Assembly: GCF_009914755.1 (NCBI RefSeq)
Contig: NC_060928.1
Reading direction: 5' to 3' (one strand)
Source of the DNA: the human T2T-CHM13v2.0 reference genome, Homo sapiens
Length of the DNA stretch: 64,000 nt
Below are positions 1-64,000 of this stretch, piece after piece. The stretch's first letter is position 1, and every line of letters starts with the position of its first letter. The position numbers and the translations under genes were made by a program. The notes below the pieces were generated by a model. It ran no database searches and had not been told where the DNA came from. It was given only the letters and a program-made list of their open reading frames with translations.

Positions 1-934
1 AAAAGGCACAGAGGATAGTCAACTTACCCAAGTTGAGAGAGCTAATAGATTAAACCCGTAGAGTTACCAGTAGAACTGGTAGATTAAAATGCCACAGAAA
101 CCCAAGCCATCAAAATCTAACTTCTGATTACAGCACACGGTTACACTAAATCTTACCTTCAATTATTACCAGCTGTATGTCTAGAGGGTATTTTTATATC
201 AACCATAAAATACAGATTTGATCATGTCAGTCCTATGTGAATCAATCGATCTTTACAGTCTTCCTCAACACTCTGGCACGGCAATATAGCCATTCAAGTA
301 CCCTGTGCCACGTATTTTCACACTTTCACACACATACTGCTCCCTTACCTAAAACATCCTTCTTCCCATTCTTTCTAGTAAGTTCTTAGGCATCCATCAA
401 AGCCCACATAAAATATCCTCTTTTACCTCTGCCACTATTGAAGGCACTTGGTAGCTGCCTTCCCATACATATGACATTATTATGACTATCTCTGTAAGTT
501 TTTGTCTCTGCCGAAACCTACTCTAACACTTTACTGTGTGATGCTTAAAGATAAGGTGCGATGTGCAACTGAAGCCATAACCATGAACGTGAACATTTTG
601 TGCTGTGACTTTAAATCCATTAGAATGTCTTCAACGCAAATGAATTTGTACCCATGCATGTTATATGGCATCATGCAATGGCCCTTTGGAAATAGTGGTT
701 TACTAAGTTATATAGATGTAAGTGTTGAAACTTATATATCAAATTCATTACATAACATTATGAAAAAAAGCTATTGCGCTCACAGTGGTATTACAAGTTT
801 CTCAATCTAATTTTTATTTGAAACCCTGAATTTTATCACTGACAAAAAATATAGTCAGTTGTTTTCTTTGGTTCATTTGAGAGAATTCCTGCCAGTAGCT
901 AGACCCAAATAACCAGTTTGTCAACGAGTCACTC

Positions 935-1605
935 TTTTTTTTTTTTGCATTCCAATCTTGGGTTTATTCAACACAATTCTTCCACTCTACACAACAAAGT
1001 ACAAACACAATGTCATCTAAAATGCTACAAAGGTATAAAACTCAAAGAGAAATTTTATAGTACTGACTGTACAATAAGAGCAAAAAAGAAAAAAAAAGAA
1101 AAGCAATGTACATGTTGCCAAGATAACCTGAAAGACCACCATGAAGGACAGGCACAACCATGGCTGCAGGATGACCCCACAGAGCTGGCTCTCAACTCAC
1201 TCGCCAATTTCAGAGTAGGGTGGTGGGGTGGTGTGTGTGCATAGGTGCACGGACAGACAGAACCATGCACAGCAACTACCATGGGTGAGAGGATCTTTGG
1301 GGGTGTGTGACCCTTGAAGTCGGAAGAGGCCTCGAGAGGCCGGGCCTAACAGGGTTGGCAGCTGCACTAAACCCTGGGGCAGCTCCCTTTCCAAAAGGAC
1401 ACTGCCCAGCGACAGCAAGGGCACGGCCTGGCCACCATCCCAGGTCATCAGGGAAGGGAAAAGTGTGCTCCCAGGTAGGCAGGGTCAAAGCACCCCCAAG
1501 AGTCTTACTTGTCCCTGGTGGCTCTGCCACTGAACTGACTCTTAGAAACTGGAAATGGGTGAGCTTTCTAGCCAGAAAACCAGAGGGAATCTTGACAGGC
1601 ACACA
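935..1605 (-). pseudogene. Retroposed mRNA 3'-UTR fragment (parent gene not identified) in HPF1 intron 4
   Basis: T12 run at 935-946 (poly(A) on minus), TTTATT (AATAAA on minus) at 963-968, flanking direct repeat GTCAA[C/T]GAGTCACTCTTT at 920-937 and 1606-1623; interior is unique, UTR-like sequence. Confidence 0.8.
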
Positions 1606-1805
1606 GTCAATGAGTCACTCTTTCTAAAAGTGGGGAAAAGTTCATCTCAAAATTCAATCATACAAGGGCTTTTTTTTCCCTTGAGACAAACCACAGTACT
1701 TCAGTATGAGAAATGCTTTCTATGTATTTCCTATTTCATCACAGAATGTTAAAGAGATGAACTCAATGGTAGACATCTAATACATGTATACTCCAACACT
1801 GACAT

Positions 1806-1908
1806 TTTTCAGGCACAGGGTCTTGCTATGTCGTTTAGGATGAACTTGAACTCCTGGGCTCGAGCAATGCTCCCACCTCAACATCCCGAGTAGCCACCAT
1901 GCCTGGCT
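1806..1908 (-). mobile_element. Alu monomer (FLAM-like) fragment
   Basis: cagggtcttgctatgt...gaactcctgggctcgagcaat...gccaccatgcctggct. Confidence 0.7.
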
Positions 1909-4500
1909 CCATCACAAACATTTTTAAATACATTTGCATGTTACTGCTGTGAATAATGCAATGACTGCTGCTACCCTGGTGGCACTATCTTGATTCCTGC
2001 CAAGGTGACAACAGTATTATCCACTATTTACTTTGTGCCATTGGTGCAAAAATAACATTTTATTATCACAAATAGTTTTGACCTTAAGGGTCCCTGACCC
2101 AAGGTCAAAACTGTTTACCCCAGTTATTTTAGGAAAATAAATAAGGCAGAAGGAAAAAAAAAATCATTCCTTTGTTGTTCAAAGTTATTTAAGAATTATG
2201 TTTACTTCCATATGCATTAGACAGTATGAAATGGAATCATTCTACACTATTGTTATTTGCCCACTTCATAACAAATTCAACAAATCAATACCAAAGTATT
2301 ATAGTATATGGATAGTTTATATTTACCTAATCTTCCCTATTGCTGGATATGTTGCCAATTTTTCATTTGATAAACAATCTGTAATACACATATTTCTGTA
2401 CCTGTCCAAAATCCCTTTAATAAACAGCTAGAAGTGAAATTGCTAACTTAAGGGTATAAATGTGTACTTCACATAGTACCTGACAATGTCACCTATTAAG
2501 AAATCTTAGAATATGCTTTCTAAGTTAACATTTTTCAAATGTTAACATTAAACATTTTTCAAACTGCTTTCTACAAAAGTTTTACCAATTAACACATCAG
2601 TAAGGGTTCTTATACCCTAACCATCATTGGTTATTACCATTCTTTAACCTTTAAAAAAAATCTTTGCTGGTTAAATTGGCATTTCTTTAGTTACTATTAA
2701 ATCTTGCAGACACAAGATTTAATAATAACTAAAGATAAAAATGTGTTGATCAAAGGTATGCCTTGAAAGACCTTATTCAGTCTGCCATAAAAATAAATTT
2801 TAAAATATATAAAGAAATTAAGTGTTCTGGTTAGCTGATTTAAGGAGGTAGTACCTAAAAAACTAAAACCGTTATAATACTTTAAAAGTACTAAAATAGT
2901 TATATCTCAAGTAATTTTTTACCCCTGTTTGAGATAAATTATTGGAGGTAGTTCCTCAAATACTCACTTGCTGATCTTCACCTAAGTTATAAATATCACC
3001 CATGTATTTTTTTTTTCTTTTTCATTGTCTATGTTCTCCAATTAGCTTAAAAAAAAAAAAAGATACCAGAAGAGTCTTGGGTTATGTTACATGACCACTA
3101 TTATGTTATCTTTTTTAAAAAAAAAAAAAAAAACATGACTAATAACACAAATGAAAAGTTAGGCTTGTTTTTCGAAAAAGAGACAGTCTCACTATGTTGC
3201 CCAGCCTGAAAAAATTAGGTGTTTTTACATGCCAAGGTATTTATAGAATTAATATTTATGGAGCATCTAGTATGGGGCAGATACTCTGCCCTCGTGGAAC
3301 TTAACATGCTAGTGCCAGAGACAGACAATAAGCAAGAAAACAACAAGAGTTTCTAATAAAGATGGCACCAATTTAAATTGAATGATAAATCCAAAGAGTT
3401 TAAAAGAAGTTATAAATTACAAATACCAAGTAACATTTTATAGGAAACTGAGAGGTATTAGAAAAGAAAGAACATTTTTGGACATCTACAATGTAGCTGC
3501 CTTGTAGATACACCAGTATGTACGTAGCATAGTCTAGTGGTTGTAGTAGGGTGATTTAGTTTGAATTCACTTTACTGCAAATTTGTATGATCAAATCACA
3601 GGGAACAACAGCCCTTTAAAGAGACAGTACTAAAAGAGGTCAAAGAAAAGATAATCTACTTGTATTTGAAGTGATAAAGTTTGCTTTCTTCATTACAATG
3701 CAAACTACACAGCTGCTGACAAATAAAATGGCTTCAAGTCATGTCTGTGGCTGATATAGCACAGACTGGCTCACTCACCTCTATTCCAACCCCTTCCCCA
3801 TGAAAGTTCACTGCATTTCCCATACTACTCTTTAGCTCAGGCTCCACATGGGACCTATCTTCTTCCAAGCAGCTGCAATACTTTGAAATCTCAGAGGCAG
3901 AAGAGATACCACATGGAGGCTGTGCTTCCACGATCTCCATCAATGAGCACAGCTGTAGAGGCATCTGATGGTTCTGCAGCAGCTGTAGCTGAGATCCCAG
4001 CACCTGGTTCTTAGCTTCACGGGGGCTGAGAGGCAAAGAGTAGGGCATCCATTTACCTGGCCCAGATTATACCAAAGATAATGTGGTCCTAGAGCCACTC
4101 ACTGTGGCAGCAGTTCTCGAATTCCCAGCTCCCTGATGGTGGCAGAGACAAAATCCACTGTGAGCCACACAACTGTCATTCCTGGAAGCTCAGCCTGCTC
4201 CCTCAACCCTTCCAAGGATATAATGACCACCTCTTTTTACTTTATTAAGCCTTTCTGTTTGAACCATACATAAGAAATAAACTCTTAACAGGTGTTTAAA
4301 ATCAGATGTCTAACAAAACTGTTGATGTTGCCATGGAACACCTGAGGTCAAGTATTATTTTCGTTAAGTAAAATAGTTACATAAGAGGTGTATTTTTTTG
4401 GTGAAGAGGCACAAAATAACAGTATAGATAAGACTACCTGCAAAAGTCATGGAAATTATCTCTAGAAATCTACAATTATGGGCTTGTCTCAAATCCGCTT

Positions 4501-4797
4501 TGTTTTTTTTTTTGGAGATAGAGTCTCACTCTGTCACTCAGGCTGCAATGCAGTGGCGCAATCTCGGCTCACTGCAACCTCCGCCTCCTGTGTTCAAGCA
4601 ATTCTCCTGACTCAGCCTCCTGAGTAGCTGGGATTACAGGTGTGTGCCACCATGCCTCCAGCTAATTTTTGTATTTTTAGTAGAGATGGGGTATACCCAT
4701 GTTGTCCAGGCTGGTCTCGAACCCCTGACCTAAGCGATCTGCCCACCTCGGCCTCCCAAAGTGCTGGAATTACAGGTGTAAGCCACTGTGCCCAGCC
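4501..4797 (-). mobile_element. AluS element
   Basis: Full dimeric Alu, T-tail at left, degenerate TSD tcaaa(t/c)cc(g/c)ctttgt. Confidence 0.95.
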
Positions 4798-4868
4798 CAT
4801 CAAACCCCCTTTGTAATGGACTAATGTAGTATAAACATTGTAAACAAATATAAATTAAAATATTCTTA

Positions 4869-4994
<126 letters not shown>

Positions 4995-5084
4995 TTAGCT
5001 GCCCATAATTTATATTATCAGGCAAGTGGGATTTCAGGTCTACAGACAACAATTTACACCTATTTTTTTTCCTTTTTGGAGGCC

Positions 5085-5695
5085 TTTTTTTTTTTTTAAT
5101 CATACCAGAATTTATCGATTACATCAAACAAAAATTTCTGTAATGGAAAAGGCAAGTTGCAGTCATAAAAGATGGCATTCACATTCATTTTAGAAAGCAA
5201 CAACGTAGATGTAAAAAATTGTTTAAGTGAAAAATGTAATATTGCAGTCCCATTTTGCAAGCTGAAAAATTTTGTCAACACACATAAAATCTGCACATTT
5301 ACATACTGCATGTTAAAAAATTCCATCACTAAAGTATTATAAATATTGCAAAGTTAGGCTTAAATTTATACTGTTGCTGGTGTATATGTAGTAGATATGG
5401 AATGAATGTTTTCAGTTTAGTAGGTAGCATCCTCAAACAACGGACAACAGTTGTGAAAATTACAAAGACATTTCAATAGCTCAAAATTATCCAAATTATA
5501 GGTACATCGTCCTATTATTACACTTTTTTCCCTTTCTCTGTCACAAATAGGATGATTACATTGTAGCGGTAGGAATACTGCATGGTCTACTTCAAATTAT
5601 TCGATCTGCTAACCCCACACTAGTCATTTTTCATCAGCTCCTCAGTAAAATATCTTTTAAAAAGGAAAGCCAGGTCCCTCCCAAGGATCTAGGTT
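5085..5695 (-). pseudogene. Candidate second retroposed mRNA 3'-UTR fragment in HPF1 intron 3
   Basis: T13 run at 5085-5097, GATAAA variant signal (tttatc 5111-5116), degenerate TSD GA[G/T]GCCTTTTTT at 5079-5090 and 5696-5707, AU-rich non-TE interior. Confidence 0.5.
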
Positions 5696-6661
5696 GATGC
5701 CTTTTTTATAAGGGCATTTTTAAAAAAATTCAAACAAATTTGCCAGTTTTAAGCTCCAAGTTTCTTAGGAATATCTATGATAAATCTTATATAATGGAAC
5801 CTAAAACTAAGATTCTTAGGACCTAGTTGCTTTTATACTCAAATACAAAAAAAAAAAAAAAAGGAAAAACAAGAAAAAGGATTGTAAAACATTAGAGATG
5901 AAAGGATCCTATTCACGTATATAACCAAACCTTTTATTTTAAAATTGAGGAAACAAATACCGAGAGGTTAAATTACTCAGCCAAGGACCTAGTAAGTTAG
6001 GACCTTGGCTACAGTATAATTCAATTCCTAGCCACATGTGCATTCTGCTGTACTACAACACTTCTTCCTGGGCACGTTCCTTCTATTACCTTACATTTAA
6101 TCTTCACTTTAAAGGATAGCATTTCTAATGGTACAAGCGGACAAGTATTTTCCTCCTGGAGTTTCTCTATTTCTAAGTATTCTGCATGCATTCATTTAAT
6201 TCTCATAATATTCCTATCAGGTATGTACAGTTATCCCTATTGTTACAAGACAGGAAACCGAGTCACAGAAAGTCACAGTCAGTAATGATACAGGGTCACA
6301 CAGATAATAAACAAGAGGACCAGTGTGACTCCAGAGACCACTCTTAACTACCAGTTGCCACTCTGGCACACGGCTTATTAAGCACAGCTGCTCTAAATTA
6401 TCTTTCTTGGGCCAAAAGAGCTCTTCTGAACCCAAAAGGGAAAAAAAGTTTACAAGGAAAGGAAAAACAAGTGAGATTAAACCTAAAGAGTTTACCCATC
6501 CTAGGGAAGGTTAAAACGGTAACAGCAAGAACAACAGATGGCTCATATATCCACCAACAGGGGAAAATATGCCTTTCACCTTGGGTGAGGCTAGTGAATA
6601 ACTATTTATCCTCATTAGCAGGACAGCAGCTGTATTTTAGAGGCGAAGAAAAGATCCTTTA

Positions 6662-6913
<252 letters not shown>

Positions 6914-7234
6914 TTAGTAAACTATTTCTAAGCAATTGTCTTTAAAAAGTTTCTAAACTAAAAAAATCTTGAGTTATGTGTGAAGATGTCAGTTATAAAC
7001 ATTCAATGGAAAAGAAGTCAGAGTAACAGGAAAAGTGGTATTTACATTTAGGATTTCCTCTTAAATTTACCACTGAATTAGCCTAACATTTCAGACATTC
7101 CTGTTGTTTCTTATTTTGGCCAAAGCAAGACTGGTTTGTATTCCTATAGGCCCATTACCACACTGCAGTTAGCCTCAAATACTTGTAGTACACACAGGTT
7201 AAGGGAGAGAAAGATAGCAAAAATGTGTGGATTA

Positions 7235-7582
<348 letters not shown>

Positions 7583-8295
7583 TCAGCTAATCACACCAGA
7601 TTCCCCTGACTCTTTGACAATCTATTTGGCCAACCCTAACCCTGGATGACTCCATCTTCCTTCTCTATTCACGGATCACAGACAGGGAGTGTTCATAAAC
7701 CACAAAGACATGAAGTCTGTGCAAGTGTACAATGCATAACTTCAAATGGGTCCTTACTTCTAAGATGGAGGGAAGCACCCCAGACAGGACCCAGTTTTAT
7801 AAGGAGGGAAGGATGAAGAAAACAAAAAAATTCCTGGAAGAGGTAATAACATGAATAGAAGCATGGAGATAACTTGACAGGAAAAATAGTTCAGCTTAAC
7901 TGAAGCTTAGGAGAGCATACACTAATTTTTAAAGCATGAAGAAAACTAAAACCATCCATCTCATTAGCCGAAGATAACAGTTAATAGTCTATTATACAGT
8001 AACAAATTTCCATACTCTCCACCCCCATGAACAGATACAAACATGTAACAAACTGAGAAGGGTTGTTTTGTATTGTAATCTGCTTTTGTCCTCCATCCTG
8101 TCCCATTTAAATGTTCTGAATATTTTTCCATGCTATTCAATGTTATTTGACATGATTTTTTAATAGGGCATAATACTGCATTATAAAGAGGTAACCATCT
8201 ATTCTCTTACTGAGGGATATTTACTATTTCTTTTTTCTGTTCTAAAATGTTTCAGTGAACATCTTTGCTAATAAATGTTTGTATACAGGCATGAC

Positions 8296-8464
8296 TTTTT
8301 TTTTTTTTTTTTTTTTGAGATGGAGTCTCGCTCTGTCACCCAGACTGGAGTGCAGTGGTGTGATCTTGGCTCACTGCAACCTCCGCCTCCTGGGTTCAAG
8401 CAATTCTCTGCCTCAGCCTCCCAAGTAGCTGAGATTACAGGCACCCGCCACCACGCCCAGCTAA
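8296..8464 (-). mobile_element. 5'-truncated Alu (right arm)
   Basis: Right-arm sequence plus T-tail, TSD aggcatgact on both sides. Confidence 0.9.
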
Positions 8465-9155
8465 AGGCATGACTATTTTTAAAGAAACAGCTACACAGTT
8501 CTGTTCTGATCTACTGGCAAAATTCAGAATATGTATCAATACACATTTCCATCAATAGTGTATGACAGTGCCTACTAGTTAAAAAATTTAAATAGTATAG
8601 TGCAAAGTAATGAACACAGCCCATTAACAGTTTCTTTATCCTTTCAGAGACAAAATAAGCACACAGAAAAGTATACAGGGATATGTGTGTACTCTCTCTC
8701 CCCCATGCTATTTTTAAAAAAATACTAATGGTAGCATACTCTATACACTCTTCTTTTTCACTTAACATATTTCAGGCATGATAGTTTATTATTTCCTAAA
8801 AATCTGCTTCATTCTTTTAAAATAATGAAGATCTACTGAATAGATGTGGTATTGGTAGGCATTTAAGCCATTTCCCATTTTTTCTTTAAGTAAATATCCT
8901 CAAACATAATTCTTAGTTTATGTAATCCATAAGACAAGTTCTTGGAAGCAGAACTGTTATAACTCCTGCAACACATGAAAGAGCTTGCTTTCCTTCACAT
9001 TCCCCCAGAATGTGATGAAATTACCTTTGCCAATAAACTAGGTGACAGTGGCATTACTATAGCATTAATCTATATTTCTTTCTATATTTTCTCTTACTAG
9101 AAGAAACATCTTGGAAAATATTTGTTTTCTATGAACAGTTTATATCCTTGGTTAG

Positions 9156-9986
<831 letters not shown>

Positions 9987-10823
9987 TTAGTTCTCCAAAT
10001 TTCAGTAACTCTCCTTGCATAACAGTATCTATCACTCTTGTTCACCCAACTCTATGAAATACATGTGTTTTCCTTAAAACTCTCTAAATGGTCTTTGAGT
10101 AAAATCTGGGAATTCATTTGGGCACAGGAAAAAAGAGTAGTTTATATGGTGGTTAAGAGGAATCCACACAGCAAGTCTTTAAATATATTTTTGTAAGATA
10201 ATGGAAACCACAAAAAACAAAAAGGTAAAAAAAAGAAATAATAAAGAGCAGGAAGAGAGGAATAAAGAAAGGGCAGATTTTGCCCTCTTTTGGTTAAAGG
10301 TGTGAGTCTTTTAAACAGATTCATTGATCAAATGAGAAACAAATAGAAGTAACTGGATATAAGCAATTCATCAGTTAAAAAGCTGTTTCTTTAGCAACTT
10401 CTAGAGTTGTGTCTGAGCTATTCACTACAATCATTACCCAGCCTTAAAAACAGATACCTCCCTTTTGATTTTCCAGATAAAGAGGGAAGGTTAGTGACAA
10501 TGTTAAACATCTATAGTTCCTAATAAAGTTAGCAGAATAGCACTAAACTCTGGGCCAAAAATCCAATTATTTCAGAAAAGGCCTTTTAATGCCAGGATGA
10601 AGTTATAATACTCATCTCTAGGACCACCACAATACAGGTTCATTATATAAGTATACTAGGTTTTATAATGCCTACTAGATATTTGATAAATTTCTGTAAA
10701 GACAATATGCTTAATTGGAAGTTACGTATGTTTAGTTTTCTAAGCAGCAATCTGTTTTTCTATGAACCTAGATTCTTTCTTTTTGGATTAAGTTCTTTCC
10801 TTTTTATTCTTCCTACCTAGAGC

Positions 10824-11017
10824 AGTGGTTCTCAACCGGTGGTGATTTTGCCCCCCAGGGGACATTTGGAGACCTATTTAGTTGTCACCAATTGGAAGAA
10901 ACGGTGCTAGTGGGGCAGAGGCCAGGTATGCTCAACATCCTATAATGCCCAGGATAGGCATCCTCAACAAAGACTACTGGCCCCAAATGTCAACAGTGCT
11001 CAAGTTGAGAAATTCTG
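10824..11017 (+). mobile_element. MER20 (hAT-Charlie) DNA transposon relic
   Basis: cagtggttctcaacc...gattttgccccccaggggacatttgg...gccccaaatgtcaacagtgc..gttgagaaa. Confidence 0.8.
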
Positions 11018-11042
11018 AGCTAGATGTTTCTCATATTTATAT

Positions 11043-11201
11043 ATTTTTTTATTTTATTATTATTATACTTTAAGTTTTAGGGTACATGTGCACAATGTGC
11101 AGGTTTGTTACATATGTATACATGTGCCATGTTGGTGTACTGCACCCATTAACTCGTCATTATTAGGTATATCTCCTAATGCTATCCCTCCCCCCCTCCC
11201 C
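11043..11201 (-). mobile_element. Heavily 5'-truncated L1PA 3' end (~160 bp)
   Basis: L1PA 3'UTR (ttatactttaagttttagggtacatgtgcac...), TSD ctcatatttatat at 11030-11042 and 11202-11214. Confidence 0.9.
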
Positions 11202-11405
11202 CTCATATTTATATTCTTCTATTTTCTCAGTAGTCTGAAGTTTATTAACGTTAGGTATCATTCAACGTCTACAAAATGTAATCAGGTGATACAAGAATGG
11301 TCATGGTAGCATTAATTCCAAGAGCAAAAACAGAACAAATGAAATACCTATTGTTAGGAGAACAGTTGTAAGGTTTTCAAACAATAGACTATTACACTTA
11401 ATATT

Positions 11406-11748
11406 ACAGTTGACCCTTGAGCAACAAGGGTTTGAATTTTGTGGACCCACTTATACATGAATTTTTTTTCCAACCAAATGCAAATAAAAAAATACAGTAT
11501 TCTTGGGATGTGAAATCCACTTATAGAGAGGGCCAACTTTTCGTATACTCGGGTTCCACAGGACCAACTTTGGAACTTGGGTATGCTCAGATTTGGGGAT
11601 ATATGGAAATTTGTTACTGTATACTAGACTATTAACTGTGTTATCTTTGGCTAATGAGATGGTTTGTTTTCTTGTTGCTTTAAAAATTAGTGTATGCTCT
11701 CCTAAGGTCCTGGAACCAATCTCCGTCATTTACCGAATGGTTACTCTA
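11406..11748 (-). mobile_element. MER8-like (Tigger family) element interrupted by ~100 bp of unrelated sequence
   Basis: cagttgacccttga..., gggccaacttttcgtata..., resumes ggtcctggaaccaatc at 11706. Confidence 0.7.
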
Positions 11749-12239
11749 TGGCTACACAATATGGACCAACCTATATTCAATATTTTTAATGAGGAAAAAA
11801 GCTCTTGATTATATGCAGCATGATAGCCTTTTTATGAAGTTCAAAAACTAAGAATAAATATTGTTTAGGTATACACTCATGGGAGATAAGCCTATTTTTA
11901 AAAGGCAAGGGAAAACAAAATTCAGGATAGCTACACTGAAAATAATTGACAGGAAGAAGGCTGAACGGATAGGAGAGGAACACGTGTAGATGTAGAGCTA
12001 TTGTCTGTTTCAGCTTTGGGATTGGGCAATGGGTTCACTGGTGTTTGTTACATTACTTAACATAAATAAGGTCAAAGACGATCATGAATATGGTAACAGT
12101 TTATTATGCCAAGGATTATAATGTGTCTGATTTATAAAAAAAATTACGTTCAACAAAAAGCCTGTTGAACAATGAATCCAAAAGTGAGTATCAATAATAG
12201 CAAATAGTAATAGTAAAGATAATATAATAGTAAAAACAA

Positions 12240-12835
12240 GTAGTTAAGTGATACTTACTGAGAACTTATTTTGTGCTGTTTCACTGTTCTAAGCACCTTC
12301 TGTGGATTAACTCATTTAGTCCTCAACTGTCTCATGCACTAGATACCATTAACCTCATCGTACAGCTGAGGAAACTGAGGTTAACCTCCCTACGTCCCTA
12401 ACTAGGAAGTGGAAGAGAAGGGATTTAAACTCAGGTTTAAATCTGGGTCCACAGCAGATCCTCAACCACTTCACTATGCTGCTTCTCCAACATCAAATAT
12501 AGAACAGTAGGAACATATGAAGTCCTGAGCTATCCTATCTTCTGTTTTCATAACTGTCTTTGTTCAGACGTTCAAAGACTGGCTCCAACTTAAGATGTTA
12601 GAAAAGGCTTAATCTGCCTTGCTGAAAGGCAGTTTTGCATAATAGTTAGGTTGCCTGGGTTGACTCCTGACTCTACTGATTTCCAACCTTAGGCAAGTTA
12701 CTTAACCTCTCTGTGCTTTGTTTTCTCATCTGCAAAAAGGGCATACAGTGCCTATATCGGGGTTGTTACAAGGAATGTTATTATATGTAAAAATACACAG
12801 AACGGTCCTAGCACATAATATACAAATGCTGGCCA
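12240..12835. mobile_element. Two MIR elements in opposite orientations
   Basis: MIR core motifs gaggaaactgagg (12368) and ggcaagttacttaacctctctgtg (12692). Confidence 0.7.
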
Positions 12836-13779
12836 TTACGGTTATAGTCTCTACAGACTCATCTTCATTTCTGTTATTGTATTTCTAGTTAAGCACATCA
12901 CTCCACCAAAGCAGTTCTTCACTGCACCTTCAAAAAGAGAATTTTTTCAGCTGTGCCTTTACTCACACACTAGTTCAGCATCTCCATAGCCCTAACAACT
13001 AGGATTTAGAACAGCTGTCCCCTTCAGAGGCTACACTTCTTCTTTACCCTGGTCTTCCTAGAATGCATGACCCAATATGAAGGATGCCTATACCGATGGC
13101 CCTTTAACAGTTAGTTAAGCCCTCTAAGAATGTCTCACCCTGTCCGATTTATGACACTACCAGAGTAACTTTTCTAAAACTTTAGTTATCACAATGGCAC
13201 TTCTTTCCTGATTCCCCTTATTGCTACTGTAGTGGTTACAGAACTTCCGAAATCGTAGTAAAGTATGAGAATGCACACACTCTCTCCTCCTCCCCTCTCA
13301 GTAGTGCTTTTATGATCAGGTCCCTCTTATTTTCCCATTTCCCTGGCTCCAGCCAAGCCGAACGCTCCGCTACGCCCAAACATCTCCTACAGTTTTATGT
13401 CTCAGAATCTTACTTCTCTGCCTTCAAAACCAATTTTCAAAGAGTTGTCTTAAAAGTCTTCTTTAACACCCCCTGGGACTTGTTAAATCCTCCTTCAGTG
13501 TTTCCATAGCACTTTCTACACACCAGCGTTATAATCCCAAACAAAAAAGTCACAGTAGAATGCATATTTGCTTGTGCCCCTCCTCCCCAGGCCGAGGGCT
13601 CAACAAGCAGCAGGAGCAAGCAGGTTGACCCCCAAATCCGCAGCGCCCCACAGAATGTCAGGTATGTAATCGGTTCCCAATCAATCTGGCTGGGCGAATG
13701 AACCATTGGTTGGCTTAATCCGTTTCCCCAGGAAATGCTCCAAGAGGAGCTGGGCAGAAGATGCAGAGGAGCTACTTTC

Positions 13780-14240
13780 CTGGTCCAACCCCCTGCAGAG
13801 CGCGAAACAGCGGCCCTGGGCAGGATCCCCGCAGCAAACCGCAGCCCCTGGACACACAGCAAGCTTAATAGTCACTGGATGAATGAAAAGCGCTGCCTCC
13901 TGGTGCCCTGGCTGTCACCCAAAGCGCCCCGCGTAGCCCGCACAGCCTTTCCGGCAGTACCTGCGGCCCCTCCCCGCCGGGCCTGCGCTTCCCGCCACCG
14001 CCGACCATTCTGCAGCTGCAGCGCCAGCAGAATTCCCCGATCCGCGGCCGCTTCCGAGCGCCGCCAACCGCTTCCGGGTTCAAAAGCCTCCAAGCCGAAT
14101 TTCAGCGCCGCCCGGGCTCGCCAATTTAGGGGAAAGGCTCCGCCCATTCCCCGCCCCCTGAGACCTGGCACCGGACGCGTTGAGGCCCCGCCCACTCCCG
14201 TGCTGGGCGCGTGCAAGGAGCGTCTTCTGTCAGCGTAGTC
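13780..14240 (-). promoter_or_regulatory. HPF1: HPF1 CpG-island promoter (TATA-less; ETS/GABP, GC boxes, CCAAT)
   Basis: Dense CpG; CGGAAG on minus at 14051-14056 and CCGGAAG at 14071-14077; CCAAT at 14121-14125; GC boxes at 14138-14157 and 14184-14193; surrounds the ATG. Confidence 0.85.
13961..14008 (-). CDS. HPF1: HPF1 coding exon 1 (MVGGGGKRRPGGEGPQ)
   Basis: ATG at 14006-14008, GT donor at 13959-13960; exons 1-4 splice in frame (48+160+190+99 nt). Confidence 0.96.
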
Positions 14241-14599
14241 TGCATCTAGGCTTTCTGGAGCATCTTCCAGGGTCGCTCCAGAGACCCCCCAGACTACTGA
14301 ATCTGAATCCTTAGAGTGGTCCAACCTTCCTCTTCAGGTGTCTACTAGAGGCAAGGTTGGATGTATGCGGCTGTTCTCAATACAGCCCCTTCCTTGTTTT
14401 TTCTTCATTTATATTTACTTAAAATATTAATCCTTTTCTCCTTCTCCTCCATCCCTCTCCCTACCCTACTGTACGGTTATTGGCTTACACTAATTCATTC
14501 CCGATTGTCTCCAAGAAGGAAATAAATGTCTGTCGGTCTCTGTCTCTGTACCGTCGTCTTCTTGGTACAATTTGGACTGTTTTTCCTCTACACCGCTGA

Positions 14600-14752
14600 T
14601 ATGCAAAGTGTAGTCCCTGAACCAGCGGCCTCAGCATCCTGAGGGAATTTGTTAAAACGCCAAATCTCAGGCCTTACCCAGACTTACTGAATCAATATCT
14701 GCATCGCAACAAGATCCCCTGGTAATTCCTATGCACATAAAATTTGGAAGGC
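14600..14752 (+). mobile_element. MER5-family (hAT-Charlie) relic
   Basis: caaagtgtagtccc..accagc..cagcatc...tactgaatca...aacaagatcccc.ggtaattc..atgcacataaa. Confidence 0.7.
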
Positions 14753-15062
14753 ACAACTCTCAACTGATGTCCTTGGACCTCCTTCACATCCATCCTGGGA
14801 AGGTCTTATTCCTCATTCCTGAGATGAGTTCTCTATTTCCTCAATCTGGGTGTTCCTTTTTCTTGATTATATACCCTCATGTTGTGGAACATATCCGCCA
14901 ATAGTTCCTTGAGAGAGGTTGCTGCCAGGTCTTTTTTCCCACAGAGTGTGCATGTCTGGAAATGTTTTTATTCTGGCTGAGCACAGTTCTAGGTTGAAAA
15001 TAACTTTCACTCGGAATATTGGAGGGCTTGCTCCGCAATATTTTAGCTTCCAGAATTGTTAA

Positions 15063-15509
<447 letters not shown>

Positions 15510-16318
15510 TATTCCCAGTGTTCTAAAACACTATTGAGTGTCTTGGTTATGGGTCTTTTCTCATTCCTATCGACCAGTTTTTCAATCCTGAAACACATGT
15601 TCTTCAGTTATGGGAATTCTTCTGGTATTATTTATTTGATCATTTCTTCCCCCCCACCCCCCATCGTATCTCTTCTTTTTTGAAATTTGTTATTTAGATC
15701 GTGGACCTTCTTGGCTGATGTTTTTTCTTACCTGTCTGTCCTATTTTCTGTGTCTTCATATTTTTATTCTACTTTCTCTGTGACTTTCTCAACTTAATTG
15801 GACAATTACTTAATTTCTTTATTATACTTAATAAAGATTAATTACTTAATTTCTGTATTATACCTTTATTTCTCAGTGCTCTTTTTATTCTCTGTTCTTT
15901 TATAGCATTACATTATTTTTCATGAATATAGCTCCTTTTATCTCTGAAGATGTCAATTATAGCGTTTTTAAAAATGCTTTCTACGTAACTCTGCCTTGAC
16001 TTTGATTCTTTTGAGTCTTTTTTGGTTGTTTGTTTGTTTACATTTGGTTCCTGTTGTTTCTGCTAGAGGCATTCTTCATCTTGTGTGGTGATCCTTGCTG
16101 TCAATTTATATGTAAAAATGAGGCTCTAAAAAGGTGCTTTGGGGACATAGGCAAGGCTTGTTTACTGCTGGACAAGGTGTAAGATGATGGGGAAAGAACC
16201 AGCTGTTTATTTTCTTCTAGAGAGTAATCTTCTAATTACTCACTTTGAGAATATACAGACTTCTTGGAGCCCAATGCAGGAAGGAGGCTGGGAGTCTTAA
16301 TAATTTCATTATATGCAC

Positions 16319-16790
16319 TGTATTAGTCGGGGTTCTCCAGAGAAACAGAACAAATAGGTATCTATTTATCTATATCTATACCTACATCTGTATCTAGCTA
16401 TCTATTAGCTCACGTGATTATAGGGGTTGAGAAGCTGCATAATCTGCTGTCTGCAAGCTGAAGATCCAGAAAGCCCATATTGTAGTTTGAAGCCCTGATA
16501 ACTGGGGAGCCAATGGTGTAGATTCCAGTTCGAGTTTGAAGTCTTGCAAACCAGGATCACCAAGGGCAGGAAAAGATCAAAGATTCAGTTCAAGAATCTA
16601 GCAGAGAGAGAGTGAATCCTCCCTTCCTCTACCTTTTTGTTTTATTCAGACCCGAATGGATAAGATGATGCCCACCCACATTGGTGAGGATAATCTCTTT
16701 TACTTAGTGCCCCCGCAGACACTCAGTAATACCGATTAACCAGGTATCTGGGCATCCTGTGGTCCAGTCAAGTTGACACATAAAATTAAC
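16319..16790. mobile_element. MLT2-type (ERVL) solo LTR
   Basis: tgtattagtc.gggttctccagagaaacagaac ... caagttgacacataaaattaac. Confidence 0.8.
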
Positions 16791-16795
16791 TCTCC

Positions 16796-17143
<348 letters not shown>

Positions 17144-17448
17144 TTACCTTCAGCTGTGTCTGGTGTCCCTGAATCCATATTCTGGTTCCATATCTCCCAA
17201 AAGAAACAATCTTCAGGTTGGGAATGGAGGTTAGAGAATGTTTCCCTGACTTTGCCAGGGGAGGAAATCTAGGAGTCTTAACTGCTTCTGGGACTTTTAA
17301 TGGTCTCTTTTCAGCTCAACCCACTGAAGAGGTATGGTACTTCCAATTCCTGAGCCATTGTGAGGTTCTGCAGTGTCAGTGAGCTTGCTTCCAGGCATCA
17401 TCTCTGAAAACACTTGGGTTTTCTCTGGGAAGTCCATATGTTCACCAG

Positions 17449-18184
<736 letters not shown>

Positions 18185-18719
18185 ATCAACTGATTTCTAA
18201 AGTTTTGTGGCATTTTTCAGTTGTCTCTTCTCCAGTTTTCTTTGTTTTTATGAGTATATGGTCCATCTGTCCCCCTTTTTAACCTTCTTTATCTTTGTTT
18301 TAGTGAGGCTTCTTAAGGAGTGGAGGAAAGTCGATGTTTTCAAGGTATGTTAAGTATGTTAACTGGAGGATTTATTGTTGCTATTTTTCAGTTGAATAAC
18401 ATCAGGTTGGCAGTTGTAACCTGTAAAACTGCACTTATTATATGCAATTTCAAGTTCAGAACTAAAACTTTGCTCTGAATAATAATTTGTAACCATCTTT
18501 TATAGAATGAAATTTCTATTTTAATTCAAACATTTGACATTTAATATATTTTATCCTGTTCATATGTTTACTCCACAGTGATTTTGAAGGAATGGGTAGA
18601 GTTGACCAAATTTGGTATACTTCTTCAGGTTATCAGTGTCTGTCATTTTGAAACAAAGTTATTATTAATAAATGTTTTATATCTAGTACTTACTATGCAA
18701 TACTATTCTTTTCTAATAT

Positions 18720-19595
18720 TTATTTTTAATTGACAGATAATTGTGTATATTTATAGAATACAATGTGATGTTTTGATATATATATACACACAGTGGAATG
18801 ATTATGTCAAGCTAATTTACATATTCATTACATCAAATACCTATTGTTTTTTGGAGTGAGAACATTTCAAATCTACTCTTCTAACAATGTTGTCATATGT
18901 AATACATTATTATTAACTATGTTCACTATGTGGTGCAATAGATCTCAAAAACTTATTCCTTCTGTCTAACTAAAACTTTGTACCCTTTGACAGTATCTCT
19001 GCAGTTCCCATTTCCAACCCCCAGCCTCTGGTAACCAGCATTCTACTCTCTACTTCTGTAAGTTCAACTTTTTTAGATTCCACATATAAGTGAGATTATG
19101 CAATATTTGTCTTTCTGTGACTGGCTTATTTCACTTAGCATAATGTCCTGTAGTTTCACCTACATTGTCAAAAATGACAGAATTTCGTTTGTTAAGGCTG
19201 AATAGTATTCCATTGTATATGTACCACATTATCCATTCATCTGTTGATGGACACTTATGTTGGCTATTGTGAATAATGCTGCAATCAATATGGATGCCTA
19301 GACATCTCTTTAACATGTTGATTGCAATTCCTTTGTGTATATACTCAGGAGTGCAATTGCTGGATCATATAGTAGTTCTAGTTTTAGTTTTTTGAGGAAC
19401 CTCCACACTGTCATAATGGCTGTGTTAATTACCACTCCCACCAACAGTGTACAAGAGTTTCCTTTTTCTTACATTCTCACCAACCCATGTTATCTTTGAT
19501 AATGTCTATTGCTATTGTAACAGGTGTCAGGTACTATCTCATTGTGGTTTTAATTTGTATTTCTCTGATAACTAGCAATGTTGAGCATTTTTGAA
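18720..19595 (-). mobile_element. L1MA/L1MB 3' fragment
   Basis: tttttagattccacatataagtgagat...ggcttatttcacttagcataatgtcc...gttgatggacactta...tttgaggaacctcca. Confidence 0.85.
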
Positions 19596-20473
19596 TAAAC
19601 CACAATAATACTAAGTGCTTTGCTGAGACTGATATAAGCCACATACCAGTCATGTGAGGTAATTCCTATTTGTACTCCCATTTTACAGATAAGGCAGCTA
19701 ACATTCAAAGAGGTTAAGTGAATTTTCCAAAGTCACACAGCAAGCTCTGGAGGTGGGATTCAAACCTGAATAGTCTATCCTTTCAGAGTACTTTCAACGC
19801 TATGCAATACTGTCTGTCTAGCAATCAGCCAGATTAAATAAAGTCTGTAGTTCACAGAGCCACTTGCATTTTTAATCCTAGTTTAATTAACTTAGGAAAT
19901 TTGTATCTAAAGGATGCATCTTTAAAAAAAAAGAGAGAGAGACAGGATCTCACTGTATTGCCCAGGTTGGCCTCAAACTCCTGGGCTCGAAGCCATCCTC
20001 CCATCTCAGCCTCCCAAAGTGCTGAGATTACAGGCATGAGCCACCACGTCCTGCCAGGATACATAGGTTTTACTGTATCCTCTGAACCTCCCTTTAATCA
20101 AGAGAGTGGACAAAACTGTGGGTCCCTCATTTTCAAAACGGCCAGTAAAAGAGGAAATAAGGAAATGCAATGTTTAACTATTCTGCTGCCCTCTTTAAGT
20201 TGATTGAGGACCTCTTTGTCACTACTTCAGGAAGATAACTTACCTTCTCTTATTCACTAGGGCTAACTGGAGCTTTTCTCATGTATTTATGGTTGCTGGG
20301 AAATTTTCAAATAAAATTCACTGGGAGTGGTTTGAAATTGCAGAATTTTTAGCCTCTCAATGTTTTGTTTTCCTCTAGTGAGTTTGACATAAATAATATC
20401 CTCTTTTGAGATTTGTATCTTTGAAAGACTTTTTTTTTAAGTTTCTCAGTGAAACAAAGAAAAAGTTAGAAGG

Positions 20474-20765
20474 TGGCTGGGTGCAGTGGTTCACGCCTGT
20501 AGTCCCAACACTTTGGGAGGCCGAGGCAAGTGGATTGCCTGAGCTTAGGAGTTCGAGACTAGCTTTGGCAACACGGCAACACCCTGTCTCTACTAAAAGC
20601 ACAGAAATTCTCTGGGCATGGTAGCACATGACTTTGGTCCCAGATACTCAGGAGGCCTAGGTGGGAGGATCGCTTGAGCCCAGGAGGCAAAGGTTGCAGT
20701 GAACCAAGATTGCGCCACTGCACTCCAGCCTGGGTGACAGAGTGAGACCCTGTCTCGAAAGAAAG
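20474..20765 (+). mobile_element. Alu element
   Basis: Alu consensus. Confidence 0.9.
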
Positions 20766-21468
20766 ACAGAAAAAACTAGAAGGATATCAGTTTTATTAGA
20801 AAAAATAATTTAAAAATTGCCAGTTTCCCTAGAATTAAGCCATAATATGTCCATAGCTTTGTATCAGATTGCTGACTTTGCCTGGGGAGAAAGTTATATT
20901 TGTTTGTATAGTTTTTTCCTTTTTTGTCAAATCTGGGGTGACACAATGGTCATCAATATACTTTTAGATCTATGTCTTCATTGGGGATGATGCTAGTGAG
21001 CTTACGTGGAAAAATTATCTGTATGAAAGCAGAATTGATTGGTCATTGCCAGCACCTTTGATTTTCCCTTAATAATTATAATATGATAACTTAAAATATG
21101 TGTTTTTATAGAAATCTGTGTCAAACAAGATATATAGAATGTGATTCTGTAGAATACTAATAAATGAGAATTCAGATGTGGGCTACCAGAACTATAGAGT
21201 GACAAGTAAAATCAGTGAAATGTAAGGATGGCACAGTTCGAGGTTCTCAAACCAAATAAAATGCTAAAAAAGAAAAGGATCCTAATCACAATACAGATTT
21301 AGAGAACACACAACAATAGTAGCTATGAAATGTATATTTTTCAGGTCTAAAAGTTACTGGATTTGCTATGTAGGTGGTAGTCCTTGGTGAAACATGGATT
21401 AATAAAAGACAGAAAATGGAAGCAAGAGTTCCTATGTATTCTTTAAGAGCGTCTGATTCTAGCATTCA

Positions 21469-21816
<348 letters not shown>

Positions 21817-23403
21817 TTACAAGTTTTTTCTTTTTTTTTCAATCTTTGTGCACTTTGAAGGCCATAGATGTCATAGCTAGCTTCTTAAGCATTTCTTTCT
21901 GCCTTTGTTATGAGAGCTGCTGAAAATTAAAGACAAGACAAGATGCCACTTAGGATCCCAGGACTTGAGAGTGTAGCCAGACATTCAGCATTAACGTGTA
22001 TTCAGGGCAGAATAACCACATAGAGCAGCACATGTGTAAGTAATTACAGGCTTATCCAATTGAATTTCTAAGGTTCTAAATGATGGAAGTCATTCACTCT
22101 GGCAGTCAGGATTGAGCTGAGTCCTGTGACTCACGCTGTTGGCCAACCCTGGAGGATAAATCAGCTTTGAGAAGGCCCAGAGCCCCCATAGCCTTATGAT
22201 TCTGATTCCCAAATAGGCTGTAAAATAGGACTTCTTTTAGGGGCTATTCATAGCAGGGGGACCTAATTTGGGAGATATGGGTGATTGTATTGCAGAAGAA
22301 ACAGATTTGGGAAGGATAAACTTTTTTTCTAATTTGCTGTATAAAAGTTAGCAGAAGCTTCAGGCAGAGCTGATCCTAGACAATTGTTATTGATGGGCTG
22401 CAAATGAGCTGTAGCATTAATCTTTGACACTGCACTCTTGGCCTTACCTTTGGCCACTTTGACTCTGGCAAATTATACAGCTAAATGGTGGTGAAACTGG
22501 TCTGCCCAATTATGCTTAATCCAGATCAGTTACTCTGGGACCATGTAACCCTTAATTAGCACTAGTTGGATGATCCAAACACATCTTTGAAAGGCCCCAG
22601 AGGTTCTCCAGTCTTCATATTTACAGTGGATGAAAATTCCAGCTGATTCGCCAATTCTTTTCCTACCACAATTTCTTAGAATCTAGCTCTGAGCACAAAC
22701 TGGCACATAATGGGTGCTCGGTAAATATTAATTGGCTTATCGACCTCTTTAATGAATAGCAGTCACCATCATTAAATAGTTACTTGCCCATCCTTTCATC
22801 CATTCAGTTATTTGTTCATTCAGAACATTTATTAAGTCCCAATTATGTGTCAGAACTATGTTAGGCACTGAAAAGACCAAGATGACACAGTTGCTATGTT
22901 CCAGGAGCTTATAGTGTACTGAGGAGTCCTATAAATGTACAGTCAGTATTCCTGCTAGTCACATAGAAGCAGTGTAAGAATTATGTAAGTCTTTATCACA
23001 CTCCAACCTTCCAGACACATTGCTCCAGAGTAGTCTCTTTAAAAGAATTGATCTAATCATTTTACTCTGTGACTATCACAGAGTTGATCAGAGCAAAAAT
23101 TCTGAACGACTAGTGTTACCACCAGGAAATAAGAAGTGACACAACAAAGGGCGATATGGTAGAGAGCAAGCTCAGGTAATATGAGGAGTTTGCGAGGTGA
23201 TGTTACAAGGGAACATCAAAAGCAGCAACTGAGATCAAGATTGTGGAAAATAGCCAAGGAAACAGGAGCTGGGAATGTAGGGAGCAGTTACTAGAAGGAT
23301 CCAACAGGATATTACTATTGAGTAATTGCCTTGTATAAGGTCATTCTCCTCACCTTCCAAGTTATGTGTTTAATTTCTGAATATAAAGTTATACTTAATT
23401 TTA

Positions 23404-23556
<153 letters not shown>

Positions 23557-25837
23557 CTATCTAAAAATAAAAAGAAAATTAATTATATTATGCCACCTAG
23601 ATGTAGCCTCAGACAATATTTGGTATATTCAGTATTTTTCTACATGTATCTTATTATAGTTTGTTAAATGAAATAATGCTGCACATAAAATTTGGTAATA
23701 GGCCTTAAAAAGTAAGCTTAATAACAAATAAACATTGTAAAAATGCTTCATCAATATTTTAATGGCTACATAAATATGCCATTGGACAAATGTTTGATAA
23801 AGTAACTGTTCTCGTAGTTATAAGTTTTTACTGTGTGTCATAACTTTTTATTGCTATGTATAACCCTGTGGTCAACATTTTTGTACATAAGGTTTTAAAA
23901 AATATTTTGGAATATTACCTTAGTTTAAATTCTTAGAGGAACTGCTGGCTTCACAGACAGGAGTAAACTTAGTGTCATAATCCATATTCCCAAATTGCTT
24001 TGTAAACAAGGCAGTCTGAAATTGAACAAAACAATGTACCACATTGTGACTACAGTTAAGAATATTGTATTGCATATTTAAAATTTGCTAGGAGGGCAGA
24101 TCTTACATGTTCTAACCACATACACACACAAAGGTACTGTGTGAGGTGATGCTATGTTAATTAGCTTGATTATGGTGTTAATTTCACAAAAATATATGTA
24201 TATTAAAACATCAAGTTGTACACCTTAACTATATAGAATTTTTATTTGTCAATTATATCTCAATAAGGTGGGGGTGGGGAAGGAGAGTAAAATAAAAACG
24301 TTTTAAAATAAATAAATAAACAGAGACAAAATAAAAAGAGCATATGTTATTTTCCCATTGGCATGAGTTAAGGGCACTGCTGCTTGGGAATAACCTACAC
24401 ATGGTAGGATAAAAAAGTCAGGGCTTATCTGATTTATCTCCATTCTACTTGTCTTCAGCCCCTTCAGAGTTATAACCTGAAGGTCAGGTTTTACAAAATG
24501 CATTGGACGAAAGATTGGCAAACCCAGGTTCTAGTCCCATCCTTGCATTTGTCTGCTCAGAAATCTTGAGCAATCACTCAATTGTTCTGAAACAGTTTCT
24601 CAAACTGTAAAATAAAGATGTTGGAAAAGAAGAAAAGAAAATGGAATGAAAATGTGTTTTTATCAGTTAGAAGCAGTATTGGAGAGTGCTCTTTTCAAAA
24701 TAGCATTGTCATGAAACGCAATCTTTGCTAATTGTTTTGTTTAGTATTTCTTTTGAGGTTAAACAGTGAGATGGCTATTTTGTGCTCAGCTTTCCTTAGC
24801 ATGAATTTGTGGTAGGTAGGAGGCGATTGTCTAGCCAGGGACTTTATTTCCCAGCCTACCTTGCATCCTGATGCGGCCACATGATGAACTGTTGCTGATG
24901 GCAAGTAAGTAGGAGAGATGCGTGTCACCTCCAGGCCAGGTTTTCTCAAGAAGCAAGGGTGACTTCACTTTCTCTCCCTCCTCTGCCAGCTAGATAAAGA
25001 GGGCTTTGAGGCTCTTGGGATAACAGAGCCAAAGTTAGAAGGAACCTGAGCCTCTACCACCACACACAGGCAGGCCACCTGACAATTCACAACAGCTGAA
25101 TTTGATTGGACTTCTTTATGAGCAAGAAATAAACTTTTATTATATTAACCCACTATAAATTAATGTTGGTATTCATTTATTATATTAATAATAGCTAGCG
25201 TTGTCCTTTTCAATATAAGAATCCACATAAGATTATCAGGTAAGGAAGGCAGCAAGCTGTCCTCTTTTAAATTTAACTGTAGAAGCCATATATATGTTGC
25301 AATGAACATTAATGATTTAATATATTAATTAAAAATTAAGAATAAAATACTTGCATAACACCAATCAGCACATTTTTATCCATCCATCTACCCGCCCGGC
25401 CATCATTTAGCAAATATTCATTGGGGGTCACTTATGTGGGAGGCATTGTGTTGGTCTCTATAAATTCCAAAATCATTTAGCCACTGTATACCACCCTACC
25501 TAGAATCAATGGTAGTCTGCTCCAAACAGATTTATCAGGAGCTTTTTTTTCTGGGAAGGAGGTAAGATTTCAAAATTATTCATGCACTTTTCTACCTGCT
25601 ACATGACGGTGAGAGAGAGGGTAGTAATTGTACATAAAGACAGTGTATGGGAAGGGGATTCCACGGGCAGCAACGAACCAGGACATTATCAGGGTGGTCC
25701 ATGGAATCTTTGAGCCAAGAGAGATAAGAAAATGTCATTAGAAAGTGAGTCAAGATTGAGAGATGTGTGGAAAATTAGGTGAGAAGTGAGTCTTTGCAGT
25801 TCTGCTGTAAATGTATGAGCAGGTCCTTGAATGCTTC

Positions 25838-26260
25838 TGCTATGGTTTGAATTTGTCTCCACAAAAACTCATGTTGAAATTTGAACCCCAGTGTGATGGC
25901 GTTGGGAGGTGCAGCCTTGGAGTGATTTGGGTTATGGAGGCGGATCCCTCATGAATGGCTTGGTGTTGTTCTTGCAGTAGTGAGTGAGTTCTCACTCTCT
26001 AAAGGCTGGATCAGTTCCCACGGGAATTTTCCCACCAAAGTGGGTTATTATAAAGTTAAGAGGCAGCCTTTGAGTTTGGCCTCTTCACACATTTTGTTCT
26101 TCCTTTGACCTTCTTCACCATGTTATGATGCAGCACCAGATGCCAGGGCTCTGCACTTGAACTTCCCAGCCTGCAGAACCATGAACTAAATTAACCTCTT
26201 TTCTTTATAAATTACCTGGTCTCAGGTATTCTGTTATACAAACGCAAACAGACCAAAATA
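25838..26260 (+). mobile_element. MST-type (MaLR) solo LTR
   Basis: tgctatggtttgaat...aaactcatgttgaaattt...ctttataaattacc..gtctcaggtattctgttata. Confidence 0.8.
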
Positions 26261-26765
26261 GCTCCTTGTCAGACAAGATAGAATTTGATGATTGCCCCTG
26301 GTTTTTAACAAGGAGCAATCATCAAATAAGGCAAAATTAGAACAGTATTTTTTTTCTGTTCTTACTTTCTGCTTTTGAGCTGTGTCTTAGATAAATAGAG
26401 GCCTGCCAGATAAATTATTTCTGGATAAATGAGAGACTGTTTTCTTATTTTACATTTGGGAAATTAGAGTCATGGAAATAGGTGGTTTTGCTTTTTTTAG
26501 GTACATCTGTTTTCCCACTGCTGACATAACTTCTAAATTTCAGATCTTTTTCTTTGGTAAACTACACCATGAAATTGATGAAAATGGCTTTATCAATAGT
26601 TTCAGATGCTGTCTGCAAAATAAAGAGGTAAACTCTGCTCCTTTGCTCTTTAGGCATTATTTTCTTTTGGAGGAAATACATGTTTGTCATAGGGCTGCTT
26701 ATTCCCAGGACTCTTAGAAGGAAAGCACATTGTCATGGCTACAGCTGCAGAACAGCTGCTTCTTT

Positions 26766-27106
26766 TTTATTTGTTTTTAGAGGAGGACAACACATTTAGT
26801 TTTATTTTTATCAAATCACAACACTTTCTTTTCCAACTGCTACAAAGTGCATCTACAATATTCTATTACAGATCCACTTTAAAAAGGTTTCCTGTGACAT
26901 TACAGCAAGCCTCTTTTTTCAAACAGGAATAATCCCAAATTCTTCCTCAAATAAAACTAAAAACTCCATTCCAGTAAATGGTAAATACATAAAAATTACA
27001 GTAAGCCAGACACTTAAAAGGACAGCCAAGAAGTCTTCCAACAGTTTATTAGAAAGAATGTAGACATTTAAACAAATCCCCACTGTCATGAACATAAATT
27101 GAGGTT
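26766..27106 (-). pseudogene. Detached distal 3'UTR and poly(A) remnant of the PTGES3 processed pseudogene
   Basis: T-rich tail at 26763-26778, AATAAA on minus ~20 nt before it, left TSD copy ACAGCTGCTTCTTT at 26752-26765 identical to 48046-48059; sequence resembles the PTGES3 mRNA 3' end as recalled. Confidence 0.75.
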
Positions 27107-27122
27107 ACACACATGTATGTTT

Positions 27123-27366
27123 GAGGTTGCAGTGAGCCGAGATTGCACCACTGCACTCCAGCCTGGGTGACAGAGTGAGACTCTGCCTTAAACAAAACAA
27201 AACAAAACACCCACAAAAAGCCAAAAAGGAAACAAAAACGCACCCCAAAGTGATGTTGGTATTACACAGATCTCAAAACCCAGAGAAGTTTGATAGCTCT
27301 TCAATCCCTAGTACATCACTGATGACTCATTGTCATTAGTTTGCAACTGATCTGAAATGCTCCCAG
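27123..27366 (+). repeat. Local ~240-bp duplicate of 28234-28467 (Alu 3' end plus unique flank)
   Basis: Both copies read gaggttgcagtgagccgag...ccccaaagtgatgttggtattacacagatct..aaacccagagaagtttgatag...ctcccag. Confidence 0.92.
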
Positions 27367-27381
27367 GAGTAAATAGTTTGA

Positions 27382-27738
<357 letters not shown>

Positions 27739-27946
27739 TAAAACACACTTTAAAGAATGCGAAATCAAAATAGTCCTTCAGGGCAAAACTTTAAGCAGAT
27801 ATTTAATTGGCCTGATATTTGAGTTTGTGTTCTGAGTCATTTTGGCCTTGAAGGGGGAGAGAAGAGAAATGTAATAGTAGAGGGCGCCTTTATCTTCTGT
27901 CTTTCCACCTACCCTACACACATACATGTATGTTTGTACATATCTA

Positions 27947-28453
<507 letters not shown>

Positions 28454-29272
28454 TCAAAGGCTCCCAGAGCTCTCTGGGATACTAGGAGAGAATGTCCTGA
28501 GATTTTTTTTTAGGGAGCTAGTCAAACCCCTGCTCGGAAACAGGGTTGGACAGTTTTGATAATGGCAGATCACAGGTCAAAGCTCCCAAATTTATATCTC
28601 CTGTCAAGATACTCTTGCTGCCATCGCTAGATTTGCATTTCTGTTACACGGTGACCAAATGTACTCTTAATTTTTTTCTGGTAACCAGAACTTGCTGGTG
28701 GGCATGTATCCTTGGTACGAGTCACTATCACCTCTGGTTATAGCAGTGGAGCAAAGTGGTAACGGGAAAATTCCTAGGTTTTTGGCCTGAGCAAAAGAGT
28801 GGATAGAGGTAAATGACAGGTGGGGAATGTGGGGAGAGAAGCAGGGAGAGTTCAGGCAAAAGAGCTACCATGTCAAGGCCTACAGGTAGGAGTATGGCAC
28901 TTTCAAGGTAATAAGTGAGCTCTGGAGAAATGCCTCACTCTAGGACGTAGTATGTGGGCAACTGAGGAGGTTCAAGAACAAAGTTCAAAAGAGGCCGCCA
29001 GAGATTCATCTAGAGAACCAAGCACTATGGGATTCCCACATCTAAAAATGTTGCCTTCATCCATCCATTCATTCAGTAAACATTTAGCAGTGTAGGACTA
29101 GCATGGTTTGAGGAGGGATGCCCTGGATTTGGAGACCTTAACATGTAACTAGAGAAAACATTGGCATCCTGGGCTGTGGTGGGAACTACCTCCCGACAGG
29201 TAACTCACTGCCAGAGTCAGCAAACTAACATCTGTCTTTTTTCTAACATTTGTATCATATGGAATCACAACT

Positions 29273-30072
29273 TTTTTTTTTTTTTTTTTTTTTTGGAGAC
29301 AGAGTCTTGCTCTGTCACTCAGGGTGGAGTGCAGTGATGCGATCTTAGCTCAGTGCAACCTCTGCCTCCCAGGTTCAAGTGATTCTCCTGCCTCAGCCTC
29401 CTGAGTAGCTGGGACTACAGGCGCCCACCATCATACCCGGCTAATTTTTGTATTTTTTGCAGAGATGGAGTTTCACCATGTTGGCCAGGCTGGTCTCAAA
29501 CTCCTGATTTAAGGTGATCCATCCGCCTCGACCTCCCAAAGTGCTAGGATCACAGGTGTGAGGGAATCACATTTTATACTCCCTTCAAAATACAAGTGTG
29601 TGAAGGAACCAGTGTTTTAATCCAAGCGTGTAAGAATGATTTCAAACAAATGGCGCCCTTTACAAATCAACAAGGAACTACATAAATTTAAAACTTTATT
29701 TTGTGGACAATTCCCATTTACTCTCTTTGTTTTTAGAAAATGGTTAGCCATGGCTGGGCGTGGTGGCTCACGCCTGTAATCCCAGCACTTTGGGAGGCCG
29801 AGATGGATGGATCACCTGAGGTCAGGAGTTGAAGACCACCCTGGCCAAGGTGGTGAAACTCCATCTCTACTAAAAATACAAAATTAGCCGGGCGAGGTGG
29901 TGCATGCCTGTAATTACAGCTACTCCGAGGCCAAGGCAGGAGAATCGCCTAGAACCTGGGAAGGCGGAGGTTGCAGTGAGTTGAGATTGTGCCACTGCAC
30001 TCCAGCCTGGGTGACAGAGAAAGACTCTGTCTCAAAACAAAAAAAAAAAAAACAAAAAAACAAAAACAAAAA
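29273..30072. mobile_element. Divergent Alu pair (minus ~29273-29561, plus ~29752-30072)
   Basis: Alu consensus; TSDs ggaatcaca and aaaa(t/c)ggttagcc. Confidence 0.92.
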
Positions 30073-30199
30073 ACGGTTAGCCTCTTTTATGTTTATTTCA
30101 TTCATGTTTATAAATTTACAACTTGGGCATAATACAGGCATTTGTTTTGTCTTTTCCCCACTTGCTCATATTACAAATGACACAGTATTCCTCCATTGT

Positions 30200-30395
30200 C
30201 CTTTGTGGCGGGTGCAGTTAGATGTCCCCGCGCTGGCATGAGCAGGCCAGGGTTCAAATGCTGCCTTTGTTGCATACCAACTGCAGCTCTGGCATGTAAG
30301 ATGGTAAAAAACAAACAAACAAAACCGCCACCTGCAGAGGACCGTTGTGAGGATTAATGAGGTAGTGTCAGTTTAAGTGCCCCATAACTGGTAGT
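30200..30395 (+). mobile_element. MIR relic
   Basis: gggttcaaat..tgcct... and gttgtgaggattaatgag motifs. Confidence 0.6.
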
Positions 30396-30574
30396 TGCTG
30401 TTTCTGAGTTTATCACGAAACCCCTTATCACGAAAAATTTGTCTCCTTAATCTTTTTTCTTCCTTTCCTGCTTCAATATATCATATGCCTCTGGCAAACC
30501 CATACTCCTGGCGGGCTAGGCGGTTGGATCTTGGCCCCTTCTCTAAGGCTTTTCTTGCAGGTTCCCCCTGCCTA

Positions 30575-30656
30575 TTTATGGGCGGTATAAAAGTTATTGC
30601 GGTTTTTGCCATTAAAAAAAAATCGCAAAACCGCAATTCCTTTTGCACCAACCTAA
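30575..30656. mobile_element. MADE1 (mariner-derived MITE)
   Basis: ~80-bp palindrome aaaagt.attgcggtttttgccatt...gcaaaaccgcaatt.cttttgcaccaacctaa flanked by TA. Confidence 0.88.
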
Positions 30657-30699
30657 TAGATGCTCCAGGCCGAGCTGGGAGGTGTTGGGGTGCACACAA

Positions 30700-31570
30700 G
30701 GAGAGAGGACAGGCTGGCCTGAAGGTCCAGAGAGCCGGCCCGGCAGGGTCAACCCAGCCAGCGGTCACGAAGGGAGGTGGAGTTGGGGGAGGCGACACAG
30801 GGCAGGAAGTGGGGAGGACAAACGGGGTGCACATGGGGACTGTGGCGATGACACAGAAGGGACAGCCGGTTAGAATCTAGGCCCACTTAGGCGATGAAGG
30901 GCAGGTGAAGAAATCCCGTTCCATCTTCCTGTAGTTCCTCCCTTGGGGAGCCCCCATCCTATCCTGCTGTGGACCGGGGCGTCTCCTGGAAGGCCCGCGA
31001 TCGAGATGAGGCTTCCGAGCCGCCCAGAAGGGACTTCGAAGTGTGCGCAGCGGACTCCGCGGTTCCCACGCGCCCCCTAGGGTGGGTGGACGAGCTGGGC
31101 GCCCCCGTGCGGAGAACGGAGGAGGGGTCCGCCATGTAGCTGTTGGAAATGCGGGTGGCCGTGGGGCCCAGCTTGCCGGGCTCCTGGATCCACGTCCAGG
31201 TCGCAGGGGAGGGGCCCGCCGCCCGTTTCTAAGGGCCTGGCTGCATTCCTGCGGTCACGATCAGGGGTCTTTGCTTTCTCCCATCCCCTCCTGGAGAAAG
31301 AACGCAGCTTTTAACGCGTTCTCCTTGGTTGGGCACCTTTCTTGGGAAAGCTCCGCCTACCATTGCCCTTGTACCTGTCCTCTCCTCTCTCCCTTTCCTG
31401 AAGTGACTGCCCGTCTCTTGCACCGTGGTGTGAATGCGTCGAGATCTCGGCGCTGCAGCAGCATCGGAGATTGGATCCAGCCCATGGAGAGGTCCCCAGA
31501 GTCCATTTGTCCGTCCCCAGGGCAGGGGCCTCGGAAGAGCAAGGGGGAGGAGCTGACCTAGCCGGCTGAT
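30700..31570. promoter_or_regulatory. Orphan CpG island (putative promoter/enhancer)
   Basis: GC- and CpG-rich non-repeat stretch; CAGGAAGT ETS site near 30804, CCGCCATGT YY1-like motif near 31129, GC-box-like runs; no recognisable coding exon. Confidence 0.65.
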
Positions 31571-31689
31571 CTTTGTGGCTTAGACAAAATTTAGAGTTTA
31601 TTTGTCCTTCTGACCATGATCTCAGATCAGATGGACAAGATTAGCCTTACACTTAGGAGCGTTCTGGTGCAAGACTAGTGACTTATTTT

Positions 31690-32070
31690 TCCTTCCTTCC
31701 TACCATCCTTCCTTCCTTCCGTTTTTCCTTTCTTCCTCCTGCCCTCCCTCCGTCCCTCCCTTTTTTCCTTCCCTTTCTATCTCTCTCTCATTTTTTTTTT
31801 TTTTTTGACAGGGTCTCACTCTGTTGCTCAGGCTGGAGTGCAATGGCACCATCATAACTCACTGCAGCCTGGACCTCGTGGGCTCAGGTGATCCTCTCAC
31901 CTCAGCTTCCCAAGTAGCTGGGACTACAGGTCCACAAAACCACGCCTGGCTAATTAAATTTTTTTTTTGTAGAGACAGGGTCTCACTATCTTGCCCAGGC
32001 TGGCCTCGAACTCCTGATATCAAGCTATCCTCTCTCCTTGGCCTCCCAAGATGCTAGAATTCCCGGCCAT
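31690..32070 (-). mobile_element. AluJ with (CCTT)n-type pyrimidine microsatellite tail
   Basis: AluJ-type text (cagcctggacctcgtgggctcaggtgatcct, tttttgtagagacagggtctcact). Confidence 0.85.
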
Positions 32071-32523
32071 GACTTTTTTTTTTTCCTTCTTTTTTAACCT
32101 GAAGCTCTATCCCTTGTCAGTAAAGCCAGCAGCTAATGTTTCCTGTCTCACTGTGTGGAGCAAATCTGCAGCCCTGCTGTCATAGCTCTATTGTGAGGAT
32201 CTGTTATACCAGCACCTGTTAACTTGCTTGGCATTTGGAGAAGCTAGGTAAATGTTGTGTGAATGAATAAATGAATGAACCCAGCCAAGTATGTCCCATG
32301 AGCCAAGTACAAGAAGAGTGGACTCTTGTGCTACTCACACTCTGCCTTCATTGTTAAGAAAGGCGCATTTTTCTAACCAAGGCATAAACTCCAAGAGTGG
32401 ATACAATGGACGGGTTAGCCACCTGTTAAGAGAAGTGGAAGTTAAATGATTCATAACATTTTGATTTCAATCTGCTGTCCCACCATTATCAGGTGTATGG
32501 CCATATAAAGAAAATGAAGTTGG

Positions 32524-32880
32524 GGCCAGGCACAGTGGCTCACGCCTGTGATCTCAGCACTTTGGGAGGTTGAGGCGTGCAGATCACTTGAGGTCAGGAG
32601 TTTGAGACAAGCCTGGAGATTATGGTGAAACCCTGTCTCTACTAAAAATACAAAAATTAGCCAGGCCAGGTGGTACTCACCTGTGGTCCCAGCTACTCGG
32701 AGAGGCTGAGGTGGGACAATTGAGGTGGGACAATTGCTTGAACCTGAGGTGGAGGTTACAGTGAGCTGATATTGAGCCACAGCATTCTAGCCTGGGCGAC
32801 ACAGTGAGACTCCATCCCCCACCCCCCCACCCCGCCCACACACACACACACACACACACAAAAGAAGAAAAAGAAATGAA
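32524..32880 (+). mobile_element. Alu with internal 14-bp tandem duplication and (CA)n tail
   Basis: tgaggtgggacaat repeated twice near 32707-32734; C-run and (CA)n at ~32816-32860. Confidence 0.85.
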
Positions 32881-33750
32881 GTTGGATTCTTTAATTGGGG
32901 GACAAGGGTTTAGATAATCCGCAGCATGGACTTTGAGATAGCTTATGTTTGGGGTATTTTCTTTCATACATTTAGTCTCCTAATTATGTGATCAGGCTAA
33001 TTTTTAAGTATTGAGTAATTTTTAGGAGATGTTGAGACTAAGTTGAAAGAAAACCTAGCCCCTGTGCACCATGAGCCTAGAGTTTAGAGCTGAGTTGGCA
33101 TAGTCAACTATGAAAGCTGTTGGGACAGTGGCAATGTTGAAATTCGTAAGAAGAGATCATTGTGAACTGGATATTGATGCAGGATGCCTTAGAAGGTCAT
33201 GGGTTAGGCCTTGAAAGAATGTACAAGAACAAAGGAATTGGGTGTTATTTTATTTTTAAAATTTTATTTACTTTTGAGTCAGGGTCTCACTCTATTGCAT
33301 AGGCTGCAGTACAGTGGCCCGATCACAACACACTGCAGCCTCCATCTCCTGGGCTTAAGTGATCCTCCTGCCTCAGCCTCCCATGTAGTTGGGACTACAG
33401 GTACGCACCATTATGACCAGCTAATGTTTAATGTTTTAATATTGAATTTTAAAAATTTTTGTAAAAAGAGCATTGGAAATGATTTATTTCCAAGATTCAT
33501 GATCGCAGACAATGTGTGGTCAGCAAGTGGTTGTAAAGCAAATCTGTTTTCTCCATGTGACTGGAAGGAAGAAACACTGACAGAAGAGTGAGTTCTTTGG
33601 CTTCCTGATCCTGGCTGAGCCTGTCAGTGCTTCTGTCCCCTCCTTCTTGGCCAGTGGCCGTGTCTCTGGACAGATTCTGTTCTTAGAAGGGTGCTGGTGA
33701 GCCAGAGATGACATATATGCAGAAGTAGGTTTTGAAAAAGTTCAGTGTCA

Positions 33751-36450
<2,700 letters not shown>

Positions 36451-36528
36451 GAAAAAGTTCAGTGTCCTAGAATTGGACTCCCCATGGCTGCAAACTCTCC
36501 TGGGAGCCACTGTAAGCCATGTGTCTGT

Positions 36529-38003
36529 GGGTGTACACACAGAGTGTACACACAATGTGATAGTAGGAGTAATATCTCAGGGTGTACAGCCACTGTGATA
36601 TTATGAATAATATCACAGGGTGTACAGCCACTTAATATTGATATTAAGAGTAATATATCCCTTCAATATATGAATAATATATCCCTTAAATATAAGAATA
36701 GTATAATATAATAATAATATATGAATAATATGAATAATATATGTACACCCCCTGTGATATTAGGAGTAATATCTCCCCTAGATATTATGAACAATACCAC
36801 AGGGTGTACACCCTCTGTGATATTAGGAGTAATATCTCCCTTATATATAAAACGAACGGTACCACAGGTGTACACCAACTGTGATATTAGGAGTAATATC
36901 TCCGTTATATATTATGAATAATGTCAAAGAGTGTACCCCCACTGTGATATGAGGAGTAATATTACCCTTAGATATTATGAATAATAACACAGGGTGTACA
37001 TCCAATGTGATATTAGGAGTAATATCTCCCTTATATATTATAAATAATGTCAAAATGTGTACCCCCACTGTGATATGATGAGTAATATTACCCTTAGATA
37101 TTATGAATAATAACACAGGGTGTACATCCAATGTGATATTAGGAGTAATATCTCTCTTAGATATTAGGAATAATATCACAGGGTATAGAGCCACTGCTAT
37201 ATTAGCATTAAGATCTTTCTTAGATATTATGAATAATATATCACAGGGTGTACACCCACTGTGATATGAGAAGTAATATCTTTCTTAGATATTACAAATA
37301 ATATCATAGGGTGTACACCCACCATGACATTAGGAGTAATAGCTCCCTGAGATATTATGAATAATATCAGAAGGTGTATACCCACTGTGAAATTAGAAGT
37401 AATATCTCCCTTAGATATTACTAGAAGATATTACTTCTAATTTAGTAATATCTCCCTTAGATATTACTTCTAACTTATTAATATCATAGGGTGTACACCT
37501 ACTGTGATATTAGGGGTGATATCTCCCTTAGCTATTATGACTATTGTCACAGGGTGTATAACCACTATGATATTAGGAATAATATCTCCCGTAGATATTA
37601 CAAATAATATCAAAGGGTGTATATACAGGGTATAAACCCACTGTGATATTAGTAGTAATATCTCCCTTAGATATTACAAATAAAATCACGGGGGGACACC
37701 TACTCTGATGTTAGGAGTACTATCTCCTTTAGCTATTACAAATAATATCACAGAGTGTACACCTGCTGTGATATTAAGAGTGATATCTCTCTTAGGTATC
37801 ACGAATAATATCACAGGGTGTACAGCCTCAGCGATATTAAAAGGAATATTTTCCTTAAATATTATGAATAATATCAAACGATGTACACCTACTGTGATAT
37901 TAGGAGTAATGCCTTCCTTAGATATTCCAAATAATATGAAAGGGTGTATACCTAATGAGATATTAAGAATAATGTCTCCCTTAGATACTATGAATAATGT
38001 CAC
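36529..38003 (+). repeat. SATR-family satellite, AT-rich 63-bp unit sub-array
   Basis: Unit GATATTAGGAGTAATATCTCCCTTAGATATTATGAATAATATCACAGGGTGTACACCCACTGT; 126-bp dimer period at 36921/37047. Confidence 0.85.
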
Positions 38004-41000
38004 CCCACTGTGATATTGTTCATAATATCCAAGCGGGAAGAGCATGATATTACTGCCAATATCGCAGGGGGTGTACACCTTCCTGTGATATTGTTCATAA
38101 TATCAAGGAGGGGAGAGGTTGATATTAATTCTAATATAGCTGGGGTTGTACACATCCCTGTGGTACTGTTTGTAATATACAAAAGGGGAGAATATGATAT
38201 TATTCCCAATATTGCAGGAGGTGTACACCTCCCCGTGATATTGTTCATAATGTCCAGGGGGCAGAAGATGATATCACTGCCAATATCGCAGGGGGTGTAC
38301 ACCTTCCTATGATATTGTTCCTAATAACCGGGGGGAAGAGGATGATATTACACGCAACATCACAGGGGCTGTACGCCCCCCCATCATATAGTTTGTAATA
38401 TTCAGGGGGAAAGAAGATGATATTACTCCCAATGTCACAGGGTTTGTATACTTCTATGTGACATTGTTCGTAATATCCGGGGGTGGGGTGGGGAGAGAAT
38501 GATATTACTCCCAATATTGCAGAGGCTGTACACCCCCCTCTGATATTGTTTGTAATATTTAGGAAGGAGAAAATGATATTACTCCCTATATCGCAGGGGG
38601 CTGTACACCCCTCTGTGATATCATTCGTAATATCCAGAAGAAGACAGGATGATATTACTCCCAATATCGCAGGTGGTGTACACCCCTCTGTGATATTGTC
38701 CATAATATCCAGGTTGGAGAGGATGATATTATTTCCCATATCGCATTGTGTGTACACCCCCCTGTAATATTGTCCATAACATTCAAGGCTAAAGAGGATG
38801 ATATTATTCTCCATGTCGCAGAGTGTGTACAGCCTGCTGTGATACTGTTCGTATCATCCAGGGAGGGAGAGGATGATATTTCTCCCCATATCGCAGGTGG
38901 TGTACACCCCCTTGTGATATTGTCCGCAACATCCGGGGTGGGGAAGGATATTAATCCCCATATCGCAGAATGTGTACACCCCCCTGTAATATTGCCCGTA
39001 ACATCCAGAAGGGGAGGGGATGACATTACTTCCCATATTGCAAGGCGTGTTCACCCCCCTGTAAAATAGTCCATAACATCCAGAGGGGGAGGGGATGATA
39101 TTGCTCCCCATATCGCAGGGGAATATTGTCCCCTGTGATATTGTCCGCAACATCCGGGGCAGGGGAGGATGATATTAATCCCCATATCACAGAATGTGCA
39201 CACCCCCCTGTAACATTGTCGGTAACATTCAGAGGGGGAGGGGCTGATATTACTCCCCATATCGCAGGGGGTGTACAACTTCCTGTGATATTGTCCGTAA
39301 TATCCAGGGAAGAGAGGATGATGTTCCTCCCCATAAACAACCTGCGATATTGTCCATAATATCCAGGGAGGGAGAGGATGGTGTTATTTTCCATATTGCA
39401 GGGAATGTACACCCCACTGCGATACTGTCCGTAATAACCAGGGGTGGAGAGGATGATGTTACTCTTTATTTCACAAGGAATATACACCCCCCTGCGATAT
39501 TGTCCGTAATAACCAGGGGTGGAGAGGATGATGTTACTCTTTATTTCACAAGGAATATACACCCCCCTGCGATATTGTCCGTAATAACCAGGGGTGGAGA
39601 GGATGATGTTACTCTTTATATCACAAGGAACATACACCCTCCTGCGATGTTGTCCGTAATAACCAAGGGTGGAGAGGATGATGTTACTCTTTATATCACA
39701 AGGAACATACAACCCCCTGCGATATTGTTCGTAATATCCAGGAGGAGAGAGGATGATGTTACTCCCCATATCGCAGTGGGTGTACACACCCCTGCGAAAT
39801 TGTTTGTAATATCCACGGGGGGAGGAGATGATGTTACTCCCCATATTGCCAGTAGTGTACATCCCCCTGCATATTGTTCATAATACTCAGGGGGAGAGAA
39901 AATGATATTACTCCACATATCGCAGGGGATGTACACACCCCTGCAATATTGTTCGTAATATTTGGGGGGGAGATGATGATATTACTCCCCATATCGGAGG
40001 GGGTGTATACCCCACTGCGATATTGTTAATAATATCCAGGGGGGAGATGATGTTATTCCCAATATCGTAAACACCCTTCGTGTACATTTTCTGTGACATT
40101 GTTTGTAATATCCAGGGTGGCAGAGGATGATATTCCTCCTAATATCGCAAGATTTATACACTCTCTTTTGATGTTGTTCGTAATATCCAGGAGAGGAGAG
40201 GGTGATATTACTCCAAATATCATAGGGGGATACAACCCCCTGTGATATTGTTCGCAATATTCAGGGGAGGAGAGGATATTACTCCCCAGATAGCAGGGAG
40301 GGTACACTCCCCTGGGATATTGTTCATAATTTTCAGGGGTGGGAGAGAATGATATTACTCCCAAAATCACAGGGGGTGTACACCCCCCTGTGATATTCTT
40401 TGTAATATCCAGGGGTGGAGAGTATGATATTACCCTCAATATCGCAGAAAGTGTACACCCCCTTTGTTATATTGTTCGTAATATCCGGGGCGGGGGGAGG
40501 AGACAATGATATTACTTCCAATATCGCAGGGGCTGTACACCCCCCTGTGATATTATTGCTAATATCCAGTGGGGGAGAAGATGATATTACTCCCAATATC
40601 ACAGGGGGTGTACACCCTTCTGTGATAGTATTCGTAATATCTAGGTGGGGAGAGGATGATATTACCTCCAATATCGCAAGGCCTGTACACCCTCCTGTGA
40701 TGTTGTTCATAATATCCAAGGGGGTAGAGGATGATATTATTCCCTGTATCGCAGGGGATGTGGACCCCCTGTGATATTGTTTGTAATATCCAGGAGGAAA
40801 GAGGATGATATTACTCCCAATATCGCAGGTGGTGTACACACCCCTGTGACATTATTCCTAATATCCAGCGGCAGGGGAAGGATGATATTACTCCCAATAT
40901 TGAAAGAGGTGTACACACCTCTGTGATATTGTTCGTAATATCCAGGTGGGGAGAGGATGATATTACTCCCAATATTGCAGAAAGTGTACACCTCCCTGTG

Positions 41001-42088
41001 ATATTGTTTGAAATACACAGACGGAGAGAAGATGATATTACTTCCCTGTGATATTGCTTGTAACATGCAAAAGGGAAGAGGATGATACTACTCCCCATAT
41101 CGCATGGGGTGTACATTCACCTTTGACATTGTTCGTAATACCCGAGGGGGAGGATAATATTACTCCCAATATCGCAGCAGGTGTACACACCCAGTGATAT
41201 TATTCGTAATATCTAGGGGAAAGAGAATAATATTACTCCCAATATCGCAGGGGGTGTACATTCTCCTGTGATATTGTTCATAATATCCAGGGTGGGAGAG
41301 GATGATACTACTCCCAATATCGCAGAGGGTGTACACCCAACTCTGATATTGTTCGTAATGTCAAGTGGGGAGAGGATGATATTACTTCCAATATCACAGA
41401 GGGTGTGCACTCCCATGTGATATTGTTCATAATACCCGGGAGGAGGAGAGGATGATATTACTGTCAATATCCAATATCACAGGGGGGGAACACCCCACTG
41501 TGATATTGTTTGTATTATCCAGAGGGGGAGAGGATGATATTACTTTCAATATCGCAGATGGTGTATGCCCCTTTGTGATAGTGTTCATAATATACAGGGG
41601 GGGGAAGAATGATATTACTCCCAATATCACAGGGGGTGTACACACCTTTTGTGATATTGTTTATAATAGCCAAGGTAGGAGAGGATGATATACGAACAAT
41701 ATCGCAGGAAGTGCACACCCCCCTGTGATATTCTTCGTAATATCCAGGGGGTAACAGGATGATATTACTCCCAATATTGCAGGGGGTTTACACTCTTCTG
41801 TGATTTTTTTTAATGTCCTGGGGGGAGAGAATGATATTACTGTTAATGTCACAAGCGGTGTACACCATTTTTGGTGATATTGTTCCTAATATCGAGGGGG
41901 GGAGAGGATGATATTACTCCCAATATCGTAGGTTGTGTACACACAGCCTGTGATATTGTTCCTAATAGCCAAAGCGGGAGAGGATAATATTACTTTCAAT
42001 ATCGCAGGGGATGTACACTTACAGAGTGATATTGCTCCTAATATCCAGGCCAAAAGAGGATATTACTCTTGATATCGCAGAGGGGGAC
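38004..42088 (-). repeat. SATR-family satellite, ~75-bp unit sub-array in reverse orientation
   Basis: Unit GATATTGTTCGTAATATCCAGGGGGGAGAGGATGATATTACTCCCAATATCGCAGGGGGTGTACACCCCCTGT; exact 75-bp period at 39451/39526/39601/39676. Confidence 0.9.
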
Positions 42089-45000
42089 ACTCCCCTGCAA
42101 TATAGGGAGTAATATCATCCTCTCCCCCCGGAAATTATGAACAATATCACAGGTGGGTGTACACACCCTGCGATATTGGGGGTAATATCATTTTCTTTCC
42201 ACCAGGATATTACACACAATATCACAGAAGGGTTTACATCCCCCTGCGATATTGGGAGTAATATCATCCTCTCTCCCCTCTCTAGATATTAGCAACAATA
42301 TCACAGGTGGGTGTACACCTGCTGTGATATTGGGAGTAATATCATCCTTTTCACCCCCTGGATATTAGGAACAATATCACAAGGGGTGTGTACACCCCCT
42401 GCGATATTTGGAGTAATATCATGCTCTCCCCCTCCCCGGATACTACAAACAATATCACAGGGGAGTGTACACACCCTGAGATATTGGGAGTAATATCATC
42501 CTCTCCTCTCCTGAATATTATGAACTATATTGCAGAATGGTGTACACCCCCTGTAATATTGTGAGCAATATTATCTTCTCCCTCCCTGGATATTATAAAC
42601 AATATTACAGGGGGTGTACAACCCCTGAGATATTGGGAGTAATATCATTTCCCCCCCAGTGGATATTATAAACAATATCACGGAGGTTTGGGCCCCCTGG
42701 GATATTGAAAATAATATCATCCTTCCACCCCCTGAAAATTATGAACAATATCACAGGAGAGTGTACACTCCCTGCGATATGGGAAGTAATATCATTTTCT
42801 CCTCCTCTGGATATTAGGAACAGTATAACAGGAGGGTTTACACATCCTGCCATATTGGGAGTAATATGCTCTGCCACCCTGGATATTACAAACAGTATCA
42901 CAGAGGATGTACACACAGAATGTTTACGATACTGGGAGTAATATCTCCCCCCCATCCGGACATTACAAACAATATCGTAGCGGGTGTACACCCCCCTCGA
43001 TATGAAAAGGAACATCATCTCCTTTCCCTGTGGATATTATGAACAATATCACAGGGGTGTGTATACCCCCTTTGATATGGGGAGTAAAATCATCCTCTCC
43101 CCCCTTGGATATTATGAACAATATCGCAGTGGCATGTAGATTTCCTGTGACATGAAGAGTAATATCGTCCTCTCGCCCCCTGGTTATTACGGACAATATC
43201 GCAGGGGGGTGAACGCTCCCTATGATGTGAAGAGTAACATCATCCCTTCCCCCCTGGATATTATGGACAATATCGTAGGGGGGTGTACAACCCCTGGGAT
43301 ATGGGGAGCAACATCATTTTCTCCCTCCCCGGATGTTACCAACAATATCTCAGGGGGTTGTACACTCCCTATGATGTGAAGAGTAACATCATCCTTTCCC
43401 CCCTGGATATTATGGACAATATCGTAGGGGGGTGTACAACCCCTGGGATATGGGGAGCAACATCATTTTCTCCCTCCCCGGATGTTACCAACAATATCAC
43501 AGGGGGGTGTACACTCCCTGGGATATTGGGGGTAATATCATCCTCTTTTCCCCTGGATATTACGAACAATTTCACCGGGTGGAGTACACCTTCTATGATA
43601 TTGGGAGTAATATTATCCTCTCCCCTTATGGAAATTGCGAACAGCATCCCGGAAGGTGTACATTCCCTGCGATGTTCGGAGTAATATCATCCTCTCCTCA
43701 CTGGATATTTGGAACAATATAAAAGGGGGTATACACCCCCTGCAATAGTTGGAATAATATCATCCTCACTCCCCTTGGATATTATGAACCATATCACAGG
43801 GGGGTGTACGCCCCCTGCGATACTGAGAGTAATATCATCCTCTACCATTCTGGACATTATGACGTATATCACAGGGGGGTGTACACCCCCTATGATATTG
43901 GGAGTAATATCATCGTCTTCCCCGTGGATATTAGGAACAATATCACAGGAGGGTGTACACCGTTTGTGATATTGGTAATAATATCATCCTCTCCCCCTTC
44001 TGGATATTATGAACAATATCACAGGGGGGTGTACACCCACTGCGATATTGGGAGTAATATCATCCTCTCCTTCCCTGAAAATTACAAAGAATATCATGGG
44101 GTAGGGTGTACACCTTCTGCGATATTGGGATTAGTATCTTCCTCTCTCTCCCTGCTTATTACGAACAATATAACAGGAGGTTGTACACCCCTGCGATATT
44201 GTGAGTAATATCATCCTCTCCCTTCCTGGATATTACGAACAACTTCACAGGGGGATGTACACCCCTTGCGATATTAGTAGTAATATCATCCTCCCTCCCG
44301 GATATTCCCAACAATATCAGAAGGGTGTGTACACCACCTTGATAGTGGGTGTAATATCTTCCTCTCCCCCTTTTATTACTACAAACAACATCACAGGGGG
44401 GTGTACACCCCCTGCAATATTGGAAGTAGTATCAATTGGAAGTGAACAACCCTTGCGATATTGAGAGTAATATCATCCTAACCCCTTGTGGATATTACAA
44501 ACAATATCACTGGGGGGTGTTCACACAGCATGTTTCCGATATTGGGATTAATATCATCCTTTCCTCCCCTGGATATTACGAACAATATCACAGGGGCCTG
44601 TACACCCCCTGGGATATTGGGAGCAATATCATCATCTCTCCCCATGGATATTACAAATAATGTTACAGGGGGATGTACACCCCTGTGATATTCGGAATAA
44701 TATTGTCCTCTCCCTCTCTGGATATTATGAGCAATGTCACAGGGGGCTGTACACCCTTTGCGATATTGGGAGTAATATTATTTTCTCCCCTTCTGGATAT
44801 TACGAACGATATCACAAGAAGGTGTACACCCCCTGCGATATTGTTGAGTAATGTCATCCTCTCCCCACCCCGGATATTGCGAACAATATGACAAAGTTGT
44901 ACACTCCCTGGGATATTGGGAGTAATATCATCCTCTTCTCCCCTGGATATTATGAACAATGTCACGGGGGGTGTACACCCCTAGCGATATTGGGAGTAGT

Positions 45001-47040
45001 ATCATCCTCTCTTCCCTTGAATAACGCGAACAATATCAGAGGGGAGTGTTCATCCCGGGTGATATTGGGAGTAATATTATCCGTTCCCTTCCTGAAAAAT
45101 ATGAACAATATCACAGAAGGTGTACACCCCTGCGATATTGGGAGTAACATCATCCTTTCCCACCCTGAGTATTATGAACAATATCACAGGGGGGTGCACA
45201 CCCCACTCGATATTGGGAGTAATATCACCCTCTTCCTCCTAGATATTACGAACAATATCACATAGGGGTGTACACCCTCTGTGATATTAAGTGTAATATT
45301 ATACTCTTCCCCCTTGGATATTATGAACAATATCCCAGGGGGGTGTACACCTCCTGCGATATGGGGTGTAATAGCATCCTCTCCCCTTTTGGATATTATG
45401 AAAAATATCACAGGGGGGTGTACAACCCCTGTGATATTGGGAGCAACATAATTCTTTCCCCCCTGGATATTTCAAAAATATCACAAGGGGATGTACACCC
45501 CTTATGATGTTTGTAGTAATATCATCCTCTCTCCCCTGGATATTACGAACAATATCACAGGAGGGTGTACACTCCCTGGGATATTGGGAGTAATATCATC
45601 CTCTTTCCCCCTGTATATTACGAACAATATCACAGGGGCGTGTACACCCCCTGCGTATTGAAAGTAATATCATTCACTTCCCCCCTGGATATTGTATATC
45701 ATATCACAGGGGCGTGTACACCCTCTGCTACATTGGGAGAAATATCATCGTCTCCTCCCGTGGATATTATGAGCAATATCACAGGGGAATGTACCCCGCC
45801 TGCGATATTGGGAGTAATATCCTCTCCCACCCTGAATATTACAAACAATATCATAAGGGGGTGTACATCCCCTGCGATATTGGGAGTAATATCCTTTTCC
45901 ACCCTGAATATCATGAACAATATTATAGGAGAATGTACACCACCTGCGATATTAAGAGTAATATCATCCTTTCCCCCCATGGATATTACAAACAATATCA
46001 CAGTGTTGTGTACACCCCCTGTGATATTGGGAATAATTTTATCCTCTCCCCCCGCTCGATATTATGAAAAATATCACAGGAAGGTGTACATTCTCTGTGA
46101 TATTGGCAGTTATATCATCCTCTGTTCTAGTTAATATTACGAAGACTATCACAGGGGTATGTACACCTCCTGAGATATTGGGAGTAATATCATCCTATCT
46201 CCCCCTGGAAATTAGGAACCATATCACAGGGGAATGTACATACCCTGCAATATTGGGAGTAGCATCATCTTACCCTCCCCTGCTCTTTACAAATAGTATC
46301 ACAAGGGGCTGTACACCCTCTGCAATATTGAGAGTAATATCATCCTCTCTTCCCCTGGATATTACGAACAATACAGCAGGGGGTGTACACACAGGGTTTT
46401 TATGATATTGGGAGTAATATCATTCTCTCCCCGCCCTGGATATTTCGAACAGTATCACAGGGGTTGTACACTCCCTGCGACATTGGGAGTAACATCATCC
46501 TCTCCTTCTCTTGATATTACGAACAATATCACAGCAGAGTGTACATCCCCTGCGATATTGGCAGAAATATCAACCTCTCCCTCTCTGGATATTACCAGCA
46601 ATATCATAGGGGGTTGTACACCCCCTTCAACACTGGGAGTTATATCATCCTCTCCTCCCACTGGATATTATGAAAAATATTACAGAAGGCGTACACACAG
46701 GGTGTTTACGATATTGGGAGTAATATCATCTTCCCCCTCCCTGAATATTATGAACAATATCACGGGATGGGGTACATCCCCTGTGATATTGAGAGTAATG
46801 TCACCCTCTCCCTTCCTGGATATTATAAACAATATCACAGGGGGGGTGCACACCCCTCCTATATAGGGAGTAATGTTATCCTCTCCCCCTCCCTGGATAT
46901 TTCGAACAATATCACAAGGGGAATGTACTCACCCTGCGATATGGAGACTAATGTCATCCTCTCCCTCCCTGGATATTATGAATAATATCACAGGGGGGTG
47001 TGCACTCTCTGTGCTCTGGGGAGTAATGTCATTCTCTCCC
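42089..47040 (+). repeat. SATR-family satellite, ~75-bp unit sub-array in forward orientation
   Basis: Unit GATATTGGGAGTAATATCATCCTCTCCCCCCTGGATATTACGAACAATATCACAGGGGGGTGTACACCCCCTGC (reverse complement of the previous block). Confidence 0.9.
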
Positions 47041-48045
47041 CTATAAACTAAAATTTTGTTCTCTTTATCTAAGCCCAGAGCTTCCTATCACGTCAGTATC
47101 TATGTTATGAAGAAAAGGAGACTTAGGTGAGATGTTTTTATTTATCACAACTGCTGCATCAATTGCCTAGGACCTCAACAGCTTCATGAAAGTCTGGGAA
47201 ATGTTCATGCATAAGGTTATTGCCTTAGCTGACTTCAAATTGCCCCATACAATGGTACATATAAACCCTTAGTGAAGCCTTTTAAAAAACAAACAGGTTG
47301 AAAAATGGGTTAAAGTAGGCAAATACAGCATCTGCCTTTAGGGCTATCAACTGAGGAATTCTCTCAATTATGAAATCTTGCGGAGAAGTTATTTTCTTTC
47401 TCAAAATCCAGGTGATGAAATATTTCTTACTCCAGATCTGGCATTTTTTCATCATCACTGTCTTGTGAATCATCACCTGCTTCATCTACTTCTGGTAAAT
47501 CTACATCCTCATCCCCACCCATGTTGTTCATCATCTCGGAGAAACGATCAAAATTAGACCTGTCTTCATCTGAACCATCTTCCCAGTCTTTCCAATGATT
47601 GAAGTCCATACTAAGCCAGTTAAGCTTTGCCCTTTCTTTTGTTAACCTTGGCCATGACTGGCCAGATTCTCCTTTTCGTAAACAACATAAAATTGATCTG
47701 TCCGTTCTTTTATGCTTGGAATCATTTGGATCAATAGAGTAAAAAAGACCAATTTCATTTAAATGCTTAAAATTATCACTTCCTCCAAGACAACTGAATG
47801 TAAGTTTGGATTTTTCAAAATTTACATTAACATCCTTATTGTCTTCAACACAAGATTCAGTGAAGACACAGTCCCTTCGATCGTACCACTTTGCAAAAGC
47901 AGGCTGCATTGTGAATGCGGCAGGGGGACGGGCGAACGGGTGGGCGGGCGGCTGTCTGGCGGCGGCTGCTCTCCGGTGGGGACTCCGCGTTTTCTCCCTG
48001 GTCGCCGCTGCCTCTTCTCGCTCCCCTCAGGCGACGGCGGCAGCT
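47041..48045 (-). pseudogene. PTGES3P3: PTGES3 (p23) processed pseudogene, 5' part: 5'UTR, intact ORF 47427-47909 and proximal 3'UTR
   Basis: Intronless 160-aa ORF ~91% identical to recalled human p23 (MQPA.AKWYDRR...DEKMPDLE); GC-rich 5'UTR to ~48045; TSD at 48046-48059. The P3 symbol is inferred from its recalled position next to HPF1. Confidence 0.9.
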
Positions 48046-48235
48046 ACAGCTGCTTCTTTATACGTTTTTCTGCTTAGATCAGGGAAAACTGGCTGGATTA
48101 AATTAGCCACAGGAGGGCTCCACTGCAGTTTCTGGAAAAGAAAATTCTGCAGTCATACTTTCTGGTACACAGTTGTATCTGTGCAGTCTTCAATCGGCCA
48201 CGCCTATTTATAAACGTGAAAGATGAAGCCAGGGT

Positions 48236-48574
<339 letters not shown>

Positions 48575-49915
48575 TTAACAAAAATTCGAGAGAACTTTCT
48601 GGAAACCTAGAGTATATTTCTGTGGGAAAAACACAAAATTGAGACTTGAAATGATAAGCTCTGATTTGTTCATTTTTTTAATCTTAAACATTTAAAGTTT
48701 CACAGCAACAGCTTATATTCAGGGTATGCAATTTATAGGTAGCTAATGCATGAAAAATATGATTACAGTTTTGTATTACCCATTATTTTTCTCTTGTCAA
48801 CCACAAAGAATTTCATTATTATCTAATCTGTGGCCCAGATGCTGCCTGTCTTTGTTTCATCTATAACAGCATTTCCTATCATGTGGCTACAGGATAATAA
48901 TTGTGATTACAAAAGGAAAAAAGTACAGGAACTCACAGGTGAAACAGAACTGAACACAACTTTTACAGAACTCATCAGCTCCTCACTGTAAATCTCCTAG
49001 ATTGGACTCTCATGTACCTTTTTTTTTTTTCCTTTTTTCCTTGAAACATTTGCTGCTCTTTTTAGAAATCACAAACAGGGTTTCAAAAGTTATTAAAAAA
49101 AAAAAGCCTGAAGAAAGAATCCAAAATTTGAGACCATACCTACTCTAAGAAGTGGTGAAAACCACATGGAAAAATATCAAGTATTTTGTGTCTAATGCTT
49201 TCAGAATTCCCTCTTGTACTTCACTCACAGGAGAAGTTATAGGAACCCCTACAGGAATTACAATGACAGGGCCAGACCCAGGAACAGCCTGCACACTCGA
49301 GTTTTGAAGTTTTAACTCATTCTCTCTCCAGCTGTCTCACACTTGTTGTTTGTTGTTTTGTTCGTTTCTTTCTAATTTAGAAAAAAAAAAAGTAGTAGTC
49401 AGGGAGTCTAGTCAAATACATCGGAGTTGGGGGGAATTATTAGATACCCAAATCTTAGTGATGCATTTGACTATTTTTCGGGATGAAAAGCATATATGGG
49501 TAGACATTGGCTTGGAGGGGAAATGGTGACACAGGAGAGATGAAGGAGCAGCACTTTGAAGTTGATTTTTGAAGAAAAACCATTAGTTTTCATCATTGTA
49601 TAAGGACATCACTCTATGAATCATAGCAATAGGCAATTTGCAATTTAAAAAATAAATAAAAAGGCATCCTTGTGGCTAAATGGCAGTTTAGATTACAGTT
49701 CCTAAGGCCCACTGAAAATCATAAGCTACTGTCTTTCCTGAGCACATAAATGAATTTTTCTTCCATTTTGACAGCTCTATCCCTCCAGGTCATCCAGCTA
49801 TTTTATCCCTTAATATTGGCTACTCTTCCTCCTCTCTCAGACGTCTCACTTTTTGCACCCAGCCCCCAAACACACTAAAAGATTAAACTCAAGCAGCCTT
49901 CCCTATTGGGAAACC

Positions 49916-50218
49916 TTTTTTTTTTTTTTTTGAGACAGAGTCTTTGCTCTGTCGCTCAGGCTGGAGTGCGGTGGTGCCATCAATCTCGGCTCACTGCGAC
50001 CTCTGCCTCCCGGCTTCAAGCGATTCTCCTGCCTCAGCCTCCTGAGTAGCTGGGATTACAGGGACACACCACCATGCCTGGCTAATTTTTGTATTTTTAG
50101 TAGAGACTGGGTTTCACCATGTTGGCCAGGCTAGTCTCAAACTCCTGGGCTCAAGTGATCCACTTGCCTCAGCCTCCCAAAAGTGCTGGGATTACAGGTG
50201 TGAGCCACTGTGCCCAGC
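49916..50218 (-). mobile_element. AluS element
   Basis: Alu consensus with T-tail. Confidence 0.92.
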
Positions 50219-50925
50219 CCCCTACTGGAGACTTTTGATGGGCATTTTTATTTATCTAATTACGGAAAAGGAAAGTAACAAAAATGAACTGTGCAGATAG
50301 AGACTCTCCTCATATAGGAGTTGTTAGATCAAATCCTGCTTCCAAAATAAAGAAATAAAGAGGTGAAATGAAGACAGGGTTGAGCTGAAGAAAATTTCAT
50401 GCAGTTAGCACTAGGGGAAGTGGGAGAACATAGATGGAAGCAGCACCTACTGGATGTGCTCTTTTGTGAAAGGTGCTTAATGGCTGCTCACTTTGGAGAT
50501 GACTGAGTCCAAACTGCCTCATCTAATTCTTCAAGTCATCTTCCATCTGCCTGTTAAGCAGTAACAGGCCTCCTGAGATTATTCCCTTATGTCAAAATGG
50601 GATGTCATGTTAATCCACACCATGACCATTTTGTATCTTTCTTCCCTTTGTTTTCCAGTTTATAACACTTTCCACCTCTACCTCTCATTCTGGAAAATTC
50701 TCCCATGCTCTAGACTTGAATCTCTGATACTTCACCTCCCACTTATGTGAACTTGGGCGTGTTACTTGATATTGCTATGCTTCAATTTTCTTATGTGTAA
50801 CTGCAGATAATAATAGTCCCTACCTCATAAAGTTGTTACAGAGATTAAGTAATAATATGCATGTAAAACATCGATTGAGCTATTATTACACAGCCTTTAA
50901 GATTCAAGTTCAAATCCCACTTCCA

Positions 50926-51237
<312 letters not shown>

Positions 51238-52235
51238 CCAAATCCCACTTCTTCGTAAAGTCATCTCCAATACTCCCCAATGGAAAGGGCAGTTTCCTTC
51301 GCTGATTTATTGTAGCACTTACTGTCCTCACGGACAACAAGGCCCTTAGCATACATGGTCTTGTGGTCTAATTGTGTACATCTTTTCTCATCTGAACTAC
51401 AGGGAAATTTTTTGGATGGTAGGGAGTGTGTCTTCTTGCAGTATCTAGCACAGTGTTCAGCATACAGCAGATATTTAATAAATAATTATTAAATCAAAAA
51501 GTCAAATGGATATTTTAATGAATTGGTTGAATGAATCAATGATTTAGGGGGTCAAAGCCAGTTTTGCAACTCTTAATTCATTGCCCACATGAAAGGCATA
51601 AAAGTGTCTGGCATCAATTAGAATGGCTGAAGAGGATTTTTGGAGAATTCAGTCCCTGGGAACCAGAAGCACCTAAGTGAGGGGGTGTCCAGTTGTGGGA
51701 GTGGAAGGCCAGAAATGAGAGAGAGAAGCCACAAGCCTCCTGTTCCTGTGCAGACCTTAGCTGAGAGGGAAGACTTTAACTTTTAATGAAGATTACAGTT
51801 TTACTTATTGCACTAGACTGGACATATTCATCACTGAACCGAGACTAATTTTTAATGATGACATCATCGGAAGACTTTTTGTTATTTGACAGTGACTAAG
51901 AGCTAAGTGATTCATCTTAGTTTTTATCTGAACAGTAGAGGAAGAACCAGCCCAAAAGATGGATTCGAATGGCCAAGTGAGAAAACAACATTGTCTCCTC
52001 ATTTCATCTCAGGAGCCCCACTGTTAATGCAATGGTGTCATGAGGTTGATTTAGTGTCTGCAGATCCTGGCCTGTTGGACAGCAGGCAGGAATGCCTGGA
52101 ATGCCAGGCAGAGGTAGAAGTGTTTGTAGGGAGAGGAATAAAACTATCAAAGGGAAGCAGAGGTCATGAAATGATGACCTGCTCCTGGCAGAAAGGGGAC
52201 CCTGCCACGTAGCCATCAGCTCACTCCCATCCACC

Positions 52236-52714
<479 letters not shown>

Positions 52715-53097
52715 TAGGCTCTCAGGAGAGTTCTGATTCTTTCAAATGTCCATTAGATTGTTTGTTTTTAATGTTTCTATTGGGATGCAATTGTCAGTTG
52801 TGCTTCTGCACAAACAGAACCCCTTTTATTCCATGGGATATTTTCAGAGAAGTCATTGCGCAGTATCTTTCACAGAACGAATTGCTCTTATAACCGGTTT
52901 GCTTACAGGTCACACCTGCAGCTGGCAAGCCTTGAGAGTTTACCATTTATAGAAGCTGCACCTGAGATCCATTTGGACTGCTGCTTGCAAATTATTACAT
53001 GTGAAATTATGAACTCTAACTTAAGCGTTCCTTGGAATTGTCTTAGGAAGAGAAAGATGCATTTTGATGGCTGGGGAAGGTAGGAACCAAGTAGACT

Positions 53098-53413
53098 TGT
53101 TTTCTTTTTGTTTTTTTCTGTGTTTTTTTTTTTTTTTTTGAGACAGAGTCTTGCTCTGTTGCCCAGCCTGGAGTGCAGTGGTGTGATGTCGGCTCACTTC
53201 TACCTCCATCTCCTGGGTTCAAGTGATTCTCCTGCCTCCTGAGTAGCTGAGATTACAGGCATGTGCCACCACACCTGGCTAGTTTTTGTATTTTTAGTAG
53301 AGACGGGGTTTCACCATCTTGGCCAGGCTTTTCTTGAACTCCTGATCTCATGATCCATCCCCGTCAGCCTCCCAAAGTGCTGGGATTACAGGCGTGAGCC
53401 ACCATGCCCAGCC
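53098..53413 (-). mobile_element. AluS element
   Basis: Alu consensus, TSD agacttgttt. Confidence 0.9.
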
Positions 53414-53797
53414 AGACTTGTTTATTTTTAATGCCCAGGGACTTGGGGTAATAAAAAATCAGGTTTGGCTATAGCATCATAACAGCAACTGGTCCCTTGG
53501 CCACATGTAGAAAATAAACTGGGATGTTTGTTTTGTCACCTGTCTGCCTTTCCCCTCCTCTGTGCCTTATTGCCGCTTCCCACTGCCTCCCATCAGTCCC
53601 CACTGTAGAGTCCTGCCACAGTTTGTACATTCTGCATAGTTGGCCCCTATTTTGGACTTTTCTGCCCTTTTATGATAACTAACTAGTGCTAAGAGAAGAG
53701 CTAGGAAATCTGACATATAAGTCAAGTTATAAGCGGATGTTAATGGCTGAATGCATGATGTTTGGGGCTCAAGAGAATTGTTTTTAAATTGCACTGA

Positions 53798-54119
<322 letters not shown>

Positions 54120-54669
54120 TTAGTAAAGGTCTCAGCTAGAATCAGTACACCAAGAAATTTATTCTTACTGGGTATTTGACTGGAAGAGAGTCGTTTCTGT
54201 GCACATGTTGTTGGTGGAGGGGAGAGGGTCTGAGGGAAAAATAGGAATGCCAAGGGATGAATTGACATTTGTTAAGCAGTAGCGTTTCAGTGCACAGATT
54301 CTACTGCCAGAGGGCCTGGGGTCATGTCCCAGTTCTACCACATAGCAGCTGGTGGCAACTTCAGACAAGTTGCTTAATCTCCTGTACCCAAATTTCATTT
54401 CCAAAATGGGGATGTTAGTAGCTCAATGCCTCTCAGGGGTGTTTTGAGTTAATTTATGTAGTCTACTTAGCATATACATGGCACATATGTGCTACATAAG
54501 CATCAGCTATTAATACTCCTAAGTGTTTCTGCAGCCCACTTGGATGAACTCCTTTCTGAGCCAGGTAAGAAGAGGGGCTGCAGGAGGGACTCTGTGAGAC
54601 CCAGGGACATGGGAGCACTGTGTTTATTCCTAATAGAAAAAGTATGACCCAGAGAAAGGAAAAGAACAT

Positions 54670-55025
54670 TGATATGGTTTGGTTGTGTCCCCACTCAAAT
54701 CTTAACTTGAATTGTATCTCCCAGAATTCCCGCATGTTCTGTGAGGGATCCAGGGGGAGGTAATTGAATTATGGGGGCTGGTCTCTCCCGTGCTATCTCG
54801 TGATAGCGAATAAGTCTCACGAGATCTGATGGGTTTATCAGGGGTTTCCGCTTTTGCTTCTTTCTCTCATTTTCTCTTGCTGCCACGATGTTAAGAAGTG
54901 CCTTTCTCCTCCTGCCATGATTCTGAGGCCTCCCCAGCCATGTGGAACTGTAAGTCTAATTAAACCTCTTTTTCTTCCCAGTCTCTGGTATGTCTTTATG
55001 AGCAGCATGAAAACGGACTAATACA
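54670..55025 (+). mobile_element. THE1A-like (MaLR) solo LTR
   Basis: TGATATGGTTTGG...gggtttatcaggggtttccgcttttgcttc...GGACTAATACA; 5-bp TSD aacat/aatgt. Confidence 0.88.
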
Positions 55026-56431
55026 AATGTTCTGCACCAGGCTTTAGAACCTCCAGGGTTTCTGTCTTTGGGAACCTCAGGAGACAGTGCAGATTTCATG
55101 GAGAGACAGAGACTAGCACCAATACTGTTGGTAAGGCAACTAGTGCCCATGAGAGTAAGTGAAATGGAAGAACATGAGAGGCGTGTTTTGTGCACATAGG
55201 AGCCATCTCCTAGGACTCTTAGAAATACTTAAGGGGGACTCTTCATGGGACCAAGCCCTGTATTGTAAGAGGAATAATAGGAATGTGTTTAACCTGAGTT
55301 ATAATCTGATAGGACCTATCAGTATGCAAAAGCTAGCAAGGCTAGTCATACAAATACAAGAGATCTTATTAAATCTGTTGACTCGGAGGAAGTCTCCTTG
55401 GGCCTCTTGCTTGCATTTCTTTTCTTGCTAGCTGTTTTTTTCTTTTTTCTTCCTCCTTCCTTGTCTGCAAAGTTGTTTCCTGAATGTCTAGGTTTTAAAC
55501 ATATTTTGGTTTCATCCATGGAAACCAGAAACCAGGCTGGGGAGCTATTTACTTCTTGCCGTTCTACTCGGGGTTTGGAATTCTTTCTTGTGGATGCTGT
55601 CTCAAAGCTACCTTTCTTGCTCTCCATGTGCAATATTACTCATTAATAAAATCATGGAAAATGCTGACACGGATATCCTCAGGAAAACCAAGATAGCACT
55701 GGAGCAAGGACTGAAGCCCCTGTGCTTGCTGATGATGTAATATACTTGAGCAGGTGCCATCTCAATGTTAGATAAGCGTGAAAAGACCTGGCCATGCTTC
55801 TCTCACATGTTCCTTGGTGAATGGATGGGCTGGCTCTTAGTGCTTAAGGATTGATTGCCTCAGTCGTGGCAGACCTATGATCAACATCTTCAAGTTTAGC
55901 ACTCAGTTGCTCTAAATAATTACTTCATATGTACTAGTCTTATCTTTGCAGATAGGTGATCATTTCTTTGGTATTTCTGCAGTGTTTAGCAGAAACCAGA
56001 ACATAATAAAAGCTTAATAAATATTTAATTGCTACTGTAAGAAAGTAGAACAATGGAGCAAATATTTTCTTATTTCAGCTCATATAGTACTCACATCCTT
56101 CTTGCTCATATGCAATTTCAACTGTGAGAAGGGATACTCCACTCACTTCTTAATTCCTCCCTTTGGCATGTGGCTGGTATGGGTTTTTTACATACTAGGG
56201 TAAATATGGCTATCATGTCAATAGTACTGTCACAAGGAATGAGGAATTACACCAAAGCTGATTGCAAGAAAGAAAGCTCTTAATTGTTAAACTCAGATCT
56301 ATTGTGAACCAGCAATGATGGTGAAAATATGCAGAATGCAGTGACAATCTAATGGGCTGGAGTAACATAAGACTAATGCATCAAAATGAACATGTGGTAG
56401 AACAGAATGCAGAAATTAAAAATGGCTTTAC

Positions 56432-56714
<283 letters not shown>

Positions 56715-57179
56715 GTCCTAACAGATGGATTCTTATTAATTTACACAATAAGTGTACCTCATTGCCCATCCCCACTCTGATTTTGTTGGGAGCAATCTTT
56801 TGCTAACCATGCAAATATTAGACATTTACTTGTATAATTTCTTTTGTGTATTTTTATACACACTACATTTTGAGAATGCAATTAGGAATTGGGCTTTTGC
56901 TCACAATTGCTCTCTTTTACTGCCTCGACACAGACGTTATTGTTAACAGTGGCTACTCTATGAGGATTGTGCCTTGCTTTTTCAAATGTTGAACACAATG
57001 CTAAATTAAATGAGCAGGCCACGCAATTCCTTAACCACAAAGGCTCTTCACCTTCCTACTCCTCTCCTTCCCCTCAAGTGCTCCTTCTCAGTCCTTTTTT
57101 TTTTTCTTTTCAGATTTAACAGTCCTGATTTAGCAGATCCAGAGCTGCTGGGACCTCCCAACACCCATCTCAGAGTATA

Positions 57180-58950
<1,771 letters not shown>

Positions 58951-59437
58951 TTAAGTCTTCCCTTGTAACCTTACTCTATCTGAATGGGAGTGGACTGAGG
59001 AGGAGCTACTTGCTAGACTAGCATTGCTGCCTGCAATCTAGACCAGCAGAGTGGTGATTCTAATGTCCCTTCCAAGGTAGAAAAGTTTAAGTATTAATGA
59101 AGGAAAGGAGAAATAATAGCAGAGGGTAAAGGGATGAATAAATGGGGTATACACGGAAGGAAATGAAACATTATATTAACACTTTGAAAGAGGCTTACAG
59201 CAAGAGATGACATTGTCTCTTAGCTCAATTATACCAGATGCCTGAAAGGGTGGAGCTATTGGTTTGCCAAGACCACTTCTGCTTTTGGAACCTGACAAAA
59301 TTAAAAGGAACCCTGCAAACCTGAGTCCCCTCAGCCTGGGAGGCATTCATACAAGATGATGGAGTGGACTCATTAGTAATGACTATGTACATATTTTTTG
59401 ATGTACAGTATCCATGATTGAAAATCAGGTGGTGGTC

Positions 59438-60030
59438 TGTGGTTATGATCTATATTGTCCATGGTTCTTGGCTCATAACTCCCTCAGCCCTTGTTACAGT
59501 CTTTTGTTATAATGTTGGATGTGTCGGGCCTCAGGGGACAGAATCTTTCTGAATCTTTCAGAATCCTTCACCTGCCTCAAGGCAGAACTCTAATCTTTCC
59601 CCAACTTTCTGATTGTGGGTCTTAAAAACCTCCCCAGAGAGTGTCCTGCCTCATACCCTGAGGGAAGTAATATTGAAGCCACGAAGCTTCCATATAAACC
59701 CAAGAGGACTAGGTTCAGGGAGCTTCTGGATAGCTGGACATGTGGAGGTTCCTGGAGGGTGACACGCCCAGGAAGGGCACGGAAGCCCTGTGCATGCATA
59801 CTCCATACCTTGCCCCATGCGTTTCTTTATCTGTATCTTTCGCAATATCCTTTATAATAAACCACTAAACATTAAACGTTTCCCTGAGTTCTGTGAGCCA
59901 CTCCAGAAAATTATTCGAACCCAAAGAAGGGGTCATGGGAACTCCAACTTGAAGCCATTGGGTGAGAAGTCCCAGAGGCCCAGACTTTTGACTGGTGTCT
60001 GGCTGGAGGGTGGCTGTCTTGGGAACTGAG
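59438..60030 (+). mobile_element. MER21-family LTR
   Basis: ttcttggctcataactccc...cccttgttacagtcttttgttataatgttgg...ccctgagttctgtgagcc. Confidence 0.7.
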
Positions 60031-60219
60031 CCTTCACCTTCCCTATTCTTAATTATTAGACTAGTGGTTTTCAATGAAGGCAGAACAGCTCCTGTTAGCA
60101 TTTTAGAAATTTGCTGGAAGCTTTTGGTTGTTACAATGATTGGAGGTTGCTACTATGCATCTGATTATTTCTGTAGCATCTACATATTGAATTACATGTT
60201 AAAAAATTACAACTTTGTG

Positions 60220-62372
60220 ATATTTTTATATAATAAGAAATATATATTTGGTTTTTATCCCTGATTCCTAACCTAGAGTTCCTTAAACCCCTTGTAATTT
60301 CCCTGGTGATAGGAGTGATAGGAGCATCTTTGGTTATAATATTTGGTCTTAGTCCCTGGTTTCTAAAACAAGAGCTTCAAAGAGCCTTGGACTCTCTGGA
60401 ATGATAAGAGTATATTTTGTATGCTAATAAGATGACTGTTAGCTGGTGACCTTTCGGTAGCTGATATGGTTTGGCTCTGTGTCCCCACCCAAATCTCATC
60501 TTGAATTGTCACCTCCAGATGTTGTGTTGAGGGAGGGCCTTCGTGGGAGGTGATTGGATCACGGGGTGGGTTCCCCCATGCTATTCTCATGATAGTGAGT
60601 GAGTTCTCACAAGATCTGATGGCTTAAAAGTGTTTGGCAGCTCCCCCTTCACTCTCTGTCTCTCTCCTGCCACCATGTAAGACATATCTTGCTTCCTCTT
60701 TGCCTTCTGCCATGATTGTAAGTTTCCTGAGGCCTCCCAGCCATACAGAACTGTGAGTCAATTAAACCTCTTTTTCTTATAAATTACCCAGTCTCAGGCA
60801 GAATCTTTATAGTAGTGTGAGAACGGACTAATACGTTAGCTTCATGATGGGAGCTGGTTGCCAGAAAGACAAAGGCATGATTACAGGGTTAGAACTTTCA
60901 AACCCTCCTTGGCCCATACATATCCCTCTGGGGAAAGGAGAAGAGCTGGATATTGAGCTGATCACCAATGGCCAATGATTTGATCAATCATGCCTATGAA
61001 ATGAAACCTCCATAAAAACCCTAAATCACAGAGTTCAGAGAGCTTCCTGGTTGGTGAACACATTAAGGTGCTGGGAGGGTGGTGCCCCCAGAGGGGACGG
61101 AAGCTCCATGTACCCCACCCCATACCTTGCCCTATGCATCCCTCCATCTGGCTGTTCATCTGTATTCTTTATAATATTGTTTATAATAAACTAGTAAATG
61201 TAAGTAAAGTGTTTTCTGAGCCATTCTAGCAAATTATTGAACCTGAGGAGAGCATTGTGGGAATCCCCCAATTTTATAGCCAGTCAGTCAGAAGTATGGA
61301 TGGCCTAGTCTTGTGATTGGCATTTGAAGTCAAGGCAGTCTTGTGGGATACCATTCTTAACCTGTGAGATCCGCACCTAGTCTGGGTAGTTCGGGTAGAC
61401 ATTGACTTGAATTGTTAGAAACCCAGTTGATGTCAGGATGAAATCACCTTTGCAAAGATTATAACAATGAGTGAAATCTGACATGGCTGATTCCTTCTTG
61501 CTTCTAGCCTCACAGGCTGGCTGTCTTCACTCATTCCTGGGTATAAACTAAGCTAACCATGGGATGTATTTATAGTTTAATTTTAAGGCAAGGATAATAA
61601 CAGTCCCTCCCTAAAACTGATCCTCTCCTTGTTCAGGGACTAAAACTGCTTTTGTAAAGTAATGAAAAGCCACAAGACGTAATGAAAAGCCACAAGGTTA
61701 AGATTATGGAAGGGGCTTGAATTCTGCTAAAATGTGGGCATGCCTTCTATAATCCTTACTACTCAGGAGTCATATTGTAGATCATAGTAGCAAACATACT
61801 TTCTTTTTATGTTTTATACCAGTATTAAGGCATTATACTGGTTTTTAGAATTTTAAGTAATTATATTCCCTATGAATTTTATATCAAAATTGTAATGGGG
61901 GTATTACAAAGTCACGAGATTTGTGAGTTTCCTCAATTGTTCCTATAAACATCAGATTGGTCTTTGGAGGTGTTTTTCAGACTGACCCTACCCAGACTCA
62001 TGACTCATGACTCAACTGGTCCTGTAGTCCCCCACCCAGAGGTGGACTCAGCACACAAGGACTGTTTTCCACAACCCTGCACTGCATCCTTAACCAATCA
62101 GCAGCACTCATTCCCTAGTTCCCTGCCCACCCTAACCTATGGGCCTCGGGGAGACGGATTGAATCATAACTCCAGTTCTCCCACATGATCTGCCTTGCGT
62201 TCATTAAATTCTTTCTTTACTGAAATCCCATGGTTTCGGTGAAGTGGTTTTGTTTGTGCAGCAGACAAGAAGAACCCATCAGGCAATTATGGGGAGAGTT
62301 GGAGAATTGATTGTTGGTGTGGAAGAAATACACCCATTTGGTGTCTGAGTGTTAGGAGTAGAAACAGGTCAC
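60220..62372 (+). mobile_element. MER21-family LTR with nested MSTA/THE1D-like LTR (60462-60835) and LTR8B-like LTR
   Basis: MER21 text resumes after each insert; MaLR TSD gtagc/ttagc. Confidence 0.7.
61439..62291 (+). mobile_element. LTR8B-like (ERV1) solo LTR
   Basis: TGAAATCACCTTTGCAAAGATTAT...CTGACATGGCTGA..CC.TCTTGCTTCTAGCCTCACAGGCTGGCTG. Confidence 0.75.
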
Positions 62373-63124
62373 AGGAGCAAATTTGCTTTCTTTTTGTTTA
62401 TGTTTTATGCTAGAATTAGGGCTCTATTTTTTTAAATTTTTATATAATACCTATGAATTTTATATCAAAATTGTAATGGGGGCATTACAAAGTGTTTGTT
62501 TTAAAAAGAAATGTTGGATTTGATAGGGTTGAGACTCTGCACCAGATGTTAAGCTGCTTAAAGGCAGGAATGTCTCTTATCCTTTTTTCTTTTTCCAACT
62601 CTAAATCATCTATGGTATGTAGAATGTGTTCACTATATAGCTGTTTATTAAGTGAATGCTTTACTTACATCTTCTTTTATTTTCATCATTGTAGAAATGC
62701 GGAAAAAGGAAAAATTTTAATAGCTCTATATCACAGTTAATGTTTTCACCGATTTCTGCACACATTTCAACTATTCACTATGCATTAATAAATACAATAA
62801 AAGGCACAAGGAAATGGATGGTCATAGAGGGTGCAGGAGAGCCAGAAGAATTCAGTGTCCAGTAGCAAGAGAAAGAGAGAATTTGAGGAAGGTTGGCAGC
62901 ATCATATTCTTCAATTTTTAAAATTTTTTATAGAGATATTTTTAGCCTGAGGATTTTTTATAGAGATTATTTTTATAGAGATTAATTTATAGCCTGAGGA
63001 TTGACTTGGTTTGTAATCACTTGACATTGATTCTGAATGTTCCTAACTGGAACCTTTTGTAATTTCACCCCTTCAAATTCCCTAAAGAAAAGAAAGATAA
63101 ACGATGATTAGAAGTCAGAACTAA

Positions 63125-63960
<836 letters not shown>

Positions 63961-64000
63961 CTGCTTAGAAACCAGCAATTGCACAAGAGATTCAAGCTTG

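What the first reader, a model, noticed from the sequence alone, without database searches (positions are those of the whole stretch)
26752..48059. PTGES3 retrocopy split by a ~20-kb foreign block; one 14-bp TSD brackets 21 kb
Seen: the 5' half of the retrocopy (47041-48045) ends abruptly against the satellite, with no poly(A). A poly(A)-tailed mRNA end in the same orientation lies at 26766-27106. The identical 14-mer ACAGCTGCTTCTTT flanks both (26752-26765 and 48046-48059), and the right copy reads TAT|AAAG on minus, resembling an L1-endonuclease site. Recalled: the 26.8-27.1 kb text resembles the distal PTGES3 3'UTR, and a middle part of the UTR seems to be missing. Inference: 27107-47040 was inserted into the UTR after retrotransposition. 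It carries MIR, L2-like and AluJ relics that should predate a retrocopy still ~91% identical to p23, so it was probably copied or moved from another locus (segmental duplication or transposition). The pseudogene would then date and precisely delimit the event.
Basis: partly seen in the sequence, partly recalled or inferred. Interest (0 to 1): 0.85.

Follow-up and report, generated by a model that had tools for sequence, protein, structure and literature searches.

The report
Processed pseudogene split by old duplication
A PTGES3 (p23) retrocopy on human chromosome 4 was cut in two, tens of millions of years ago, by about 17-20 kb of DNA copied in from elsewhere, most likely chromosome 7; this is a known kind of event, seen here with unusual base-pair clarity.

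Summary
Window 47041-48045 (minus strand) and 26781-27106 are collinear pieces of one PTGES3 retrocopy. 416 bp of the 3'UTR are missing between them. The exact 14-mer ACAGCTGCTTCTTT lies flush against both outer ends.

The 19.9-kb block between the pieces is not an in-place pile-up of repeats. Its unique DNA and Alus have a paralogue on chr7q22 (C7:100816016-100821368) followed by the same satellite. A second paralogue on chr9p carries the chr4 left flank (HPF1 exons 1-4), the left TSD, the 3' piece and the block, but not the 5' piece.

Pairwise divergences are 8.8-10.1%, close to a star tree.

The left junction is complex: 17-bp and 244-bp copies of sequence from 0.8-1.1 kb further inside the block. 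Chr7 homology begins exactly where the second copy ends.

The chr4 copy lies inside a retrocopy and the chr9 copy derives from chr4. That leaves chr7q22 as the only surviving candidate donor.

Best reading: L1-mediated retrocopy, then a templated DNA insertion with a 416-bp loss, then a chr4-to-chr9 duplication.

This is a known kind of event and a clean example.

The parts
26752..26765 (.). Left copy of the 14-bp target-site duplication ACAGCTGCTTCTTT
   Evidence: Exact match to 48046-48059. Also present in the chr9 paralogue, next to the same poly(A) remnant.
26766..26780 (-). Degraded poly(A) tail of the retrocopy
   Evidence: T-rich on the plus strand, between the TSD and the last parent-matching base at 26781. 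The chr9 copy has a longer T-rich run at the same place.
26781..27106 (-). 3' piece of the PTGES3 retrocopy (distal 3'UTR)
   Evidence: 94.5% over 330 alignment columns to C12:56631341-56631662. Only 6 substitutions in 318 covered sites.
27107..27123 (+). 17-bp templated insertion (m'), a copy of the block's own 27918-27938
   Evidence: Read directly. In the chr9 copy the 3' piece runs through this motif straight into the equivalent of 27939 onward.
27124..27366 (+). 244-bp templated insertion (A'), a direct copy of 28234-28467 (Alu 3' end plus flank)
   Evidence: 86.9% to 28234-28467. It differs by 24, 22 and 25 of 211 sites from the A segment of chr4, chr9 and chr7, so it is as old as the block copies.
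27367..32833 (+). Core of the foreign block: unique DNA plus Alus, shared with chr7q22 and (from 27918) with chr9p
   Evidence: A single 5525-column BLAST match to C7:100816016-100821368. Matches C9:14986104-14991211. A genome search with 30059-31678 found full-length copies only on C4, C7 and C9.
32834..34070 (+). Continuation of the block, found only on chr4 and chr9
   Evidence: Genome search. The Alu at 32524-32833 has both target-site duplications on chr4 and chr9, so this stretch was originally contiguous with the core. Chr7 keeps only the left one.
34071..36451 (+). Later L1 insertion, chr4 only, with an inverted 5' part
   Evidence: 17-bp TSD AAAAAGTTCAGTGTCCT at 34054-34070 and 36452-36468. 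Absent at this place on chr9. Its two halves are inverted relative to two contiguous L1 3' ends on chr9.
36538..38003 (+). 63-bp-unit satellite
   Evidence: Tandem Repeats Finder. The same order, block then 63-bp units then 75-bp units, is seen on chr9.
38001..42084 (-). 75-bp-unit satellite, reverse orientation
   Evidence: The chr9 arrays have only this orientation once turned to the window's strand.
42092..47040 (+). 75-bp-unit satellite, forward orientation, abutting the 5' piece
   Evidence: The chr7q22 array is forward throughout.
47041..48045 (-). 5' piece of the PTGES3 retrocopy: 5'UTR, full 160-codon ORF at 47427-47909, and proximal 3'UTR
   Evidence: Collinear with the C12 exons and with the retrocopies on C1 and C2. 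ORF found, with a CS domain. RefSeq's PTGES3P3 annotation covers only 47156-48043.
48046..48059 (.). Right copy of the 14-bp target-site duplication

Best explanation
Three old events are stacked at one site.

(1) A near full-length PTGES3 mRNA was retrotransposed by the L1 machinery into chr4 at TAT|AAAG, producing a 14-bp target-site duplication.

(2) The new retrocopy then broke inside its 3'UTR. 416 bp were lost, and the gap was filled by at least 17.5 kb of ordinary genomic DNA (unique sequence, old Alus, and a 63/75-bp satellite) copied from another locus. Among surviving copies only chr7q22 can be that locus. The left junction carries two short direct copies (17 bp and 244 bp) of sequence from 0.8-1.1 kb further inside the block. 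This points to a copying repair process that switched template several times before settling (break-induced replication or MMBIR-like, or gap repair from an ectopic template). It does not look like cut-and-paste or retrotransposition.

(3) Soon afterwards, more than 40 kb of chr4 was duplicated to chr9p, ending inside the satellite. The duplicated stretch ran from HPF1 exons 1-4 through the left flank, the TSD, the 3' piece, the block and the reverse-oriented satellite.

Later changes were:
- an L1 insertion on chr4;
- a 794-bp deletion on chr9 between the two 17-21-bp repeats;
- loss on chr7 of the stretch after the last shared Alu.

Shown: the anatomy, the paralogies and the relative divergences. 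Inferred: the repair mechanism, chr7 as the donor, and the absolute age.
For: Retrocopy:
- Intronless collinearity with the C12 exons.
- Poly(A) remnant and exact 14-bp TSD.
- 416-bp internal gap. The intact retrocopy on C2 has 415 bp at the same place.

Foreign block:
- A genome search with 30059-31678 found full-length copies on C4, C7 and C9 only. The other listed matches were all shorter than 100 bp, to a small palindromic repeat.
- C7:100816016-100821368 equals window 27367-32833 and is followed by 11 kb of the same satellite.
- No indel longer than 51 bp separates the three copies within 27918-32833, so all five Alus there predate the copying.

Order of events:
- Site patterns over 4724 sites give 190 chr4-unique, 212 chr9-unique and 250 chr7-unique changes. 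After removing CpG sites the counts are 123, 122 and 169 of 4200. This fits ((chr4,chr9),chr7) with a short inner branch.
- The chr9 copy contains the HPF1 exons with introns, the left TSD, the 3' piece and the same PTGES3|17-mer junction. It has no 5' piece.

Junction:
- A' abuts the first chr7-homologous base: A' ends at 27366 and chr7 homology starts at 27367.
- A' is equidistant from the three A copies (22-25 of 211 differences).
- Segment M1 (27367-27917) differs from chr7 at 62 of 554 sites, so it is not a later addition.

Donor by elimination:
- The chr4 copy lies inside a retrocopy.
- The chr9 copy carries chr4 flanks.
- On chr7 the 558 bp to the left of the block are single-copy.
Against: - No outgroup genome could be examined, so the empty site and the donor's ancestral state are inferred.
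- Chr7q22 is not a pristine donor. It lacks the equivalent of 32834-34068 and the right TSD of the Alu at 32524-32833. Its satellite layout also differs from chr4's.
- Immediately left of the 558-bp flank, chr7q22 carries another duplication (89-92%) shared with chr7p. So the locus is itself a mosaic and could be a recipient.
- Junction microhomology is only 0-2 bp by eye. That does not discriminate between repair pathways.
- The retrocopy shows fewer lineage-specific non-CpG changes (21) than expected from the block's chr4 terminal rate (30-33), P about 0.02-0.05. This is the wrong direction if the retrocopy is the oldest event.
- Satellite units on chr4 are no closer to those on chr7 (best 77%) than to arrays on C3, C14 and C15.
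Confidence: 0.7

Rival explanations
1. The block did arrive as copied DNA after the retrocopy, but chr7q22 is not the donor. Either chr7q22 received its 5.4-kb piece from chr4, or both received it from a locus that no longer exists in the human genome.
For: Chr7q22 lacks the right TSD of the Alu at 32524-32833 and everything equivalent to 32834-34068, so its copy is the truncated one. Chr7q22 is a mosaic: 5.4 kb just to the left is duplicated with chr7p, and the chr7p copy also abuts the same satellite. That suggests satellite-adjacent sites accept duplications. The three-copy distances alone cannot give a direction.
Against: The chr7 copy starts within 0-3 bp of the internal A'|M1 junction on chr4. 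This is expected if chr4 copied from chr7 starting there. It is a coincidence of roughly 1 in 1000 if chr7 copied from chr4. Only three copies exist, and two of them cannot be the original.
Confidence: 0.2
2. The retrocopy insertion and the capture of the block were one event: a stalled or aberrant L1-primed integration intermediate was resolved by copying about 17 kb of genomic DNA before rejoining the same cDNA or mRNA 416 nt upstream.
For: The retrocopy is not measurably older than the block copies. At most about 1 of 315 sites in the 3' piece is a derived change shared by chr4 and chr9. The chr4 retrocopy has fewer changes than expected. The left junction shows repeated template switching.
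Against: No known mechanism returns to the same template 416 nt further on after 17 kb of DNA-templated synthesis. The outer ends of the retrocopy are entirely ordinary (TSD, poly(A), near full length). The dating deficit is only P about 0.02-0.05 and may be chance or sequence context.
Confidence: 0.04
3. Nothing foreign arrived. The 20 kb accumulated in place through nested transposon insertions and satellite growth inside the UTR.
For: Part of the interval is of this kind: the L1 at 34071-36451 with its own TSD, and satellite arrays that can grow in place.
Against: More than 3 kb of non-Alu sequence in the block exists on chr7 next to a single-copy flank. All five Alus in 27918-32833 are shared with chr7. 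416 bp of UTR are missing and the block ends have no TSD or poly(A).
Confidence: 0.02

Closest known systems
Interchromosomal segmental duplication by duplicative transposition, with secondary 'duplication of duplications' (as described for primate genomes; recalled from the literature, e.g. Bailey and Eichler)
   Same: A block of more than 10 kb of mature genomic DNA, with its own old repeats, was copied to a non-homologous chromosome. Alu and satellite sequences lie at its boundaries. The recipient region was then re-duplicated to a third chromosome, producing a mosaic.
   Different: It is older and more diverged (8.8-10.1% substitutions; 87-90% BLAST identity with gaps) than the usual 90% or higher catalogue cut-off. 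The acceptor is a processed pseudogene, so the pre-insertion sequence is known base for base from the parent mRNA.
Replicative template-switch rearrangements (break-induced replication with template switching, FoSTeS/MMBIR; names recalled)
   Same: Loss of sequence at the acceptor. A long, processive copy of a donor. A junction holding two short templated segments, in direct orientation, taken from nearby donor positions.
   Different: Microhomology at the four junctions is only 0-2 bp. The event is ancient, and its replicative nature cannot be tested from sequence alone.
SATR1/SATR2 satellite-associated repeats that mark integration points of core duplicons (Xiao/DA) and flank inverted duplications in macaque
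   Same: Passages read in PMC5088589 and PMC12466775 describe dispersed satellites that demarcate duplication breakpoints. Here one dispersed 63/75-bp satellite family sits at the chr4 right junction, at the end of the chr4-to-chr9 duplication, next to the chr7q22 copy, and next to the chr7p paralogue.
   Different: HERV-E and OR7E partners were not looked for. The divergence here suggests an age greater than the roughly 25 Myr stated for Xiao/DA in the abstract of PMC2700803.
Ordinary L1-mediated processed pseudogene (PTGES3P3 as annotated)
   Same: Intronless, with a poly(A) remnant, a 14-bp TSD and an AT-rich nick site. The ORF is evolving neutrally (14 non-synonymous to 4 synonymous changes).
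   Different: It is split into two pieces 19.9 kb apart. The RefSeq annotation covers only the 5' piece.

Membership tests
L1-mediated processed pseudogene | Collinear with the spliced mRNA, no introns | tested here: met
   The 5' piece matches C12 exon after exon, and the retrocopies on C1 and C2 end to end. One small exon (C12:56634203-56634268) was matched but was not in the loci used for the counts.
L1-mediated processed pseudogene | Poly(A) tail at the 3' end | tested here: met
   A 15-nt A-rich remnant at 26766-26780 on the minus strand. The chr9 copy has a longer one.
L1-mediated processed pseudogene | Target-site duplication flush with both ends | tested here: met
   The exact 14-mer occurs at 26752-26765 and 48046-48059, against 0.03 expected matches.
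L1-mediated processed pseudogene | Nick site resembling TT|AAAA | tested here: met
   The minus strand reads TAT|AAAG at the right TSD. The consensus itself is recalled.
Segmental duplication (catalogue definition of at least 1 kb and at least 90% identity; definition recalled) | At least 1 kb of non-repeat paralogy | tested here: met
   5.4 kb shared with chr7, and more than 30 kb shared with chr9.
Segmental duplication (catalogue definition of at least 1 kb and at least 90% identity; definition recalled) | At least 90% identity | tested here: inconclusive
   Counting substitutions only, identity is 91.2% (chr4 vs chr9), 90.4% (chr4 vs chr7) and 89.9% (chr9 vs chr7) over 4724 sites. With gaps, BLAST identity is 87-90%. 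This is borderline.
Replicative template switching (MMBIR/FoSTeS) | Templated insertions from nearby donor sequence at the junction | tested here: met
   A 17-bp copy of 27918-27938 and a 244-bp copy of 28234-28467, both in direct orientation.
Replicative template switching (MMBIR/FoSTeS) | Microhomology of 2-5 bp or more at each switch | tested here: inconclusive
   0-2 bp at the four junctions by eye. A longer PTGES3-like motif at the start of the chr7-homologous part was no better than about 10% of random window pairs.
SATR1/SATR2 satellite family | Sequence match to the family consensus | not testable with these tools
   No repeat library is held. The passages read in four papers (PMC12466775, PMC2700803, PMC5088589, PMC3606032) give no unit length or sequence that matches the 63/75-bp unit.
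p23/PTGES3 protein family | CS domain | tested here: met
   PF04969, 28.4 bits against a cut-off of 21.3.

The most novel reading that the evidence does not exclude
The dispersed 63/75-bp satellite is not a passenger. It may be the recurrent break or landing point of an early wave of interchromosomal duplications (chr7q22 to chr4, chr4 to chr9, chr7p with chr7q22). This wave would date to around the catarrhine-platyrrhine split, before the Xiao/DA wave. The split retrocopy would then be a rare before-and-after record showing that such duplications are laid down by break-induced, template-switching replication that starts in unique DNA and ends in the satellite.
Probability: 0.25. Interest if true: 0.55.

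Novelty: new member of a known kind. Interest (0 to 1): 0.4.

Why it matters
For old segmental duplications the acceptor site before insertion is almost never known. Here the parent mRNA supplies it base for base. One can therefore read off the exact loss (416 bp), the absence of a TSD, and a multi-step templated junction.

That makes this locus a good worked example of how duplicative transposition happens. It also provides a marker for primate phylogeny, with three nested events at one site. And it shows that PTGES3P3 is under-annotated: its 3' piece lies 20 kb away from the annotated part.

It does not reveal a new kind of mechanism.

Tried and rejected
1. A PTGES3-like motif at the first chr7-homologous bases looked like a long microhomology. 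A local-alignment score of 9 was reached by 9.7% of 5000 random window pairs, so this was dropped.

2. I tried to use the pseudogene as a clock to show it predates the block. It fails. The retrocopy has 33 of 1222 lineage-specific changes at all sites and 21 of 1139 at non-CpG sites. That is fewer than the 30-33 expected from the block's chr4 terminal rate, not more.

3. I considered that the simple chr9 junction is ancestral and that chr4 gained 27124-27917 later. This was rejected. Segment M1 (27367-27917) differs from chr7 at 62 of 554 sites and A' is equidistant from all three A copies, so both are as old as the block. A deletion between two 17-21-bp direct repeats explains the chr9 state.

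4. I checked whether the L1 at 34071-36451 is orthologous to the L1s on chr9. It is not. It has its own TSD and an inverted 5' part.

5. I tried to use satellite units to trace the donor. The best identity to chr7 (77%) equals that to arrays on C3, C14 and C15, so this is uninformative.

6. I tried to name the satellite from papers. The passages read in four papers give no usable unit length or sequence. A search of PMC2700803 for six cytoband strings gave 0 hits.

As a result, the small PTGES3 exon at C12:56634203-56634268 was left out of the substitution counts, and the chr7p locus was examined only through one 3.3-kb locus.

9. The literature search for 'PTGES3P3' returned 3 papers. By their titles and abstract openings, none concerns its structure (search listing only).
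Full report
**Observation**

The 14-mer ACAGCTGCTTCTTT occurs exactly twice in the 64-kb window, at 26752-26765 and 48046-48059. One further site has a single mismatch. Dinucleotide-preserving shuffles give a mean of 0.03 matches.

The held genome is the window's own assembly, so the parent gene could be searched directly.
- Window 26766-27106, read on the minus strand, matches G000:C12:56631341-56631662 at 95%. It also matches retrocopies on C2 and C1, and a locus on C9.
- Window 47000-48100 (minus strand) matches C12 exon by exon. It matches the last-exon stretch C12:56632079-56632498 at 92%, and retrocopies on C1 and C2 end to end.
- BLAST of the C12 locus against the window places the breaks at 27106 and 47041.
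- The 416 parent bases between the breaks have no match in the window. The intact C2 retrocopy has 415 bp at that place.
- The ORF at 47427-47909 is a full 160 codons with a CS domain.

One detail differs: '91%' is the identity with gaps. Counting substitutions only gives 48 differences in 1228 covered sites.

**What the block is**

Tandem Repeats Finder shows that 36538-47041 is a satellite: 63-bp units up to 38003, then 75-bp units. The 75-bp units are in reverse orientation from 38001 to 42084 and in forward orientation from 42092 to 47005.

The remainder, 27107-34070, is unique DNA interspersed with Alus. An L1 at 34071-36451 has its own 17-bp TSD and is absent from the chr9 paralogue, so it arrived later.

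A genome search with the non-Alu stretch 30059-31678 found full-length copies on C4, C7 and C9 only. All other listed matches were shorter than 100 bp, to a small palindromic repeat. A search with 32834-33746 found its unique part on C4 and C9 only.

**The chr9 copy**

I fetched 80 kb of chr9. It is an inverted paralogue of window 85 to 34011. It contains:
- HPF1 exons 1-4 with their introns;
- the left flank;
- the left TSD and the poly(A) remnant;
- the PTGES3 3' piece;
- the block from 27918 onward;
- 63-bp and then 75-bp satellite in the same order and orientation as on chr4.

It has no PTGES3 5' piece and no match to the right flank.

Because it carries chr4 gene sequence and half a retrocopy, it is a secondary copy of the already-split chr4 locus. 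Its far end lies within the reverse-oriented satellite.

**The chr7 copy**

I fetched 80 kb of chr7q22. C7:100816016-100821368 aligns with window 27367-32833 in a single match. It is followed directly by 11 kb of the same satellite, all in forward orientation.

The 558 bp to its left are single-copy in the genome. Further left, C7:100810001-100815457 is duplicated at 89-92% with C7:7195089-7200432, and that chr7p copy also abuts the same satellite.

The satellite family is dispersed. The first look gave 395 candidates, of which 5 were scored, with arrays on C3, C7, C14 and C15.

**The left junction**

Reading the three copies side by side gives the following order on chr4:
1. PTGES3 UTR, ending at 27106.
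2. 17 bp (27107-27123) that repeat the block's own 27918-27938.
3. 244 bp (to 27366) that repeat 28234-28467.
4. From 27367 onward, sequence collinear with chr7.

Chr7 homology therefore begins exactly where the second fill-in ends.

The 244-bp fill-in differs from the chr4, chr9 and chr7 originals at 24, 22 and 25 of 211 sites. It is thus as old as the split between the copies.

On chr9 the UTR runs through a single 19-bp version of the short motif straight into the equivalent of 27939 onward. This is what a deletion between the two direct repeats would leave.

The alternative is that chr4 gained 27124-27917 later. That is disfavoured, because 27367-27917 differs from chr7 at 62 of 554 sites, no less than the rest of the block.

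At the right junction the satellite meets the UTR at 47040/47041 with about 1 bp of shared sequence.

A longer similarity between the UTR break and the first chr7-homologous bases proved no better than 9.7% of random window pairs. I do not rely on it.

**Order and age**

A three-way alignment of 27900-32840 gave 4724 sites with a base in all three copies. The unique changes were 190 on chr4, 212 on chr9 and 250 on chr7, with 15 sites different in all three. Pairwise divergences are:

| Pair | Divergence |
|---|---|
| chr4 vs chr9 | 8.8% |
| chr4 vs chr7 | 9.6% |
| chr9 vs chr7 | 10.1% |

. Without CpG sites the unique counts are 123, 122 and 169 of 4200. The picture is unchanged by excluding Alus or columns near gaps.

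This is nearly a star tree, with a short branch joining chr4 and chr9, as the structure requires. No indel longer than 51 bp separates the copies in this stretch. All five Alus there were therefore already present when the copies were made.

Using recalled human-macaque and human-marmoset divergences, these values suggest roughly 35-45 million years. This is an inference, not a measurement.

The retrocopy gives no older date. With the parent and the C2 retrocopy used to polarise changes, its chr4-lineage changes are 33 of 1222 at all sites and 21 of 1139 at non-CpG sites. The block's chr4 terminal rate predicts 30-33 (P 0.02-0.05).

In the 3' piece, 3 of 315 sites are shared by chr4 and chr9 against the parent. 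Two of 317 sites there look like changes in the parent itself.

So the three events were close together in time. The deficit in the retrocopy is unexplained, and chance or AT-rich sequence context are the simplest reasons for it.

**Direction**

The block must have existed somewhere before it entered the retrocopy. Of the three surviving copies:
- chr4's lies inside a retrocopy;
- chr9's carries chr4 flanks;
- that leaves chr7q22.

The exact coincidence between the start of chr7 homology and the chr4 fill-in junction fits copying that began at that point of a chr7 template.

Against a simple story, the Alu at 32524-32833 has both of its target-site duplications on chr4 and chr9. On chr7 only the left one remains, and the satellite starts right after the A-tail. 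Chr7 has therefore since lost about 1.2 kb or more, and its satellite layout differs from chr4's. Chr7q22 is also a mosaic of duplications.

I put chr7 as donor at about 0.7 and a lost donor or the reverse direction at about 0.2.

**Mechanism**

Several features exclude retrotransposition of the block and in-place accumulation:
- loss of 416 bp at the acceptor;
- no TSD and no poly(A) at the block ends;
- a long collinear copy;
- two direct templated fill-ins taken from within about 1 kb of where the copy starts.

They fit repair of a break by copying an ectopic template, with early template switches before processive synthesis. Which pathway was used cannot be told from the 0-2 bp junction overlaps.

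**Comparison with what is known**

This is an interchromosomal segmental duplication followed by re-duplication, a known kind of event. Passages read in PMC5088589 and PMC12466775 describe SATR1/SATR2 satellites marking duplication breakpoints, and the abstract of PMC2700803 describes the Xiao/DA duplicons. Whether the present satellite belongs to that family could not be tested.

A full-text search for 'PTGES3P3' returned 3 papers. By their titles and abstract openings, none is about its structure (listing only).

I rate the finding a new member of a known kind. It is interesting as a clean natural record rather than as a surprise.

Noticed in passing
window 48664-51221: An inverted, near-identical copy lies about 86 kb to the right on the same chromosome (G000:C4:173237472-173240029). 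Identity is 99% over the first 1.25 kb and 96% over the next 1.3 kb. Its boundary is only about 600 bp from the retrocopy's right TSD. It is a young inverted repeat pair that could mediate inversion.
   Followed up: partly
window 47427-47909 (minus strand): The retrocopy keeps an uninterrupted 160-codon p23 ORF with a CS domain. Its differences from the parent exons are 14 non-synonymous to 4 synonymous, which is the neutral ratio, so the open frame looks like chance survival.
   Followed up: yes
window 34054-36468: An L1 3' portion with a 17-bp TSD. Its first ~1 kb is inverted relative to its last 1.4 kb when compared with two contiguous L1 copies on chr9. This is the twin-priming pattern (name recalled). 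It is specific to chr4.
   Followed up: partly
window 85-16170 versus G000:C9:15001305-15015651: Chr9p holds an unprocessed partial copy of HPF1 (exons 1-4 with introns) at about 88-90% identity. The paralogy runs off the left end of the window, so its full extent is unknown.
   Followed up: no
window ~30585-30665: A ~75-bp palindromic repeat that matches many loci on both strands (758 first-look candidates, 40 scored). It resembles a mariner-derived MITE such as MADE1 (name recalled, not tested). It is present in all three block copies.
   Followed up: no
G000:C7:7193589-7200432 and C7:100810001-100815457: A separate intrachromosomal duplication between chr7p and chr7q22 (89-92%). At chr7p it ends about 125 bp from an array of the same 63/75-bp satellite. 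At chr7q22 it ends 558 bp from the block.
   Followed up: partly
window 26781-27106 and 47041-48045: The chr4 retrocopy has about one third fewer lineage-specific non-CpG substitutions than the adjacent block predicts (21 against 30-33, P 0.02-0.05). In the 3' piece, chr4 has 3 unique changes against 9 on chr9, out of 315 sites. This is unexplained.
   Followed up: partly
window 24868-25490 and 25654-25808: Two stretches of the left flank have no counterpart in the chr9 paralogue. They are either insertions on chr4 or deletions on chr9. They were not examined.
   Followed up: no

What the first reader, a model, noticed from the sequence alone, without database searches (positions are those of the whole stretch)
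36529..47040. Satellite unit is built from three nested palindromes
Seen: each unit is GATATT-N6-AATATC, a pyrimidine spacer, a second GATATT-N6-AATATC, then ACAGGGGGTGTACACCCCCTGT/C. The idealised core AATATCACAGGGGGTGT|ACACCCCCTGTGATATT is a perfect 34-bp palindrome, and its AATATC/GATATT arms can pair in two alternative registers. The 63-bp and ~75-bp unit types differ in spacers and loops but keep the stems. Established: this resembles the SATR1/SATR2 satellites, reported near primate segmental duplications and rearrangement breakpoints. Inference: about 140 units (estimated from length) form a dense cruciform/hairpin array or a multimeric site for a dimeric DNA-binding protein, which could mobilise neighbouring DNA such as the block it terminates.
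Basis: partly seen in the sequence, partly recalled or inferred. Interest (0 to 1): 0.7.

Follow-up and report, generated by a model that had tools for sequence, protein, structure and literature searches.

The report
Palindromic satellite ending a pasted-in block
This is an old, decaying array of the known primate SATR1 satellite, built from mirror-symmetric units, and it forms one end of a 20-kb block pasted into the middle of a pseudogene; its mirror centre likely acted as a weak spot for breaks rather than as a structure kept by selection.

Summary
Window 36529-47040 holds about 141 units of a known satellite; published SATR1 primers match the 75-bp consensus with 0 and 1 mismatches. The unit is one ~59-bp imperfect palindrome, with a small hairpin in each arm, plus a 16-bp pyrimidine spacer. 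The array flips strand twice, both times at the palindrome core. Pairing is not under selection: stems mutate like loops within base class, compensatory changes are not in excess, and no perfect arm reaches 14 bp. Across fetched SATR arrays, 5-40-bp deletions cover the palindrome centre about twice as often as chance (22 of 51 vs 12.5; p about 0.002, weakening to 0.08-0.13 under the harshest collapsing). Locally, PTGES3P3 is split by a ~20-kb insert (27107-47040): one 14-bp target-site duplication encloses both halves, 415 bp of target are lost, and the array is the insert's right end. The block has a ~9%-diverged relative beside a SATR array on chr7. A chr9 copy of the HPF1 region also ends inside the array. 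Verdict: known family and known association with duplication junctions, with an unusually clean new junction and a testable fragility signal. A functional cruciform or dimeric-protein array is not supported.

The parts
26752..26765 (.). Left copy of the 14-bp target-site duplication of the PTGES3 retrocopy, followed by its decayed poly(T)
   Evidence: longest common substring with 48046-48059; positions counted from the printed flanks
26775..27106 (-). Unannotated 3' end of the PTGES3P3 3'UTR (left half of the split pseudogene)
   Evidence: 95% to chr2 retrocopy L012:2939-3272; 94% to chr12:56631341-56631656
27107..27366 (+). Templated junction piece: ~16 bp like 27916-27940, then a copy of 28234-28467
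   Evidence: 86.9% self match; junction printout
27367..32833 (+). Duplicated block shared with chr7:100.816-100.821 Mb, where it also abuts a SATR array
   Evidence: 87% over 5525 columns; 9.1% substitutions; chr7 array follows directly
27918..34011 (+). Same block as copied to chr9:14.985-14.991 Mb (minus strand)
   Evidence: 8.7% substitutions over 27918-32833
34069..36464 (.). 5'-inverted L1 fragment with its own target-site duplication; a separate insertion ending ~65 bp before the array
   Evidence: sequence; absent at this place in the chr9 copy; coordinates from the hub's mask; the L1 label is recalled
36529..38000 (+). Domain A: ~20 AT-rich 63-bp units, with 38-bp short units at 36538-36640 (likely SATR2, not tested)
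37990..38015 (.). A/B strand switch inside the core palindrome, with loss of ~10-14 bp of its centre
   Evidence: decoder offset 14; sequence
38001..42085 (-). Domain B: ~55 SATR1 75-bp units, reversed; recent tandem copies at about 39398-39697
42072..42100 (.). B/C strand switch at the palindrome centre, in register (offset +1)
   Evidence: 2.3% of 300 simulated random flips are both in register and at the core
42086..47040 (+). Domain C: ~66 SATR1 75-bp units; ends in the pyrimidine spacer of its last unit, at the insert's right junction
47041..48044 (-). 5' part of PTGES3P3 (right half), directly abutting the array; 415 bp between the halves are missing
48046..48059 (.). Right copy of the retrocopy's target-site duplication

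Best explanation
This is a decaying SATR1 satellite array (with a 63-bp, likely SATR2, domain) whose unit is a ~59-bp imperfect palindrome plus spacer, and it is the right end of a ~20-kb block inserted into the pseudogene PTGES3P3; the palindrome centre likely acted as a break and template-switch hotspot when units were younger, and the block likely arrived by repair-type copy-and-paste. Shown: unit anatomy; SATR1 primer match; two strand flips at the core; no conservation of pairing; the split pseudogene with one target-site duplication, 415-bp loss, no duplication at the insert ends, 1-2 bp microhomology and a templated piece at the left junction; related blocks on chr7 and chr9 that also meet SATR arrays; excess of centre-covering deletions. 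Inferred: hairpins forming on single-stranded DNA during replication or repair stalled or broke the copy. Because any two units are inverted repeats of each other over the core, template switching there flips the strand. Copying that started or ended in such arrays (break-induced or synthesis-dependent repair) carried neighbouring DNA along. About 9% substitution divergence would date the events to stem catarrhines, roughly 30-40 million years ago (calibration recalled). Today the array is likely methylated, silent chromatin (CpG decay; family-level KRAB-ZNF binding in print).
For: Primers. Symmetry: 44 of 75 positions pair about one axis, against 30 for the next best. Neutral decay: 85.6% to consensus, 75.6% pairwise; C>T 0.137 and G>A 0.122 against A>G 0.046 and T>C 0.040; stems equal loops; chr4-chr9 paralogous units differ at 112 of 942 sites (11.9%) against 878 of 10631 (8.3%) in flanks, stems no lower. 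Insertion. Related junctions: the chr7 block runs straight into an array at the core; the chr9 copy includes HPF1 introns and ends in the array, has no match to 47030-49900 among 40 scored candidates, and its distal flank had no second match among 40 scored. Deletion hotspot: 26 of 56 cover position 64 against 14.0 expected, p=2e-4; decoder unbiased in 473 simulated deletions; unchanged by microhomology weighting or leaving out any one locus; 22 of 51 against 12.5, p=0.002, after merging events with flanks >=82% alike. The B/C flip is in register at the core.
Against: The insert's right breakpoint (47040) lies in the spacer, not the palindrome. The deletion excess weakens to p=0.012 (18 of 44) and 0.075 (14 of 37) at looser merging, and to 0.05 (15 of 38) and 0.13 (12 of 31) when look-alike events are collapsed by position alone. 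The G6/C5 runs coincide with the centre and were not separated from it as a cause. Of 16 direct strand switches in the fetched loci and the window, only 6 are in register within 2 bp, and up to 5 of those 6 may be one ancestral event; the other 10 are off by 10-24 bp. Present-day units keep 19 of 25 pairs on average and no perfect arm reaches 14 bp. A permanganate/S1 study reports inverted-repeat motifs depleted of signal genome-wide and names SST1, LSAU and VNTR-148, not SATR, as enriched in the passages read (its Fig. S17 not seen). The donor of 32834-36528 was not found, and no outgroup primate could be examined.
Confidence: 0.62

Rival explanations
1. Passenger and homology sink. The palindrome is a frozen accident of the founding unit. 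Arrays end duplications because they are large, dispersed, 75-85% identical targets for ectopic repair, and deletions cluster at the centre because of the G6/C5 runs, not hairpins.
For: Right junction in the spacer. 10 of 16 direct flips are out of register. The distal 56 chr9 units are not colinear with B or C, as expected if two different arrays were joined. The deletion excess fades under strict collapsing. One exact 27-bp motif has 151 matches genome-wide.
Against: The C7 run of the spacer is the least deleted part (7 of 56 against 14.0), so a G/C run alone does not attract deletions. Microhomology weighting does not remove the excess. Both flips here are at the core.
Confidence: 0.26
2. 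Functional array: selection keeps the stems as cruciforms or as repeated sites for a dimeric protein.
For: Real 59-mers still fold better than shuffles (mean z -2.6; 58% below -2; 117 units). SATR1 is the top repeat of ZNF445 (519 of 4178 average peaks, FDR 2e-75) and is bound by ZNF141.
Against: No stem conservation or compensatory change within the array or between chr4 and chr9 copies. The array diverged faster than its flanks. ZNF445 in-vitro motif scores >=6 occur at 2.45 and 1.21 per kb in B and C against 2.06 in flanks. C2H2 KRAB proteins do not need palindromes (established knowledge). The folding signal is what a decaying palindrome leaves.
Confidence: 0.07
3. The unit is the relic of a tiny palindromic DNA-transposon derivative (MITE-like), and a transposase acting on unit ends moved the block.
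For: The unit is a terminal-inverted-repeat-like palindrome plus spacer. Satellites derived from MITEs are known in other animals (recalled).
Against: The insert has no target-site duplication (best shared word 5 bp), a 415-bp target loss and a templated junction. The array is at one end only. No transposon library was available to test a match.
Confidence: 0.05

Closest known systems
SATR1 satellite (with SATR2)
   Same: Published SATR1 consensus primers match the 75-bp unit. GC 0.42-0.47 in B/C against a mean of 44% reported for macaque SATR1. Inverted sub-arrays and bordering duplications are reported in macaque.
   Different: The internal 59-bp palindrome, the neutral decay of its stems and the centre-biased deletions were not found described in the searches run (listings and abstracts; passages). 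Repbase/Dfam entries could not be read.
Xiao/DA core duplicons (SATR-HERVE-SATR, OR7E) at 8p23.1 and other loci
   Same: A duplicative insertion whose breakpoint maps in SATR, with loss of target DNA (PMC5088589 passages; PMC2700803).
   Different: No OR7E is annotated here and the flanks share only Alu/L1 with the fetched chr2:71 and chr4:8.9 Mb loci (their identity as Xiao loci is recalled). The array is at one end only. The cargo is a chr7-related block. ~9% divergence suggests an older event than Xiao's 25-18 Myr.
Palindrome-mediated instability (PATRR-type cruciforms; fold-back inverted duplication)
   Same: Centre deletions and strand switches at a symmetry axis. B31-34 and C13-16 are colinear mirror relatives (score 16.4 against a null maximum of 12.9 in 200 permutations).
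   Different: PATRRs are single, near-perfect palindromes hundreds of bp long (recalled). Here arms are ~29 bp, interrupted, decayed and repeated ~120 times.
KRAB zinc-finger targets (ZNF445, ZNF141)
   Same: Family-level ChIP enrichment on SATR1.
   Different: Binding at this locus is untested and the in-vitro ZNF445 motif is not enriched.

Membership tests
SATR1 | Sequence match to the SATR1 consensus | tested here: met
   Primers designed on the SATR1 consensus (PMC3606032 supplement) match the 75-bp majority unit with 0 and 1 mismatches; 43 and 33 sites within 2 mismatches in the array, 0 in the flanks
SATR1 | Full-length alignment to the Repbase/Dfam model, or RepeatMasker label at this locus | not testable with these tools
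   No repeat library held; the Rfam scan gave 0 matches
SATR1 | Dispersed tandem arrays at many interstitial loci, GC near 44% | tested here: met
   151 exact matches of one 27-bp motif, 100 listed on chr2-chr11; GC
SATR2 | Match of the 63-bp domain to the SATR2 consensus | not testable with these tools
   No SATR2 sequence found in papers; SATR1 primers miss the 63-bp unit by 3-4 bases; 63-type tracts adjoin 75-type tracts at other loci, as SATR1-SATR2 mixed arrays do in print
Xiao/DA element | OR7E core | tested here: not met
   None in the hub's annotation; no long non-Alu/L1 match to loci L016-L019
Xiao/DA element | SATR-HERVE-SATR flanks at both ends | tested here: not met
   The array is at the right end only and continuous from 36529 to 47040; the left end is a templated unique piece
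Duplicative transposition with target deletion (core-duplicon type) | Copy elsewhere at high identity, inserted at a new site | tested here: met
   chr7 block at 87%; insert sits between two halves of one retrocopy with a single target-site duplication
Duplicative transposition with target deletion (core-duplicon type) | Loss of target sequence and no target-site duplication | tested here: met
   415 bp missing; best shared word at the insert ends is 5 bp
Duplicative transposition with target deletion (core-duplicon type) | Empty site in an outgroup primate | not testable with these tools
   No relatives held for this genome (header)
Cruciform-forming palindrome (PATRR-like) | Long near-perfect arms | tested here: not met
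   1 perfect arm of 12 bp and 0 of >=14 bp in 10.5 kb; flanks 0.30 per kb at >=14
Cruciform-forming palindrome (PATRR-like) | Extrusion in vivo or in supercoiled DNA | not testable with these tools
   Needs S1/permanganate or 2D-gel data
Selected structural or protein-site array | Lower substitution in stems; compensatory changes | tested here: not met

The most novel reading that the evidence does not exclude
The SATR1 unit is a built-in fold-back and template-switch cassette. Its 59-bp palindrome makes every unit both a hairpin and an inverted partner of every other unit, so SATR arrays, not the ERV or OR7E parts of Xiao/DA, are the active seed of a class of primate duplications. The chain chr7:7.19 Mb - chr7:100.82 Mb - chr4:173.13 Mb - chr9:14.98 Mb would record successive SATR-ended copy-and-paste events, one of which duplicated the HPF1 region.
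Probability: 0.25. Interest if true: 0.75.

Novelty: new member of a known kind. Interest (0 to 1): 0.42.

Why it matters
The 8p23.1 paper states that how SATR-bearing core duplicons drive instability is open. This locus gives a base-resolved, directional insertion, because the split pseudogene preserves the pre-insertion target. It has no ERV or OR7E core, so the satellite is the feature it shares with Xiao/DA. The centre-biased deletions give a cheap genome-wide test of whether the unit's palindrome is the cause. The work also shows that the stems are not under selection, which removes the functional-cruciform reading.

Tried and rejected
Selection on stems: rejected. In one search, 5 of 117 rows were dropped as >=90% identical recent copies and 6 CpG-related columns were excluded. 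Raw stem conservation is an A/T-versus-G/C effect. Canonical G-quadruplex motifs: 0 on either strand. Rfam families: 0 matches, although miR-3683 is reported as SATR1-derived. ZNF445 motif enrichment: none. The ZNF141 motif could not be obtained. Unit-level orthology of B or C with the chr7 array: none above null. A perfect fold-back origin of B and C: only a 4-unit mirror run, offset by about 18 units. A general rule that SATR flips are in register: not established. Window 51300-64000 search: uninformative, since it missed even the self match. Source of 32840-33740 other than chr9: not found among 40 scored candidates. Prior description of the split PTGES3P3 or the chr9 copy: not found in searches (listings only). 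Supplements not seen that may bear on novelty: macaque SATR paper, PDAL-Seq Fig. S17, KZFP Fig. S7, file 1 of PMC5088589. Earlier scan findings were not available.
Full report
Observation. The array is real and lies at the stated place. Decomposition gives three domains: A, 63-bp units, plus strand, 36529-38000; B, 75-bp units, minus strand, 38001-42085; C, 75-bp units, plus strand, 42086-47040. Together they hold 141 units of at least half length. Exact GATATT-N6-AATATC occurs 93 times, and other spacings from 3 to 11 once in all. The symmetry is wider than described. The two small hairpins are reverse complements at 15 of 18 positions, so the unit is a ~59-bp imperfect palindrome centred on TGTACA plus a 16-bp pyrimidine spacer; the 63-bp type is ~56 bp plus 7.

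Identity. Primers designed on the SATR1 consensus (PMC3606032, supplement row and passage) match the 75-bp unit with 0 and 1 mismatches and hit only the array within the window. One 27-bp motif has 151 exact matches genome-wide. The 63-bp type is probably SATR2, but no SATR2 sequence was available to test this.

Is pairing selected? No. Units average 85.6% to consensus and 75.6% to each other, with only a few recent tandem copies. A/T columns change far less than G/C columns, which makes the AT-rich stems look conserved. Within base class, and without 6 CpG-related columns, paired and unpaired columns do not differ (A/T 214/2897 vs 90/1101, p=0.42; G/C 380/1882 vs 354/1770, p=0.90). Compensatory double changes number 27 against 30.5 in permutations (112 of 117 rows kept). 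Thirteen unit pairs orthologous between chr4 and chr9 differ at 11.9% of sites against 8.3% in flanks, stems no lower than loops. Present units keep 19 of 25 pairs on average and still fold better than shuffles (mean z -2.6), but no perfect arm reaches 14 bp.

Is the palindrome a weak spot? Partly shown. Both strand flips here lie in the core. B/C is in register (offset +1), which 2.3% of 300 simulated random flips achieve at the core. A/B lost 10-14 bp of the centre. I decoded 16 other loci, chosen from the first 100 pattern hits (favouring loci with both strands) and from BLAST hits. Of 25 switches listed, 16 are direct; 6 of those are in register, up to 5 of them possibly one ancestral junction, and 10 are off by 10-24 bp. 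So flips give no general rule. Deletions say more. Of 56 distinct 5-40-bp deletions (two paralogous loci left out), 26 cover unit position 64 against 14.0 expected (p=2e-4), while 7 cover the spacer. The decoder shows no such bias on 473 simulated deletions. Microhomology weighting and leave-one-locus-out do not change this. Starting from all 60 deletions and merging those whose flanks suggest common descent gives 27/57, 22/51, 18/44 and 14/37 (p=0.0002, 0.002, 0.012, 0.075) at thresholds 0.85, 0.82, 0.80 and 0.78; the background 95th percentile is 0.81. Collapsing by position alone gives p=0.05 and 0.13. The G6/C5 runs remain a confound.

The block it terminates. The sequence right of the array is PTGES3P3, starting at 47041 with no poly(A). 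Two other retrocopies continue past that point. The missing 3' end is at 26775-27106. One 14-bp target-site duplication (26752-26765, 48046-48059) encloses both halves, 415 bp between them are lost, the insert has no duplication of its own, and its junctions show 1-2 bp microhomology. So 27107-47040 was inserted into the pseudogene. Its left end is a templated copy of an internal piece. Then comes a block 87% identical to chr7:100.816-100.821 Mb, which there runs straight into a SATR array, then a separately inserted L1, then the array. The right breakpoint is in the spacer of the last unit, not the palindrome. A chr9 copy (14.97-15.01 Mb) carries HPF1 introns, the left flank, the left junction, the block, units near A8-A16 and B18-B33, then 56 non-orthologous units. 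It has no match to the right flank among 40 scored candidates. Since HPF1 is the intact gene here, chr9 is likely the derived copy. DNA upstream of the chr7 block matches chr7:7.195 Mb, between further SATR hits. Divergences are 9.1%, 8.7% and 9.5%; a stem-catarrhine age is an inference from recalled rates.

Mechanism. Most likely (0.62): palindromic units formed hairpins in single-stranded DNA and served as inverted homology for one another, producing centre deletions and flips, and repair-type copying that ended in such arrays moved neighbouring DNA. Hairpin formation and causation of the insertion are inferred. The passenger model (0.26) is the main rival. A selected cruciform or protein-site array (0.07) fails its tests. 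ZNF445 has SATR1 as top repeat (PMC10547255 Table S2 row) and ZNF141 binds SATR1 (passages), but the in-vitro ZNF445 matrix (PMC13444138 supplement) is not enriched here.

Known and new. SATR at duplication breakpoints with target loss is published for 8p23.1 (passages and supplement passages). Xiao/DA structure and age come from PMC2700803 (part 1 of 4 and passages). Inverted SATR arrays bordered by duplications are described in macaque (passages and section 7 part 1). This locus is not Xiao/DA. The unit's internal palindrome, the deletion bias and the split pseudogene were not found in searches (listings and abstract starts), which do not cover Repbase/Dfam or most subscription papers. Other papers were seen as passages only. 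Verdict: new member of a known kind, interest 0.42.

Noticed in passing
window 48664-51221 (at least): 97-99% identical, inverted, to chr4:173.236-173.240 Mb, about 86 kb away: a recent local inverted duplication starting 1.6 kb right of the array. Its far end was not determined.
   Followed up: partly
window 26775-27106: The 3' end of PTGES3P3 is unannotated; the annotated pseudogene (47156-48043) is only the 5' part of a retrocopy that now spans 26752-48059.
   Followed up: yes
G000:C9:14.97-15.01 Mb (L014, L036-L038): ~90% copy of the HPF1 region that ends in the SATR array; the array there holds its own L1 and ends at an LTR-like element (element labels recalled).
   Followed up: partly
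window 33734-36469: The same ~16-bp word occurs three times, before the Alu, between Alu and L1, and after the L1: an Alu and then an L1 appear to have inserted at the same site.
   Followed up: no
window 30680-31500: CpG-rich stretch with the annotated enhancer (31254-31754) lies inside the inserted block and has paralogues on chr7 and chr9, so the insertion brought a candidate regulatory element 17 kb upstream of HPF1.
   Followed up: no
window 39398-39697 and 43224-43521: Near-identical recent tandem copies (B33-B36, 87-99%; C16-C19, 95-100%) suggest these spots may vary in copy number among people.
   Followed up: no
L016, L019, L020, L023, L025, L027-L029, L031, L037: Many SATR1 arrays show a distinct 'head' unit subtype right after minus-to-plus switches, and an AT-rich ~300-bp degenerate tract at several plus-to-minus switches, suggesting a shared ancestral head-body-tail layout.
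   Followed up: partly
L016-L019, L034: 63-type tracts at other loci carry a recurring 13-bp internal duplication, giving a 76-bp variant not dominant in this window.
   Followed up: no
75-bp unit: The two halves of the unit (34 and 41 bp) begin with the same hairpin and end alike, hinting that the unit is a diverged dimer of a ~37-bp ancestor.
   Followed up: no
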